From the NCBI GenBank assembly GCA_044354025.1, contig JBILAW010000001.1:1-57533 (forward strand): a DNA stretch of 57,533 bases, given 5' to 3'. Below the pieces are notes generated by a model that was not told the DNA's origin, searched no databases, and worked only from the letters and a program-made list of their open reading frames with translations. Position numbers and translations under genes: made by a program. The stretch comes from Sediminibacterium sp. Its GTDB lineage: Bacteria > Bacteroidota > Bacteroidia > Chitinophagales > Chitinophagaceae. This document shows positions 1 through 57,533 of the stretch, in pieces (the stretch's first letter is position 1; each line of letters opens with the position of its first letter).

Positions 1-11
1 ATTCCTATTTA

Positions 12-1253
12 ATGGACCTCGTTAAAAATTTATATCTAAGGGCCTATTTATTGGTAATGACCTTGTATGTATTTTTAAACAAGGGCGTGGCTTACACCTA
101 TTTGGTTGAAGCATTGTGGTTATTTGGGATTCTACTATTGTTCATAAATCGCAAAAAAGTAGAAATCATTTGGAATAAATCAACAAAACTGATTTTATTT
201 TTTATACTAATTAGTTTTGTATACATCCTAAGAGGGTTTGCAAAATATGATATTGTAGACCTTGTCAGAGATAGTTTTATATTTCAATATGGGTGGTTTG
301 TATTTATTCTTTTTTTATTTAAAGATAAATTAGAACAGATTTGGCAAACCCTTTTTTTTATTTATAAGTGGTTTCCGTTTGTTGCTTTATTGAATTTTAT
401 ACTACAATATTTTGTACCCTTTTTTGAAACTGTTGCACCCTTTGGAGGCATTCCAATTTTATTGTATAAAAATGGGGATATGGGGGTGCAGTTGTTAATT
501 AGCACTTTATTGTTATTATATACTTTTGAAAATAAGACTTTAAAATGGCGTGTGCTATTAAGTTTAGTGATTGCATTAGATTTTTTGATTTTGGCTTCTT
601 ATAGCCGTTCAGGTATCGTTGCTTTTTTAGCCAGCATGCTTTGTTTTATTTATTTTAATAAGGATATCCAATTACAATCTAGAGTTAGATTGCTATTAAA
701 ATATTTGCCAATTATTTTACTCATAGTGACGCCCATTTATATCAATATTAAAGTGACAGAAAACTTCCAGGGAAGGTCAGTTGGTTTTGAACAAATTAAA
801 AATAATTTTAGTTCAATAGTAGGAGGTACTACAGACGCCACTTCCGAAAACAATGTGGTATGGCGCTTGGTCTGGTGGGCTAAAATAATTGATTACAGTT
901 TAACCTCTCCTAATTTCTTTATTGGTAAAGGGCTTGGAATGAACTTGGCTGCCGATGACGATATTATCACATTAGATGATAGCTTAAGGTCTCCCCATAA
1001 TTTTCATCTCAATATCATGGCCCGATTTGGGGTATTGTTATTTATGATTTGGACTTATTTTTTAATCCAACTCTTAAGGCCCTTATTTAAAAAGCTATTA
1101 CAAGGGAAGCGTTTACTAATAGGTTGTATTCTATTGGCCTTTCTGATTAATGCTAGTTTTGATGTTTTTTTAGAAGGCCCGATGGGTGCATTCCCTTTTT
1201 GGACATGGATGGGGCTCTATTTACTTACAGAGGATCAAGAAAGTCTAGTTTAA
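12..1253 (+). CDS. O-antigen ligase/polymerase (Wzy_C) family membrane protein
   Basis: Many transmembrane segments; S-R-S-G motif (ASYSRSGI), WRLVWW, GKGLG and SPHNFHL (the HN motif of WaaL/Wzy_C); overlaps the convergent wzi gene by 9 bp. Confidence 0.8.
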   Translation: MDLVKNLYLRAYLLVMTLYVFLNKGVAYTYLVEALWLFGILLLFINRKKVEIIWNKSTKLILFFILISFVYILRGFAKYDIVDLVRDSFIFQYGWFVFILFLFKDKLEQIWQTLFFIYKWFPFVALLNFILQYFVPFFETVAPFGGIPILLYKNGDMGVQLLISTLLLLYTFENKTLKWRVLLSLVIALDFLILASYSRSGIVAFLASMLCFIYFNKDIQLQSRVRLLLKYLPIILLIVTPIYINIKVTENFQGRSVGFEQIKNNFSSIVGGTTDATSENNVVWRLVWWAKIIDYSLTSPNFFIGKGLGMNLAADDDIITLDDSLRSPHNFHLNIMARFGVLLFMIWTYFLIQLLRPLFKKLLQGKRLLIGCILLAFLINASFDVFLEGPMGAFPFWTWMGLYLLTEDQESLV

Positions 1254-2921
1254 TCCATAACTAAATCCTATTTGAATAATAGATTCTTTATTTCTAAAAC
1301 CTTTTCCTCTAGTATTTTTATTGTCTATGTATTCAAAACTGGTTCTAAAATAAAGATTATTTATCCATTCATAGCTTGCTTGAAAAAAGAAATCAGTTCT
1401 GGTTTGCTCATAATCCGATAAAAATTTAGGCTGTGGCTCGGCATTGTATTGATCAAATACAGAACCTTCACCACCCTTATTCATTAATTGAATCCTAGTG
1501 TAAAACTTTAGTTTTGGTAGGTAGTTGTACCTAGCAAAAATCATTTTTCTGTGAAAATTACTACCCATCCAATCACCTAATGGATAGTTAAACTGAGCAT
1601 AGGTTTGTGCAGGGATTAAATTATTGTATACAAAGGGATTGACTCTGGTATATTCCACACCTAAAGTCAAGTAGGGTTTAAAGTAATCGGTCACCGAAGC
1701 CCCCAATGTATAGCCTAATTGATTTCTGCTTTTAGCTTTATTGAATACAGAAGCTAACCTTATTTCATCAATGAATAAGGAACCATAAAAATGGGTGTTT
1801 TTAACCTGATTTCTTGAGCTTAACTGTAAAAAGTATTGACCGTTTGAGCCAGCGTTAATGAGGTAATTGCTTTTATTGTTATCGTAAACCTTGAACAAAT
1901 TAATGGGGATTAAAAATCCAGGATCTATTTGATCACTGTAAATAATACTTTCACCAATAGCCAAGTCCAAACCCTTTTTAAGGTTAAATTGTAAGGTATG
2001 ACTTGCAATAAACTTTTGCCTGTTAATAATGCGAATATCTCCACTCACCCCACCGTTATAGGTTGGATATGTTTTGGTAGAATCCACAATTTCAGAGTTG
2101 AGCCAACCATGAAAATAATTAAATCGCAACCATTTTATGGGATTATAATCCAGTCTTATTAATGGAAAACTTGGTGCACGATCCGATAAAACAATACGCC
2201 CGTTCTCACCATAGCCCCAAACAATTTGGTCTTTACCAAAACTAATCGACCCATTTTTAAAACTGTAATTGACTGTAGCACGAATATCGGAGTGATTTAT
2301 TTTTTTATCATCATTTAATCCAACCAAAATAATACCTGTTTTAGCATCCTGTCTTCTAAAATCTAATTTATTGACAGTGTAAAAATTACGAACAGAACCC
2401 AATTCAGTCACATCTCTGTATTGTAATTGATAGCCCCATTTTTTCCCAACCTTACCCCACAAATTTAATCCATTGCTAACTTGGGTAATATTGAGCCCTG
2501 TCCCTCCAATAAAATTTGTACTCACATTAGGATCCAAATTCATTGTAAAATCCTTGGCATGAATAAAAAACATTCTAGGACGTTGGTAAGCATCTTTAAC
2601 AAAAAAGCCAATTTCATTTTTTTTGAGGGAGTCTGCTGCAAGATCTTGGTTGTATTCTTGCAAATAAAATTGTAACTCTTTTAATTCAATAGCAGTTAGA
2701 CTTTCTTTTTGTTGATTCAATTGATTTAATGCATTTGCAATCTTAGTTCTTTCGATTGGCTGAATGATATCATTTAATTGTATCAAACCTTTTTGTGCCA
2801 TCCTTGCAAGATAAGCTTGGGCTTCTGTATTTTTATTTTCCCAAATGGTTTGCCCATTGATATGCTTCACAGTGAAGGTGAATAAAAAAATACCAAGGAC
2901 TAAAAAGATTTTATTTTTCAT
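1245..2921 (-). CDS. Capsule assembly Wzi family outer-membrane beta-barrel protein
   Basis: Signal peptide; FGKDQIVWGYGENGRIVLSDRAPSFPLIRL and YPLGDWMGSN motifs resemble Bacteroidota Wzi; aromatic C-terminal strand. Confidence 0.7.
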   Translation of the reverse strand: MKNKIFLVLGIFLFTFTVKHINGQTIWENKNTEAQAYLARMAQKGLIQLNDIIQPIERTKIANALNQLNQQKESLTAIELKELQFYLQEYNQDLAADSLKKNEIGFFVKDAYQRPRMFFIHAKDFTMNLDPNVSTNFIGGTGLNITQVSNGLNLWGKVGKKWGYQLQYRDVTELGSVRNFYTVNKLDFRRQDAKTGIILVGLNDDKKINHSDIRATVNYSFKNGSISFGKDQIVWGYGENGRIVLSDRAPSFPLIRLDYNPIKWLRFNYFHGWLNSEIVDSTKTYPTYNGGVSGDIRIINRQKFIASHTLQFNLKKGLDLAIGESIIYSDQIDPGFLIPINLFKVYDNNKSNYLINAGSNGQYFLQLSSRNQVKNTHFYGSLFIDEIRLASVFNKAKSRNQLGYTLGASVTDYFKPYLTLGVEYTRVNPFVYNNLIPAQTYAQFNYPLGDWMGSNFHRKMIFARYNYLPKLKFYTRIQLMNKGGEGSVFDQYNAEPQPKFLSDYEQTRTDFFFQASYEWINNLYFRTSFEYIDNKNTRGKGFRNKESIIQIGFSYGLN

Positions 2922-4315
2922 TAATACGCATTTTGATCGCCTCTAAATATATTCACTACTGTTTGAATGATAATTTGTAAGTCAAGCCAAAAGGACCATC
3001 TATGAATATAGTATAAATCAAAATTTACACGACGTTGCATTTCTTGTGTTGTCTTAGTTTCCCCTCTACAACCATTCACTTGTGCCAAACCAGTTATACC
3101 TGGTAAGACCATATGACGTAACATATAATTGTCAACTGTTTGCATTGATTCTATATTCAACGGCGTAGGATGCGGACGTGGTCCAACAACTGACATATTA
3201 CCAAGCAGCACATTCCAAAACTGTGGTAATTCATCTAAATTGGTTTGACGTAAAAATTTTCCAATCAAAGTAATTCTTGGATCGTTCTTAAAAGCCTGAT
3301 TGTAATTACCGCCTTCATCAATATCGGAGCTTTCCTTAATCATGGATCTAAATTTAAAACAAGTTATTTTTTGGTTGTTTAATCCCCAACGCTCTTGTTT
3401 AAAAATAATTGGTCCCCTACTGGTTAACTTTATAATAAGGGCAATGATTGGAAAAATAAAAACCCCAATGGTTAAAAAAAATAATCCTGCAAAAAGGATA
3501 TCAAAAATTCTTTTTGCAAGCTTATGCTCTTTTTTATCTAAAGGCAATGAACCAATATTGACTACTGGTAATTGGCCAATATTTTGAATAAATACCGATG
3601 ATGTTGTAAAATCTGTCAAATCTGGCAACATCCTTACGCGCACATTGTTGTTATCGCAAATACGAATGCATTCTTGGATTTGTTTGGATTCTTTATTTGA
3701 AAGTGCAATGAATACTTCATTGAATTTGTTGGACCTTAAGACTTGCTGTAATTGGTCAAGCTGACCAAAATATTGCACATCATTTTGTATGGATGGTTGT
3801 TCGGCAACATATCCTGCACATTGATAGCCATAGTAATAGTATTTATGGACTGTATCGATAAAATTTTCTGCCACATGGTTATTCCCAATTAACAATACTT
3901 GATCAAAGTAAGCCCCATGGTAGAGTGCAGAGTGAATTTTTTTTCTGAGTGCATATTTAGTGGCGATGGCTAAAAAAGAGCAACCACTTACAAAGACGAT
4001 GATAAAAGGAGAGGAATATTTATGATTTAAGCTAAGAAAAAACAACATAGAACTTAGCGAAACTGCAAAAAGGATCGTATGGTAGATGATAAAAACTATT
4101 TCCTCCGAGTATTTATTGGACCTTCTTTCGGCATAAAGCTTCGAAAATAGCGACATTGACCACCATAAACCAATTGCTACGATGTAAAAAACGGGGCTAA
4201 TCAATGGAACAATTCCATCATTAAACGCAAAAGCAGTCAAAAAATAACTTAGAAACACCACTAAGGCATCTAGGCTATACCTAATATTTTTAAAAAAAAG
4301 GTTTGGCTTCTGCAT
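2921..4315 (-). CDS. wcaJ: Undecaprenyl-phosphate glucose phosphotransferase (WcaJ-like initiating transferase)
   Basis: Four N-terminal TM helices, CoA-binding-like domain, KFRSM, LDELPQFWNVLLGNMSVVGPRP and PGITGLAQV motifs. Confidence 0.85.
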   Translation of the reverse strand: MQKPNLFFKNIRYSLDALVVFLSYFLTAFAFNDGIVPLISPVFYIVAIGLWWSMSLFSKLYAERRSNKYSEEIVFIIYHTILFAVSLSSMLFFLSLNHKYSSPFIIVFVSGCSFLAIATKYALRKKIHSALYHGAYFDQVLLIGNNHVAENFIDTVHKYYYYGYQCAGYVAEQPSIQNDVQYFGQLDQLQQVLRSNKFNEVFIALSNKESKQIQECIRICDNNNVRVRMLPDLTDFTTSSVFIQNIGQLPVVNIGSLPLDKKEHKLAKRIFDILFAGLFFLTIGVFIFPIIALIIKLTSRGPIIFKQERWGLNNQKITCFKFRSMIKESSDIDEGGNYNQAFKNDPRITLIGKFLRQTNLDELPQFWNVLLGNMSVVGPRPHPTPLNIESMQTVDNYMLRHMVLPGITGLAQVNGCRGETKTTQEMQRRVNFDLYYIHRWSFWLDLQIIIQTVVNIFRGDQNAY

Positions 4316-4432
4316 TCAGACTAAGGATGTAAATTTTAGTTGTTTGTGGGGGGATAAACAAAGCTAAATAAAAAGCATTAAAACCTACCTCAAAATTTTA
4401 TATAAATCTGTGAAAATTAGTTCATTATTAAC

Positions 4433-4462
4433 TTTGTGAAATCGTTTTTATACTTATATTTG
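4433..4462 (+). promoter_or_regulatory. Bacteroidota sigma-A promoter candidate for the polysaccharide operon
   Basis: TTTG (4433-4436), 18 nt spacer, TATATTTG (4455-4462); a second TATCTTTG at 4556-4563. Confidence 0.5.
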
Positions 4463-4638
4463 TCGCAAATTCCCCCCAAATTTTAAGGCTGTATTACAGT
4501 CAAAAATAAACCTCATATTACCAACATTTTTATACGTAATTTGAACTGTTATTTTTATCTTTGTAATTAATATTTCATCTTAAGTCTATAATGTGACTTA
4601 GAGTGGCCATGCCATAAAAAAAATCCAAAATTCAAGCT

Positions 4639-7200
4639 ATGAATTTATTCAAAAGTGCCTTATTAAGTTTATGTTTCTTGCTCCTTACAAGTACCATTGT
4701 ACTAGCCCAAAATGCTGGCAACTTATTGGCAGGCAAGGACTTATCAACTATTAAAGTAGATGCCCTAACCGATGCTGAACTAGCACAGATCCAGGCTCAA
4801 TTAAAACAATCAGGTGTTAGTATTGATATGGTAGAATCCCAGGCCATTGCTAAAGGGATGTCTCCAGCTGAGTTCGCTAAGTTGAAAGCCAGATTGGCGA
4901 ATGTAAAGGCTGGAGCTAAAGGTACTTCTCCTTTGACCAAAAAAACAGTCAATCAATCGACAGCTTTTATGCAGGATAGCATTGAGCAAGAAATTATTAA
5001 GGAATCTAAAATCAACCCTTTGATTTACGGTTCTGAACTTTTTGCCAATAGTCAGGGTTTCAAGAACAGTGAAAACGTGGCTACACCACTCAATTACGAG
5101 GTAGGCACGAACGATATTTTAAAATTAGTCGTGTACGGTGTACAGGAATACAGTGCAGATTTAGATGTGAGTAAGGAAGGAACGGTGATGATAGATAATG
5201 TAGGACGCATTAAAGTCGCTGGATTATCTATAGAAGCTGCTACCACAAGGATTAAACAACAAATGGCGAACACTGCATATCCAAGTTTAAGATCGGGTGA
5301 ATCAAAAATGGCTTTAACTGTAGGTGATACAAGAACAATTCAAGTGACTATCATAGGCGCACAAAGAAGCGGTAATTACAATGTATCCTCTTTATCCAAT
5401 GTCTTAAGCGCCTTAACTGAGGCGGGCGGGCCTAATGAAATTGGTTCTTATAGGGCGATTGAACTAATTCGTCAAAATAAAGTGGTTAAAACCTTTGACT
5501 TATACGCATTTATGCAAAACGGGGATCAATCACAAAATATGGGCTTGAAGGATCGCGACGTCATTAAAGTGCCTCCTCATAAAGGAAGGATCGAGATCAA
5601 AGGCCAGGTAAAACGTCCTGGAATTTTTGAATTAACGAACACAGAATCATTCAAACAGTTTTTACAATATGCGGGCGGTTTTGATGATACAGCTTATACA
5701 GCTTGGGTGAAAGTGATTCAAAAAAACGAAAAAGAAAAAGCAGTAAAAGACTTAGCATTAAGTCAATTTAACATTTATCAACCACAGGGCGGTGATATCA
5801 TACAAGTCTCTAAAATTTTAGATCGTTTTCAGAATAGGGTCAAATTAACAGGCGCGGTATTTAGACCAGATGTGTATGAATTAACAGAAGGCATGCGTAT
5901 TAGTGATTTAGTGCAAAGAGCGGATGGATTGAGAGAAGACGCGTTTATTGGCAGAGCTCAATTGATTAGATTAAAACCCAACTTATTAAAAGAATTGGTG
6001 ACCATTAACTTATCAAAGGCTTTGCAAAAAGATCCTAATGAAAATATCTTTTTACAAAGAGAAGATGAATTGTACATTAACTCCATTGTAGATTTAAGAG
6101 ATTCTTTAACAGTGGATTTATTAGGAGAAGTCAGAAGTCAAGGCCGCTTTAACTATGTAGATAGTATGACGGTGAAGGATTTGATTTTAATGGCAGGTGG
6201 ATTTAATTATGCTGCCAATAAACAAATTGAAGTTGCAAGATTGGTACAATTTGGTGATAGAGTTACGGATAACCAAGTAGCAACGATCTTAAAAACCGAA
6301 GTGAATGGTGATTTAAGTTTTAATGCAGGGCAAGAAAATTTTGTATTACAACCAATGGACGTGGTGACCATCACCAAAAAAGTAGGCTTTACCAATCCAG
6401 AAGTGGTGAGCATTAGCGGACAAGTTCAAAATGTAGGTAAATATACTTTAAGCACGCGTGTGGAAAGAGTGAGTGATATAGTGAAACGTTCAGGTGGATT
6501 GATTGGAGAAGCTTATGGAGAAGGTGCTTATATCAAAAGAAGCCGATACAATATTGATACGTTAAAAGCAGATGAATCAAAGACATCTATTGAGGAAGCC
6601 TATAACAGAAAGTTTAAAGCACAACAGGAACAAGAAAAACAAAACATAAACAAATTGCTAAATGGAAGTTCTAGTGGGCAAACTAGTATGGAAGATGTGA
6701 ATCTAAAAAAGAAAAATTTAAAAGACACTTTAGATCTTTTATTTAAAGAATTAAATGAAAATACTTACCAAATTGCCATTGATATTAATAAAATCATGGA
6801 AAAGCCAGGCTCTGAATTAGACTTGGTATTGAGAGATAAGGATGAAATTATCATTCCAAAAACAGATAATCGTGTTAAAATTAGTGGTGGTGTGTTAAGG
6901 CCAACGAATATTGTATACATAGATGGCTTAAGTATTAATGAGTGTATTAGTGCTGCAGGTGGTATCAGTGAGTATGCAAAAAGAGGCAGGGCCTATGTGG
7001 TTTATGCCAATGGTAAATCTAAAAGAACAAAACATTTTGGCTTCTTTAGATTAAACCCATCTATTAAACCTGGTGCCGAAGTAGTGTTGCCAGAAACCAA
7101 TGAGAAAAAGGATAAGCCATTCGCAACCTTTATCCAATTAACGACTGTACTAGCACAGATTGCAGGTACAATTGCAACCATTTCTATCTTAAACAGATAA
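4639..7200 (+). CDS. SLBB-domain polysaccharide export protein (Wza/KpsD-like)
   Basis: Signal peptide; Poly_export domain (NYEVGTNDILKLVVYG); repeated SLBB motifs (GQVKRPGIFEL, GAVFRPDVYEL, GEVRSQGRF, GQVQNVGKY). Confidence 0.9.
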   Translation: MNLFKSALLSLCFLLLTSTIVLAQNAGNLLAGKDLSTIKVDALTDAELAQIQAQLKQSGVSIDMVESQAIAKGMSPAEFAKLKARLANVKAGAKGTSPLTKKTVNQSTAFMQDSIEQEIIKESKINPLIYGSELFANSQGFKNSENVATPLNYEVGTNDILKLVVYGVQEYSADLDVSKEGTVMIDNVGRIKVAGLSIEAATTRIKQQMANTAYPSLRSGESKMALTVGDTRTIQVTIIGAQRSGNYNVSSLSNVLSALTEAGGPNEIGSYRAIELIRQNKVVKTFDLYAFMQNGDQSQNMGLKDRDVIKVPPHKGRIEIKGQVKRPGIFELTNTESFKQFLQYAGGFDDTAYTAWVKVIQKNEKEKAVKDLALSQFNIYQPQGGDIIQVSKILDRFQNRVKLTGAVFRPDVYELTEGMRISDLVQRADGLREDAFIGRAQLIRLKPNLLKELVTINLSKALQKDPNENIFLQREDELYINSIVDLRDSLTVDLLGEVRSQGRFNYVDSMTVKDLILMAGGFNYAANKQIEVARLVQFGDRVTDNQVATILKTEVNGDLSFNAGQENFVLQPMDVVTITKKVGFTNPEVVSISGQVQNVGKYTLSTRVERVSDIVKRSGGLIGEAYGEGAYIKRSRYNIDTLKADESKTSIEEAYNRKFKAQQEQEKQNINKLLNGSSSGQTSMEDVNLKKKNLKDTLDLLFKELNENTYQIAIDINKIMEKPGSELDLVLRDKDEIIIPKTDNRVKISGGVLRPTNIVYIDGLSINECISAAGGISEYAKRGRAYVVYANGKSKRTKHFGFFRLNPSIKPGAEVVLPETNEKKDKPFATFIQLTTVLAQIAGTIATISILNR

Positions 7201-7201
7201 T

Positions 7202-8278
7202 ATGACCGAGCAGCAAAAGCAAATAGAAAATGACGAGATTTCTTTAAAGGAATTGATTCAAAAAATACAGGAGTGGATTGCGTATTTAAAAATGCAGTGG
7301 AAACTCATTATTGGTATTGCAGCCTTAGGAGGCATCATAGGATTTGTGTATGCTAGTTTTCAAAAACCAAATTATTTGGCTACTACAACTTTTGTATTGG
7401 AGGAAGATAAAGGTGGCGGAGGCTTAGGTGGTGCTTTGGGCTTAGCGAGTAGTTTTGGGTTAGACTTAGGCGGCGGCGGTGGTGGTTTATTCACCAGTTC
7501 GAATATCATAGAACTAATGAAGAGCCGCTTGGTGGTAGAAAAAACGTTACTCAACCCTGTACAGGTTGCAGGCAAAGAAATAAGTTTAGCAGATTATTAT
7601 ATTCAAATAAATGAATTAAAAGAAAGCTGGTCCAAAAAGCCAGCACTAGCGAATATCAACTTTCCTGTGAATGCCGATAGAACAAAATTTAGTTTGGAAC
7701 AAGATTCTATCTTATATAGTATTTCATCAGGCCTGACAAAAAACAATTTAGTCATTGCTCAAAAGGATAAAAAAGTAAGCATCATTAGTTTGACGGTAAA
7801 AACTGAAAGTGAACTATTTTCTAAATTGTTTTGTGAGCAACTGCTAAAAGAAACTTCAGATTTTTACATTGAAACTAAAAGTAAAAAATCACGATTGAAT
7901 GTAGATATTTTACAACGCCAGGCAGATAGCATTAGATCAGAATTAAACGGTGCTATTACAGGGGTTGCCGCTGCTAGTGATAATGTATACAATTTGAATC
8001 CGGCATTTAATGTAAAACGCACACCAAGCACAAGACGCCAAGTAGATGTTCAAGCGAACACCGCCATACTCACTCAGTTGGTTGCTCAATTAGAATTATC
8101 TAAAGTAAGTTTACGAAAAGAGACTCCACTTGTACAATTAATAGATCGTCCTATATTACCTTTAGAAAAGGATAAAGTGGGCAGGTTAAAATCACTTGTT
8201 TTAGGAGGCTTTTTAGCAGGATTTTTAACGGTGTTGTATTTGGTGTTTGGGCAGTTGTATAGGAAGATGGTTGCATAG
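7202..8278 (+). CDS. wzz: Wzz-like chain-length determinant (polysaccharide co-polymerase)
   Basis: DEISLKEL N-terminus, two terminal TM helices, Gly-rich segment, coiled coil, IDRPILP before TM2. Confidence 0.8.
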   Translation: MTEQQKQIENDEISLKELIQKIQEWIAYLKMQWKLIIGIAALGGIIGFVYASFQKPNYLATTTFVLEEDKGGGGLGGALGLASSFGLDLGGGGGGLFTSSNIIELMKSRLVVEKTLLNPVQVAGKEISLADYYIQINELKESWSKKPALANINFPVNADRTKFSLEQDSILYSISSGLTKNNLVIAQKDKKVSIISLTVKTESELFSKLFCEQLLKETSDFYIETKSKKSRLNVDILQRQADSIRSELNGAITGVAAASDNVYNLNPAFNVKRTPSTRRQVDVQANTAILTQLVAQLELSKVSLRKETPLVQLIDRPILPLEKDKVGRLKSLVLGGFLAGFLTVLYLVFGQLYRKMVA

Positions 8279-8285
8279 GATTCGG

Positions 8286-8306
8286 ATTAGTGTGGTCCAC
8301 ACTAAT
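8286..8306. repeat. Perfect 10-1-10 palindrome ATTAGTGTGG-T-CCACACTAAT
   Basis: Read directly; starts 8 nt after the wzz stop; the 1-nt spacer and lack of a U-tract argue against an intrinsic terminator. Confidence 0.85.
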
Positions 8307-8453
8307 ATTGTGTATTTAAATATAGTTGTAAATCATTAATAAGCTGAAAATCAAGCAATTTATATGTTTTATTTTTTGTTTATAGGTTATTAAAAAAGGT
8401 TGAAAAATAGGTTGAATGTGCGCAGTTTTGTGCGTATTATAAATTTAATAATA

Positions 8454-8852
8454 ATGGATAGCAAACCGAGAATTATCAACTTTCCTAAAATAATAGATCC
8501 AAGAGGAAACTTAACATTTTTTGAAAGCAATAATCAAATACCTTTTGAGATTGAAAGAGTATTTTGGATTTATGATGTCCCAGGCGGTTCAACTCGAGGT
8601 GGACATGCCTATCTTAAACAGCATGAAATTATTATTGCACTTTCGGGTAGTTTTGATGTCGTTGTAAAAAGCAAGGACAACTCGAAAGAAACTTTTAGAT
8701 TGAATAGATCTTATTATGGACTTTACTTGCCACCACTTTGTTGGCGTCACATCGAAAACTTTTCTACCAATGCATTATCCTTAAATATTTCGAGTTCAAA
8801 ATTTGATGAAACTGATTATGTTAGAGATTTTGAAACATTTTCTAAAATCTAA
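8454..8852 (+). CDS. fdtA: dTDP-4-keto-6-deoxyhexose 3,4-ketoisomerase, FdtA/QdtA cupin (copy 1)
   Basis: DPRGNLTFFE, IPFEIERVFWIYDVP, RGGHAY; start moved to ATG at 8454. Confidence 0.8.
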   Translation: MDSKPRIINFPKIIDPRGNLTFFESNNQIPFEIERVFWIYDVPGGSTRGGHAYLKQHEIIIALSGSFDVVVKSKDNSKETFRLNRSYYGLYLPPLCWRHIENFSTNALSLNISSSKFDETDYVRDFETFSKI

Positions 8853-8855
8853 TAA

Positions 8856-9269
8856 ATGAAATCTACTGTTTTTGATTGTACAATTATATACTTCCAACAA
8901 CTTGGTGATAGAGATGGTCACATTACTTCAATTAACAATATTGAAGAAATTCCATTTAGTATATCACGAGTTTTTTATTTGTATGATATTCCTGGTGGTG
9001 AATCAAGAGGAGCGCATGCTCATAAACAGTGCCATCAATTTTTAGTTGCAGCAAGTGGTTCTTTTGAAGTTTTACTCGATGATGGATTTACACAAAGAAT
9101 AGTACAATTAAATAAGCCAAATTTGGGGTTACATATTCCGCCCGGCATTTGGGCATCTGAGATAAATTTTTCATCTGGTGCAATTTGTTTAGTAATGGCT
9201 TCTCATCAATATAGTGAAATGGATTACATTAGAGATTATCAAGAATTCCAAGCAACAATAAAATCATGA
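8856..9269 (+). CDS. fdtA: FdtA/QdtA cupin ketoisomerase (copy 2)
   Basis: [22 protein letters not shown] with both catalytic His residues, YIRDY. Confidence 0.85.
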
Positions 9270-9799
9270 TACATAAATTAGCAGAAGTTAATTCTAAAAA
9301 TATTGGAGTTGATACAAATATTTGGCAATATGCAGTAGTATTAAGTGGTGCGGTCATTGGGAATAATTGTAATATTAATTGCCACACGTTTATTGAAAAT
9401 AAAGTAATTATTGGTAATAATGTAACAATTAAATCAGGAGTATATTTATGGGATGGAATTACAATTGAGGACGAAGTTTTTGTTGGACCAAATGTTTCTT
9501 TTACAAATGACAAGTTTCCTAGATCTAAAAAATATCCTGATGTATTCGATAAAATACATATTGAAACAGGTGCATCGATAGGTGCTGGAGCAATAATTTT
9601 GGGAGGAGTTCACATAGGCAAATATGCAATGATAGCAGCTGGAGCAATTGTTACAAAAAATGTACCTGCTTATGCACTAGTAAAAGGCTCTCCTGCTATA
9701 ATTTGTAATTATATAGACGAATTTGGTGAAAAACTGGTACCTAAATTGGATCACTTCGTTTCTAGCAACGGTAAAAAATATTTATTACCCCCGTTATGA
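9266..9799 (+). CDS. Hexapeptide-repeat N-acetyltransferase (FdtC/WxcM/QdtC-like)
   Basis: [16 protein letters not shown], hexapeptide repeats, [14 protein letters not shown]. Confidence 0.85.
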
Positions 9800-9867
9800 T
9801 TATTATTAAAGATCTTTATTATAATTCACTAATTAGTCAATAATTAATATATTTTTTACAAATTCAG

Positions 9868-10962
9868 ATGCAAAAAAATATATTAATTACGGGAGGGGCA
9901 GGATTTATAGGATCGCATGTAGTTCGTTTAATGGTCACCAAATATCCTGCGTATCAAATCTTTAATTTAGATACCTTGACGTATGCTGGTAATTTGGAGA
10001 ATTTAAAGGACATTGAAAAATCACCTAACTATCATTTCGTAAAGGCCAACATATTAGAAGCAGATGCTTTGAAAGTAATTTTCGAAAAACATGCAATAAC
10101 AGATGTGATCCATTTGGCTGCAGAATCGCATGTTGACCGTTCTATTATTTCTCCATTGGACTTTGTGTATACCAATGTAATTGGTACCGTTAATTTATTG
10201 AACACCGCCAAGGAATACTGGAAAGGAGAGATGAGTTACGAAACTGCACATGATGGAAGTTGGCATAATAAAAGGGATCATTTATTTTATCATATTTCAA
10301 CAGATGAAGTTTATGGAAGTTTAGGCAAAGAAGGGTTGTTTACCGAAACAACTGCTTACGATCCTAATTCACCCTACTCTGCAAGTAAAGCGGCGAGCGA
10401 TCATTTTGTAAGAGCCTATGGAGAGACCTATCATTTGCCGATTGTAGTTTCCAACTGTTCTAATAACTATGGGCCTAATCATTTCCCTGAAAAATTAATC
10501 CCCTTATTCATACATAATATCATCAATAAAAAAGCATTGCCAGTGTATGGTGATGGTTTGTACACCCGTGATTGGTTGTATGTAATTGACCATGCGCGCG
10601 CCATTGATTTGATATTCCATGAAGGTAAAAAAGGTGATACGTACAATATTGGTGGATTCAATGAATGGACCAATATTGATTTAGTGAAATTGTTATGTAC
10701 GCAAATGGATGAGAAATTAGGTAGGGCAAAAGGAGAGAGCGAAAGCTTGATTGCCTATGTGAAAGACCGTCCAGGACATGATCGCCGTTATGCGATTGAT
10801 GCCACTAAGCTAAATAAGGAATTAGGTTGGAGCCCATCGGTTACTTTTGAGCAAGGCTTAGCAGCCACCATTGATTGGTATTTACAAAATACGGCTTGGT
10901 TGGAGAATGTAACGAGTGGAGCATATCAACAATACTATAACGAAATGTATAACAATAGATAA
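9868..10962 (+). CDS. rfbB: dTDP-glucose 4,6-dehydratase
   Basis: GGAGFIG, HLAAESHVDRSI, STDEVYG, YSASK, DRPGHDRRYA. Confidence 0.97.
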   Translation: MQKNILITGGAGFIGSHVVRLMVTKYPAYQIFNLDTLTYAGNLENLKDIEKSPNYHFVKANILEADALKVIFEKHAITDVIHLAAESHVDRSIISPLDFVYTNVIGTVNLLNTAKEYWKGEMSYETAHDGSWHNKRDHLFYHISTDEVYGSLGKEGLFTETTAYDPNSPYSASKAASDHFVRAYGETYHLPIVVSNCSNNYGPNHFPEKLIPLFIHNIINKKALPVYGDGLYTRDWLYVIDHARAIDLIFHEGKKGDTYNIGGFNEWTNIDLVKLLCTQMDEKLGRAKGESESLIAYVKDRPGHDRRYAIDATKLNKELGWSPSVTFEQGLAATIDWYLQNTAWLENVTSGAYQQYYNEMYNNR

Positions 10963-11084
10963 TGAGGGGATTTATATAGAATGGGCTTCTTTGATAAAGC
11001 ACATTTATTAGTTTTAGCCGATAAATATGCTAAATGTAGTTATAGTTGGAATTTGAAATTAATTACAAATTAATAATTTATAAA

Positions 11085-12191
11085 TTGAAAAAAGCAATAG
11101 TCACCGGAATTACAGGCCAAGATGGGGCATATTTAGCCGAATTCTTATTAAACAAAGGGTATGAAGTTCATGGAATAAAAAGAAGGTCATCTTTGTTTAA
11201 TACTCAGAGAATTGATCATATTTATGAAGACCCTCATATTCCAGATAGGCATCTTCATTTACATTATGGCGACTTAACCGATAGCACGAACTTAATTAGG
11301 ATTATTCAAGAAGTTCAACCAGATGAGATTTACAACTTGGCAGCCATGAGTCATGTACATGTTAGTTTTGAAGAACCAGAATATACTGCAAATGCTGATG
11401 GTATTGGTACGCTTAGAATTTTAGAAGCAGTAAGGTTATTGGGCTTGACTAAGAAAACAAAAATATACCAAGCATCTACTTCGGAATTATATGGATTAGT
11501 TCAAGCAGTGCCTCAATCTGAAACAACACCATTCTATCCGCGTTCTCCTTATGCGGTTGCAAAATTGTATGCATACTGGATAACAGTTAATTATAGAGAA
11601 GCATATAACATGTATGCTTGTAATGGTATATTGTTTAATCATGAATCACCACAAAGAGGTGAAACTTTTGTAACAAGAAAAATCACAAGAGCAACTGCAA
11701 AAATTGCTTTAGGAATGGACAACTGTTTGTATTTAGGAAATTTAGATGCAAGAAGGGACTGGGGTCATGCAAAGGATTATATAGAGGGAATGTATTTAAT
11801 TTTACAACAAGAAAAACCCGAGGACTTTGTTTTAGCGACAGGCATAACTACTACTATACGTGATTTTGTGAAAATGAGTTTTGCAGAGTTGGGGATTGAG
11901 TTAGGATTTAGAGGTAAAGATGAAGCAGAGGAAGGTTACGTTGTTAAAAATACTGGTGAGTACAAATTGGAAGAAGGTGAAGTAGTTGTTAAAGTAGACC
12001 CCCAATATTATAGACCAACTGAAGTTGATTTATTAATAGGAGATCCAACTAAAGCTATGACTAAATTAGGCTGGAAACCTAAGTATAACTTAGCAACTCT
12101 TGTAAAGGAGATGGTGGCATGTGATATTATTTTGTTCAAAAAGGAGTTACACAATAAAAACTTGGATTATAATAATGGCATAAGCTTATAA
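11085..12191 (+). CDS. gmd: GDP-mannose 4,6-dehydratase
   Basis: [40 protein letters not shown]; start probably TTG at 11085. Confidence 0.97.
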
Positions 12192-12277
12192 AAACACTTT
12201 CTAGGTTTACGTTTTATAATAAACGTAGAAAATAAAATTTATTTGAACTTATTATTATTTTTTTTAAATTAAAAATT

Positions 12278-13054
12278 ATGAAAGTAGTTATTCTTGCCGG
12301 TGGCTTAGGAACAAGATTATCTGAAGAAACTACTCTCAAGCCTAAACCAATGGTAGAGGTTGGGGGTATGCCAATTTTATGGCACATTATGAAAATTTAT
12401 TCTTATTATGGATACAATGATTTTGTAATCTGTTTAGGATATAAGGGATATTTAATTAAAGAATTTTTTAATAATTATTTTTTACATAGGTCTGATATAA
12501 CCGTTGATTTAAAAAACAATAAAGTGATTTTCAATGAGTCAGATGCCGAACCATGGACAATCACTTTAGTTGATACTGGTGTTAATTCAATGACTGGTGG
12601 TAGAGTAAAAAGAATTCAAAAACATATCGGAAATGAGCCATTTTTTCTAACATATGGTGACGGTTTGTCAGATGTTGATATTTTTGCATTATTGGAAACA
12701 CATAAAAAAGGAAAAAAGTATTTGACAGTTACTTCGGTGCAACCTAATGGTAGATTCGGAGCACTCAATCTTTCTCCAACCAATGAAATTCTATCTTTTT
12801 TGGAGAAGCCTAAAGGAGATGGTTCTTGGATTAATGGTGGTTTTTTTGTTTGTCAACCTGAAGTCTTTAATTATATTTCTAATGACGAAACAGTTTTTGA
12901 AAAAGATCCTATGGAGTCATTGGCAAAAGAAGGGCAAATGCAAGCATATTTGCACCATGGCTTTTGGAAGCCAATGGATACATTACGTGACAAAATTGAA
13001 TTAGAAGAGCTTTGGAGCTTAAATGATAAAACACCTTGGAAAAAATGGCAATAA
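12278..13054 (+). CDS. rfbF: Glucose-1-phosphate cytidylyltransferase
   Basis: LAGGLGTRLSEET..KPKPMVE, MTGGRVKR, GFWKPMDTLRDK. Confidence 0.95.
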   Translation: MKVVILAGGLGTRLSEETTLKPKPMVEVGGMPILWHIMKIYSYYGYNDFVICLGYKGYLIKEFFNNYFLHRSDITVDLKNNKVIFNESDAEPWTITLVDTGVNSMTGGRVKRIQKHIGNEPFFLTYGDGLSDVDIFALLETHKKGKKYLTVTSVQPNGRFGALNLSPTNEILSFLEKPKGDGSWINGGFFVCQPEVFNYISNDETVFEKDPMESLAKEGQMQAYLHHGFWKPMDTLRDKIELEELWSLNDKTPWKKWQ

Positions 13055-14133
13055 TTTTTGATGAATTAAAGAAAATATATAAAGGCAAGAAAGTATTCCT
13101 AACTGGACATACTGGATTTAAAGGTTCTTGGCTTTTAAAAACATTAAACTTACTAGAGGCCGATGTTATGGGTTATGCGTTAGAGCCAAAAACCGAAAAT
13201 GACCTTTTTTATTTATTAAATGGAGATAAGATTTGTAATTCAATAATAGCAGATTTAAGAGACAAAAACACCTTAGAAAAGGAGTTAATTAAATTTGAGC
13301 CAGACTTTGTATTTCATTTAGCTGCTCAGCCATTAGTAAGACTTTCATATGAAATTCCAGTAGAGACTTTTGAAGTTAATGTTATGGGGACTATAAATGT
13401 TTTAGAATCAATTAAATTATTGAAAAAAAAATGTTCAATTGTTATTATTACTACTGATAAAGTATACCAAAATAACGAGTGGGATTATCCTTATAGAGAA
13501 AATGATAGACTTGGCGGATTTGATCCTTACAGTGCAAGCAAGGCTTGTGTAGAATTAGTAGTTAATTCATACAGAAATTCTTTTTTCAATTTGAATAATT
13601 ATACTGAACACTTAAAGTCTATTGCGGTTGGCAGAGCTGGGAATGTGATAGGTGGTGGTGATTGGTCAAAAGATAGATTGATTCCTGATATTGCTAAAGC
13701 ATTCTCAAAAGATGAACCTGTGTTAGTAAGAAATCCTAAATCAATAAGACCATGGCAACATGTACTTGAGCCAATTATTGGATATTTAACATTAGGAGCT
13801 AAACTTGAAGAAACACCAAGTTACTATAGTCAGGCCTATAATTTTGGGCCATATCTTACAGACACTCTTACCGTCAAGGAAATGATAAAGCTAGTAATAA
13901 AGACGTGGGGTAAAGGAGAATTTGTAGAAGAACAAAGTTTAAATGAATATCACGAAGCTGGTTTATTAAAATTAGATATAAGTAAAACGAATTCCGATCT
14001 AAAATGGTATCCTAAAACAAATGCTTTTAGAGCTGTGGGTTTAACAATAGACTGGTATAAAGAATTTTATTTGAATCGAGCTAATATAGAAAATTTTACT
14101 TCAAATCAAATATTGGACTTCATAAATGAATAA
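13045..14133 (+). CDS. rfbG: CDP-glucose 4,6-dehydratase
   Basis: TGHTGFKGSWL, HLAAQPLVRLSY, TTDKVY, RAGNVIGGGDW, RPWQHVLEP; start probably ATG at 13045. Confidence 0.95.
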   Translation: MAIIFDELKKIYKGKKVFLTGHTGFKGSWLLKTLNLLEADVMGYALEPKTENDLFYLLNGDKICNSIIADLRDKNTLEKELIKFEPDFVFHLAAQPLVRLSYEIPVETFEVNVMGTINVLESIKLLKKKCSIVIITTDKVYQNNEWDYPYRENDRLGGFDPYSASKACVELVVNSYRNSFFNLNNYTEHLKSIAVGRAGNVIGGGDWSKDRLIPDIAKAFSKDEPVLVRNPKSIRPWQHVLEPIIGYLTLGAKLEETPSYYSQAYNFGPYLTDTLTVKEMIKLVIKTWGKGEFVEEQSLNEYHEAGLLKLDISKTNSDLKWYPKTNAFRAVGLTIDWYKEFYLNRANIENFTSNQILDFINE

Positions 14134-15046
14134 AATATTGATAACTGGTATCACTGGTTTTGTTGGCTCACAACTAGCAGAAACACTTGTGGAAAATAAT
14201 TTCAAAGTAATTGGATTAAAAAGAAGTAGATCGAATATATGGAGATGTGAAGAGTTTAAGGACAAAATAACTTGGGTTGATATAGACGGGGAAGTTGATT
14301 ACAAAAACGCACTTGAGGTACTTGGATTTGATATCCTAGTACATTGTGCTTGGATAGGAGTAGAAACTGATGAAAGACTTATTTGGGATTTACAATTAAA
14401 AAATTTGACATTTTTATCTGAGTTATTGCAAATATCTAAAAAAGTAAATGTTAAAAAAATTATAGTACTAGGATCTCAGGCTGAATATGGGGAATTTGAA
14501 GGAAAAATTTCTGAAACTTATCCAACAAATCCGTTAAATGCATATTCTGCAATTAAACTTGCTTGCTTAGAATTAACAAAAAACTTCGCAAATATTAATG
14601 ATATAAAATGGATTTGGATTCGTGTATTTTCGTTGTTTGGCGAAAAAGAAGGAATCAATTGGCTTATTCCTAATACATTAAATTCAATAAAAAATAATAT
14701 CAAATTAGAATTAACACCTGGTGAACAAAAGTATTCGTATTTGTATATAAAAGATTTCGCCGAAGTAGTCTATAAAATTATTTATAAAAATGTTGATTCA
14801 GGGGTTTACAATGTTTCATCAGTAATTTCATTTTCAATTAAATCAATTGTCACACAAATTAGGAATATAGTGAATCCTTCATTTGAATTGAAATTTGGAA
14901 CATTAGAATATAGAGAAAATCAATCAATGCATATTGAGGGGGATATGAAAAAACTTGAAGATCAAATCGGAAAAATTCATTTTACTGATTTCAATGTAGC
15001 AATTGAAAATACTATTAATTATTTTTTAAATAAAAAATTAAGTTGA
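14126..15046 (+). CDS. NAD(P)-dependent extended SDR reductase/epimerase (YerF-like by context)
   Basis: GITGFVG, GSQAEYG, YSAIK (YxxxK); located between rfbG and the ThDP enzyme. Confidence 0.7.
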   Translation: MNKILITGITGFVGSQLAETLVENNFKVIGLKRSRSNIWRCEEFKDKITWVDIDGEVDYKNALEVLGFDILVHCAWIGVETDERLIWDLQLKNLTFLSELLQISKKVNVKKIIVLGSQAEYGEFEGKISETYPTNPLNAYSAIKLACLELTKNFANINDIKWIWIRVFSLFGEKEGINWLIPNTLNSIKNNIKLELTPGEQKYSYLYIKDFAEVVYKIIYKNVDSGVYNVSSVISFSIKSIVTQIRNIVNPSFELKFGTLEYRENQSMHIEGDMKKLEDQIGKIHFTDFNVAIENTINYFLNKKLS

Positions 15047-16761
15047 AAGCGTCAGACTACATAGCAAAAACCTTAGAAAAAAAGGGAATTAAATTCGTCT
15101 TTGAATTATCTGGTGGCATGATAACCCATATTCTGGATTCATTAAATCAACAAACAGCGATACAAATAATTTCTATGCATCACGAACAAACTGCTGCTTT
15201 TGCGGCAGAAGGTTTTGCAAGAATGACAGGAATCCCTGGGATAGCTTTGGCAACATCTGGACCGGGCGCAACAAATTTACTAACTGGAATCGGTAGTTGC
15301 TATTTTGACTCAGTTCCATGTATTTTCATTACAGGTCAAGTTAATAGACATGAAATGAAGTTAGAAAGAAATATAAGACAATTAGGATTTCAGGAAACAG
15401 ACATAGTATCTATGGCAAAACCGATTACAAAAGCATGCTTCCAAATAATAGATCCAAATGAATTACCAAATATATTAGAACTTGCTTTTGAAATTTCAAC
15501 TTCAGGACGTCCTGGGCCAGTTTTAATAGATATACCAATGGATGTACAGCGATCAAATATTGAAATTGCACCTTTTAACAATGAAACTAAAGAATTAATA
15601 GACTTTAAAATGAGTTTAATATATGATTTAATTAATGATATTAATAATTCAAAGAAACCTCTAATTCTTTGTGGAAGAGGTATAAGAGCTTCTAATAGTA
15701 TTGTACTTTTTAAGAATTTTGCTACAACAACAAAAATACCAATAGTAACTTCTTTGTTAGGTTTGGATGTTATTTCGTATGAAGATTCTCAAAGAGTCGG
15801 TTTTATTGGAAGTTATGGAAACCGATGGTCAAATATAGCCTTAGGGAATTGTGATTTATTAATCGTTTTAGGGTCGAGGCTAGATATTCGACAAACAGGG
15901 GCAGATACTAATTATTTTCAAAATAGAAAAATTTATCATATCGACTGTGAAAAAGATGAGATTAATAATAGAATTATTGGGTGTGTTCCTATTATTTCTG
16001 ATTTAAAATATTTTTTCGAAAAGTTTAATAAAATTGCTTGCGATCATGAATTTGAAATTAAGTCAGATTGGGTTAAATTTATTGAAGAAGAAAAATTGAA
16101 ATGGCCAGACACTAAAGAAGTATCTGCAATTGGAATTAATCCAAATGTTTTTATGCATCTCTTATCAAGTAATTCCCAAAAAGCTGCAGCATACCTTGCA
16201 GATGTTGGAAGTCATCAAATGTGGGCAGCACAATCCTTAGAAATTGGAATAAATCAACAATTTTTGACATCTGGTGGAATGGGAGCGATGGGCTTTTCCT
16301 TGCCTGCTTCAATAGGAGCTTGCTTAGCTGTGAACAAATCGCCAGTAATAGTATTAATTGGCGATGGTTGTATGCAACTAAACATACAAGAATTACAAAC
16401 AATCTCAAGAAACAAATTACCAATTAAGATTATTGTTTTTAATAATGAATCTTTGGGGATGATCAGACAATTTCAAGATTCTTATTTTGAATCAAGATAT
16501 CAATCAACATCTTGGGGTTATAGTGCTCCGGACTTTGAAAAAGTTGCAATCGCTTATGGAATTGAAGCAAAAACAATCAATAATGAAAATGAAGTTTTAA
16601 GTGCGATTAATTGGCTTTGGGAATCTAAAAATGAATCTCAACCTCAATTATTACAAGTAATGATTAATCCTCAAACCAATACATATCCCAAACTTGCATT
16701 TGGCCGACCTATTACAGAAATGGAACCATTTGTTAAGCCACTAGATATGGAAGGAACATAA
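15043..16761 (+). CDS. Thiamine-diphosphate-dependent acetolactate-synthase-like enzyme (YerE-like)
   Basis: HHEQ catalytic Glu, TSGPGATN, GRPGPVLIDIP, GDG..NN ThDP motif; embedded among CDP-3,6-dideoxyhexose genes; TTG start. Confidence 0.8.
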   Translation: MKASDYIAKTLEKKGIKFVFELSGGMITHILDSLNQQTAIQIISMHHEQTAAFAAEGFARMTGIPGIALATSGPGATNLLTGIGSCYFDSVPCIFITGQVNRHEMKLERNIRQLGFQETDIVSMAKPITKACFQIIDPNELPNILELAFEISTSGRPGPVLIDIPMDVQRSNIEIAPFNNETKELIDFKMSLIYDLINDINNSKKPLILCGRGIRASNSIVLFKNFATTTKIPIVTSLLGLDVISYEDSQRVGFIGSYGNRWSNIALGNCDLLIVLGSRLDIRQTGADTNYFQNRKIYHIDCEKDEINNRIIGCVPIISDLKYFFEKFNKIACDHEFEIKSDWVKFIEEEKLKWPDTKEVSAIGINPNVFMHLLSSNSQKAAAYLADVGSHQMWAAQSLEIGINQQFLTSGGMGAMGFSLPASIGACLAVNKSPVIVLIGDGCMQLNIQELQTISRNKLPIKIIVFNNESLGMIRQFQDSYFESRYQSTSWGYSAPDFEKVAIAYGIEAKTINNENEVLSAINWLWESKNESQPQLLQVMINPQTNTYPKLAFGRPITEMEPFVKPLDMEGT

Positions 16762-16773
16762 ACAAAAAATTGT

Positions 16774-18090
16774 ATGATAAAAAATTTAAATAATGAAGCG
16801 ATAATTTCTAGTTTAAGAAATATAGTGAAAGTGAAAGTTAATAAAACTATAATACCAGGTCAAGATTACATACCGGTTACTGGGAAAGTTTTAGATGAAG
16901 ATGATATATTAATGGGAGTAGATTCAATGCTTGATGCATGGCTAACGGCAGGAAGATATTCAGAAGAATTTGAAAGAAGACTTGCAAGATATATGGGATC
17001 TAGATTTTCATTTTTAGTTAATTCAGGTTCTTCTGCTAATTTATTAGCATTTTATGCTTTGACTTCCCCTAAATTAGGAGAAAAAGCTATAAAGCCAGGA
17101 GATGAGATAATTACAGTTGCAGCTGGATTTCCTACAACAATTAATCCAATGCTGCAATACGGATGCATACCAGTTTTTTTAGATATAGACATACCAACCT
17201 ATAATATCAAAGCTGATCAAATTGAATCAGCAATTACACCCAAGACAAAAGCGATAATGCTTGCTCATACTTTAGGAAATCCATTTAATTTGGATATTGT
17301 AATGGCAGTTGCAAAAAAATATAACTTATGGGTTATCGAAGATGACTGTGATTCTTTGGGCGCTACCTATAATGATAAAAAAACAGGAACATTTGGTGAT
17401 CTTGCAACATTATCTTTTTATCCTGCCCATCATATAACTATGGGGGAAGGAGGTGCGGTTTTAGTAAATAATACACAATTAAAAAAAATAACTGAAAGTT
17501 TTAGAGATTGGGGTAGAGATTGTTGGTGTCCGCCAGGAAAAGATAATACATGTGGTGAAAGATATTGTCAAAAGCTAGGTGATTTACCAGAAGGGTATGA
17601 TCATAAGTATACTTATAGTCATATAGGATTTAATTTAAAAGCGACAGATATGCAAGCTGCAGTTGGGTTAAGTCAATTAAATAAAGCTGATTCTTTTATT
17701 GAAAAGAGAAGGTTTAATCATAGTTTATTATACACTAAGTTCAAGTCCTTAGAAGAGTATTTTATTTTACCAGAACCAACCCTAAATTCTAATCCAAGCT
17801 GGTTTGGCTTTATGTTAACAATAAGAGATGGGATTAAAATAGATAGAAATGACTTAGTTGAGCATTTAGAAAAAAATAAAATTGGCACTAGATTGCTGTT
17901 TGGCGGAAATCTTACAAAACAACCTGCCTATAAGAATTCAAATTATCGAGTTTTAAATTCTTTAGAGAATACAGATAAAATAATGAATGATGGATTTTGG
18001 TTGGGTGTATGGCCTGGTTTGAATATAGAACACTATGATTATATTTTGAATGTTTTAAATTCTTACTTGAAAAATAAACAGTTATTATAA
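16774..18090 (+). CDS. rfbH: CDP-4-keto-6-deoxyglucose 3-dehydrase (E1, DdhC)
   Basis: NSGSSANL; [14 protein letters not shown] with His in place of the PLP Lys; Cys cluster [13 protein letters not shown]. Confidence 0.95.
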
Positions 18091-18146
18091 ACTAAAATCG
18101 ACAATTCCTCATTATTAAATCTAATTAAGAGACAAATTTTTTACAT

Positions 18147-19076
18147 ATGAAATTAATAAGTGTTGTAACTCCGTGTTATAATGAAGAGGAAAACGTAGAG
18201 TCAGTTTATAAGCAAGTAAAACAAGTATTTATAAATTTACCTAACTATGAATATGAACACATCTTTATTGATAACTCCTCAACAGACAACACTGTAAAAA
18301 TACTCAAAGAAATAGCAAAAAAAGATCATCATTTAAAAATAATTATTAATATCAGAAATTTCGGTCATATTCGATCTCCATATCATGGTATACTTCAAAG
18401 TAATGGTGATGCTACAATTTTACTTGTTGCAGACTTGCAAGACCCTCCAATATTAATTAATGATTATATCAGTAAATGGGAACAAGGCTATGATATTGTT
18501 ATTGGAACAAAGGCAAAAAGCAAAGAAAATCAATTAATGTTTTTGATTAGAAAAATATTTTACAATACTATATCTAAAATATCTGAAACAGACCAAATTA
18601 AGAATTTTACCGGTTTTGGACTATACGATAAATCCTTTGTTGATATTTTGAAAACAATTGATGAACCCTATCCCTATTTTAGAGGATTAATCTCTGAACT
18701 AGGGTTTAATCGGGTAGAAATACCATATGAACAACCTAAACGCGAAAAAGGTAAAACGAACAATAATTTCTACACTCTTTATGATATAGCGATGTTAGGT
18801 TTTATTAACTATTCAAAATTGCCTCTAAGAATGGCAGCTTTTATAGGATTTGCTGTTTCTTTTTTAAGTATATTAACTGCAATTGGATATTTTATTGCAA
18901 AAATTATCTTTTGGAATACCTTCTCAATTGGAGTGGCACCACTTGTAGTTGGCTTTTTCTTTTTAGGAGGAATTCAATTATTCTTTTTGGGTATTATAGG
19001 TGAATATATTGGTGCAATTTTCACACAAGTCAAAAAAAGACCGCTTGTAGTTGAAAAAGAAAGAATCAATTTTTAA
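18147..19076 (+). CDS. GT2 bactoprenol glycosyltransferase (GtrB/ArnC-like)
   Basis: PCYNEEEN, RNFG, ADLQDPP, two C-terminal TM helices, GIIGEYIG..KKRP. Confidence 0.85.
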   Translation: MKLISVVTPCYNEEENVESVYKQVKQVFINLPNYEYEHIFIDNSSTDNTVKILKEIAKKDHHLKIIINIRNFGHIRSPYHGILQSNGDATILLVADLQDPPILINDYISKWEQGYDIVIGTKAKSKENQLMFLIRKIFYNTISKISETDQIKNFTGFGLYDKSFVDILKTIDEPYPYFRGLISELGFNRVEIPYEQPKREKGKTNNNFYTLYDIAMLGFINYSKLPLRMAAFIGFAVSFLSILTAIGYFIAKIIFWNTFSIGVAPLVVGFFFLGGIQLFFLGIIGEYIGAIFTQVKKRPLVVEKERINF

Positions 19077-19170
19077 AATAGAAAATATTAAGCTGATACT
19101 AATTGAGACTAATGGCTTAATGAATTTCTTTATTAAAAGTTAAATAATTCAATTAATAAAATCATAATAA

Positions 19171-20196
19171 ATGGAAAATTTACTTAACCTGAATCATAAA
19201 AGTATTCTTATTACTGGTGGAACAGGTTCGCTGGGGCAGGCGCTTACAGAAACAATTTTAAAACGATGGCCAAACGTTGAAAGATTAGTAATTTATTCAA
19301 GAGATGAGCAAAAACAGTTTATAATGGCTCAAAAGTATCCTGAGTCGAAATACCCTCAATTACGTTTCTTTATTGGAGATGTTAGAGACCATGATAGATT
19401 AAAAAGAGCATTTAAAGGAGTTGATTATGTAATTCATGCTGCTGCAATGAAACATGTTCATATAGCTGAATATAATCCAGATGAGTGTGTAAAAACAAAC
19501 ATTTTTGGAGCACAAAATGTCATTTCAAGTGCAATAGAATGTGGTGTACAAAGTGTTGTGGCTCTTTCAACTGATAAAGCATGTGCTCCAATCAATTTAT
19601 ATGGAGCTACCAAACTAGCATCAGACAAATTATTTGTAGCAGCAAATAGCTTAAAAGGAAAAAATTCAATTAAATTTTCTGTGGTGCGGTATGGAAATGT
19701 AATGGGTTCAAATGGATCAGTAATTCCCTTTTTTATTAATAAAAAAAAAGAAGGTGTAATTCCAATTACAGATTCCAATATGACTAGATTCAATATTTCA
19801 ATTATTGATGGAGTAGAATTAGTTTTACATGCTCTCGAAAATGCATGGGGAGGAGAAATATTTATACCAAAAATACCTTCTTATAGAATTTTAGATCTTG
19901 CAAAAGCAATAGCTCCTAATTGTAAAACTGAAATAATTGGAATCAGACCTGGAGAAAAAATACATGAAGAAATGATTACAACTTCTGACTCATTTAATAC
20001 TTATGAAATTGGAAATAATTATGTTATTTTACCATCAATTCCACAATGGAGTGTTAGCGAATTTTTAGAAAAAAACAACGCAAAAGCAGTACCTATTGGT
20101 TTTAAATATAATTCAGGTGAAAATACTGAATGGTTACAAATTGAAGAAATTAGAAATTTAATCATTAAACATATTGATCCTAAGTTTATTTTTTAA
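19171..20196 (+). CDS. pseB: UDP-N-acetylglucosamine 4,6-dehydratase (inverting)
   Basis: TGGTGS, SRDEQKQ, HAAAMKHV..AEYNP, STDKA..PINLYGATK, RPGEKIHE. Confidence 0.9.
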   Translation: MENLLNLNHKSILITGGTGSLGQALTETILKRWPNVERLVIYSRDEQKQFIMAQKYPESKYPQLRFFIGDVRDHDRLKRAFKGVDYVIHAAAMKHVHIAEYNPDECVKTNIFGAQNVISSAIECGVQSVVALSTDKACAPINLYGATKLASDKLFVAANSLKGKNSIKFSVVRYGNVMGSNGSVIPFFINKKKEGVIPITDSNMTRFNISIIDGVELVLHALENAWGGEIFIPKIPSYRILDLAKAIAPNCKTEIIGIRPGEKIHEEMITTSDSFNTYEIGNNYVILPSIPQWSVSEFLEKNNAKAVPIGFKYNSGENTEWLQIEEIRNLIIKHIDPKFIF

Positions 20197-20937
20197 ATGA
20201 ATCATATTGTCGCAATTATTCAAGCAAGAACAAGCTCTACTAGATTTCCAAACAAAGTATTTGCAGATTTATGTGGTAAACCTTTGATTTGGCACGTCTT
20301 CAATAGGATTCAATCATCAAGACTTATAGAATCTTTTGTTTTAGCAACTACAAATAATGAACTAGATAATAGTTTGGTTGATTGGGCTCATGAAAATAAT
20401 ATTTTATACTTTCGTGGAGATGAAAATAATGTATTGAAAAGATATTATGATACAGCTAAATATTATAAAGCAAATATAATTGTAAGAATTACATCAGATG
20501 ACCCATTTAAAGATGTTGATATAATTGATAATGTTGTTTCTTTATTAATTAATAATAAATTAGATTTTACTTATAACAATAAACCACCAACATTTCCAGA
20601 AGGAATGGATGTAGAGGCATTTACTTTTGACGCACTTGAGAAGGCATATCTTGAGTCCAATGATGATTTTGAGAAAGAGCATGTTACGCAATTTTTCCAC
20701 AGAAATATCAAATTATTTACAGTAGAAAATTTGATGTATAAAGAAAATCTTTCAAATTATAGATGGACTATAGATACTAAATTAGATTTTGAAATGACCA
20801 AATTAATTTATAATAAACTCTATAATGTCAATAAAATATTTAACATGAATGATATCCTTAATTTATTTGTAAATAATCCTGAAATACCACTTATGAATCA
20901 GTTTGTAGAAAGAAGTCAAATGTATAAACAACTTTAA
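20197..20937 (+). CDS. SpsF-type cytidylyltransferase (putative CMP-nonulosonate synthetase, copy 1)
   Basis: IIQARTSSTRFPNKV, RITSDDP, PEGMDVE, KEHVT, RWTIDT. Confidence 0.8.
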   Translation: MNHIVAIIQARTSSTRFPNKVFADLCGKPLIWHVFNRIQSSRLIESFVLATTNNELDNSLVDWAHENNILYFRGDENNVLKRYYDTAKYYKANIIVRITSDDPFKDVDIIDNVVSLLINNKLDFTYNNKPPTFPEGMDVEAFTFDALEKAYLESNDDFEKEHVTQFFHRNIKLFTVENLMYKENLSNYRWTIDTKLDFEMTKLIYNKLYNVNKIFNMNDILNLFVNNPEIPLMNQFVERSQMYKQL

Positions 20938-20950
20938 AAAATATCTTATT

Positions 20951-22129
20951 ATGAAAAGAATATCCGAATTAGAAAAAAAATATGCTATTCAAGCATTAGA
21001 TAATGAATTTAATACTTCTTCTAATAGTATTTTTAATTCAAAATTAGAAGGAGAATTTGCTAAATTATTTAATGTAGGATTTGCAATCGGTCATGTCAAT
21101 GGTACTGCAACTCTTCATACTGCACTTATAGCTTTAGGCGTTAAGACTGGAGACGAGGTAATAGTTCCACCATTAACAATGTCTAGTACTTCATTAGCAG
21201 TACTTCAAGCCGGTGCAATTCCAGTATTTGCAGATGTAGATGAATCTACTTTTAATATATGTCCTAAATCCATTAAAAAATGTGTAACTGAAAAAACAAA
21301 AGCGATAATTACTGTTGCTTTGTATGGACTTTCACCGGAGTATAATGAGATTTTAAAAATTTGTGAAGAATTTAAAATTGGATTAATTGAAGATAATGCG
21401 GAATGTTTCTTGAGTAAATATGATAATAAATATGTTGGAGAATTCGGTCATTTTGCAAGTTTTAGTTTTCAGGCTAGCAAACATTTGACTTGTGGCGAAG
21501 GAGGAATGTTGATAACAAATGATGTTAATTTAGCTAATAATGCAAGACGATTTAGTAGTTTAGGTTATGCTGGCGTTAGTGCCACTCAAGGAAAAATTAC
21601 AAGGGATGATATCCAAGATCCAAAGTATAGCAGACACATATCGATAGGGTTTAATTATAGAATGTCAGAATTATGTGCCGCTGTTGCTTTGGGGCAATTA
21701 GAAAGATCAACGGAATTAGTTAACATTAGAATTGAAGTTGCAAAATTATATAATGATGCAGTTAAAGATTTTTCAAATATTAGACTACAAAATAACCCAG
21801 CTAATTGTGTAAATACATATTGGGCTTATAGCTTTGCTTTATTGACTAAAAATCCAGATATAGATTGGTATAAATTTAGAGAATTATATAAGTCAAATGG
21901 CGGTGATGGTTTTTATGCTGCTTGGAAACTTTCATACTTTGAACCATTATTTCAAAATGAATTAAAATCTGCACCTGGAGTGTGGCAAAAATTAGAAGAA
22001 GGATTATGTCCAGTTGCTGAGTATCTACAACCAAGAATGGTACAACTGAAAACTAATTATTGGAATTTAGATGAAGCTAAAATCCAGTCAGAAATATTAC
22101 ATAAAACATTAAATATATATTTTAAATAG
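20951..22129 (+). CDS. DegT/DnrJ/EryC1/StrS PLP aminotransferase (PseC/LegC role by context)
   Basis: NGTATLH, IEDNAE, SFQASKHLTCGEGG (PLP Lys), GFNYRMSE. Confidence 0.85.
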   Translation: MKRISELEKKYAIQALDNEFNTSSNSIFNSKLEGEFAKLFNVGFAIGHVNGTATLHTALIALGVKTGDEVIVPPLTMSSTSLAVLQAGAIPVFADVDESTFNICPKSIKKCVTEKTKAIITVALYGLSPEYNEILKICEEFKIGLIEDNAECFLSKYDNKYVGEFGHFASFSFQASKHLTCGEGGMLITNDVNLANNARRFSSLGYAGVSATQGKITRDDIQDPKYSRHISIGFNYRMSELCAAVALGQLERSTELVNIRIEVAKLYNDAVKDFSNIRLQNNPANCVNTYWAYSFALLTKNPDIDWYKFRELYKSNGGDGFYAAWKLSYFEPLFQNELKSAPGVWQKLEEGLCPVAEYLQPRMVQLKTNYWNLDEAKIQSEILHKTLNIYFK

Positions 22130-22135
22130 TAAATC

Positions 22136-23203
22136 ATGAGAACAATCAAATTTTCAAAAGAAATTAATTTTGCAGAAAAAAAAGTAGGTAATGGATATCC
22201 ATCTTATATTATTGCTGAAATTGGTGCTAATTTTGATGGTAATTTAGAAAAGGCAAAAAAACTTTGTGATGCTGCAAAAGAAGCTGGTGCTGATTGTGCC
22301 AAATTTCAAAGTTTTATTTCGGAGAAAATAGTTTCTGCAAAAGGTTTTGCACAGATGAAATTAAAGGGTGTTCATGGTACATGGGGTAGACCTGTGAATG
22401 AAGTTTTTAAAGATGCAGAATTTCCAAGAGAATGGCATAGTATTGTTGCGCAACATTGTAAAGATATAGGGATTCATTTTTCTTCATCTCCATACGACTT
22501 TGAGGCAGTTGATTTAATTGATTCTTTAAATGTACCTTTCATTAAAATAGGTTCTGGCGAAATTACATGGTTAGAAATGATAGAGTATGTTGCAAAAAAG
22601 GGTAAGCCAGTAATATTAGCAACTGGAGATGCAAGTTTATCCGAAATTGACGAAGCAATTAAAGTAATTGAGAGTACTGGAAATACTAATTTAATATTAT
22701 TACAATGCATCACAAATTATCCATCAAAAATCGAAAGTGCAAACGTAAAAGTTGTTAAATCTTACCAAGAAACATTTGACGTTTTATCTGGCTGCTCTGA
22801 TCATGCTCCAACTGATATAGTCCCAATTGCCTCAACTGTTCTTGGCGGATGCGTAATTGAAAAACATTTTACATTAAACAAAAAAGATAATGGACCAGAT
22901 CATCCACATTCAATGGATGTTAATGAATTTAAAATTATGGTTGACAGGATTAGAAATGTTGAAGCTGCATTAGGCTCTACTAGAAAAGTAGTAGTTGAAG
23001 AAGAAGAAGAAACGGTGTATGTTCAAAGGAGAGGTCTTTATGCCAAACAAAACATAATAAAAGGCAAAATATTGGATTTAAATGACATTGAAGAACTTAG
23101 ACCGGCATTAGGAATTTTGCCAAAGTATAAAAAAGTTTTAGTAGGTAAGGAGGCAAAATTTGATATTGAAGCAGGAATGCCATTACATTGGAATCTCTTT
23201 TAG
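22136..23203 (+). CDS. NeuB/PseI-family nonulosonic acid synthase with C-terminal SAF domain
   Basis: YIIAEIGAN, AKFQ, KIGSGE, SDH, IEKHFTL..GPDH, RRGLYA. Confidence 0.92.
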   Translation: MRTIKFSKEINFAEKKVGNGYPSYIIAEIGANFDGNLEKAKKLCDAAKEAGADCAKFQSFISEKIVSAKGFAQMKLKGVHGTWGRPVNEVFKDAEFPREWHSIVAQHCKDIGIHFSSSPYDFEAVDLIDSLNVPFIKIGSGEITWLEMIEYVAKKGKPVILATGDASLSEIDEAIKVIESTGNTNLILLQCITNYPSKIESANVKVVKSYQETFDVLSGCSDHAPTDIVPIASTVLGGCVIEKHFTLNKKDNGPDHPHSMDVNEFKIMVDRIRNVEAALGSTRKVVVEEEEETVYVQRRGLYAKQNIIKGKILDLNDIEELRPALGILPKYKKVLVGKEAKFDIEAGMPLHWNLF

Positions 23204-23204
23204 C

Positions 23205-23795
23205 ATGACAAATAAGGAAATTTTTATCGTTTTATGTAGTAACGACACACTAAAGAAATCCGATGCTATTATTTTACTAGAAGGTGATGGTTATAACAGA
23301 GTTGAAAGGACTATAAAGTTGTTTAAGCAAGGTTGGGCACCAAAAATTGTAGTTTCTGGTGGTTATGACAATGAAACTAATGGTTCAATCAATGGAGATA
23401 AATTAATTCCAATTTTGTTAGAAAATGGAATTAAAAAAGAATGCATAATTTATGAAAAAAAATCTATGCATACAGATGAACAAGCTAATAATGTCATTGA
23501 TTTATGCATTAAATTTAACTGGAAAAAAATAATATTAGTTGCTTCAAATTATCACCAATATCGTGCTTATTTCACATTTTTCAGAAAGCTATCACTAAAA
23601 AATCTAGAAAAGTCAATTGAAATTATCAATGCACCTGCAGATAAATTAAGTTGGTTTATAGAAACTGGCTGGGGAATAAGGTATGATTTATTACAATTGG
23701 AATTTGAAAAAATAGAAAAGTATTTTAAAGAAGATTATCAATTATTTTATAATAAAATTTTAGATTATTTCAAATGGAAGAATTTGAAAGATTAG
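23205..23795 (+). CDS. YdcF/DUF218 family protein (soluble)
   Basis: DAIILLEG, IVVSGG, EKKSMHTDEQA, IILVASNYHQYRA; start probably ATG at 23205. Confidence 0.8.
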   Translation: MTNKEIFIVLCSNDTLKKSDAIILLEGDGYNRVERTIKLFKQGWAPKIVVSGGYDNETNGSINGDKLIPILLENGIKKECIIYEKKSMHTDEQANNVIDLCIKFNWKKIILVASNYHQYRAYFTFFRKLSLKNLEKSIEIINAPADKLSWFIETGWGIRYDLLQLEFEKIEKYFKEDYQLFYNKILDYFKWKNLKD

Positions 23796-24415
23796 TATTT
23801 GCTAAAAAAATACTTGAAAAAGATTTCATTGGATACGATGAATTGAAGAAAATTTCTAGTTATATTGATTTTGATTTAACTAACATTCCAAAATTATGCT
23901 TGGATGAAAACCAAATTATAAAGGCTAAAGAAGATAATAAAATTCTATTGTTAGTACATCCATTTTTAAAAAACAATATTAAATTGAGCATAAAATTTTT
24001 TAGGGATAAATTTGGTATTGGTTTAAACAATACTGAATATCCAACATTTTACAATCAAGATTGGTATTTAAAAGAGCCCTTTTTTTTAGAAGAATTTAAT
24101 GAATCTAAATGGATTTTGGTAGATAAAAACTTAAAAAATACAACCAGAGGAATTGTGCCTAAAAGTGAACACCAGCCAATATTAGGAAAGGCATTTCATT
24201 ATACCTATGCCTTTTTTATGTATTTCATAATAAATAATGGTGATTTACTTTGGGAAAATGACTATATATGGTGTAATGATGATGATCATAATGGTGATAT
24301 GATATATGTTGGAAGATATACAGATCCCCAAAGTTATAATAATAAAGGATTTAGTATTCATAGGCATTTGACTGTCTCAGCTATTTATGGTTGTGTTAAT
24401 TTTAATAGTTTGTAA
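23774..24415 (+). CDS. Hypothetical protein in the nonulosonate module
   Basis: 213-aa ORF overlapping the upstream gene; conserved-looking FYNQDWY and WCNDDDHNGDMIYVGRY..GFSIHRHL; family not recognised. Confidence 0.65.
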   Translation: MEEFERLVFAKKILEKDFIGYDELKKISSYIDFDLTNIPKLCLDENQIIKAKEDNKILLLVHPFLKNNIKLSIKFFRDKFGIGLNNTEYPTFYNQDWYLKEPFFLEEFNESKWILVDKNLKNTTRGIVPKSEHQPILGKAFHYTYAFFMYFIINNGDLLWENDYIWCNDDDHNGDMIYVGRYTDPQSYNNKGFSIHRHLTVSAIYGCVNFNSL

Positions 24416-24426
24416 ATAATAAATAA

Positions 24427-25557
24427 ATGAAAATGCAAAATTTTATAATTTGGAAAGAAAACGATAAGTATTGTTCTTTCCCACATATTTCTTATCTGTC
24501 TAACGGGAAACTTGCAGTCGTTTTTAGAAAAGCTAGTAAATTTAGTGCTGATGCTGCAAAATCTGGTGTAGCTACACATCATGATCCAGATTCTTCAATT
24601 GAAATGATAGTTTCTAATGATAATGGTTTGACTTGGGATCCTAATAGCCAAAGAACTATATATAAATCAAATTATGGGGTCAATGATCCTTCAATAACAG
24701 TTTTAAAAAATGGAACAATTTTAGTTAGGTTTGTAGCACTTGAAATTGTTAATAGTAAAGGCTGTATACATCCACCAGAGAAAATATTTTCACATAGAGT
24801 TGAACATGGTTTATTAACTTCAGTAGTTGGAAATATTATTATTAGTTCAATTGACAATGGTTTAACTTGGAATCAAATAGGAGTTACTGATTCTGAACAA
24901 ATTGGACCTTCTTGTAGTAGAGACCCTATTATTGAAATGCCGGATCAAACATTGTTAATGCCTGTTTACACTGGTGCTCCACAACGAAGTGATATATCAT
25001 GGGTTATTCGTTCTTTCAATGGAGGAACTACTTGGTGTTCTCCAATAAGAATAATGTCAGATGAAAATGGAAAGTTCTCTCAACTTCAGGGTATAAATTA
25101 TAACGAGACATCTTTATTGCACTTGGGTAATGGTGAAATTCTTGCAATGGTTAGAGCTGATGCAGATTTTCATACTGAAAATGAGTTTATGCCAGTTGGT
25201 GGTGTAGGAGATTTATGTACGGCCAGAAGTTATGACGGCGGCATGAGTTGGACATTTTCCAATAGAACTGGAATTTGGGGGCAACCAGGAAGCATTAGTA
25301 AGTTAAAAAATGGAAATCTTTTGTGTACGTATGGATATAGGAAAGCTCCATTTGGAGTACGTGCATGTGTTAGTTATGATAATGGTATGTCCTGGGATGT
25401 TAAAAATGAGTATATTTTGCGTGATGATTGTCCTACTTGGGATTGTGGATATCCATTTACTATAGAATTAGCAAATGGTGAATTATATACAGTTTATTAT
25501 TTTGTATGTGAGGAAGGTATTAGACATATTTGTGGCACTAAATGGAATCTATCATGA
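24427..25557 (+). CDS. BNR/Asp-box beta-propeller (sialidase-like) protein without signal peptide
   Basis: Five Asp-box motifs: SNDNGLTW, SIDNGLTW, SFNGGTTW, SYDGGMSW, SYDNGMSW; C-terminal DCGYP. Confidence 0.8.
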   Translation: MKMQNFIIWKENDKYCSFPHISYLSNGKLAVVFRKASKFSADAAKSGVATHHDPDSSIEMIVSNDNGLTWDPNSQRTIYKSNYGVNDPSITVLKNGTILVRFVALEIVNSKGCIHPPEKIFSHRVEHGLLTSVVGNIIISSIDNGLTWNQIGVTDSEQIGPSCSRDPIIEMPDQTLLMPVYTGAPQRSDISWVIRSFNGGTTWCSPIRIMSDENGKFSQLQGINYNETSLLHLGNGEILAMVRADADFHTENEFMPVGGVGDLCTARSYDGGMSWTFSNRTGIWGQPGSISKLKNGNLLCTYGYRKAPFGVRACVSYDNGMSWDVKNEYILRDDCPTWDCGYPFTIELANGELYTVYYFVCEEGIRHICGTKWNLS

Positions 25558-26426
25558 TAAAAATTGCATTTTTAGGTTCTGATAGTACTCATACTGAAGC
25601 ATTTGGAAGACTAATTAATTTTTCTAATTCTAAATTTTATAAATATGCAAGAGTTGTATCTATATATGGTGAAAATTTAGAAGAGACTAAGCGTAAAGCT
25701 AAAGAATTGAATATTTTAAAACATGCAATAAGTATTGAAGATGCTTTAGAAGGAGTAGATTTAGCTTTTGTAATTGGTAGATTTGGAGATAGTCATTATT
25801 TACCTACAAAGGCAGCATTATTAAAACATATACCAGTTTTTGTTGACAAGCCATTTACCTTAAGTGTCGAAGAATCCAAGGATTTAATCGCTTTGTCTAG
25901 TAAATTAATGGTTCCTATGTTTTCTAGTTCACCTTTGAGATTTTCAAAAGAAATTAATGTAATAAAAAAAATGTTATTAGATATTGGTAATGATTTAATT
26001 AATGTTTGTGTAAAAGTTCCTGCAAATTGCACCGATCTAGGTGATGACCCAAGATTAAATTCAGTTTATTTTTATGGTATACATGGAATTGAAATTTTAC
26101 TCGAAATAATCGGACATGAATTTAATAATATTACAATTGATAACAATAAAACATTTATTACAATCTGCTTGCATACTCCCAATGGAAATATTAATAAATT
26201 TGAATTAATAAGAAACGCTTCAGAATTTTACTGGGTTGAGATACACACTAAAAGGAGTAATTATTTTTACAATATTGAATTAGATGGTTCTTATTATGAA
26301 AATGAAATTGATTATATTTTAAAATGGAAAAACAATAATACAGAATTAATCCCTTTGACTAGTACACATAAATGCATATCAATCTTGAATGAAATTGAAT
26401 TAAGTGAAGTAAATTCTATTAAGTAA
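25542..26426 (+). CDS. Gfo/Idh/MocA family oxidoreductase (divergent, copy 1)
   Basis: KIAFLGSDSTH, VFVDKPF, FSSSPLRF, FYGIHGIE. Confidence 0.75.
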   Translation: MESIMIKIAFLGSDSTHTEAFGRLINFSNSKFYKYARVVSIYGENLEETKRKAKELNILKHAISIEDALEGVDLAFVIGRFGDSHYLPTKAALLKHIPVFVDKPFTLSVEESKDLIALSSKLMVPMFSSSPLRFSKEINVIKKMLLDIGNDLINVCVKVPANCTDLGDDPRLNSVYFYGIHGIEILLEIIGHEFNNITIDNNKTFITICLHTPNGNINKFELIRNASEFYWVEIHTKRSNYFYNIELDGSYYENEIDYILKWKNNNTELIPLTSTHKCISILNEIELSEVNSIK

Positions 26427-27430
26427 TGACTAAAATTAAAATTGGAATTATAGGTACGGGCATAATGGCTAACATTTATAGTAAAATTATTTCACAACGA
26501 ACTGATTGCGAATTAATTTGTGTTACAGGAAATTCCGAAATCAACAGTAAGAAATTTGGAAAAGAATTCGAAATAAAATTTTATTATAATTCTGAGTATG
26601 ATAAAATGATGGTAGAAAATCCAGATTTAAATGCAATTATAATTACAACTCCCGAATGGGTTAGAATAGAACCAGTTAAATCTGCTATTAAATATAAAAA
26701 ACATATCTTACTTGAAAAGCCATTTGCAAAGTCAAAAGAGGATGCGGAATATTTGTATAGTTTATTAAAAAACTATGATAAAGTTTTTGAAATTTGTCAT
26801 GTCTTAAGGTATAGTCCAAGATTTCAAGCACTAAAGTATTCCATTGATCAAGGAAAAATTGGTGAAATTCGACATATTTATGCAAGGAGAAATTCAAATA
26901 ATGTCAGAGTACAAAGAGTCTTGGGTAAAACCGATTTAGCTTATTGGCTGACCCCGCATGATATAGATATAATGAGATGGATAACAAAATCTGAAATAAT
27001 TGAAGTATATGCAATCTCAAGAAATCAGCTTAACTCTATTGATGATTATTTAACAGTTAATTTAAAATTTGAAAATAATGTTAATGCGTTACTACAAATT
27101 TCATGGTGTACTCCACCATTGAGTCCAACTGCAAGGGATACTGTTTTTGAGGTATGGGGGAATAAAGGGTATTTAGAAGTAGAAGATTATAATATGAATA
27201 TAAAGTTATTTTCTGAAAATAATAATGTTACTTCAATTGACACATATGAAGATTATCAAATTAATGGCATTCATAAGGGTTATTTTGAAAATCTAATTGA
27301 TAATTTCATTAGAAAGATAAAAAGCAATCAAAATTCGGAAAACTCTTTATTAGACGCATTAGAGTCAATAAGAATTTGTGATATGATATCAAATTCAATA
27401 AATAAGAATAGAATAGTTTCAAAAATTTAA
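26426..27430 (+). CDS. Gfo/Idh/MocA family oxidoreductase (copy 2)
   Basis: IGIIGTGIMA, LLEKPFA, HVLRYSP, PHDIDI. Confidence 0.88.
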   Translation: MTKIKIGIIGTGIMANIYSKIISQRTDCELICVTGNSEINSKKFGKEFEIKFYYNSEYDKMMVENPDLNAIIITTPEWVRIEPVKSAIKYKKHILLEKPFAKSKEDAEYLYSLLKNYDKVFEICHVLRYSPRFQALKYSIDQGKIGEIRHIYARRNSNNVRVQRVLGKTDLAYWLTPHDIDIMRWITKSEIIEVYAISRNQLNSIDDYLTVNLKFENNVNALLQISWCTPPLSPTARDTVFEVWGNKGYLEVEDYNMNIKLFSENNNVTSIDTYEDYQINGIHKGYFENLIDNFIRKIKSNQNSENSLLDALESIRICDMISNSINKNRIVSKI

Positions 27431-27431
27431 A

Positions 27432-28454
27432 TTGGATTTACAAGATTTAAAAAATAAAAAAATAATATTTGCTTCTAAAGAAGCAGGTGCCGGTTCTTTG
27501 TTAGGTGCTTTAGTAAAAACATTAGAACCTGTGAAAGGTAGTATAGCAATTGCATCTCCAGTTTCATTTAAATATTTTGAAAATACAGACCTAAATGTAT
27601 ATAATACTCAAGAAGTTAATTTGTCACAAATTAAAAAAATTATTCTCGATTTTGATCCACATTACATTATAGTTGGTTCATCTGCAGGCAGTTCAATTGA
27701 AAAAGACTTGATGATACTTGCTCAACAAATTGGGTATAAAGTAATTTCAGTTATTGATCATTTTTGGAATTTATGGCAAAGGTTTGCTAACGAAAATACT
27801 GCTGAGAAATGGTACTATAAACCAGATTATATTTTCGTACCTCATGATGCATGTGTCAATAAATTAATTGAACTTGGATGGGAGAGTGATAAAATTAATT
27901 CTTTTATTCATCCTCTATTTAACTCTAATAAACTTAACCAACAATTAATAAAGGAAGATATTTTTGTCGAACTTGAAATTAAAGAAAATTACAAAATAAT
28001 CACTTTTGCATCTGAATATAATTTTGACAAATCTGACATGTGGAATTGGGAACAATCAAGTGATAGCGACATAAAAGATTTATTATCTTATATAATACAT
28101 GAAATTGAAGACTTGAATTCCAAAACGGACAATAAATTATTTTTGCTTGTAAAGCTACATCCTTCACAAGACAACATTTTTGATAATATACTTAAAAATC
28201 ATACATTTTATAAAGTGGTAAAAGATTTTAGAAAAGATAAAATATTCAAAATATCTAGTATTGTTGTTGGCTTAAATTCAATGTTTTTATTAGAAGCATC
28301 GTCATTATCAGTCCCTACATATTCTTATACAGGACAACTGCCTTCTTCATCTATAAGGCTTAATATGATTGACCAAGACATTTCTACTTTTTCTAAATTA
28401 AATGATCTTGCAAATATTTTTAGATCACATTGTTTAAGTTTAATTCATGAATAA
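27432..28454 (+). CDS. Putative GT-B fold protein (nonulosonate transferase or nucleotide-sugar hydrolase-like)
   Basis: EAGAG, VIDHFWN, PDYIFV, VKLHP, VVGLNSMFLLEA resemble TagF/SpsB-like GT-B proteins; TTG start. Confidence 0.55.
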   Translation: MDLQDLKNKKIIFASKEAGAGSLLGALVKTLEPVKGSIAIASPVSFKYFENTDLNVYNTQEVNLSQIKKIILDFDPHYIIVGSSAGSSIEKDLMILAQQIGYKVISVIDHFWNLWQRFANENTAEKWYYKPDYIFVPHDACVNKLIELGWESDKINSFIHPLFNSNKLNQQLIKEDIFVELEIKENYKIITFASEYNFDKSDMWNWEQSSDSDIKDLLSYIIHEIEDLNSKTDNKLFLLVKLHPSQDNIFDNILKNHTFYKVVKDFRKDKIFKISSIVVGLNSMFLLEASSLSVPTYSYTGQLPSSSIRLNMIDQDISTFSKLNDLANIFRSHCLSLIHE

Positions 28455-29412
28455 GATTAAAGTTGTAATTATTGGTGCAGGTCAAATTGTATGTGGATAT
28501 GATTCAATTACTGACTCATCTATTTTAACTCATTGTCATGCAATAAAGAAACTACAGCAATTTGTGTTAATGGGTATTTTTGATGTAAATATTGAAGTTC
28601 TTGAAAGTGTTTCAAAAAAATGGAATGTAAAAACATTTAATGATTTCGATGTATTGATGAAAGAATCTCCTGATGTAGTTGTTATAGCTGTAAATAATTC
28701 ATTTCATGAATATTATTTAGAAAAACTATTACAATATAACTTAAAATTGGTTCTATGTGAGAAACCTTTAACAATTGATAGTGAAAGCGGAAAAAAAATC
28801 ATAGAATTATATAAAAATAGTACAACAAATTTAGCAGTTTGCTATCAAAGAAGGTATGACGATGATATAAACTTAATTAGAGACGATTTTGAATCAGGAA
28901 ATTTAGGCAACTTTATTAATGGAGTTGTAATTTATTCAAAAGGAATTTTACATAATGGTTCACATGCTATCGATATATTAAGATATATTTTTGGTGAAGT
29001 AAAAATAGCAACTTCCTTCGATTATAAAATTGATTATTCAATAGAGGATCCAACTGTTTCAGCTTTTTTGCAATTTAATGATGCTAGAGTTACATTAGTT
29101 TCATCAAATGAAAAATTCCATAGTTTATTTGAAATAGATTTAATTTTTGAAAAAGGAAGATATCGTTTATATGATTCGGGATTCAAAATAGATATTTATA
29201 ATGTAATTGAAGATCCAGTTTTTAAAGGTTATTCTTCTTTAAACTTAGTTGATTCCCGTAATTCTACTTTAAACTATGCTTTATTAAATCTATGGAAAGG
29301 AGTTTCTGATTTTATAAATAATAATATTCCTTTAAAAAGTAATGGTGAAGATGCATTAAATACACAAAATACTTGTTTGAAGATTAAAAAATTAATAATA
29401 AATAAACAATGA
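28447..29412 (+). CDS. Gfo/Idh/MocA family oxidoreductase (copy 3)
   Basis: IIGAGQI, LCEKPL, YQRRYD, KGILHNGSHAID. Confidence 0.88.
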   Translation: MNKIKVVIIGAGQIVCGYDSITDSSILTHCHAIKKLQQFVLMGIFDVNIEVLESVSKKWNVKTFNDFDVLMKESPDVVVIAVNNSFHEYYLEKLLQYNLKLVLCEKPLTIDSESGKKIIELYKNSTTNLAVCYQRRYDDDINLIRDDFESGNLGNFINGVVIYSKGILHNGSHAIDILRYIFGEVKIATSFDYKIDYSIEDPTVSAFLQFNDARVTLVSSNEKFHSLFEIDLIFEKGRYRLYDSGFKIDIYNVIEDPVFKGYSSLNLVDSRNSTLNYALLNLWKGVSDFINNNIPLKSNGEDALNTQNTCLKIKKLIINKQ

Positions 29413-30320
29413 AAGTTTTAGGAATTATAGTAGCTAGAGCTGGTTCAACACGAGTTCCGGGTAAATCATTATTAAAAATTAAAGAAGAACCAGTATTAAA
29501 ATATATAATTGATATCTCTAAAAATATTATTGGACTTAATGAAATTTGTTTATCTACTACAGATTTAACAAGCGATAATGAATTAGCTAATATCGCTAAA
29601 AATGAAAATATCAGTATTTACAGGGGAGACGCCGAAAATGTGTTAGACAGAATTTATAAAAATGCAAAACTTTTTAAAGCTGATGTTATAGTATATATTG
29701 GAGGCGATTGTCCTTTGTTAGATCCTGTTATTGTAAGTGAAGCATTAAGTTGTTTTTTAAAATTGAAATGTGATTATTTAAACAACTATGATAATCCTAC
29801 ACTTCCAGGAGGCTACGATATAAATATTATTTCATTTAAAGCATTAGAAAATGCTTTTTTAAATGCAATTGCGCCATCACAAAGAATACATGCATTTAGT
29901 TATCTTACTTTCCATCCACACTTGTTTAATATACAACAATTTCAATTTGACACACACTTTGTAAGTAATAAAAAAGATATATCTACATTTCATTGGTCTT
30001 TGGATTATCCAGAAGATGTTGATTTCATAAAAGCAGTTTATGAAAAATGTTATGTAAAAGGTGAAATTATGACTTTTGAAAAAATAATGAATTTAATAGA
30101 GAATGATGTTTTTTTAAATGATTTTAATAATCAACTTGTCAAACCTAAGGTGACTCATGCTTTTTTTTCTTCGCTTAGCATAATGAATGATTTAATTAAT
30201 GATATATCATTTTTACACAACAAGATAAAGAACGAAATAAATCACAAAAATGATTTTAAAGTAATAAATCTTCTTTGTAATGAAATATATTTCATTACAA
30301 AGAAGATGACAAATAGATAA
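29409..30320 (+). CDS. SpsF-type cytidylyltransferase (copy 2) with C-terminal extension
   Basis: IIVARAGSTRVPGKS, GDCPLLDP, PGGYD, WSLDYPED. Confidence 0.8.
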   Translation: MKVLGIIVARAGSTRVPGKSLLKIKEEPVLKYIIDISKNIIGLNEICLSTTDLTSDNELANIAKNENISIYRGDAENVLDRIYKNAKLFKADVIVYIGGDCPLLDPVIVSEALSCFLKLKCDYLNNYDNPTLPGGYDINIISFKALENAFLNAIAPSQRIHAFSYLTFHPHLFNIQQFQFDTHFVSNKKDISTFHWSLDYPEDVDFIKAVYEKCYVKGEIMTFEKIMNLIENDVFLNDFNNQLVKPKVTHAFFSSLSIMNDLINDISFLHNKIKNEINHKNDFKVINLLCNEIYFITKKMTNR

Positions 30321-30324
30321 TTAT

Positions 30325-31851
30325 ATGTACTCAAATAAGTATCTTAAAATATATTTTTGGAAAATTTTAAGACTCATTATAGGAACCCTCTCTTTTCTTA
30401 TTGTGATTCCAAAAATTAGTACTGATAAAAATATCTACGGAATTTATTCATTCTGCATTTCTTTGACTATCTTTTTTCAATATGCCGATATTGGCTTTTT
30501 AGATGCAGGTCAGAAATTTGCTTCTGATTTTAATTCTCAAAAAGATTTAAAAAATGAAATTAAAATTTTCTCTTTTATATATTTTATTATGTTAATAGGT
30601 GTTATAGTTTTTTCTTTGTGTCTTTTAGCTATAATTATAAATCCTAATTATTTTTTAAATAATATAACTAGTGATAATGTGCATCTTTTAAGATCACTTT
30701 TGATAATTTTAATAATTTTTGCGCCTACCGTCATTTTACAAAGATTTTGCCAATCAGTTTTTTCCATTAGAATTGAAGATAATATATATCATTCCATTGA
30801 CCTTTTTTTTAATATTTTAAAGATATTATCAGTTTTTTATTTTTTTCATGCAAATAAAAATGACTTATTGTCATATTTTTTATTCATTCAATTAATGAAT
30901 TTATTTTCTGCATTTACTTGTCTGTATATAATTCAAAAAAAATATTTATATGATTTCAAATTTCTTATTAAATCATTTAAATTTTCAAGAGAAACTTATA
31001 ATAAAGTAAAATATCTCTCTTTCAGTTCATTTATTGGAACTATTTGTTGGGCATTGTTTTTTTATACTGATAATTTTTTAATCGCTAGATTAACTTCGGT
31101 ATCAAATATGGCGACATTTTCTATTGGAATTTCTATAATTACATTACTAATTGGGTTAATAAATACAATTTTTGCTCCTTTTCTTTTTAGGTTTAACGAA
31201 TTGATTGTCAATAATGATTTAAATAATTTCTATAAAATATTTAATCATATTACTAAAACTCTTTTACCAATTATAATAATACCATTAGTTACTTTAATTT
31301 TTTTTACCGATAAAATTATTATAAGTTGGCTTGGAATAGAATATTATGATTCTATAATAATCACGAAAACTTTAGTTAGTTCTTTGATTTGGTTTTCGAT
31401 TTCCGTTCCATTCAACTATATCCTTATTTCAAAACAAAGAATCAAAAATATTTATACTGCCTCCATAATATTACCATTTTTATACTTTTTAATTATATTT
31501 GTATTTTTTAAAAATGAAAATATTATATATTTTTCATATTCAAAATCAATTTCATTGTTAGTCTACGCAGTGTATGTAATTTATTCTTGTAAATTCTTTT
31601 TAGATTACCATTTTTATACTAATCTACTTAAAAGGCTAGGAAAATTATTTTTTTTTATTCTATTTGTTACTACTTTATATTTTTACTTTCAAAATAAAAT
31701 CCCAATAGTTATAAGTAAAGATAGGTCATATTTATTTGCATTAATTTCATCAATCTTCATATTAAATCTAACACTAATTTCATTCTATATTATAAGTGAC
31801 AAATCTAGTAGGCAACTTTTTCTATTAATTATCAGAAATTTTAGAAAATAA
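30325..31851 (+). CDS. wzx: Wzx flippase
   Basis: About 12-14 TM helices, YGIY and ADIG motifs, position in the cluster. Confidence 0.8.
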   Translation: MYSNKYLKIYFWKILRLIIGTLSFLIVIPKISTDKNIYGIYSFCISLTIFFQYADIGFLDAGQKFASDFNSQKDLKNEIKIFSFIYFIMLIGVIVFSLCLLAIIINPNYFLNNITSDNVHLLRSLLIILIIFAPTVILQRFCQSVFSIRIEDNIYHSIDLFFNILKILSVFYFFHANKNDLLSYFLFIQLMNLFSAFTCLYIIQKKYLYDFKFLIKSFKFSRETYNKVKYLSFSSFIGTICWALFFYTDNFLIARLTSVSNMATFSIGISIITLLIGLINTIFAPFLFRFNELIVNNDLNNFYKIFNHITKTLLPIIIIPLVTLIFFTDKIIISWLGIEYYDSIIITKTLVSSLIWFSISVPFNYILISKQRIKNIYTASIILPFLYFLIIFVFFKNENIIYFSYSKSISLLVYAVYVIYSCKFFLDYHFYTNLLKRLGKLFFFILFVTTLYFYFQNKIPIVISKDRSYLFALISSIFILNLTLISFYIISDKSSRQLFLLIIRNFRK

Positions 31852-31857
31852 ACTTTT

Positions 31858-33171
31858 ATGGTAATCGAAGAGATTATAGAATTATATATTAATGGGCTTT
31901 CGTTATATAAAATACAACGCAAAAATGAAGATAAAATTTTAATTTATCTAAGGTATTGGCTTTCTTATTTTGAATATATTTATATAAATGACAAAGAACT
32001 AAGTAATAAAATTATTTCAAATAATATTGCTCTTTATCAAATAAAATATAATAAAACATATAATAAAGAAAATCTATTATATCATTTTATTTTCAAATTG
32101 TTAAAAATAGTTTCTCCTATCAAATATTTTAAAATAGGAATACTTCCTGGAGGTAGATCCTCTAAAATTTTATCTAAACTCTCACATATATTTCTTAAAG
32201 CTGAACTAAGAAATTTTAATTTTGTGATTAATAAAGAATTCAAATCATTTTTTATAAACAATCTTGAAAATATTTTAATACAAAATGAGTTACAATATTT
32301 GATTAAACTTATACCTGATATTTTATTTTCTAATACTATTCTGAATAATTCAAATGTATTGCCAAGTATTTATAGAGGATCGCCAGCTTGTTTAATGAGT
32401 GATAATTATTTATATTTGAGTATTTTATTTTCTAACAAAACAATATCATTAATTGGAATTCAACATGGTGGAGGGTATTCAGAATGGAAAAATAGAACTT
32501 CCGAAAAAATGGAAAAAGACATTTCCAATTTGTTTTATAGTTGGTCTTTTAATCCACCTTTAATAAATCAGAATCGTTTTAAAATTAATTATAAATCTAA
32601 AAAAAATCATATTATTTGGATTGGACGTGAAATAACACTTTGGAATAATACTAATAATTTTTATGATGACGCAGAAGATCACTTTAAAAAATATAATCAT
32701 GTTAATTTATTCTTAAATAAATTAATTAATTATGGTATATATTTTTTACCTCACCCAAATAATAAAATTCATGATTATAATAATTTATTTAAAAATTGTC
32801 TAAATATTACTAAGAATAACGAATTTTTTATACAAAATTCTAAATTAGTAATTTTTGACTGCTTAAGTCATACTTTATTGTATCGGTGCCTGCACTCAAA
32901 AATACCATTTATTATTTTGCTTTCTGAAATGCCTAAATTTGATTTGTCGAATAATTCATTAAATTTTTACCAATTTTTAAAAAATAATAATTTACTTTTT
33001 GAAATGAAAGATGTAATCTTAAATGATGATAATTTTATAAAGAAAGTTGAAAGAATACTTCTTGGTAAAGAATTTAAATTAGATAAAGATTTAGAAAATG
33101 TCATCTTGTCTTTTTTTTTAAATCAAGATATCACAAATGTAACTGCTAATTATAGCGATTATAATTATTAA
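31858..33171 (+). CDS. Hypothetical protein, probable nonulosonate glycosyltransferase
   Basis: IGIQHGGGY, LPHP and LVIFD motifs; directly after wzx; extremely AT-rich. Confidence 0.5.
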   Translation: MVIEEIIELYINGLSLYKIQRKNEDKILIYLRYWLSYFEYIYINDKELSNKIISNNIALYQIKYNKTYNKENLLYHFIFKLLKIVSPIKYFKIGILPGGRSSKILSKLSHIFLKAELRNFNFVINKEFKSFFINNLENILIQNELQYLIKLIPDILFSNTILNNSNVLPSIYRGSPACLMSDNYLYLSILFSNKTISLIGIQHGGGYSEWKNRTSEKMEKDISNLFYSWSFNPPLINQNRFKINYKSKKNHIIWIGREITLWNNTNNFYDDAEDHFKKYNHVNLFLNKLINYGIYFLPHPNNKIHDYNNLFKNCLNITKNNEFFIQNSKLVIFDCLSHTLLYRCLHSKIPFIILLSEMPKFDLSNNSLNFYQFLKNNNLLFEMKDVILNDDNFIKKVERILLGKEFKLDKDLENVILSFFLNQDITNVTANYSDYNY

Positions 33172-33188
33172 AATTTATATAGTCAACC

Positions 33189-34298
33189 ATGATTAAATTT
33201 TTAGATCTTAAGAAAATTAATGACACTTATAATTCTGAAATGAATATTGCTATCAAAAAAGTAATTGATAGTGGTTGGTATTTACTTGGCAATGAAGTCA
33301 AGAATTTTGAAAAAGAATATTCTGATTTTATTGGAACCAATTATTGTGTTGGGGTTGGCAATGGTTTAGATGCATTAAGAATTATATTTAGAGCTTTTAT
33401 TGAATTAGGTAATCTTAAGGTTGGAGACGAAATTTTCGTGCCTGCCAATACTTATATTGCTTCAGTATTAGCTATAACAGAAAATAATTTAGTGCCAGTC
33501 TTTATAGAACCTGAAATTGATACCTATAATATTGATTATACCTGTTTAGAAGATAAAGTCAATAAAAATACAAAAGCTATAATGCTAGTTCATTTATATG
33601 GGCAAAATTCTATGAATGAAAATATAATTAATTTTGCAAAAAAACATAATTTATTAGTAGTTGAAGATAATGCACAAGCAGCAGGATGCATGTTTAATAA
33701 AATGAGAACAGGTAGTATTTCTGATGCAGCTGGTCATAGCTTCTATCCTGGAAAAAATCTTGGAGCATTAGGTGATGCAGGTGCAATAACTACTAATAAT
33801 AAATTGTTAGAACAAACAATCAGGGCAATTGCAAACTATGGTTCAATTGTTAAATATAAAAATATTTATAAGGGAATTAATTCTAGATTAGATGAAATAC
33901 AGGCTTCTATTTTGAGGGTTAAACTTAAGTTTTTAGATAAAGATAATAATATAAGATCTGAAATTGCTAATAGATATTTAACTCAAATCAATAATCCTTT
34001 AATCAAATTACCCATAAAAAAGGAAATAGACGAATCTAGTCATGTTTGGCACTTGTTTGTAATTAGGACAAAATTTCGTCAAGAATTAATTGATTATTTA
34101 AAAGAAAATAATGTTGAGACTTTAATACATTATCCAATCCCTATACATAAACAACTTGCTTACCTTGAATTTTCAAATTTAGAACTACCAATTACTGAAT
34201 TAATTCATAACGAAGTTTTAAGTTTGCCAATTAGTCCAATTTTGACCTCAACTGAAATTGATGAAGTTATTTCAATTATCAATAATTTCAAAATTTAA
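33189..34298 (+). CDS. fdtB: dTDP-3-amino-3,6-dideoxyhexose transaminase (FdtB/QdtB-like DegT family)
   Basis: [44 protein letters not shown]. Confidence 0.8.
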
Positions 34299-35392
34299 TG
34301 AAAATTTATATTCCAATATTGGGTTTTGGGAAAGCAGGTGGTTTTAGGGTTTTATCAAATTTAGCAAATCAATGGATTAAATTAGGACATGAGACATATT
34401 TTATTTGTATTCCAAATAAAAATTTAAATTATATTCCTTATTATCCAACCAATGCAACTATTTTATATTTCAATCTTAATGGTGAATTAATTTCAGATTT
34501 AAAAGAGTTTAATAAATTTTCAAAATCAATTTTTTTTCGATTAAGACAGCTTTATGGATTAACTAAAGCTATAAATAAACATACAACAAATGAAGATATC
34601 ATACTAGCTAATTACTCATTAACAGCATACTCAGTATATTTTTCAAAAAAAAATTGCAATAAATTTTATTACATACAGGCTTATGAACCTGAATATTTCG
34701 ATAATTCTTTGAAGGGTAATATATTTTCAGCTCTAGTAACTTTAACTTACAAACTAAAATTGATTAGAATTGTAAATTCACCACTATATTTTAATTATAA
34801 GTATTTAAAATCAAACTTTTGTGTATTCCCGGGAATTGATTTTTCTATTTTTAATAATAACAATAAACCTCCTTTTTTTTCAAATAAAAAACATATAATT
34901 ATAGGTTGTATTGGAAGAATAGAAAAATCAAAAGGAACGATCGATGTTTTAAATGCGTATAAGATTTTACAAACCCACTCGATAAATTGTATTTTAAAAA
35001 TTGCAGTTTTTGGTAATGAAAATTTAATAGATGGCGATAAGTCAATTATTAAAATTTACCCAAAAAATGATATTGAATTGTCTGAATTTTATAAAAATTT
35101 GGATCTATTAATAGCTCCAGTTAATCTACAATTAGGTGCAGTTCATTACCCAGTTATTGAGGCAATGTCAACTGGAACAGCAGTAATTTCAACCGGACAC
35201 TATCCAGCTAATGAAGATAATGCATGGTTAGTTCCAATTAATTCTCCTGCTGAAATTGCTAACCGTGTTATCGAAATTTATAATAAACCAAGTCTAGCTT
35301 TTAATAAATCATTAATTGCATTTGCAGATGTACAAAATTTAAGTTGGGAGTCTGTTTCAAATAATATGATAAATATTTTTCAAAAAAATTGA
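34298..35392 (+). CDS. GT4 glycosyltransferase
   Basis: AGGFRV, YYIQAYEP, IGRIEKSKG, PVIEAMSTG. Confidence 0.85.
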   Translation: MKIYIPILGFGKAGGFRVLSNLANQWIKLGHETYFICIPNKNLNYIPYYPTNATILYFNLNGELISDLKEFNKFSKSIFFRLRQLYGLTKAINKHTTNEDIILANYSLTAYSVYFSKKNCNKFYYIQAYEPEYFDNSLKGNIFSALVTLTYKLKLIRIVNSPLYFNYKYLKSNFCVFPGIDFSIFNNNNKPPFFSNKKHIIIGCIGRIEKSKGTIDVLNAYKILQTHSINCILKIAVFGNENLIDGDKSIIKIYPKNDIELSEFYKNLDLLIAPVNLQLGAVHYPVIEAMSTGTAVISTGHYPANEDNAWLVPINSPAEIANRVIEIYNKPSLAFNKSLIAFADVQNLSWESVSNNMINIFQKN

Positions 35393-36483
35393 TGGTTTAT
35401 TATCTTTTGCCAATAATCTCAATATTATTCTTTTATCTGATTGATTTTTATAAAAATAAATCAGATAAAAATTCTATAAAATTCTATAAATATTTTTTAT
35501 TTTATTTATTATTAATAATATTTATAATAATTGCCGGATTTAGGGAAGAGACAATAAGCAGAGACTACGAAAATTATGTAACATTTTTTGATAAAATCTC
35601 AAACGGCGAAACTGTTCCAGTAATAAATGATCCAGGATTTTATGCCGTAATAAAACTAATTTCCACATTCAGTAATAAATATGCTTATCTCTTTCTTATT
35701 TATGCAGTTATTGGCGTTTCAATTAAATTCATTTCTTTTAAAAGAATTTTAGGAATTCATTATGCTTTTTTAGCAATTGTAATTTATTCGTCTAATTTCT
35801 TTTTGTTACACGAAATGACACAAATTAGAATAGGTGTTGCTACGGGATTTTTTTTATTCTCAATACCATATATTATCAATAGACAAATTGCAAAATTTTG
35901 TATTGCAATTTTAATAGGCAGTTTTTTTCATGTTAGTTTACTAGTTGTTTTTCCTTTATATTTCCTTAATTTTAAAACAATTAAACCTAAATTTTGGGTT
36001 TTATTAAACCTAATAAATATTATATTTTTTATAACACATCAAAGTATTTTAAAAATTTCAACTTACGTTACACCACCCTTTTTTTCCGAGAAAATATATG
36101 TTTATAAATCATTTATGGAAGAATCTAATGATTCTAGTAATATTGGAATATTTAATAGATTTCTAGTATATTTCATTCTAAATTTTGTTTTTTTATTTAA
36201 TTATAAGATCATTGAAAAAAAATCTCGATATTTTATTTTTTTATTAAAATCTAGTTTTATTTCGCTATCTATTGCCTTTTTCTTATACGATTTTTATTTA
36301 TTTGCTTATAGATTTAGCGAGATAATTGGTGTTGTTCAGATTTGTTTGTTTAGTATGTTAGTATTTTTATTTAAGGACAAACATTTTGGCATCTTTACTG
36401 TGTTAGTACTGGCAATTTTATTAATAATTGTTAATGTTAGTTTAACAAAATTAGTATTACCATATAAATTTATTCAATTTTAA
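35392..36483 (+). CDS. wzy: EpsG-family Wzy polymerase
   Basis: AGFR..SRDYENY, QIRIG, FHVS, YRF; many TM helices. Confidence 0.8.
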   Translation: MVYYLLPIISILFFYLIDFYKNKSDKNSIKFYKYFLFYLLLIIFIIIAGFREETISRDYENYVTFFDKISNGETVPVINDPGFYAVIKLISTFSNKYAYLFLIYAVIGVSIKFISFKRILGIHYAFLAIVIYSSNFFLLHEMTQIRIGVATGFFLFSIPYIINRQIAKFCIAILIGSFFHVSLLVVFPLYFLNFKTIKPKFWVLLNLINIIFFITHQSILKISTYVTPPFFSEKIYVYKSFMEESNDSSNIGIFNRFLVYFILNFVFLFNYKIIEKKSRYFIFLLKSSFISLSIAFFLYDFYLFAYRFSEIIGVVQICLFSMLVFLFKDKHFGIFTVLVLAILLIIVNVSLTKLVLPYKFIQF

Positions 36484-37443
36484 ATGTATCAATTTGATCT
36501 TTCAATAATTATTATTTCATTTAATACTAAAGAAATTACTTACAATTGTATTAATTCAATCTTTAATTCAATTACTAATTACAGTTATGAGATAATTTTA
36601 ATTGACAACAATTCTAATGATGATTCAGTATCTAATATAAGTCAATCTTTTAAAAATATAAAAATTTTTGCATTATCTGAAAACATTGGCTTTTCAAAGG
36701 CTAATAATATTGGAATAAATTACGCAAAGGGTGAATTCATCTTTTTATTAAATAGTGATACTATTTTATTCACGGATACTATTAATGATTTATTAAATGA
36801 GATAAAATTAAAAAATGATGAAATTTACTCTCCAGTTATTCTTAATTCAGATTGCACAATTCAAAGAAGTATCTTCAATTTTCCTAGTCCTTTAAAAGTT
36901 TTTTTAAGAATTTCGGATTTTTATTCAATTATTTTCAAATTTATAAAATATTTTAAAAAATCTACAACTTATAATAAAAAAATAAACTACGTTTCTTTTG
37001 CAGCAGTAATTATGAAATCCGAAATTTTCAAGAGAATTGGAACATTAGATGAAAATTTATTTTTTTATCATGAAGATTGTGAATTTGGATTAAGAGCACA
37101 TTTGCATAATATTAAAATTATAAAACTAAATAAAACAAAACTTATTCATTTAGGAGGTTCATCATCAAATGAATTTTCTATTAGTGCTTTTGAAAATGAT
37201 ATAATTGGGCTGGTATATATTTTTAGAAAATATTATAGTTATCGAACATTTATCTTATTGAAATTATCTATAATATCTGCTCTTTTAATAAGAATTCTTT
37301 TATGGCATATCGGTTTATATCGTCGCATCAAAAAAATTAGTATCTATGAAGATAAAATACCTAAAAATAAAATCAATGATAAGCACTTATTAAATAAGTA
37401 TATATCATTACTTAAACAAGTCTTTAATTCTAAATACAATTAA
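36484..37443 (+). CDS. GT2 glycosyltransferase
   Basis: IDNNSND, NIGFSKANN, LLNSD, FFYHED. Confidence 0.88.
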   Translation: MYQFDLSIIIISFNTKEITYNCINSIFNSITNYSYEIILIDNNSNDDSVSNISQSFKNIKIFALSENIGFSKANNIGINYAKGEFIFLLNSDTILFTDTINDLLNEIKLKNDEIYSPVILNSDCTIQRSIFNFPSPLKVFLRISDFYSIIFKFIKYFKKSTTYNKKINYVSFAAVIMKSEIFKRIGTLDENLFFYHEDCEFGLRAHLHNIKIIKLNKTKLIHLGGSSSNEFSISAFENDIIGLVYIFRKYYSYRTFILLKLSIISALLIRILLWHIGLYRRIKKISIYEDKIPKNKINDKHLLNKYISLLKQVFNSKYN

Positions 37444-38183
37444 TGAAAGTTTCAATTATAACTGTAACGTATAACTCTGAAAAACACATTGAACGTTGTA
37501 TAAATTCAGTTTTACAACAAAATTATAGTAACATAGAATTTATAATTATTGATGGAAATTCTTCTGACTTAACTCTAGACCTTATCAGTAAATTTAAAAA
37601 ATATATATCTTATTTCATTAGTGAAGATGATAATGGCATTTATGATGCAATGAATAAAGGAATTTTACAGGCAACAGGGGATATAATAGGAATTTTAAAT
37701 TCTGATGATTTCTTTTATGACAATTATGTAATTAGTAAAATTGTTGATTTTCATACAAATAACAATTTAGATGCTAGTATTGGTAATATTTTACAATGTA
37801 ATAAAGACCAAAATTTCACACGGAAATATTCTTCTTTTAATTGGAAGCCAAAAAATTTGTTAATTGGTTCTATGCCTCCACATCCCTCAATTTTTATAAA
37901 AAAATCAATTTTTTATAAACTTGGTTTTTATAGAACAGATATAAGTATTGCAGCTGATTATGATTTAATCGTTAGATATTTTTATATAAATCAGATTAAA
38001 TGGAAATACCTAGACGCAACTACAACTATTATGCAATCTGGCGGTGTCAGTAGTAGTGGTTTAAAAAGTTATCTAAAAATTACCAATCAAATTTGTAGTA
38101 TACTTTCAAACTATAATTTACCATTTTCTCCTATTAAAATTAAATTTAGATTTACTTGGAAATTATTTGAAAAATACATATGA
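37443..38183 (+). CDS. GT2 glycosyltransferase (WcaE-like, possible fucosyltransferase)
   Basis: IIDGNSSD, DNGIYDAMNKG, LNSDD, PPHP, AADYD. Confidence 0.88.
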   Translation: MKVSIITVTYNSEKHIERCINSVLQQNYSNIEFIIIDGNSSDLTLDLISKFKKYISYFISEDDNGIYDAMNKGILQATGDIIGILNSDDFFYDNYVISKIVDFHTNNNLDASIGNILQCNKDQNFTRKYSSFNWKPKNLLIGSMPPHPSIFIKKSIFYKLGFYRTDISIAADYDLIVRYFYINQIKWKYLDATTTIMQSGGVSSSGLKSYLKITNQICSILSNYNLPFSPIKIKFRFTWKLFEKYI

Positions 38184-39067
38184 TTAATATATTTTTAACA
38201 GGTTCAAGTGGTTTTATAGGCTCAAATTTTATTAAATATTTTGATAAAGAATTTTTAATTACAAAATTTAATAGAATACAAGATCCAATTATCAAAGAAA
38301 AAGTAGTTATACATTTAGCTGGTAAAGCACATGACCTTAAAGGTGCTTCAAACTATAATGATTATTTTGAAGCCAACACTAAATTAACAATAAAATTATT
38401 TGATGCATTTCTTAATTCAGATTCTGAAATATTTATTATGTTAAGTTCAGTAAAAGCAGTTGCTGATAATGATGTTGATAATTTAACAGAGTCAATTATT
38501 CCTAATCCAATAAGTCTTTACGGAAAAACAAAGTTATTAGCAGAAGATTATATTTTAAGTAAAGAACTACCTATTAATAAAAAAGTATTTATTTTGAGGC
38601 CATGTATGGTTCATGGACCTGGAAATAAAGGTAATCTAAATTTATTGTCTAAATTTATCGATTATAGAATCCCATGGCCACTTGCTAGTTACGAAAATTT
38701 AAGATCCTTTTGTTCCTTACAGAATCTATTATTCATTATCCGTGAATTAATAGTTAACAATACAATAGAATCGGGTGTTTATAATATTGCGGATTCCCAA
38801 CCCATTTCTACTAATGATTTAATAAAAATTATCTCTAATGTTAAAAAAAGAAATGTTTTATTAGTTAACGTTCCCAAAATTTTAATAAAATATTTTATTA
38901 AAATAATATCAATTTTTAATTCCAATATAAATGATGAATTCTTAAATAAATTAACAACAAATTATGTTGTCTCGAATAGAAAAATAGTTAATGCAATAGG
39001 TAAAGATTTGCCAGTAAGCACTATAGCGGGTCTAACTTATACCTTAGAATCCTTTAAAAATCAATAA
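38180..39067 (+). CDS. NAD-dependent epimerase/4-reductase (WbpV-like)
   Basis: GSSGFIG, HLAGKAH, SSVKA, YGKTK, HGPGNKGN; CapD/WbpM and a CapM-like transferase are nearby. Confidence 0.8.
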   Translation: MINIFLTGSSGFIGSNFIKYFDKEFLITKFNRIQDPIIKEKVVIHLAGKAHDLKGASNYNDYFEANTKLTIKLFDAFLNSDSEIFIMLSSVKAVADNDVDNLTESIIPNPISLYGKTKLLAEDYILSKELPINKKVFILRPCMVHGPGNKGNLNLLSKFIDYRIPWPLASYENLRSFCSLQNLLFIIRELIVNNTIESGVYNIADSQPISTNDLIKIISNVKKRNVLLVNVPKILIKYFIKIISIFNSNINDEFLNKLTTNYVVSNRKIVNAIGKDLPVSTIAGLTYTLESFKNQ

Positions 39068-39069
39068 TA

Positions 39070-40662
39070 ATGCTAAATTTCGAAAAAAAATATATTTTTT
39101 ATTTTTTATTTATATTTCTTTCTACAAACACGTTATTGTTTATAAACGATTCTGTTTTTTGGGATGATTGGGTTATTAAAGATCAAAGTTATGAAATTTT
39201 AAAAACTTTTTATACTAATAATACTGCTACAGGAGGCCATCCTTATGCAACCTTAATACATACGAATATCAATCTTTTAAGTAAATATTTTAATATACAA
39301 CAATCATATTTATATAGGTCAATTATGTTGATTACAACTATTTGTAATTGTCTGATAATATTAACAATATTAAATAATTTACATAAAAATAGCTTATTTG
39401 CTTTCATTTTTGTATGTCTCTATATTACTATCCCATTTAACTTTGCAAAAATTTATGTAGTAATAACACCATATTTAATTGGTAACACATTTCAATTATT
39501 ATCAACTCTTTTATTCATTCATTATATAAAAAATAATCATTATCTTATAAAAGCAATTTTTCTATTAACACTATTTCTTTCTTTTCAACTTTTAAATTCA
39601 ACTATTTTATACTTACCTGTTTTATTTTTTATTATTTTGATAATCAACAAAAAAAAAGATATATACTTGTATTTAGAAGTTGCGCTATTAACTTTATTAT
39701 TTTGTTTTTTTAAGCTTAAATATTATACACCAATTGGCGATTGGGTTAATTATAATAAAATTAGTTTTAAATCAATTTTGCTATCGCCTCTTACACTACT
39801 TAAGACATTTTATTTTTCATTCATAAATCTTCCTTTTTATTGTTTTTCTATTTTAGGATCTGCAAATCTTTCATTCCCTATATTTTTATTAATTTTTTTA
39901 GTACTCTATTATTTTGGAAAAAATATTTTTAATAATTTTTATCCTGAAAACATAAAAATAAAAATTTTTAAATTTAATATATCAGTTTTTTTAATTTTAG
40001 GTATTGTTTTATTTTTTGCAGGTTCAGTTGCCTATAATTTAGTTAATCATGTTCCTAATTTTGATTATCCATCTTCCAGAAATCAAATATTACTTATTTA
40101 TGGAAGTATTTTTTTTATAATACATTTTTTGAGCTTATTTGTTAAAAAAATTAACCATACAATTTCTTATAATATTTTATTCGCTTTTATATTTTCTATC
40201 TTCATTACTACTACGATCATTTCTTCTATTGATAGTTTGAGGGCAAATTTAATACAAGAGAGTATTTCAAAGGAGATGACAAGAAATATAATTTATAAAA
40301 CCAATAATAATTTTATATTCTATAATAATTTTAATTCTAAATTTTGGGATGAATCTACTAGATTTTACACCTTTAGTGGTTTAAACAATCTAAAAAATAA
40401 AAATCAAAATATTTTAATAATTACGGATTTCGAAAAAAATGAGAATATTAATTATTTTACAAATGAATACTTGAAAGAAGATTATAAATTAAAAAATGTT
40501 ACTATAAATGGTCAATATAATTATAAAATATATGCCACATTTCAAAAGAAAAACCTTTCTGATTTAAAGGTTATTGAAATGATTTACTTTAAATTCTTTA
40601 AAAAAAATTTTTACATTTCAGAGCTTGACAACTTATTATTTTTTCAATACATTAATATCTAA
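39070..40662 (+). CDS. Polytopic membrane protein, possible GT-C (GtrII/GtrC-like) transferase
   Basis: WDD motif after TM1, about 10-12 TM helices, C-terminal soluble tail. Confidence 0.55.
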
Positions 40663-41588
40663 TGAATCTTAATAATAAAATATATATCGCTGGACATAGG
40701 GGAATGGTAGGTTCTGGATTAGAGCGCAAACTCAGAAAAGAAGGGTATAATAATATTGTTACAAGATCCTCAAGTGATTTAGATTTAAGAAATCAGCAAG
40801 CTGTTAATGAATTTTTTGAAAAAGAAAAACCAGCTTATGTAATACTAGCTGCTGCAAAAGTTGGAGGTATACACGCCAACAATACTTATAGAGCAGAATT
40901 TATTTATGATAACTTAATGATTGAGGCGAATATTATTCATGCAGCTTATTTGAATAAGGTTACTAAATTATTGTTTTTAGGCTCTTCTTGTATATATCCT
41001 AAAATGGCTCCACAGCCATTGAAAGAAGAATATTTGTTAAGTGGATATTTAGAGCCAACTAATCAACCATATGCCATTGCGAAAATTGCTGGAATTGAAA
41101 TGTGTGATAGTTATAGGGCACAGTATGGTTGTAATTTTATTTCAGCTATGCCTACAAATTTATACGGCACCAATGACAATTATCATCCAGAAAACTCACA
41201 CGTACTTCCTGCATTAATTAGAAGAATAGTTTTAGCAAAAAAAAATAAAGAATCAATTGTTACCATTTGGGGTACCGGAACACCAAGAAGAGAGTTTTTG
41301 CATGTTGATGATTTAGCCGATGCTTGTTTTTTCTTATTACAAAATTATAGTGAACAAGGCTTGGTGAATATTGGATGTGGTACTGACGTTTCTATAAAAG
41401 AATTAGCAGAGTTGATAGTTTCAGAAGTTGGGTATGAAGGAGAGCTCCTGTTTGATGAAACTAAGCCAGATGGTACTCCAAGAAAATTAATGGACACAAG
41501 TAAAATTAATAATTTTGGCTGGCACCCGTCTATCAAATTAGATAACGGTATTAAACGAACAGTTTCAGAAGTATATAATCAATTTTAA
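40662..41588 (+). CDS. fcl: GDP-L-fucose synthase
   Basis: [47 protein letters not shown]. Confidence 0.97.
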
Positions 41589-42139
41589 TGTTTAATAGAT
41601 TACTTGCTTTTATACTAATTATAATCTTTTCTCCGCTATTTCTATTTGTATCATTAGCTATACTTTTAGAGGATGGGTTTCCTGTATTCTTTATTCAAAA
41701 GCGTGTTGGCATTAATTATTCATTTTTCAATATTTATAAGTTCCGTAGCATGAAGAAGAATACTCCAAATATTGCAACACACCTTTTGACAAATCCAAAT
41801 CAATATTTACTTAAAATCGGCAAGTTTATAAGAAAGACTAGTTTAGATGAACTACCCAATCTTATTAATATAATTAAGGGAGAAATGGTTTTTGTAGGAC
41901 CTAGGCCTGCATTATATAACCAAGATGATTTAATGGCATTGCGTGTCGCAGCCAGAGTTGATAAACTAAAGCCAGGTATTACAGGTTGGGCTCAAGTAAA
42001 CGGCAGGGATGATATTTCTATTGAGAAGAAAGTTGAATTAGAACAAGAGTATTTACAGACAAGGTCAATCCTTTTAGACATTGAAATTATTATAAAAACC
42101 TTTACTAATGTTTTGTTTAGTAAAGGAGTGAGTCACTAG
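41588..42139 (+). CDS. Small phosphoglycosyl transferase (PglC/CapM-like sugar transferase)
   Basis: KFRSM, SLDELP, FVGPRP, PGITGWAQVNGR. Confidence 0.9.
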   Translation: MFNRLLAFILIIIFSPLFLFVSLAILLEDGFPVFFIQKRVGINYSFFNIYKFRSMKKNTPNIATHLLTNPNQYLLKIGKFIRKTSLDELPNLINIIKGEMVFVGPRPALYNQDDLMALRVAARVDKLKPGITGWAQVNGRDDISIEKKVELEQEYLQTRSILLDIEIIIKTFTNVLFSKGVSH

Positions 42140-42875
42140 CTATTTATTAAATAGAATATTCTTCCTAATAATTCTCTTATTCCTGTTTCAGTTAATTCTA
42201 AATTTCCCGCACTAGGTAGAAAGTCCATTACAGTTTCTATTGAATTCCTGCTGCTTTATAATCCAATTTATAAGAAATCACCTCAAATCCTTGTTTCTCA
42301 AACAACCGCTGCGCTCTATACATATGATAAGCCGATGTTACAAATATGATTCTTTTACTTGGGCTTATTAGTTTTTTTACAGCCACTGCCTCGTCTGCAG
42401 TATTCTCCACATCTTTCGTTACAAATATTTTTTCAGATGGTATCCCACTTGAAATAGCATATTCCTTTAAGACATCACCCTCTGTTTTCTTAACTTTTTT
42501 CCATGGTATTTTACCTCCAGTAAATACTAATTTTTGAGCCTTACCAGCTTTAAACAAAGCTATTCCTCCAAAAAACCTATCTGGGTCTCCCCATTCTCTG
42601 TGGTTAGAATCTCCAACTTCATTTATTTCTAACATTCCACTAAGAACTACTATTGCATCTGCACTATCTATAGCGCTTATTGGCTTTCTGTTTTTACTAC
42701 CTTCTACTAGTTTAATGAAATTATTAGAGAATATAGGGGTTGATAGGATATATAGAATCCCTATTGCTATATAGATTAGCTTTTTCTTATTTTTTATTAA
42801 TCCTATTAGTATTACTATTATGACAAGCATGATAGGAAGTACGAATGTTGGTAGTATTTTGTGTAGGTAGATCAT
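42136..42875 (-). pseudogene. Membrane-anchored YdcF/DUF218 (ElyC-like) gene with a 1-bp frameshift near 42245
   Basis: The ORF stops at ...DYKAAGIQ*; another frame continues SIETVMDFLPSAGNLELTETGIRELLGRIFYLINS* to a TAG at 42138-42136, which resembles the family C-terminus. Confidence 0.8.
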
Positions 42876-42919
42876 GGGTTACTTTTATAATCTAAAAATA
42901 CTATATTATAATTTAATTC

Positions 42920-43525
42920 CTATTTCACACCCTTCCCAATTTCAACAGGACTTAATAACCTCGCATGATCCAATAGCTCCACAATCGCCATGGTTTTTCT
43001 TGACTTTAAATCGCTTAGCCCTTTTAAAATAGAGTAGGAGTCCTTCAATAAATAAAACACATTGGTAGTGAGGTTCAGTGTTTTGGGCTTATTGTATAAT
43101 GTAGGTGCAATTTGAGTTTGATACAATGCATCTATTGCTGCAAAACTTTCCACATGTGCTTCTATCAATGGATAACTTGCCACATTTAATGTTGGTTCTT
43201 TTTGCACATAACACCATGCGTCTAATTGTTTAAATGCTTTAGGAGTATTTTTTGTGATGAGGGTACTACTTAGTTGATACACAAATCCGTCTATTTTCCA
43301 GCGCATGGTATTGTATAACGCAAGTGCACTATCCCTTTTTGCTGAATTGGTTTCATTTTTGATCTGAGTGGTTAAATACAATTCGGTACTGTATTTAATT
43401 TCAATGAGTCTACTCATTAGGCCTTGTTGAGGCTGCGCAAGCGCAGCCCCATAGTTCAACAACAGCATCATCACAAAACCTAGAATGATTTTATTAGGCG
43501 AGATAGTTTTTAAATTTATTTTCAT
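42920..43525 (-). CDS. Hypothetical secreted alpha-helical protein
   Basis: Signal peptide (..GAALA|QPQ); 51 bp downstream of the metacaspase on the same strand; a paralogous fragment lies at 54358-54495. Confidence 0.75.
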   Translation of the reverse strand: MKINLKTISPNKIILGFVMMLLLNYGAALAQPQQGLMSRLIEIKYSTELYLTTQIKNETNSAKRDSALALYNTMRWKIDGFVYQLSSTLITKNTPKAFKQLDAWCYVQKEPTLNVASYPLIEAHVESFAAIDALYQTQIAPTLYNKPKTLNLTTNVFYLLKDSYSILKGLSDLKSRKTMAIVELLDHARLLSPVEIGKGVK

Positions 43526-43576
43526 AAGTATGAATTAAAATATTAATTAATTATTCAGTTGATTATTTATTTGATT

Positions 43577-44389
43577 TTATGTAAAGAATTTTTCAGACTT
43601 CAATAACCCTTCGCTCTGTGGATTTTGATCATAGTCATTATCCATTAAATCCATGTTCACGTATTTTACAATGTCCTGCATGCTTGCATCCTGCCCGTAT
43701 AGGCTTAGATTTTTGATTAGATAATGGGTAAACGCGCCATTGAATCGGTTATTGATATACGCATCTGCGCTTAACTGATGCGAAGCACATCCACTTAACA
43801 ATGCACCACGCAAAGGGATGGGTGCGGCACTGAGGCTTGAGACTGGTGAACTGACGCTGTGTTGTGGTGCATGATTGAATCTTCGGAACTTTCTATCATT
43901 AGGTGCATCAAATGTTAAGCTATCAGCAATAACTTGCTTTCTGGATAAATCTTCTGAGTGGCAACTATCCGATATCCATACAAAATGCACGCCCTTGGGG
44001 ATGCTAGCAAAGAGCTTGGCAAATTCCTTATCACGAATGGCCGTTTTGTTGGCATCCGCATCACTAAAGTCATATGGGCAGATAATCTCATCCAATCCGT
44101 CTTTTTCAAAAGCATGTCCCTTGCTAGGGAGCTGTGCCCCGTGTCCACTATAATGAAAGAGTAGTTGATCTCCTGCACTAGCCCCCAATAACAACCAATT
44201 TAAATGGTCTAATATACTTTTTTTAGTGGCCCTACTATCTGTGAGTGTTTTAATATTTTCTTTTGCATAGACTTTATTTTTTGAAGCAATAAAATATTCC
44301 ATATCTACAATATCATTAATGCATCCCCTTAAATTATTATTGGGATTTGGATAGGCATTGATCCCAACAAGTAGCGCTTTGTTATTCAT
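43577..44389 (-). CDS. Caspase family (peptidase C14) metacaspase
   Basis: KALLVGINAY, LRGCINDI, YSGHG (catalytic His), DEIICPYD, SDSCHS (catalytic Cys), GAFT, QNPQ. Confidence 0.93.
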   Translation of the reverse strand: MNNKALLVGINAYPNPNNNLRGCINDIVDMEYFIASKNKVYAKENIKTLTDSRATKKSILDHLNWLLLGASAGDQLLFHYSGHGAQLPSKGHAFEKDGLDEIICPYDFSDADANKTAIRDKEFAKLFASIPKGVHFVWISDSCHSEDLSRKQVIADSLTFDAPNDRKFRRFNHAPQHSVSSPVSSLSAAPIPLRGALLSGCASHQLSADAYINNRFNGAFTHYLIKNLSLYGQDASMQDIVKYVNMDLMDNDYDQNPQSEGLLKSEKFFT

Positions 44390-44436
44390 AAATAAATTAT
44401 TTGGTTGATTAAATCTAGGATTAAAATTTGCAGTAC

Positions 44437-44444
44437 CAAACTTA
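44437..44444 (-). promoter_or_regulatory. Candidate -7 promoter element for the metacaspase operon
   Basis: TAAGTTTG on the minus strand, about 48 nt upstream of the ATG. Confidence 0.4.
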
Positions 44445-44568
44445 AATGATACATTTACTAAAACGCTTAAAGTCCTTTAATAGAAAGGATTCTAGGTCAT
44501 TGTAGCAAACGATTACTACGCTTGATGCACTACTTTTTTCTCATTGAAAATATTCTAAAAAATAATTT

Positions 44569-45000
44569 ATGATTAAATCAACACCAATGCCTTTATTCAA
44601 GAGTTTATTGCTTTTTTGCATTGCTTTTGTTTTATTTTTTACCACAGCTCCTTTTGGTTTTTTATATGCAGTGGTGCGTCAAAGTCTGGTAAAAAGAGTG
44701 CACTCATTATCCATTTATTTTTTAGAATTGGCTTTGGCTTTAGACAATGCGGGCAACGTACTCATGCAACATGTATTAAACGATGCGCTTTTAATTTAAA
44801 ATCAAAACACTTATTTGTTTGGCAACAAAATGGAAACCATTAGCAGTGTGATTGGTAAAAACCTAGTCACCCATACCCTTAGCCCAGCTGGAGTTTTGTT
44901 AAACAACTTTTTACATTGGATAGATAAAGACCATTCCTTGAACTCTATTAATTACGAAGTGCGGCTGTGGAAGGCAAAACAGGCAGCTAAAAACCTCTAA
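44569..45000 (+). pseudogene. Phage-like small membrane protein gene interrupted by an in-frame TAA (44797-44799)
   Basis: ORFs 44569-44799 and 44815-45000 share one frame: LDNAGNV..LLI*NQNTYLFGNKMETISSVIGKN..IDKDH. Confidence 0.75.
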
Positions 45001-45159
45001 AAGATTGATTATCAATAAATTTATAATAATTCATCATTATTTTGTGATGCCTGAATGCATTTTGCATCCTTTTGCTCCCTAACTTTACACCAGATTGAGT
45101 AGATTTAATTCACCTCTTCAAATCAACCCCCCTAAGAATTGATAGATCATAATACAAGT

Positions 45160-47061
45160 ATGTTTAAGATTAACAATTTTAGCATTGTACCTAAGTATAT
45201 AATTTTTTTATTAGACTTGGGCGCAACCGTGACTGCCTTATTCATTGCAATTTTGATTCAACAAAATGTGGCCCTAGCTGCAACCAATTGGCCGCATGTG
45301 TTGAATGCCACTTTATTAATGTTGTTGGTGAATGCATTGGTTTTTTCTGCCACTAAATCTTATACTGGTATTGTGCGTTACACTGGTGTGCAGGACGCAC
45401 TCCGCATTGCGATTGCTGTGGGTTTATCTTCTTTCATTATTTTAGTCATTAACACCGTAGCATTAGGCATTAGTACTATTTTGTCAATGACGACTTTGGT
45501 CATTGTATTATACACCATTTTTAGTTTTTTATTCTTGATCAGTTATAGGGTATTGATTAAATATCTTTTTGCTTATGCTAAGAATTATAAAATGCAAAAA
45601 AAATCGGTGGTGATTTTTGGAGCTGCAGCGACTGGTGTAGCTACACAGCGCGTACTTGAGAACGATGGCCTTGCTAATATTCAAGTGATTGCATTTATTG
45701 ATGATGACAGAAAAAAGGGCAGTAAAAATTTAAATGGTGCACCCATTCTTTCTTTCAATGAGTTTAAAGAGATGGTGGCTATTAAGCCTGTGGATGAATT
45801 AATTATTGCGACCTATACCTTACCAACCAAACGTAAAAACGAATTGGTTGATTTTTGTTTAGACCATGACATTAAAGTATTAAGTGTACCTGCATATTCA
45901 AAATGGGCAGAAGGTAAGTTCTCTAGTAGACAATTACAGTCTATTAAAATCGAAGATTTATTGGAGCGTGACCCAATTCAAATTAATAACAACCAAATTA
46001 AAGCACAGATTAAAGGCAAACGTATTTTAGTCACTGGTGCTGCTGGTTCTATTGGTTCCGAGATTGTGCGTCAGCTAATTCCTTATAGTCCCGAAGTGAT
46101 TATATTATGTGATCAGGCCGAGACGCCACTACATAATCTTGAACTAGAATTAAAAGAAAACGGCACACGTATTAATTGTGTGAGCTATTTGGCGGATGTG
46201 ACCAACAAAACAAGGATGCAAAAATTATTTGAGGAATTTGAACCTCAATACGTTTACCATGCTGCTGCATATAAGCACGTACCGATGATGGAACTTTGTC
46301 CTACCGAAGCAGTGCGTAACAATGTAATTGGTGTAAAAATAATCGCAGACTTAGCCATCCAACATAAAGTAGAACGTTTTGTGATGATTTCTACCGATAA
46401 AGCGGTGAACCCGACCAACGTGATGGGAGCTTCTAAGCGTATGGCGGAGATGTATGTGCAAGCCTTATCCAATCAGCCAGATTTAGCTACTAAATTCATC
46501 ACCACCCGTTTTGGGAATGTACTTGGCTCTAATGGTTCTGTAATCATTCGTTTTAAAGAACAGATTGAAAAAGGCGGCCCTGTGACTGTGACCCATCCTA
46601 ATATCACTAGGTACTTTATGACCATCCCTGAAGCTTGTCAATTGGTGTTGGAAGCAGGAAGTATGGGTAATGGAGGTGAGATTTTTGTATTTGATATGGG
46701 TAAGCCTGTGGCCATTGCAGATTTAGCGCGTAAGATGATTCGTTTATATGGATTGATTCCAAACATTGATGTAAACATTACATACAGCGGTTTACGTCCT
46801 GGTGAAAAACTATACGAGGAACTATTAAACGACGCAGAAAATACGACTCAGACCTACCACGAAAAGATTTTAATTGCTCAAGTACGTGAAGTGTCATTTG
46901 AAATGGTGAAACAAAACACCTTAGAACTAGAGACCATTTTAAGCACCACCAACGACGAGATGTTATTGGTAGGAAAAATGAAAGAGCTCGTTCCAGAATA
47001 CATCAGTAATAATAGTATTTATCAGCAATTGGATACCAAGGTGATTTCGATTTCGAATTAA
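45160..47061 (+). CDS. Membrane-bound UDP-GlcNAc 4,6-dehydratase (CapD/WbpM/PglF)
   Basis: Four TM helices, IEDLLER, TGAAGSIGSE, HAAAYKHVP, STDKAVNPTNVMGASK; start probably ATG at 45160. Confidence 0.93.
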   Translation: MFKINNFSIVPKYIIFLLDLGATVTALFIAILIQQNVALAATNWPHVLNATLLMLLVNALVFSATKSYTGIVRYTGVQDALRIAIAVGLSSFIILVINTVALGISTILSMTTLVIVLYTIFSFLFLISYRVLIKYLFAYAKNYKMQKKSVVIFGAAATGVATQRVLENDGLANIQVIAFIDDDRKKGSKNLNGAPILSFNEFKEMVAIKPVDELIIATYTLPTKRKNELVDFCLDHDIKVLSVPAYSKWAEGKFSSRQLQSIKIEDLLERDPIQINNNQIKAQIKGKRILVTGAAGSIGSEIVRQLIPYSPEVIILCDQAETPLHNLELELKENGTRINCVSYLADVTNKTRMQKLFEEFEPQYVYHAAAYKHVPMMELCPTEAVRNNVIGVKIIADLAIQHKVERFVMISTDKAVNPTNVMGASKRMAEMYVQALSNQPDLATKFITTRFGNVLGSNGSVIIRFKEQIEKGGPVTVTHPNITRYFMTIPEACQLVLEAGSMGNGGEIFVFDMGKPVAIADLARKMIRLYGLIPNIDVNITYSGLRPGEKLYEELLNDAENTTQTYHEKILIAQVREVSFEMVKQNTLELETILSTTNDEMLLVGKMKELVPEYISNNSIYQQLDTKVISISN

Positions 47062-47303
47062 TACAATCCTTACCTAAATTTATTAGGTTTCATTTTTACA
47101 GCTTTAGTATTTAGCTACAGTTTAATGAATTGTATAATTAATATATTATATATATTTACTATATAATTGTAAATTATAATTTATTTATATTATTTATTTT
47201 AAAAATATAGATAAATTATAATATATTTGATTCATTAAGATTAAACTGTAGATTTTGTTTAATGCTTAAATCATTCATTTTTTAAACATTTAAAGAAGCT
47301 ATT

Positions 47304-48008
47304 ATGAAAAAAATTAATTTAATCCTATTTGTTACTATTGTAACACTTGCAACTGTAAGTTGTGCTAAAGATGGGGCTACTGGTCCTGCCGGTGCAACTG
47401 GCCCTGCTGGTGCTGCTGGTGCTGCTGGTGCTGCTGGTGCTACTGGTTCAGCTGGTCCTGCTGGTGCCACTGGTGCAACTGGAACCGCCAATGTCATTTA
47501 TTCTGACTGGTTCAACTTTAAGTTATCAGATTATAAAGACACCGTAATGTTTCATATAAATCAAAATGCTTTAAGAGCAAACAAATCTGCACCTTCCTTA
47601 ACAGCTACGCATCTTTCAAGTGCTGTGATCCTTTCATATATGGCACATAAACCACTAACTACTCAAAACTGGTTTGTTCCTTTACCATATATATTTGACG
47701 GAGGAGATTTTAATTTTCAAGTAAGCTTTACACCTCAGACTGGTAAATTTATTTACCACTGGATAATAGATGGCGGTATTGAAGATTATACTAAATGGGG
47801 CAGTGATCCAAATGATTGGTTTGGAACAGATGATGAGTTAGCTCCTGCAGATATTTATTTTAGATATGTTATCATCCCAGGAGGCGTTAGAGCGACTTCA
47901 AATGTGGCCAATACAGGTTATACAGTGGCGCAACTACAATCTATGAAGGGAGAACAGATTGAAAAAATCTTTAACATTCCTTCTAGAGGAACCAACATTC
48001 CAAAATAG
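47304..48008 (+). CDS. Collagen-like (Gly-X-Y) lipoprotein
   Basis: Lipobox TVSC, 13 G-X-Y triplets, then ANVIYSDW and a C-terminal FRYVIIPGG. Confidence 0.85.
   Translation: MKKINLILFVTIVTLATVSCAKDGATGPAGATGPAGAAGAAGAAGATGSAGPAGATGATGTANVIYSDWFNFKLSDYKDTVMFHINQNALRANKSAPSLTATHLSSAVILSYMAHKPLTTQNWFVPLPYIFDGGDFNFQVSFTPQTGKFIYHWIIDGGIEDYTKWGSDPNDWFGTDDELAPADIYFRYVIIPGGVRATSNVANTGYTVAQLQSMKGEQIEKIFNIPSRGTNIPK
47404..47441 (+). repeat. 9-bp tandem repeat (CTGCTGGTG)x4 within the collagen region
   Basis: Read directly from the sequence. Confidence 0.85.
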
Positions 48009-48046
48009 TATATTATACCATAAAGTATAAACATCACTTCCTTTTT

Positions 48047-48077
48047 AAAACCCGATAAGTTGCTTATCGGGTTTTTT
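48047..48077 (+). terminator. Intrinsic terminator
   Basis: AAAACCCGATAAG-ttg-CTTATCGGGTTTT followed by T residues. Confidence 0.85.
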
Positions 48078-48095
48078 GTTTCAGTATATTTGTAG

Positions 48096-48851
48096 ATGCA
48101 TCAGCGCGTAAATATTTTAGGTACACAGGTAAGTTCTATCACTGCTTCAGATTTGCTTGCTGATTTTAAGACTGCAATTCAAGCAAAAAAATTGATTCAA
48201 GTGGCCATTACACCCGTGAATTCTATTCTTGCTGCATATAAAAATCCACAGGTTCAAGATGCATACAATACTGCGGATTATGTGGTTTGTGATGGTATGC
48301 CTGTAAAATGGGCAGCTTCTTTTTTAAATACCCCAATTGTTGAACGCATTACTGGATTAGACTTACTCCCAAATCTTGTTGCTTTTGCTGCCAATGAAAA
48401 CTTTAGTTTGTTTTTATTAGGTGCTTCACCTGGTGTGGGTGAAAAATTGAAAGGGGTAATTTTACAACAATATCCTAATTGTAAAATAGTAGGAATTTAC
48501 GTGCCTCCTTTTATGCCCGTATTTGACGCTGCAGAAAATAAAAAAATGGTGGACGCTGTGCATGCAGCTGCTCCGGATATTGTACTCATAAGTTTAACTG
48601 CCCCTAAACAAGATTTGTGGATCACGCAAAATAAAGCACAACTACATCCTGCATTGTATGTGGGCATTGGTGGTGCTTTTGAAGTGATGGCTGGATTGGC
48701 AAAACGTGCACCTAAGTGGATGCATGGTGCCGGCCTTGAATGGTTCTATCGTTTAATCCAAGAACCTAAAAGGATGTACCGCCGTTATTTAATAGAGGCC
48801 CCTTTGTTTATTCCACTGGTGATTAGGCAGAAGTTTTCTAGAAAAAAATAG
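48096..48851 (+). CDS. WecB/TagA/CpsF family glycosyltransferase
   Basis: CDGMP, ERITGLDL, APKQD, GIGGAF, RAPKWM..GLEWFYRL.QEPKR. Confidence 0.92.
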   Translation: MHQRVNILGTQVSSITASDLLADFKTAIQAKKLIQVAITPVNSILAAYKNPQVQDAYNTADYVVCDGMPVKWAASFLNTPIVERITGLDLLPNLVAFAANENFSLFLLGASPGVGEKLKGVILQQYPNCKIVGIYVPPFMPVFDAAENKKMVDAVHAAAPDIVLISLTAPKQDLWITQNKAQLHPALYVGIGGAFEVMAGLAKRAPKWMHGAGLEWFYRLIQEPKRMYRRYLIEAPLFIPLVIRQKFSRKK

Positions 48852-48929
48852 AACAGTTTATTTACCAATTGAATATAGAAATACAATTAGCAGAGCTAAG
48901 AAGCCAATCTAATTTTAGTTTTTCTTTGA

Positions 48930-48970
48930 AAAAAGAGAATGCCGCAGTTTTACTGCGGCATTCTCTTTTT
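48930..48970. terminator. Bidirectional intrinsic terminator (19-bp perfect stem)
   Basis: AAAAAGAGAATGCCGCAGT-ttt-ACTGCGGCATTCTCTTTTT. Confidence 0.88.
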
Positions 48971-49051
48971 ATATATATATATTTTATAATGTTATTTCAA
49001 TAATAGGTTGTATTTTTAGTTAAACATTCAAATTCATTCAATAGCATCATT

Positions 49052-49516
49052 TTGAATAAATATTTATTAATCATCTTGTTCCTTGCATTTAGTTTTGCAG
49101 CTACTTCGCAGGAAAAAAGTTTTTTTGAGAACCCTAGGAATTATTTAATAAATGGGACCTATCAGAAATACCAATCTGCTATGGGTTCTGGCACAGGATT
49201 CATTATTTATATTAGTATACCCAAAAAAATAATTGATCAAAAATTCGTGATCGATTCTGTTTTTATCAATAATGAACCCATTGCATTTACGCTTAAAGAC
49301 AATGAAGGCACTTTAATTGAATTGAATGTATACTTTCCATCAGAAAAGCCAGTCTTTAATGATGGGGTAGAAAACATAAAAAATGAAAAAAGCAAATCCA
49401 ATATTTCGTCAATAAATTGTTTTTTTTATATTAAGAAGAAATCAAAAAGGTATAAGTTACAGGTTAGTGGTTATGAATTAATACACAATTTAAAAAAGTC
49501 AACATATGAATTATAA
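49052..49516 (+). CDS. Hypothetical exported protein
   Basis: Signal peptide, TTG start, overlaps the start of the T9SS gene. Confidence 0.6.
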   Translation: MNKYLLIILFLAFSFAATSQEKSFFENPRNYLINGTYQKYQSAMGSGTGFIIYISIPKKIIDQKFVIDSVFINNEPIAFTLKDNEGTLIELNVYFPSEKPVFNDGVENIKNEKSKSNISSINCFFYIKKKSKRYKLQVSGYELIHNLKKSTYEL

Positions 49517-52500
49517 AAATAGTAAATACATTTTTTTAATTGCGCTTATTGTATTCATATCAATCAATAAGTATTTTAATAATAAGCAAAGCTTTCAAAG
49601 TCTTCAACAAGCTACTCGTATAGAAAAAGCAACAATCGTAGAGCACAAATCATCTGTTGTAAAGCCTGAGAAAAAGGGTACAAAAAAAAGCATCAAAAAA
49701 AGTATCAATAAAATTCATCAAGAAGATAATTTTCAAGCAATTACTGGGGGCATAGAAGATGCCTTTTTACAGGAGTTTAATAAGACAATGAATTTACAGC
49801 TAAAAAGACCAACGCCTGAAGTATTACCCGAAATCATAGAACAGAACTTCATTAAGGCACAAACACAAAAAACCACTTATGCAATACCAGGTTCCTCTTC
49901 AAGTGCTTCTTGGGTTGAATTAGGCCCCAGTAATGTGAGTGGCAGAACAAGAGGACTCACTTGGGATCCCAACGATCCAACGGGCAAAAAAGTGTGGGCA
50001 GGTGGTGTCTCTGGTGGACTTTGGTATAATAATGATATTACGAATCTAAATTCATCTTGGAATAAAGTAGATGACTTTTGGCAAACACTTTCAATTAGTA
50101 AAATAGTCTTTGACACGATCAATAAAAAAACAGCCTATGTAAGCACGGGGGAAGGTTTTGGAGCTAGAGCTGGTATCGGTGCTGGAATATGGAAAACCAC
50201 GGACGGCGGCATCAACTGGGATAAATTAAGTGCTACCAATGGATTTTTGTATTCAAATGATATGACAATAAGAACTGAGAATAATAAAAGTGTCATTTAT
50301 GCAGCGATTGATGCTAATTTTTATATGGGAACCTTTTCAAGTACAACAAATGTAGGTTTATACAGATCGGCTGATAATGGGTTGACTTGGACACAAACAC
50401 TTCCAATCATTGACTCTGCTAACACTGCTAAAGTTCCTTTTGCACCTGCTTCAATTCAAATTAGTAAAAACAATAAAATTTGGGTGGGTACCAAAGCAAG
50501 CCCTAATGGTAATACCAATCGTGGAGGTGGATATATTTTATCATCCACTAATGGAACTGATTGGACAGTTGTTAAAAAGTTTACTGTAAACAATGGTTAT
50601 GGCAGGGTTTCAATTGCGGTAGCACCTTCTAACGCGAACGTCATTTATGCTTTTGTTGAAAATAATAATAAATTAGAAAATCTTTATAGATCGGACGACG
50701 AGGGATTGACTTGGGTAACACTTGCAAAGCCAAAAAATGATGAGTACCGTACACCTGCTGATGATTTTACAAGAGGCCAAGCTTGGTACGATCAAGCCAT
50801 TGCGGTTGATCCCAATAATCCCAATACGGTCATGGTAGGCGGAATTGATTTATTTAAATCAACAAACGGGGGTACTTCTTGGAATCAAATTAGCAAATGG
50901 TATAATTGGAATGCAAAGTATTCCTATGTGCATGCAGATCAACATGCCATTTTATATAAACCAAATTCATCTACCACTGCCTTGTTTGCCAATGATGGCG
51001 GTGTTTTTTATACGAATAATATTGGAGCTGCTGATACTGCCTCCGTCATAAGTCATGCATCAAAAGGATATAATGTAACTCAGTTTTATGCTGCAGCAAT
51101 ACATCCTGAAATTGGTAAAAACTTCTTTTTGGCGGGATCTCAAGACAATGGGACGCAAAGATTTACAAATCCTTTTTTTAGTAATACTACAGAGGTAACA
51201 GGTGGAGACGGGGCATTTTGTTTTATTGATCAAACGAATCCAAAGTTTCAAATCACCTCTTATGTTTATAATACATATTATTTATCGTCTGATTCAGGAA
51301 AGTCGTTCAGGCAAACTTTAGTTGATAATGATGATATTGGTTCTTTTATCAATCCAGCAACCTATGACAATAATTTACACATTTTATATGCCAATTCTTC
51401 TAATGATGATCTTGTTAGAGTAAAAAATATTACGAGTACACCTAAGTTAGATTATGTTAGTGTTCCTAGTCTTCAATCTTCTGTTACCGCACTTAAAGTA
51501 TCTCCTTACAATCAACTATCTACTACCATATTTTTAGGCACTAGCAATGGCAATTTATTAAAAGTAATTAATGCAGATAGTATACCAAGTACTACTTTAA
51601 TTGGTGGTGCAAGTTTTCCAAAGGGGAGTATTTCTTGCATTGAAATAGGCAGCAGTGAAAACGAGCTTGTTGTTACCTTTTTTAATTATGGGTCAAAAAA
51701 GATATGGTATACAAGTGACGGAGGTAAAACATGGCTTGATAAAATGGGAGACTTTCCCAATATTCCTGTTCGTTGGGCCTTGTTTAATCCCAATAAAACA
51801 CCTAGTCAACTAATCCTGGCAACTGAATTAGGTATTTATGCTACTAATAATTTTTTAAATACAAGCCCAACTTGGACGCAATCAAATAATGGTTTTGCGA
51901 ATGTTCGAACAGATATGTTACAATTACGTAATTCGGATTATCATGTAATTGCTGCTACCCATGGTAGAGGTTTGTATACTAGTAATGCATTTTCTGAGGG
52001 CAAGCCTCCTATCTTAAATTCTTTTAGCCCAAAAATTGGCCCAAGTGGTTCAAAAATAACTATTAAGGGATCCAATTTTTTAGCTACTACAGAAGTTCGA
52101 TTTGGTGGATTGCCTGCAAAATCATTTACGGTAGATTCGGACACCATTATCAATGCAGTTGTAGGACTTGCTTATCCAGGATATGTTAGTGTAAAAACAA
52201 ATGGTGGTATTGCATCCTTGGGTGGTTTTTCATCTAATCCACCTAAAATAACATCCTTTCTTCCAGCAAGCGGAGGGAACGGTATTCCAATTACGATCAA
52301 TGGATCCAACTTATCAGAAATAACAAGTCTTGTGATTGGCGGTAGGCTCGTTAAAAATTTTATAATTGAAAGTAGCAATAGAATTACTGCAGTCATTCCT
52401 GACTCAACAGTCAATGGTAAAGTTATTATTCAAAATGATGCTTTTGCTGACTCTTTGAGTGGCTTTACTACCTGTGCAACACCAGCGATTATTAATGGGG

Positions 52501-54188
52501 TGGATACTGCTTTTTGTGTTGGGAATACATATCAACTTCGTTCTAGTGTAGCTCCAGAATATCAGTGGTTCAATACTGGCAATAGAATTTCAAATGCAAT
52601 TGGTCAATCCTTAACGGTTAATGCGACTGGTAACTACCAAGTAAGAACGACGAACAACAATTGCCAAGCTTTATCAATTCCAATTAAAATTGTTGTTAAT
52701 CCATTGCCACTTGCACCAAATATCCGTGACACATTTTATTGTAATAATTTAAAAGTGGACACCCTTAAGGCCTCAGCATTGACCAATCACAGTTTAATTT
52801 GGTATACTTCTGATTCTATCGGAAGAGTAGGCAATAATATTGCTTTAGTGCCTAATACAAGCAATATTGGAGTTGTAAATTATTTTGTTAGTCAAAAAAG
52901 TAATTTGACAAAATGCGAAAGTCCACTTGCTAAATTTAATATAACTATCAATCCAATTCCGAATAGTCCAGTAGTAAGAGATAGTACCTATTGTCAATAC
53001 GTTACAAATGCAAAATTACCAGCCACAAATATTTTAGGCCATGAACTGTTATGGTATGGATCAAATGCAACAGGGGGTACCGCTTCTAAAACTACATTAT
53101 TAGTATCGACCACAGATACGTCTACAAAAAATTATTTTGTAAGTCAGGTGAATACTTTAACTGGTTGTGAAAGTCCTAGAGTAAAAATCATTGCTAAAAT
53201 CACACAGGCCCCTGTCATACCTACTATAAAAGATGTATCCTATTGTTTTAATAGTCCTACTGATACTTTAAAAGCAACTGCAATAGATGCGCACGCTTTA
53301 AATTGGTACGATAAAGAATTTTTAGGTTTAAAATTAAATATGGCACCCATTCCTAATGCATTAAAAATTGGTCAAGAAATTTATTTTGTAAGCCAGACAT
53401 CCAATACAACTAACTGCGAAAGTTTAAGAGGTAAGCTGAGCGTAACCATCAATCCTTTACCAGTTAAGCCTGTTATAAAAGACACTTTTTATTGTCAAAA
53501 TATAGCTATAACTGACTCCCTTAAACCAGTATTATCAAGTGGGCATAGCGCAGTTTGGTATCAAGCAGATACTTTAGGAGCTGTTGCTAGTAATACTGCC
53601 CCTAAAATACAATCAAGTGTTTTAGGCTTTAAAAACTTTTTTGTAAGTCAAAAAAATAATTTGACAGGCTGCGAAGGAGATAAATCAAAATTAACAATTG
53701 AAATTAGAGCAAACCCGGCCACTCCAACTATCTACAGGGATTCTTTAAATTTTTTAGTCGCTAGTTTTACTTCAAATAATATTTGGTATAAAGAAGCCGG
53801 CTTATTGCAAGACACTGGGCAAAAAATAAAGCCTGTTACTTCAGGATCCTATACACTTAAAACAGTTCAATTTGGCTGTACTAGTCCTTTAAGTGCACCC
53901 TATTATTATTTTGTAACAAATATTTATGATTTAGGGAATAATGAGTTTATCAAGCTTGCTCCAAATCCATTCGCATATAAAATTATTTTAGACTTTTATC
54001 TTAAAAAGTATAACAAATTAAATATCGAAGTATTTAATTTAAGCTCAGGTATAAAAATTGATACTAGAATTAATTTAGAATCTGGCTCACCTTTGCAATT
54101 TAATAATTTACAAGCTGGAACATATTTATTCCGTGTTAGTTCATTTGATAATAAAATTGTCAAACAGTTTAAGTTGCTTAAACTATAA
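49506..54188 (+). CDS. Large T9SS (type A CTD) substrate: BNR/VPS10-like beta-propeller, two IPT/TIG domains, Ig-like repeats
   Basis: GPSNVSGRTR, multiple T.DGG..W Asp-boxes, HADQH, ATHGRG; ITIKGSNF and ITINGSNL; four repeats of about 84 aa (YC..WY..FVSQ..CE); APNPF..AGTY..KLLKL C-terminal domain. Confidence 0.88.
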   Translation: MNYKNSKYIFLIALIVFISINKYFNNKQSFQSLQQATRIEKATIVEHKSSVVKPEKKGTKKSIKKSINKIHQEDNFQAITGGIEDAFLQEFNKTMNLQLKRPTPEVLPEIIEQNFIKAQTQKTTYAIPGSSSSASWVELGPSNVSGRTRGLTWDPNDPTGKKVWAGGVSGGLWYNNDITNLNSSWNKVDDFWQTLSISKIVFDTINKKTAYVSTGEGFGARAGIGAGIWKTTDGGINWDKLSATNGFLYSNDMTIRTENNKSVIYAAIDANFYMGTFSSTTNVGLYRSADNGLTWTQTLPIIDSANTAKVPFAPASIQISKNNKIWVGTKASPNGNTNRGGGYILSSTNGTDWTVVKKFTVNNGYGRVSIAVAPSNANVIYAFVENNNKLENLYRSDDEGLTWVTLAKPKNDEYRTPADDFTRGQAWYDQAIAVDPNNPNTVMVGGIDLFKSTNGGTSWNQISKWYNWNAKYSYVHADQHAILYKPNSSTTALFANDGGVFYTNNIGAADTASVISHASKGYNVTQFYAAAIHPEIGKNFFLAGSQDNGTQRFTNPFFSNTTEVTGGDGAFCFIDQTNPKFQITSYVYNTYYLSSDSGKSFRQTLVDNDDIGSFINPATYDNNLHILYANSSNDDLVRVKNITSTPKLDYVSVPSLQSSVTALKVSPYNQLSTTIFLGTSNGNLLKVINADSIPSTTLIGGASFPKGSISCIEIGSSENELVVTFFNYGSKKIWYTSDGGKTWLDKMGDFPNIPVRWALFNPNKTPSQLILATELGIYATNNFLNTSPTWTQSNNGFANVRTDMLQLRNSDYHVIAATHGRGLYTSNAFSEGKPPILNSFSPKIGPSGSKITIKGSNFLATTEVRFGGLPAKSFTVDSDTIINAVVGLAYPGYVSVKTNGGIASLGGFSSNPPKITSFLPASGGNGIPITINGSNLSEITSLVIGGRLVKNFIIESSNRITAVIPDSTVNGKVIIQNDAFADSLSGFTTCATPAIINGVDTAFCVGNTYQLRSSVAPEYQWFNTGNRISNAIGQSLTVNATGNYQVRTTNNNCQALSIPIKIVVNPLPLAPNIRDTFYCNNLKVDTLKASALTNHSLIWYTSDSIGRVGNNIALVPNTSNIGVVNYFVSQKSNLTKCESPLAKFNITINPIPNSPVVRDSTYCQYVTNAKLPATNILGHELLWYGSNATGGTASKTTLLVSTTDTSTKNYFVSQVNTLTGCESPRVKIIAKITQAPVIPTIKDVSYCFNSPTDTLKATAIDAHALNWYDKEFLGLKLNMAPIPNALKIGQEIYFVSQTSNTTNCESLRGKLSVTINPLPVKPVIKDTFYCQNIAITDSLKPVLSSGHSAVWYQADTLGAVASNTAPKIQSSVLGFKNFFVSQKNNLTGCEGDKSKLTIEIRANPATPTIYRDSLNFLVASFTSNNIWYKEAGLLQDTGQKIKPVTSGSYTLKTVQFGCTSPLSAPYYYFVTNIYDLGNNEFIKLAPNPFAYKIILDFYLKKYNKLNIEVFNLSSGIKIDTRINLESGSPLQFNNLQAGTYLFRVSSFDNKIVKQFKLLKL

Positions 54189-54206
54189 TAAATATTCTTT
54201 TAATCT

Positions 54207-54242
54207 AAAATGGCAGTCTTTTTCCTAAGACTGCCATTTTTT
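54207..54242 (+). terminator. Intrinsic terminator of the T9SS gene
   Basis: AAAATGGCAGTCTT-tttcct-AAGACTGCCATTTT followed by TT. Confidence 0.85.
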
Positions 54243-54267
54243 AATCCAAGACTGCTGTCTTTTTAAT

Positions 54268-54348
54268 CCAAGACTGACAGTGCGAGCTTCGCTCGCACTG
54301 TCTTCTTCCGTATTGAACTTGGATCTAGTGTTTAGAAAACACCTATTC
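54268..54348 (-). repeat. tRNA-Arg-derived fragment (anticodon arm and T arm) with a 38-bp hairpin inserted in the T-loop
   Basis: 54315-54348 matches tRNA 55575-55608 with one mismatch (anticodon CCT to TCT); insert 54274-54311 contains the perfect stem GACAGTGCGAGC-ttc-GCTCGCACTGTC. Confidence 0.88.
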
Positions 54349-54351
54349 CCC

Positions 54352-54513
54352 GTTTTAAATATCCCAAAAAACATCAACCTTAATGCCAATGGCTTTTACC
54401 TTATCAAAGAGTCCTGTATTCTTATTAAGGGATTAAGCGGCTTAATGACCCAGAAAACCATTGCATTAGTGGAAATATTGGACCAAATATGCTTGGCTAG
54501 GAGCACTCAGTAA
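54352..54513 (+). pseudogene. 3' remnant of a paralog of the 42920-43525 gene
   Basis: 24/46 aa identical, ungapped, by manual alignment; no 5' part, abuts the tRNA fragment. Confidence 0.85.
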
Positions 54514-54644
54514 TTGTTGAAACTAGTGCGATAAGTTCTAAATCTTTACTAATAGAATTAATACAATATATTATATAAAAGAATTTATTTATATTTGTTT
54601 AAAATCTGTCCCCCAGCAGTTTAATTAATCTTTAAATTTTTTTT

Positions 54645-55253
54645 ATGAAAATTATCAAGTTAGGGTTGGTTACTGTATTCGTTTTATTATTTACTCAAGT
54701 TTTAATTGCTCAAAATTCATCAAACAAGTTTTCTTTTAGAGCTGGATTAAACTCTGCTCAGTTGGATTTTGGAGGATTTAAGATTGATCCAGTTATTGGA
54801 TTTAATATCGGCGCTTCATATGAGTTACTCAATCTTAGTGATAAAATAATTCTAAGACCAGAAATTATGTTTTCACAACAAGGTTTTAGTATTTTAAGTG
54901 AAGAATATGGAAACACTGGATATATTGATGTGAAGCAAAAAACTAATTTAAATTATTTGACTCTTCCAATTAATCTTGATTTTCAAATAGATAAGAAATT
55001 CTCAATCGTAGCTGGACCATACATAGGATTTTTATTAAATAAGAATTCATTTAAAGAGATCGATTTACAAGAAGATGATACAAAATCTACAGATTTTGGA
55101 TTCAATGCCGGAATAAACTATGCAATTAGTAATAAAATTAGATTAGACGTTAGATATTTAGCAGGATCTAATATTATAACATCAACTGGAGATTTCTTTG
55201 AACTAGAAGCAAGTAATAAGGTTTGGCAATTTGGTATAATTATCAAACCTTAA
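54645..55253 (+). CDS. Outer-membrane beta-barrel (porin family/PorT-like) protein
   Basis: Signal peptide, RAGLN, RPEIMFSQQG, LNYLTLP, AGPYIGFL, DVRY; TATATTTG promoter element at 54590-54597. Confidence 0.85.
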   Translation: MKIIKLGLVTVFVLLFTQVLIAQNSSNKFSFRAGLNSAQLDFGGFKIDPVIGFNIGASYELLNLSDKIILRPEIMFSQQGFSILSEEYGNTGYIDVKQKTNLNYLTLPINLDFQIDKKFSIVAGPYIGFLLNKNSFKEIDLQEDDTKSTDFGFNAGINYAISNKIRLDVRYLAGSNIITSTGDFFELEASNKVWQFGIIIKP

Positions 55254-55291
55254 TTTTTTATTTATAATTTCCATTTTCATCTATAAGTGAT

Positions 55292-55328
55292 AATAAAAAA
55301 GACCCTCTAAATGTGGGTCTTTTTTATT
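55292..55328. terminator. Bidirectional intrinsic terminator
   Basis: AATAAAAAAGACCC-9nt-GGGTCTTTTTTATT. Confidence 0.8.
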
Positions 55329-55370
55329 TTATAAATTTTCTTTAGAGATATGGCCCGCTGCGCGGGATTC

Positions 55371-55431
55371 TGCTCTCGCCAAGACTGACAGTACTCGCTT
55401 CGCTCGCACTGTCTTCTTCCGTATTGAACTT
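55371..55431 (-). repeat. tRNA-Arg 3'-end copy with the same 38-bp T-loop insert
   Basis: TGCTCTCGCCAAG versus tRNA TGGTCTCGCCAAG; 55379-55431 is 50/53 identical to 54268-54320. Confidence 0.88.
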
Positions 55432-55434
55432 ACT

Positions 55435-55557
55435 CAAACCCTCCGCAACAACCTTCGGTCGTTGCTGGTTTTATTTCTGCTCATTCGCTCAATCAAGCTA
55501 GCTTGTTTCGCGTCTTCGCAAAAATAAAACCCCCGCAGCTAAAGCTGCGAGGGTTTG
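55435..55557. repeat. 123-bp cruciform (REP/MITE-like) element abutting the tRNA 3' end
   Basis: Terminal inverted repeat CAAACCCTC/GAGGGTTTG enclosing three hairpin arms. Confidence 0.7.
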
Positions 55558-55629
55558 TGGTCTCGCCAAGAATCGAACTTGGATCTAGTGTTTAGGAAAC
55601 ACCTATTCTATCCATTGAACTACGGGACC
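55558..55629 (-). tRNA. tRNA-Arg(CCT)
   Basis: GGTCCCGTAGTTCAATGGATAGAATAGGTGTTTCCTAAACACTAGATCCAAGTTCGATTCTTGGCGAGACCA folds into a cloverleaf with anticodon CCT; CCA not encoded; TATTTTTG promoter element at 55691-55684. Confidence 0.93.
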
Positions 55630-55780
55630 ATCGAATCACTGGGATCCGAGTCTTAAATAGGCCAAAAGACCGTTTAAGGAGGACAAAAATAACTATTCTT
55701 TTTTAAGCACCCATACTTTATCCCTGCGGCTTATTATTATGCTATAATTTGGTATCTTCACAGCTCAAATCGACATCATT

Positions 55781-56437
55781 ATGGGCTTTTACAATATCAT
55801 TATCAAGTTTCGTTTTTGGTTAAGCTTAATTGCCATTTTTGGAGCGGGCACACTTCAATTAACCGACTTAGCTAATTTTTGGCCTGTTTTTCCATTGTAT
55901 ATGCTTGGTGTGATTGGCCTATTGAGTCATATTTTTATTGGGCCACTGCGTTTGGTGCAAGCGCCGATGGAAGCGGGTAATATCGAAGAAGTGGAGCGCA
56001 TTTTAGCGACCATCTGGTTTCCTAATTTATTGTACACGCCAGTAAGAAGCACTTACTATACCATTAAGGGCAATATCGCCATGGCAAAACAAGATTTTGA
56101 CACAGCCGAGAAGCACCTTAAAATGAGTAGCAGTCTTGGCTCAGCAATGCCTGAAGCGGAGGGTGCAAATAAATTACAATTAGGGATGATGTCGATGCAA
56201 AAAGGGGATACCAAGCAAGGCGAAGCCTATATACGTGCCGCTATTCGTGCGGGCATCCCAGACAAAGAATCCGAAGCAGTTGCTTATTTAAGCATGTGTC
56301 AAATTTTTATGAATAAGCGTGAGTTCCGAGCCGCTAAAGATTTCTTCCGCAAAGCAAAAGCTTGCAAGCCATCTACTAAGCAAGTGTTAGATCAGATTAA
56401 AGAAATTGAGAAATATATTTCTCGTATGCCTGGTTAA
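55781..56437 (+). CDS. Membrane-anchored tetratricopeptide-repeat protein
   Basis: Two N-terminal TM helices followed by about three TPR-like helical repeats. Confidence 0.75.
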   Translation: MGFYNIIIKFRFWLSLIAIFGAGTLQLTDLANFWPVFPLYMLGVIGLLSHIFIGPLRLVQAPMEAGNIEEVERILATIWFPNLLYTPVRSTYYTIKGNIAMAKQDFDTAEKHLKMSSSLGSAMPEAEGANKLQLGMMSMQKGDTKQGEAYIRAAIRAGIPDKESEAVAYLSMCQIFMNKREFRAAKDFFRKAKACKPSTKQVLDQIKEIEKYISRMPG

Positions 56438-56476
56438 AATATTATCTGCGGTTTACCCTTTCAATATTATTTAAAT

Positions 56477-56505
56477 AAAGGTCTCGAAAATTCGGGGCCT
56501 TTTTT
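56477..56505 (+). terminator. Intrinsic terminator between convergent genes
   Basis: AAAGGTCTCGAA-aa-TTCGGGGCCTTT followed by T residues (G-U pairs form on the + strand). Confidence 0.7.
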
Positions 56506-57457
56506 ATTGCACTAATATTTTTTCTATTGTTGGTGCAAAATGTTGATGTTCTAATACATGAATTTTATCTGCAACAGTTGTTGGTGTATCGCTAGGATCA
56601 ACAGCACAGCTTGCTTGAAAAATAATATCACCTTCGTCATAATGCGCATCTACCCAATGAATGGTGATGCCTGTTTCTTTTTCGCCTGCTGCCACCACTG
56701 CTTCGTGCACACGTGATCCATACATACCCTTGCCGCCATAATTAGGTAACAATGCAGGATGAATATTGATAATGCCCCTTGCAGTATTGACTTTTCCATT
56801 CACCAAACTTGAATCAATTTTCATCCCTGGTTGGTAGGCATGCACCAACACTTCCGGTACTTTCCATAAAAAGCCAGCGAGCACAATAAAATGAATATCT
56901 GCATTGTGTAGACTTTCTACATAGCCTGTACGCGCAAATTCTGCTTTATTGATCATTAAAGTGGGGATGCCTTTGGATTTTGCAATGTCTAATACCCCTG
57001 CACCTGGAACATTGCATACAATTAAGGAGATTTTAACCGGGGTGGACTTGTTTTCAAAGTATTCGATGATCTTTTTGGCATTGGATCCTGCCCCTGAGGC
57101 AAAAATCGCCACATGAATCGGGCTGGCCGGCGCTGATGGACTAGACCCCAAAGATACGCCGCCAATAGTTGAAGTCCCGCCGCTCAATCTACCCCACATC
57201 CTCCCTAAATATCCCTTAAAAAAGGTAAATTGCCCAGTTGCAAAACTCACGAAAATCACCGAAAAAGGCCATAAAATGGTCAATAATAGGGGATAAATGA
57301 GCCAATATGCCGCATTTTTCTCCAAAAACACCAAATTTAGGATTTGCTTATTTAGGTACCCGCTCAAGCTTCCTCCCAAGGCAAATGTGGTCATGATTAA
57401 CCAAAATTGTACCTGGCCAACGCCCCACTTTTGCTGTAATTTATTAATACTTTTCAT
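56504..57457 (-). CDS. purN: Phosphoribosylglycinamide formyltransferase with an N-terminal two-TM (DUF6787-like) domain
   Basis: AIFASGAGSNA, VLAGF, INIHPALLP, GITIHWV..YDEG, LEH; about 95-aa membrane domain and a Gly/Ser/Pro linker in frame. Confidence 0.88.
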   Translation of the reverse strand: MKSINKLQQKWGVGQVQFWLIMTTFALGGSLSGYLNKQILNLVFLEKNAAYWLIYPLLLTILWPFSVIFVSFATGQFTFFKGYLGRMWGRLSGGTSTIGGVSLGSSPSAPASPIHVAIFASGAGSNAKKIIEYFENKSTPVKISLIVCNVPGAGVLDIAKSKGIPTLMINKAEFARTGYVESLHNADIHFIVLAGFLWKVPEVLVHAYQPGMKIDSSLVNGKVNTARGIINIHPALLPNYGGKGMYGSRVHEAVVAAGEKETGITIHWVDAHYDEGDIIFQASCAVDPSDTPTTVADKIHVLEHQHFAPTIEKILVQ

Positions 57458-57533
57458 AATATAATCTATCGTTTCTCCCAAAATCCCCCCTCAAATCCTT
57501 TAATCCCCCCTCAAACCTTTAAATCTCATCCTC

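What the first reader, a model, noticed from the sequence alone, without database searches (positions are those of the whole stretch)
19171..33171. Non-canonical nonulosonic-acid module, candidate pathway for an undescribed sugar
Seen: a tightly coupled run of pseB, SpsF-type cytidylyltransferase, aminotransferase, NeuB-type synthase, DUF218, an orphan, an Asp-box protein, two Gfo/Idh/MocA enzymes, a GT-B-like protein, a third Gfo/Idh/MocA, a second cytidylyltransferase, wzx and a QHGG protein. Established: the Pse pathway needs PseH (acyltransferase) and PseG (hydrolase), and the Leg pathway needs a NeuC-type hydrolysing epimerase. I recognise none of these here. Inference: the missing steps are performed by non-homologous proteins. 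Three oxidoreductases and two activating enzymes suggest redox epimerisation or synthesis of a second activated substituent, giving a new nonulosonate isomer or derivative. This is the strongest candidate in the window for a new biosynthetic system.
Basis: partly seen in the sequence, partly recalled or inferred. Interest (0 to 1): 0.72.

Follow-up and report, generated by a model that had tools for sequence, protein, structure and literature searches.

The report
Six-gene nonulosonate pathway with DUF218 hydrolase
This bacterium carries a widely shared six-gene set predicted to make a sialic-acid-like surface sugar; it lacks two textbook enzymes and likely uses a soluble DUF218 protein, always paired with an unstudied partner, to cut the sugar off UDP, likely giving an amino-sugar acid not yet described.

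Summary
The genes are real and coupled. No pseG, pseH or neuC was found in this 84%-complete genome, and 27432-28454 is not PseG; it looks like a CMP-sugar transferase. The conserved unit is not the 14 kb block. It is six genes: pseB, SpsF-type cytidylyltransferase, aminotransferase, synthase, DUF218 and an orphan with a probable FGE/C-type-lectin fold. DUF218 lies beside the orphan in 72 of 73 informative loci; 0 of 92 loci have PseG. The unit recurs in several phyla and on viral contigs, and the two proteins are sometimes fused. A 2026 preprint shows DUF218 enzymes hydrolyse sugar-1-diphosphate bonds. This soluble member keeps the catalytic Thr/His/Arg, so it likely replaces PseG. The aminotransferase sits next to the cytidylyltransferase (46 of 56), never next to pseB, suggesting the PseB ketone is carried through and aminated late, which would remove the need for PseH. 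The three Gfo/Idh/MocA enzymes are accessory. The sister synthase clade lacks both PseG and this DUF218, which weakens the case. No chemistry exists. The scan proposed DUF218-for-PseG before on other DNA (three notes); I found it in no paper.

The parts
19171..20196 (+). PseB, inverting UDP-GlcNAc 4,6-dehydratase (core 1)
   Evidence: TIGR03589 over cut-off; present in 29 of 31 wide loci
20197..20937 (+). SpsF-type cytidylyltransferase CT1 (core 2)
   Evidence: PF02348; an SpsF-type CT is present in 31 of 31 wide loci
20951..22129 (+). Cassette-specific DegT-type PLP aminotransferase (core 3); other loci have a class III aminotransferase instead
   Evidence: Below PseC and LegC cut-offs; 18 DegT and 11 class III among 31 wide loci, never both; next to CT in 46 of 56, next to pseB in 0 of 56
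22136..23203 (+). Nonulosonate synthase of a separate clade outside PseI (core 4)
   Evidence: trees; residues shared with PseI/LegI-type synthases listed
23205..23795 (+). Soluble DUF218 (Upr-like) protein, predicted UDP-sugar hydrolase replacing PseG (core 5)
   Evidence: PF02698; T90/H117/R120 align with SanA T125/H149/R152; E166 invariant in 60 of 60; no hydrophobic anchor; family chemistry from the preprint
23774..24415 (+). Orphan with probable FGE/C-type-lectin fold, obligate partner of DUF218 (core 6)
   Evidence: 1,906 homologues, no Pfam family among the 120 listed; model pLDDT 92; FGE/CLec-type chains fill the top rows, best Z 7.4; fused to DUF218 in 5 proteins
24427..25557 (+). BNR/Asp-box (sialidase-like) protein; accessory
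   Evidence: close homologues only in L021 and L022; PDB relative is uncharacterised Dfer_1899
25542..26426 (+). Gfo/Idh/MocA oxidoreductase 1; accessory
   Evidence: found only in L021 and L022 and 0 of 300 other genomes
26426..27430 (+). Gfo/Idh/MocA oxidoreductase 2; accessory
27432..28454 (+). GT-B protein, likely CMP-nonulosonate transferase; not PseG
   Evidence: Top Foldseek hit is a polysialyltransferase; Atlas neighbours are CDP-glycerol-transferase-like and polysialyltransferase-like clusters; invariant HP motif; no PseG profile hit
28447..29412 (+). Gfo/Idh/MocA oxidoreductase 3, of a recurring tailoring module (CT + Gfo + DegT + GNAT + GT)
   Evidence: 27-39% identical to Gfo proteins of that module in L011, L012, L033, L043, L058, L075 and L139
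29409..30320 (+). Second SpsF-type cytidylyltransferase CT2; accessory
   Evidence: PF02348; groups apart from CT1
30325..31851 (+). Wzx flippase
   Evidence: PF01943; replaced by an ABC-type protein in L021
31858..33171 (+). QHGG protein, possible second transferase
   Evidence: TIGR04331 E 5e-13, below cut-off; homologue only in L022

Best explanation
Six genes (19171-24415) form a conserved cassette that likely makes a CMP-activated amino-nonulosonic acid without PseG or PseH: PseB is predicted to give the UDP-4-keto-6-deoxy sugar, the soluble DUF218 protein likely hydrolyses off UDP, the synthase likely adds PEP, and the cytidylyltransferase-aminotransferase pair likely activates the acid and aminates the carried-over ketone late. 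The orphan, always coupled and sometimes fused to DUF218, likely handles the unstable free keto sugar, by binding it or by shifting its carbonyl. The amine would end at C7 without a shift or at C8 with one. N-acylation is left to variable genes or omitted; this locus has no acyltransferase in the cassette. The block 24427-30320 is accessory redox tailoring with its own cytidylyltransferase and transferase. The product would go into a Wzx/Wzy surface polysaccharide. Shown: gene content, conservation, absences, catalytic-residue match, solubility, fusion, phylogeny. Inferred: every reaction. Odds by step: DUF218 is the hydrolase about 0.7; late amination about 0.55; the orphan acts catalytically on the keto intermediate about 0.4.
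For: Linkage: DUF218 lies within 1.6 kb of the orphan in 72 of 73 loci with room, and the synthase in 53 of 54; PseG in 0 of 92. Anchored on the synthase instead, 10 of 12 loci at 56-68% identity have the pair and the other 2 end at the synthase. In one 401-genome sample the orphan and high-scoring DUF218 (202-288 bits, next best 95) mark the same 3 genomes. No PseG over cut-off in 17 of 17 genomes, including two near-complete ones that also lack PseH. The six genes occur in order on two viral contigs. Chemistry: UprA hydrolyses the sugar-1-diphosphate bond with 18O entering the sugar and needs T125/H149/R152/E182 (10.64898/2026.10.14.759067). The cassette protein keeps T (59 T, 1 S), H and R in 60 of 60 and has no membrane anchor. 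Fusion of DUF218 and orphan. Late amination: the aminotransferase is next to CT in 46 of 56 and next to pseB in 0 of 56, whereas control PseC is next to pseB in 12 of 13. The class III enzymes of cassette loci are intermixed with those of loci that already have PseG plus an aldo-keto reductase, two of them with PseC too (L070 with L134, support 99). Control class III genes have an oxidoreductase within 2 kb in 7 of 7; cassette aminotransferases in 0 of 43. L084 has an SDR and L045 a CT-dehydrogenase fusion instead of an aminotransferase. CT + aldo-keto reductase + SDR converts Pse to its C8 epimer (PMC12053666).
Against: The sister synthase clade (5 loci with an RmlD-like reductase) also lacks PseG, and 4 of 5 such genomes have no match to the cassette DUF218 profile. 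So UDP release can occur there by an unknown route, and DUF218 may do something else. Upr enzymes were tested only on undecaprenyl-linked substrates and are periplasmic; the cytoplasmic E. coli member YdcF has no known function. MAFFT did not place E166 on SanA E182, and the hhalign matches ended before it. The window's aminotransferase is DegT-type, a family that mostly acts on NDP-keto sugars (general knowledge), and its PDB relatives include both NDP-sugar and free-substrate enzymes. The late-amination tree evidence concerns the class III alternative, not this enzyme. Acetyltransferases occur somewhere in 14 of 31 wide loci, and one cassette genome has a PseH over cut-off elsewhere (G404). 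The genome is 84% complete. The loci are not independent: they are the best 80 of 490, with near-duplicates. Neighbour labels come from my own small profiles.
Confidence: 0.5

Rival explanations
1. Canonical order with replacements: the aminotransferase acts on the UDP-4-keto sugar like PseC, the orphan (or a variable gene) supplies or bypasses N-acylation, DUF218 replaces PseG, and the product is a 5,7-diamino nonulosonate of Pse or fusaminic configuration.
For: Two steps are missing and two conserved unknown genes are present. DegT family membership. The synthase clade lies beside PseI. A 5,7-diamino L-gluco acid is known from Fusobacterium (PMC12940168 passage).
Against: The aminotransferase is never next to pseB (0 of 56) and is interchangeable with class III enzymes, an SDR or a dehydrogenase fusion. 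The orphan's model matched no acyltransferase among the listed rows. A free 4-amino aldose would tend to cyclise (general chemistry).
Confidence: 0.27
2. DUF218 is not the PseG stand-in. It is a quality-control or release hydrolase (for lipid-linked units or excess nucleotide sugar), and UDP release happens as in the sister clade, by a housekeeping enzyme, the orphan, or spontaneous loss from the keto sugar.
For: The sister clade has neither PseG nor this DUF218. The known family substrates are lipid-linked.
Against: The gene tracks the synthase, not the flippases or transferases, which vary freely. It has no membrane anchor. It is kept on viral contigs within the six-gene unit.
Confidence: 0.13
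3. One reading: the three Gfo/Idh/MocA enzymes, the Asp-box protein or 27432-28454 perform the missing hydrolysis and acylation steps.
For: Tight coupling in this operon. 27432 has a GT-B fold also shared with NeuC-type epimerases.
Against: Gfo1, Gfo2, the Asp-box protein and 27432 have close homologues only in L021 and L022, while dozens of cassette loci lack them.
Confidence: 0.05
4. Ordinary Pse5Ac7Ac, with pseG and pseH in the unassembled part of the genome.
For: The genome is 84% complete, and PseB is canonical.
Against: The synthase, aminotransferase and cytidylyltransferase all fall below Pse-family cut-offs, and the synthase is outside the PseI clade. Near-complete genomes G315 and G385 carry the cassette with neither gene over cut-off.
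Confidence: 0.05

Closest known systems
CMP-pseudaminic acid pathway PseB-C-H-G-I-F (reference locus L155)
   Same: Inverting PseB, a PLP aminotransferase, a NeuB-family synthase in the neighbouring clade, a cytidylyltransferase.
   Different: No PseG or PseH; the aminotransferase is not PseC and sits by the cytidylyltransferase; the synthase is a separate clade; the cytidylyltransferase is SpsF-type; DUF218 and the orphan are added.
Upr/DUF218 hydrolases UprA (SanA), UprB (ElyC), UprC (bioRxiv 10.64898/2026.10.14.759067; abstract, passages, section 5 part 1 of 2 and section 9 read)
   Same: DUF218 domain with Thr, His and Arg aligned; the proposed bond is also a sugar-1-diphosphate.
   Different: The known enzymes are membrane-anchored, periplasmic and act on undecaprenyl-linked glycans. 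This one lacks an anchor, has an obligate partner, and is proposed to act on a UDP-sugar.
EpaA/EpaB 8-epi-pseudaminic acid module (PMC12053666; passages read) and Aci modules (PMC5595891; passages read)
   Same: An extra cytidylyltransferase with oxidoreductases that rework the side chain; the likely model for CT2 + Gfo3 and for CT + aminotransferase pairs.
   Different: No aldo-keto reductase in any of 31 wide cassette loci, and no aldo-keto reductase or EpaB-like SDR in this locus; the ketone source must differ.
Bacillus subtilis Sps legionaminic acid pathway (PMC7439481; passages read)
   Same: UDP-linked route and SpsF-type cytidylyltransferase.
   Different: It has an acetyltransferase (SpsD) and SpsG (taken as the PseG-type hydrolase from recall); both kinds are absent here.
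8-amino ulosonic acids: Kdo8N and the 5,7,8-triamino acid of Flexibacter maritimus (PMC3210612; passages read)
   Same: Precedent that C8 of an ulosonic acid can be aminated; the Kdo8N transaminase is among the PDB relatives of the aminotransferase.
   Different: The Flexibacter acid keeps N at C7. A 7-hydroxy-8-amino acid made without an oxidase was not found in my searches.
Fusaminic acid type (L-gluco) nonulosonates of Fusobacterium (PMC7371886, PMC12940168; passages read)
   Same: The sister clade (pseB, RmlD-like reductase, synthase, CT) would give a 7-hydroxy acid; its link to Fusobacterium is recalled, not tested.
   Different: No Fusobacterium sequence was fetched; the C4 configuration made by this synthase is unknown.

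Membership tests
Pseudaminic acid pathway | PseB inverting dehydratase | tested here: met
   TIGR03589 507 bits, cut-off 408
Pseudaminic acid pathway | PseC aminotransferase | tested here: not met
   188 bits against cut-off 423.5
Pseudaminic acid pathway | PseH N-acyltransferase | tested here: not met
   None in the locus; none over cut-off in the 84%-complete genome
Pseudaminic acid pathway | PseG UDP-sugar hydrolase | tested here: not met
   0 of 92 related loci; genome incomplete
Pseudaminic acid pathway | PseI-clade synthase | tested here: not met
   308 bits against 340; outside the PseG-linked clade
Pseudaminic acid pathway | PseF cytidylyltransferase | tested here: not met
   32 and 27 bits against 206
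Pseudaminic acid pathway | Product is L-glycero-L-manno 5,7-diacylamido acid | not testable with these tools
   Needs NMR
Legionaminic acid pathway | LegB, LegC and NeuC/LegG hydrolysing epimerase | tested here: not met
   LegB 71/475, LegC 216/420; no PF02350
Upr/DUF218 hydrolases | DUF218 domain | tested here: met
   PF02698 62.5 bits, cut-off 27.6
Upr/DUF218 hydrolases | Catalytic Thr, His, Arg | tested here: met
   T90/H117/R120 align with SanA T125/H149/R152
Upr/DUF218 hydrolases | Catalytic Glu (SanA E182) | tested here: inconclusive
   E166 is invariant in 60 of 60 but alignments did not place it on E182; no model of this protein was made
Upr/DUF218 hydrolases | Membrane-anchored periplasmic location | tested here: not met
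   Maximum 19-residue hydropathy 1.06 (family 0.53-1.55) against 2.93 for SanA and 2.45 for ElyC
Upr/DUF218 hydrolases | Hydrolysis of a sugar-1-diphosphate bond | not testable with these tools
   Needs an assay
PseG (for 27432-28454) | Match to PseG profiles | tested here: not met
   No TIGR03590 hit; no hit at E 10 to a profile that finds 18 control PseG proteins
PseG (for 27432-28454) | GT-B fold closest to PseG | tested here: inconclusive
   GT-B fold; listed rows are a polysialyltransferase, epimerases and other GTs at similar scores
FGE / C-type-lectin fold (orphan) | Fold | tested here: inconclusive
   Best Z 7.4, rmsd 3.2 over 128 residues (EgtB); PvdO, SenA, SUMF2 and CalU17 tied; all under Z 8; Foldseek weak
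EpaA/EpaB C8-epimerisation module | CT + aldo-keto reductase + SDR | tested here: not met
   No aldo-keto reductase or SDR of that kind in the locus; Gfo3 + CT2 may work alike

The most novel reading that the evidence does not exclude
DUF218 and the orphan form a two-step unit. DUF218 releases the 4-keto sugar from UDP, and the orphan, an FGE/C-type-lectin-fold ketol isomerase, shifts the carbonyl one carbon along. The synthase then makes a 7-hydroxy-8-oxo nonulosonate that CT and the aminotransferase turn into a CMP-5-acetamido-8-amino-3,5,8,9-tetradeoxy-nonulosonic acid. This would be a new nonulosonate class, made by a redox-neutral route and spread across bacteria, some archaea and viruses.
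Probability: 0.22. Interest if true: 0.82.

Novelty: new variant of a known kind. Interest (0 to 1): 0.66.

Why it matters
It would define a further route to bacterial sialic-acid-like sugars that annotation pipelines miss because PseG and PseH are absent. It would give a first nucleotide-sugar substrate to a soluble branch of the newly characterised DUF218 hydrolases, and a function to an unannotated family of about 1,900 sequence clusters. Six small soluble enzymes and UDP-GlcNAc make it directly testable, and the product may be a nonulosonic acid not yet described.

Tried and rejected
27432-28454 as PseG: rejected. PseG is not among the listed rows of either fold search, which alone does not exclude it. 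Gfo enzymes or the Asp-box protein as core replacements: rejected on distribution. Complex prediction of DUF218 with the orphan gave no verdict (score 0.00) and is no evidence either way. Foldseek on the orphan gave nothing at E 0.001. The ESM Atlas found only unnamed clusters for it. FastTree on all 112 synthases grouped the 61 cassette synthases with low local support (0.234), though cassette plus sister clade had 1.0. The IQ-TREE run (99) used 16 of those 61 and dropped 6 long-branch rows. No orphan homologue in plasmids. PDB searches of Gfo2, Gfo3 and the BNR protein gave no functionally informative close relative. Literature searches with no paper: 'nonulosonic acid' + 'YdcF', 'DUF218' + 'pseudaminic', nonulosonic synthase clade + Patescibacteria. 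Listings showed no title describing this cassette. Subscription papers are not covered. The preprint's extended data, including its clade 3 and 4 alignments, were not seen and may bear on the Glu and on whether soluble members were noticed.

Full report
Observation. The 14 ORFs from 19171 to 33171 are present, co-oriented and nearly abutting, inside a larger Wzx/Wzy polysaccharide locus. The host is probably a Bacteroidota bacterium; this is inferred from the closest named homologues. PseB passes its cut-off; the aminotransferase, synthase and both cytidylyltransferases fall below the Pse, Leg and Neu cut-offs. The genome (84% complete) shows no PseG, no PseH over cut-off, no UDP-GlcNAc 2-epimerase and one synthase. 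Two other contigs repeat the order from pseB to CT2.

27432-28454 is not PseG. A profile built from control loci recovers 18 PseG proteins (2 are its seeds) and does not hit it. Its model (pLDDT 88) is GT-B, with a polysialyltransferase as best Foldseek match and UDP-GlcNAc 2-epimerases close behind; the second aligner gave many GT-B proteins at similar Z. Its Atlas neighbours are clusters in which 13-33% of members carry CDP-glycerol-transferase or polysialyltransferase families, and it keeps an HP motif (its link to CMP-sugar transferases is recalled). I read it as a CMP-nonulosonate transferase.

The conserved unit is six genes. Searching genomes with the synthase gave 12 loci at 56-68% identity: 10 have DUF218 and the orphan downstream and 2 end at the synthase. 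Searching metagenomes with the orphan gave 490 confirmed stretches, of which the best 80 were kept. Over these 80 and 12 genome loci, DUF218 lies within 1.6 kb in 72 of 73 loci with room and the synthase in 53 of 54; the exception, L040, has both further upstream. In 31 wide loci, pseB occurs in 29, an SpsF-type cytidylyltransferase in 31 and an aminotransferase in 29 (18 DegT-type, 11 class III, never both). A GNAT occurs in 4, any acetyltransferase in 14, an aldo-keto reductase in 0. PseG occurs in 0 of 92. These loci include near-duplicates, so the counts describe and do not test. In one sample of 401 genomes the orphan and the high-scoring DUF218 subfamily mark the same 3. No PseG passes the cut-off in 17 genomes (13 cassette, 4 sister clade); PseH passes in 1 of 13, away from the cassette. 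Named carriers include Bacteroidota, Ignavibacteriaceae, Anaerovibrio, Lachnospiraceae, Erysipelotrichaceae and CPR genomes. The six genes stand in the same order on two nearly identical viral contigs. The Asp-box protein, Gfo1, Gfo2 and 27432 have close homologues only in L021 and L022.

DUF218 as the PseG stand-in. A preprint (10.64898/2026.10.14.759067; abstract, passages, section 5 part 1 of 2 and section 9 read) shows that E. coli DUF218 proteins hydrolyse the sugar-1-diphosphate bond of lipid-linked glycans. Water attacks the sugar carbon, and T125, H149, R152 and E182 are required. PseG cuts the same kind of bond in a UDP-sugar (recalled; a reference title names it a UDP-sugar hydrolase). 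The cassette protein aligns T90, H117 and R120 on those residues. They are kept in 60 of 60 homologues (one Thr to Ser), as is E166, which alignments did not place on E182. None of the 60 has a membrane segment. Against this: the sister synthase clade has neither PseG nor this DUF218, and no DUF218 has been tested on a nucleotide sugar in what I read.

The orphan. It has 1,906 homologous clusters at 90% identity, with no Pfam family among the 120 listed, and 74 representatives at E 1e-30. Its confident model matches FGE/C-type-lectin-fold chains, best Z 7.4, which is suggestive and not decisive. Its gene usually overlaps the DUF218 stop by about 21 nt. Five proteins fuse the two; one cluster member is named as a Nanoarchaeia protein. 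Q95, D96, D175, Y178, Y182, H196 and R197 are kept in 47-48 of 48 close representatives. The first five are kept in only 5-12 of 37 distant ones, and the last two lie in a segment that did not align in the distant ones. That pattern suggests a dedicated binding or active site.

The synthase. The cassette synthases form one clade (99), sister to five synthases linked to RmlD-like reductases (joint support 100); both lie beside the PseG-linked PseI clade (96). This tree used 16 of 61 cassette rows and dropped 6 long rows; FastTree on all 112 rows gave the same grouping with low local support for the cassette clade alone. The two sister clades share residues that differ from PseI. The RmlD-like proteins keep their YxxxK motif, so that clade likely makes a 7-hydroxy acid. 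Both clades may therefore take substrates without a 4-N-acyl group (inference).

Late amination. The aminotransferase is next to or fused with the cytidylyltransferase in 46 of 56 cassette cases and next to pseB in 0 of 56; control PseC is next to pseB in 12 of 13. Class III enzymes of cassette loci are intermixed with those of control loci that have PseG and an aldo-keto reductase, two of which also have PseC. In those controls the enzyme must aminate another ketone. By analogy with EpaA (CT + aldo-keto reductase) and EpaB (SDR), which turn Pse into its C8 epimer (PMC12053666 passages), that ketone is likely at C8. An 8-amino nonulosonate is known from Flexibacter maritimus (PMC3210612 passages). 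Control class III genes have an oxidoreductase within 2 kb in 7 of 7, cassette aminotransferases in 0 of 43, so the simplest ketone source is PseB. L084 has an SDR, L045 a CT-dehydrogenase fusion and L058 a CT-GNAT fusion, which fits late handling of the ketone and late acylation. The weak point is that the window's enzyme is the DegT alternative, whose relatives are not diagnostic.

Accessory block. Gfo3, CT2 and 27432 resemble part of a module (CT, Gfo, DegT, GNAT, GT, often an N-acetyl-sugar amidotransferase) found beside cassette, PseG and sister-clade synthases alike. Here the DegT and GNAT are absent and Gfo1, Gfo2 and the Asp-box protein stand upstream. Oxidation and re-reduction of the acid, or a second activated sugar for the second transferase-like gene (31858), are both possible; I cannot choose.

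Novelty. It works like a pseudaminic acid pathway but fails membership on PseC, PseH, PseG, PseI and PseF. My searches found no paper on the cassette. Three earlier notes of this scan proposed DUF218 for a missing step on other genomes and a fourth described the same uncharacterised pathway. They are unchecked and came after my own reading. A word search found no note on the late-amination or isomerase reading. Verdict: a real, widespread, new variant of nonulosonate biosynthesis with a testable new enzyme assignment; interest 0.66.

Noticed in passing
window 12278-18090: CDP-sugar module: glucose-1-phosphate cytidylyltransferase, CDP-glucose 4,6-dehydratase, an epimerase/reductase, a TPP enzyme and RfbH; looks like a yersiniose-type branched-sugar pathway (label recalled).
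   Followed up: partly
window 8400-9799 and 33189-34298: An FdtA-like cupin, a similar neighbour, a hexapeptide acetyltransferase and a distant DegT aminotransferase: probable dTDP-3-acylamino-3,6-dideoxyhexose genes split across the locus.
   Followed up: partly
window 18147-19076 and 39070-40662: A GT2 of the PgfS/ArnC kind and a 530-aa membrane protein with no family: possible lipid-carrier side-chain glycosylation pair.
   Followed up: no
window 42140-42875 (-): A second, membrane-anchored ElyC-type DUF218 gene whose frame ends early; an apparent frameshift near its 3' end. Pseudogene or assembly error.
   Followed up: partly
L013-L016, L149: Sister synthase clade: pseB, RmlD-like reductase, synthase and CT, with no PseG and no cassette DUF218. 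How UDP is released there is unexplained.
   Followed up: partly
L163, L164 (3483-8600): Large viral contigs (194 and 88 kb) carry the whole six-gene cassette among other sugar genes.
   Followed up: partly
L005, L038, L040, L050, L055, L082, L084: An unannotated protein of about 108 aa travels with the cassette in some loci (one is a named CPR genome), sometimes between DUF218 and the orphan.
   Followed up: no
L011, L012, L016, L031, L043, L058, L075, L139: Recurring module of SpsF-type CT, Gfo, DegT, GNAT and GT, often with an N-acetyl-sugar amidotransferase, beside three different synthase clades; product unknown.
   Followed up: partly
L118, L134, L139, L141: Canonical Pse or Leg loci with oxidoreductase + SpsF-type CT + class III aminotransferase: candidate genes for 8-amino nonulosonates such as that of Flexibacter maritimus.
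   Followed up: partly
L033, L097: Cassette loci that carry a second, unrelated synthase set.
   Followed up: no
L135: A PseI-clade synthase with pseB, pseC, CT and two GNATs but no PseG in the fetched stretch.
   Followed up: no
window 43577-44389 (-): A metacaspase-like ORF (His-Gly and Asp-Ser-Cys motifs, recognised from memory) downstream of the locus.
   Followed up: no
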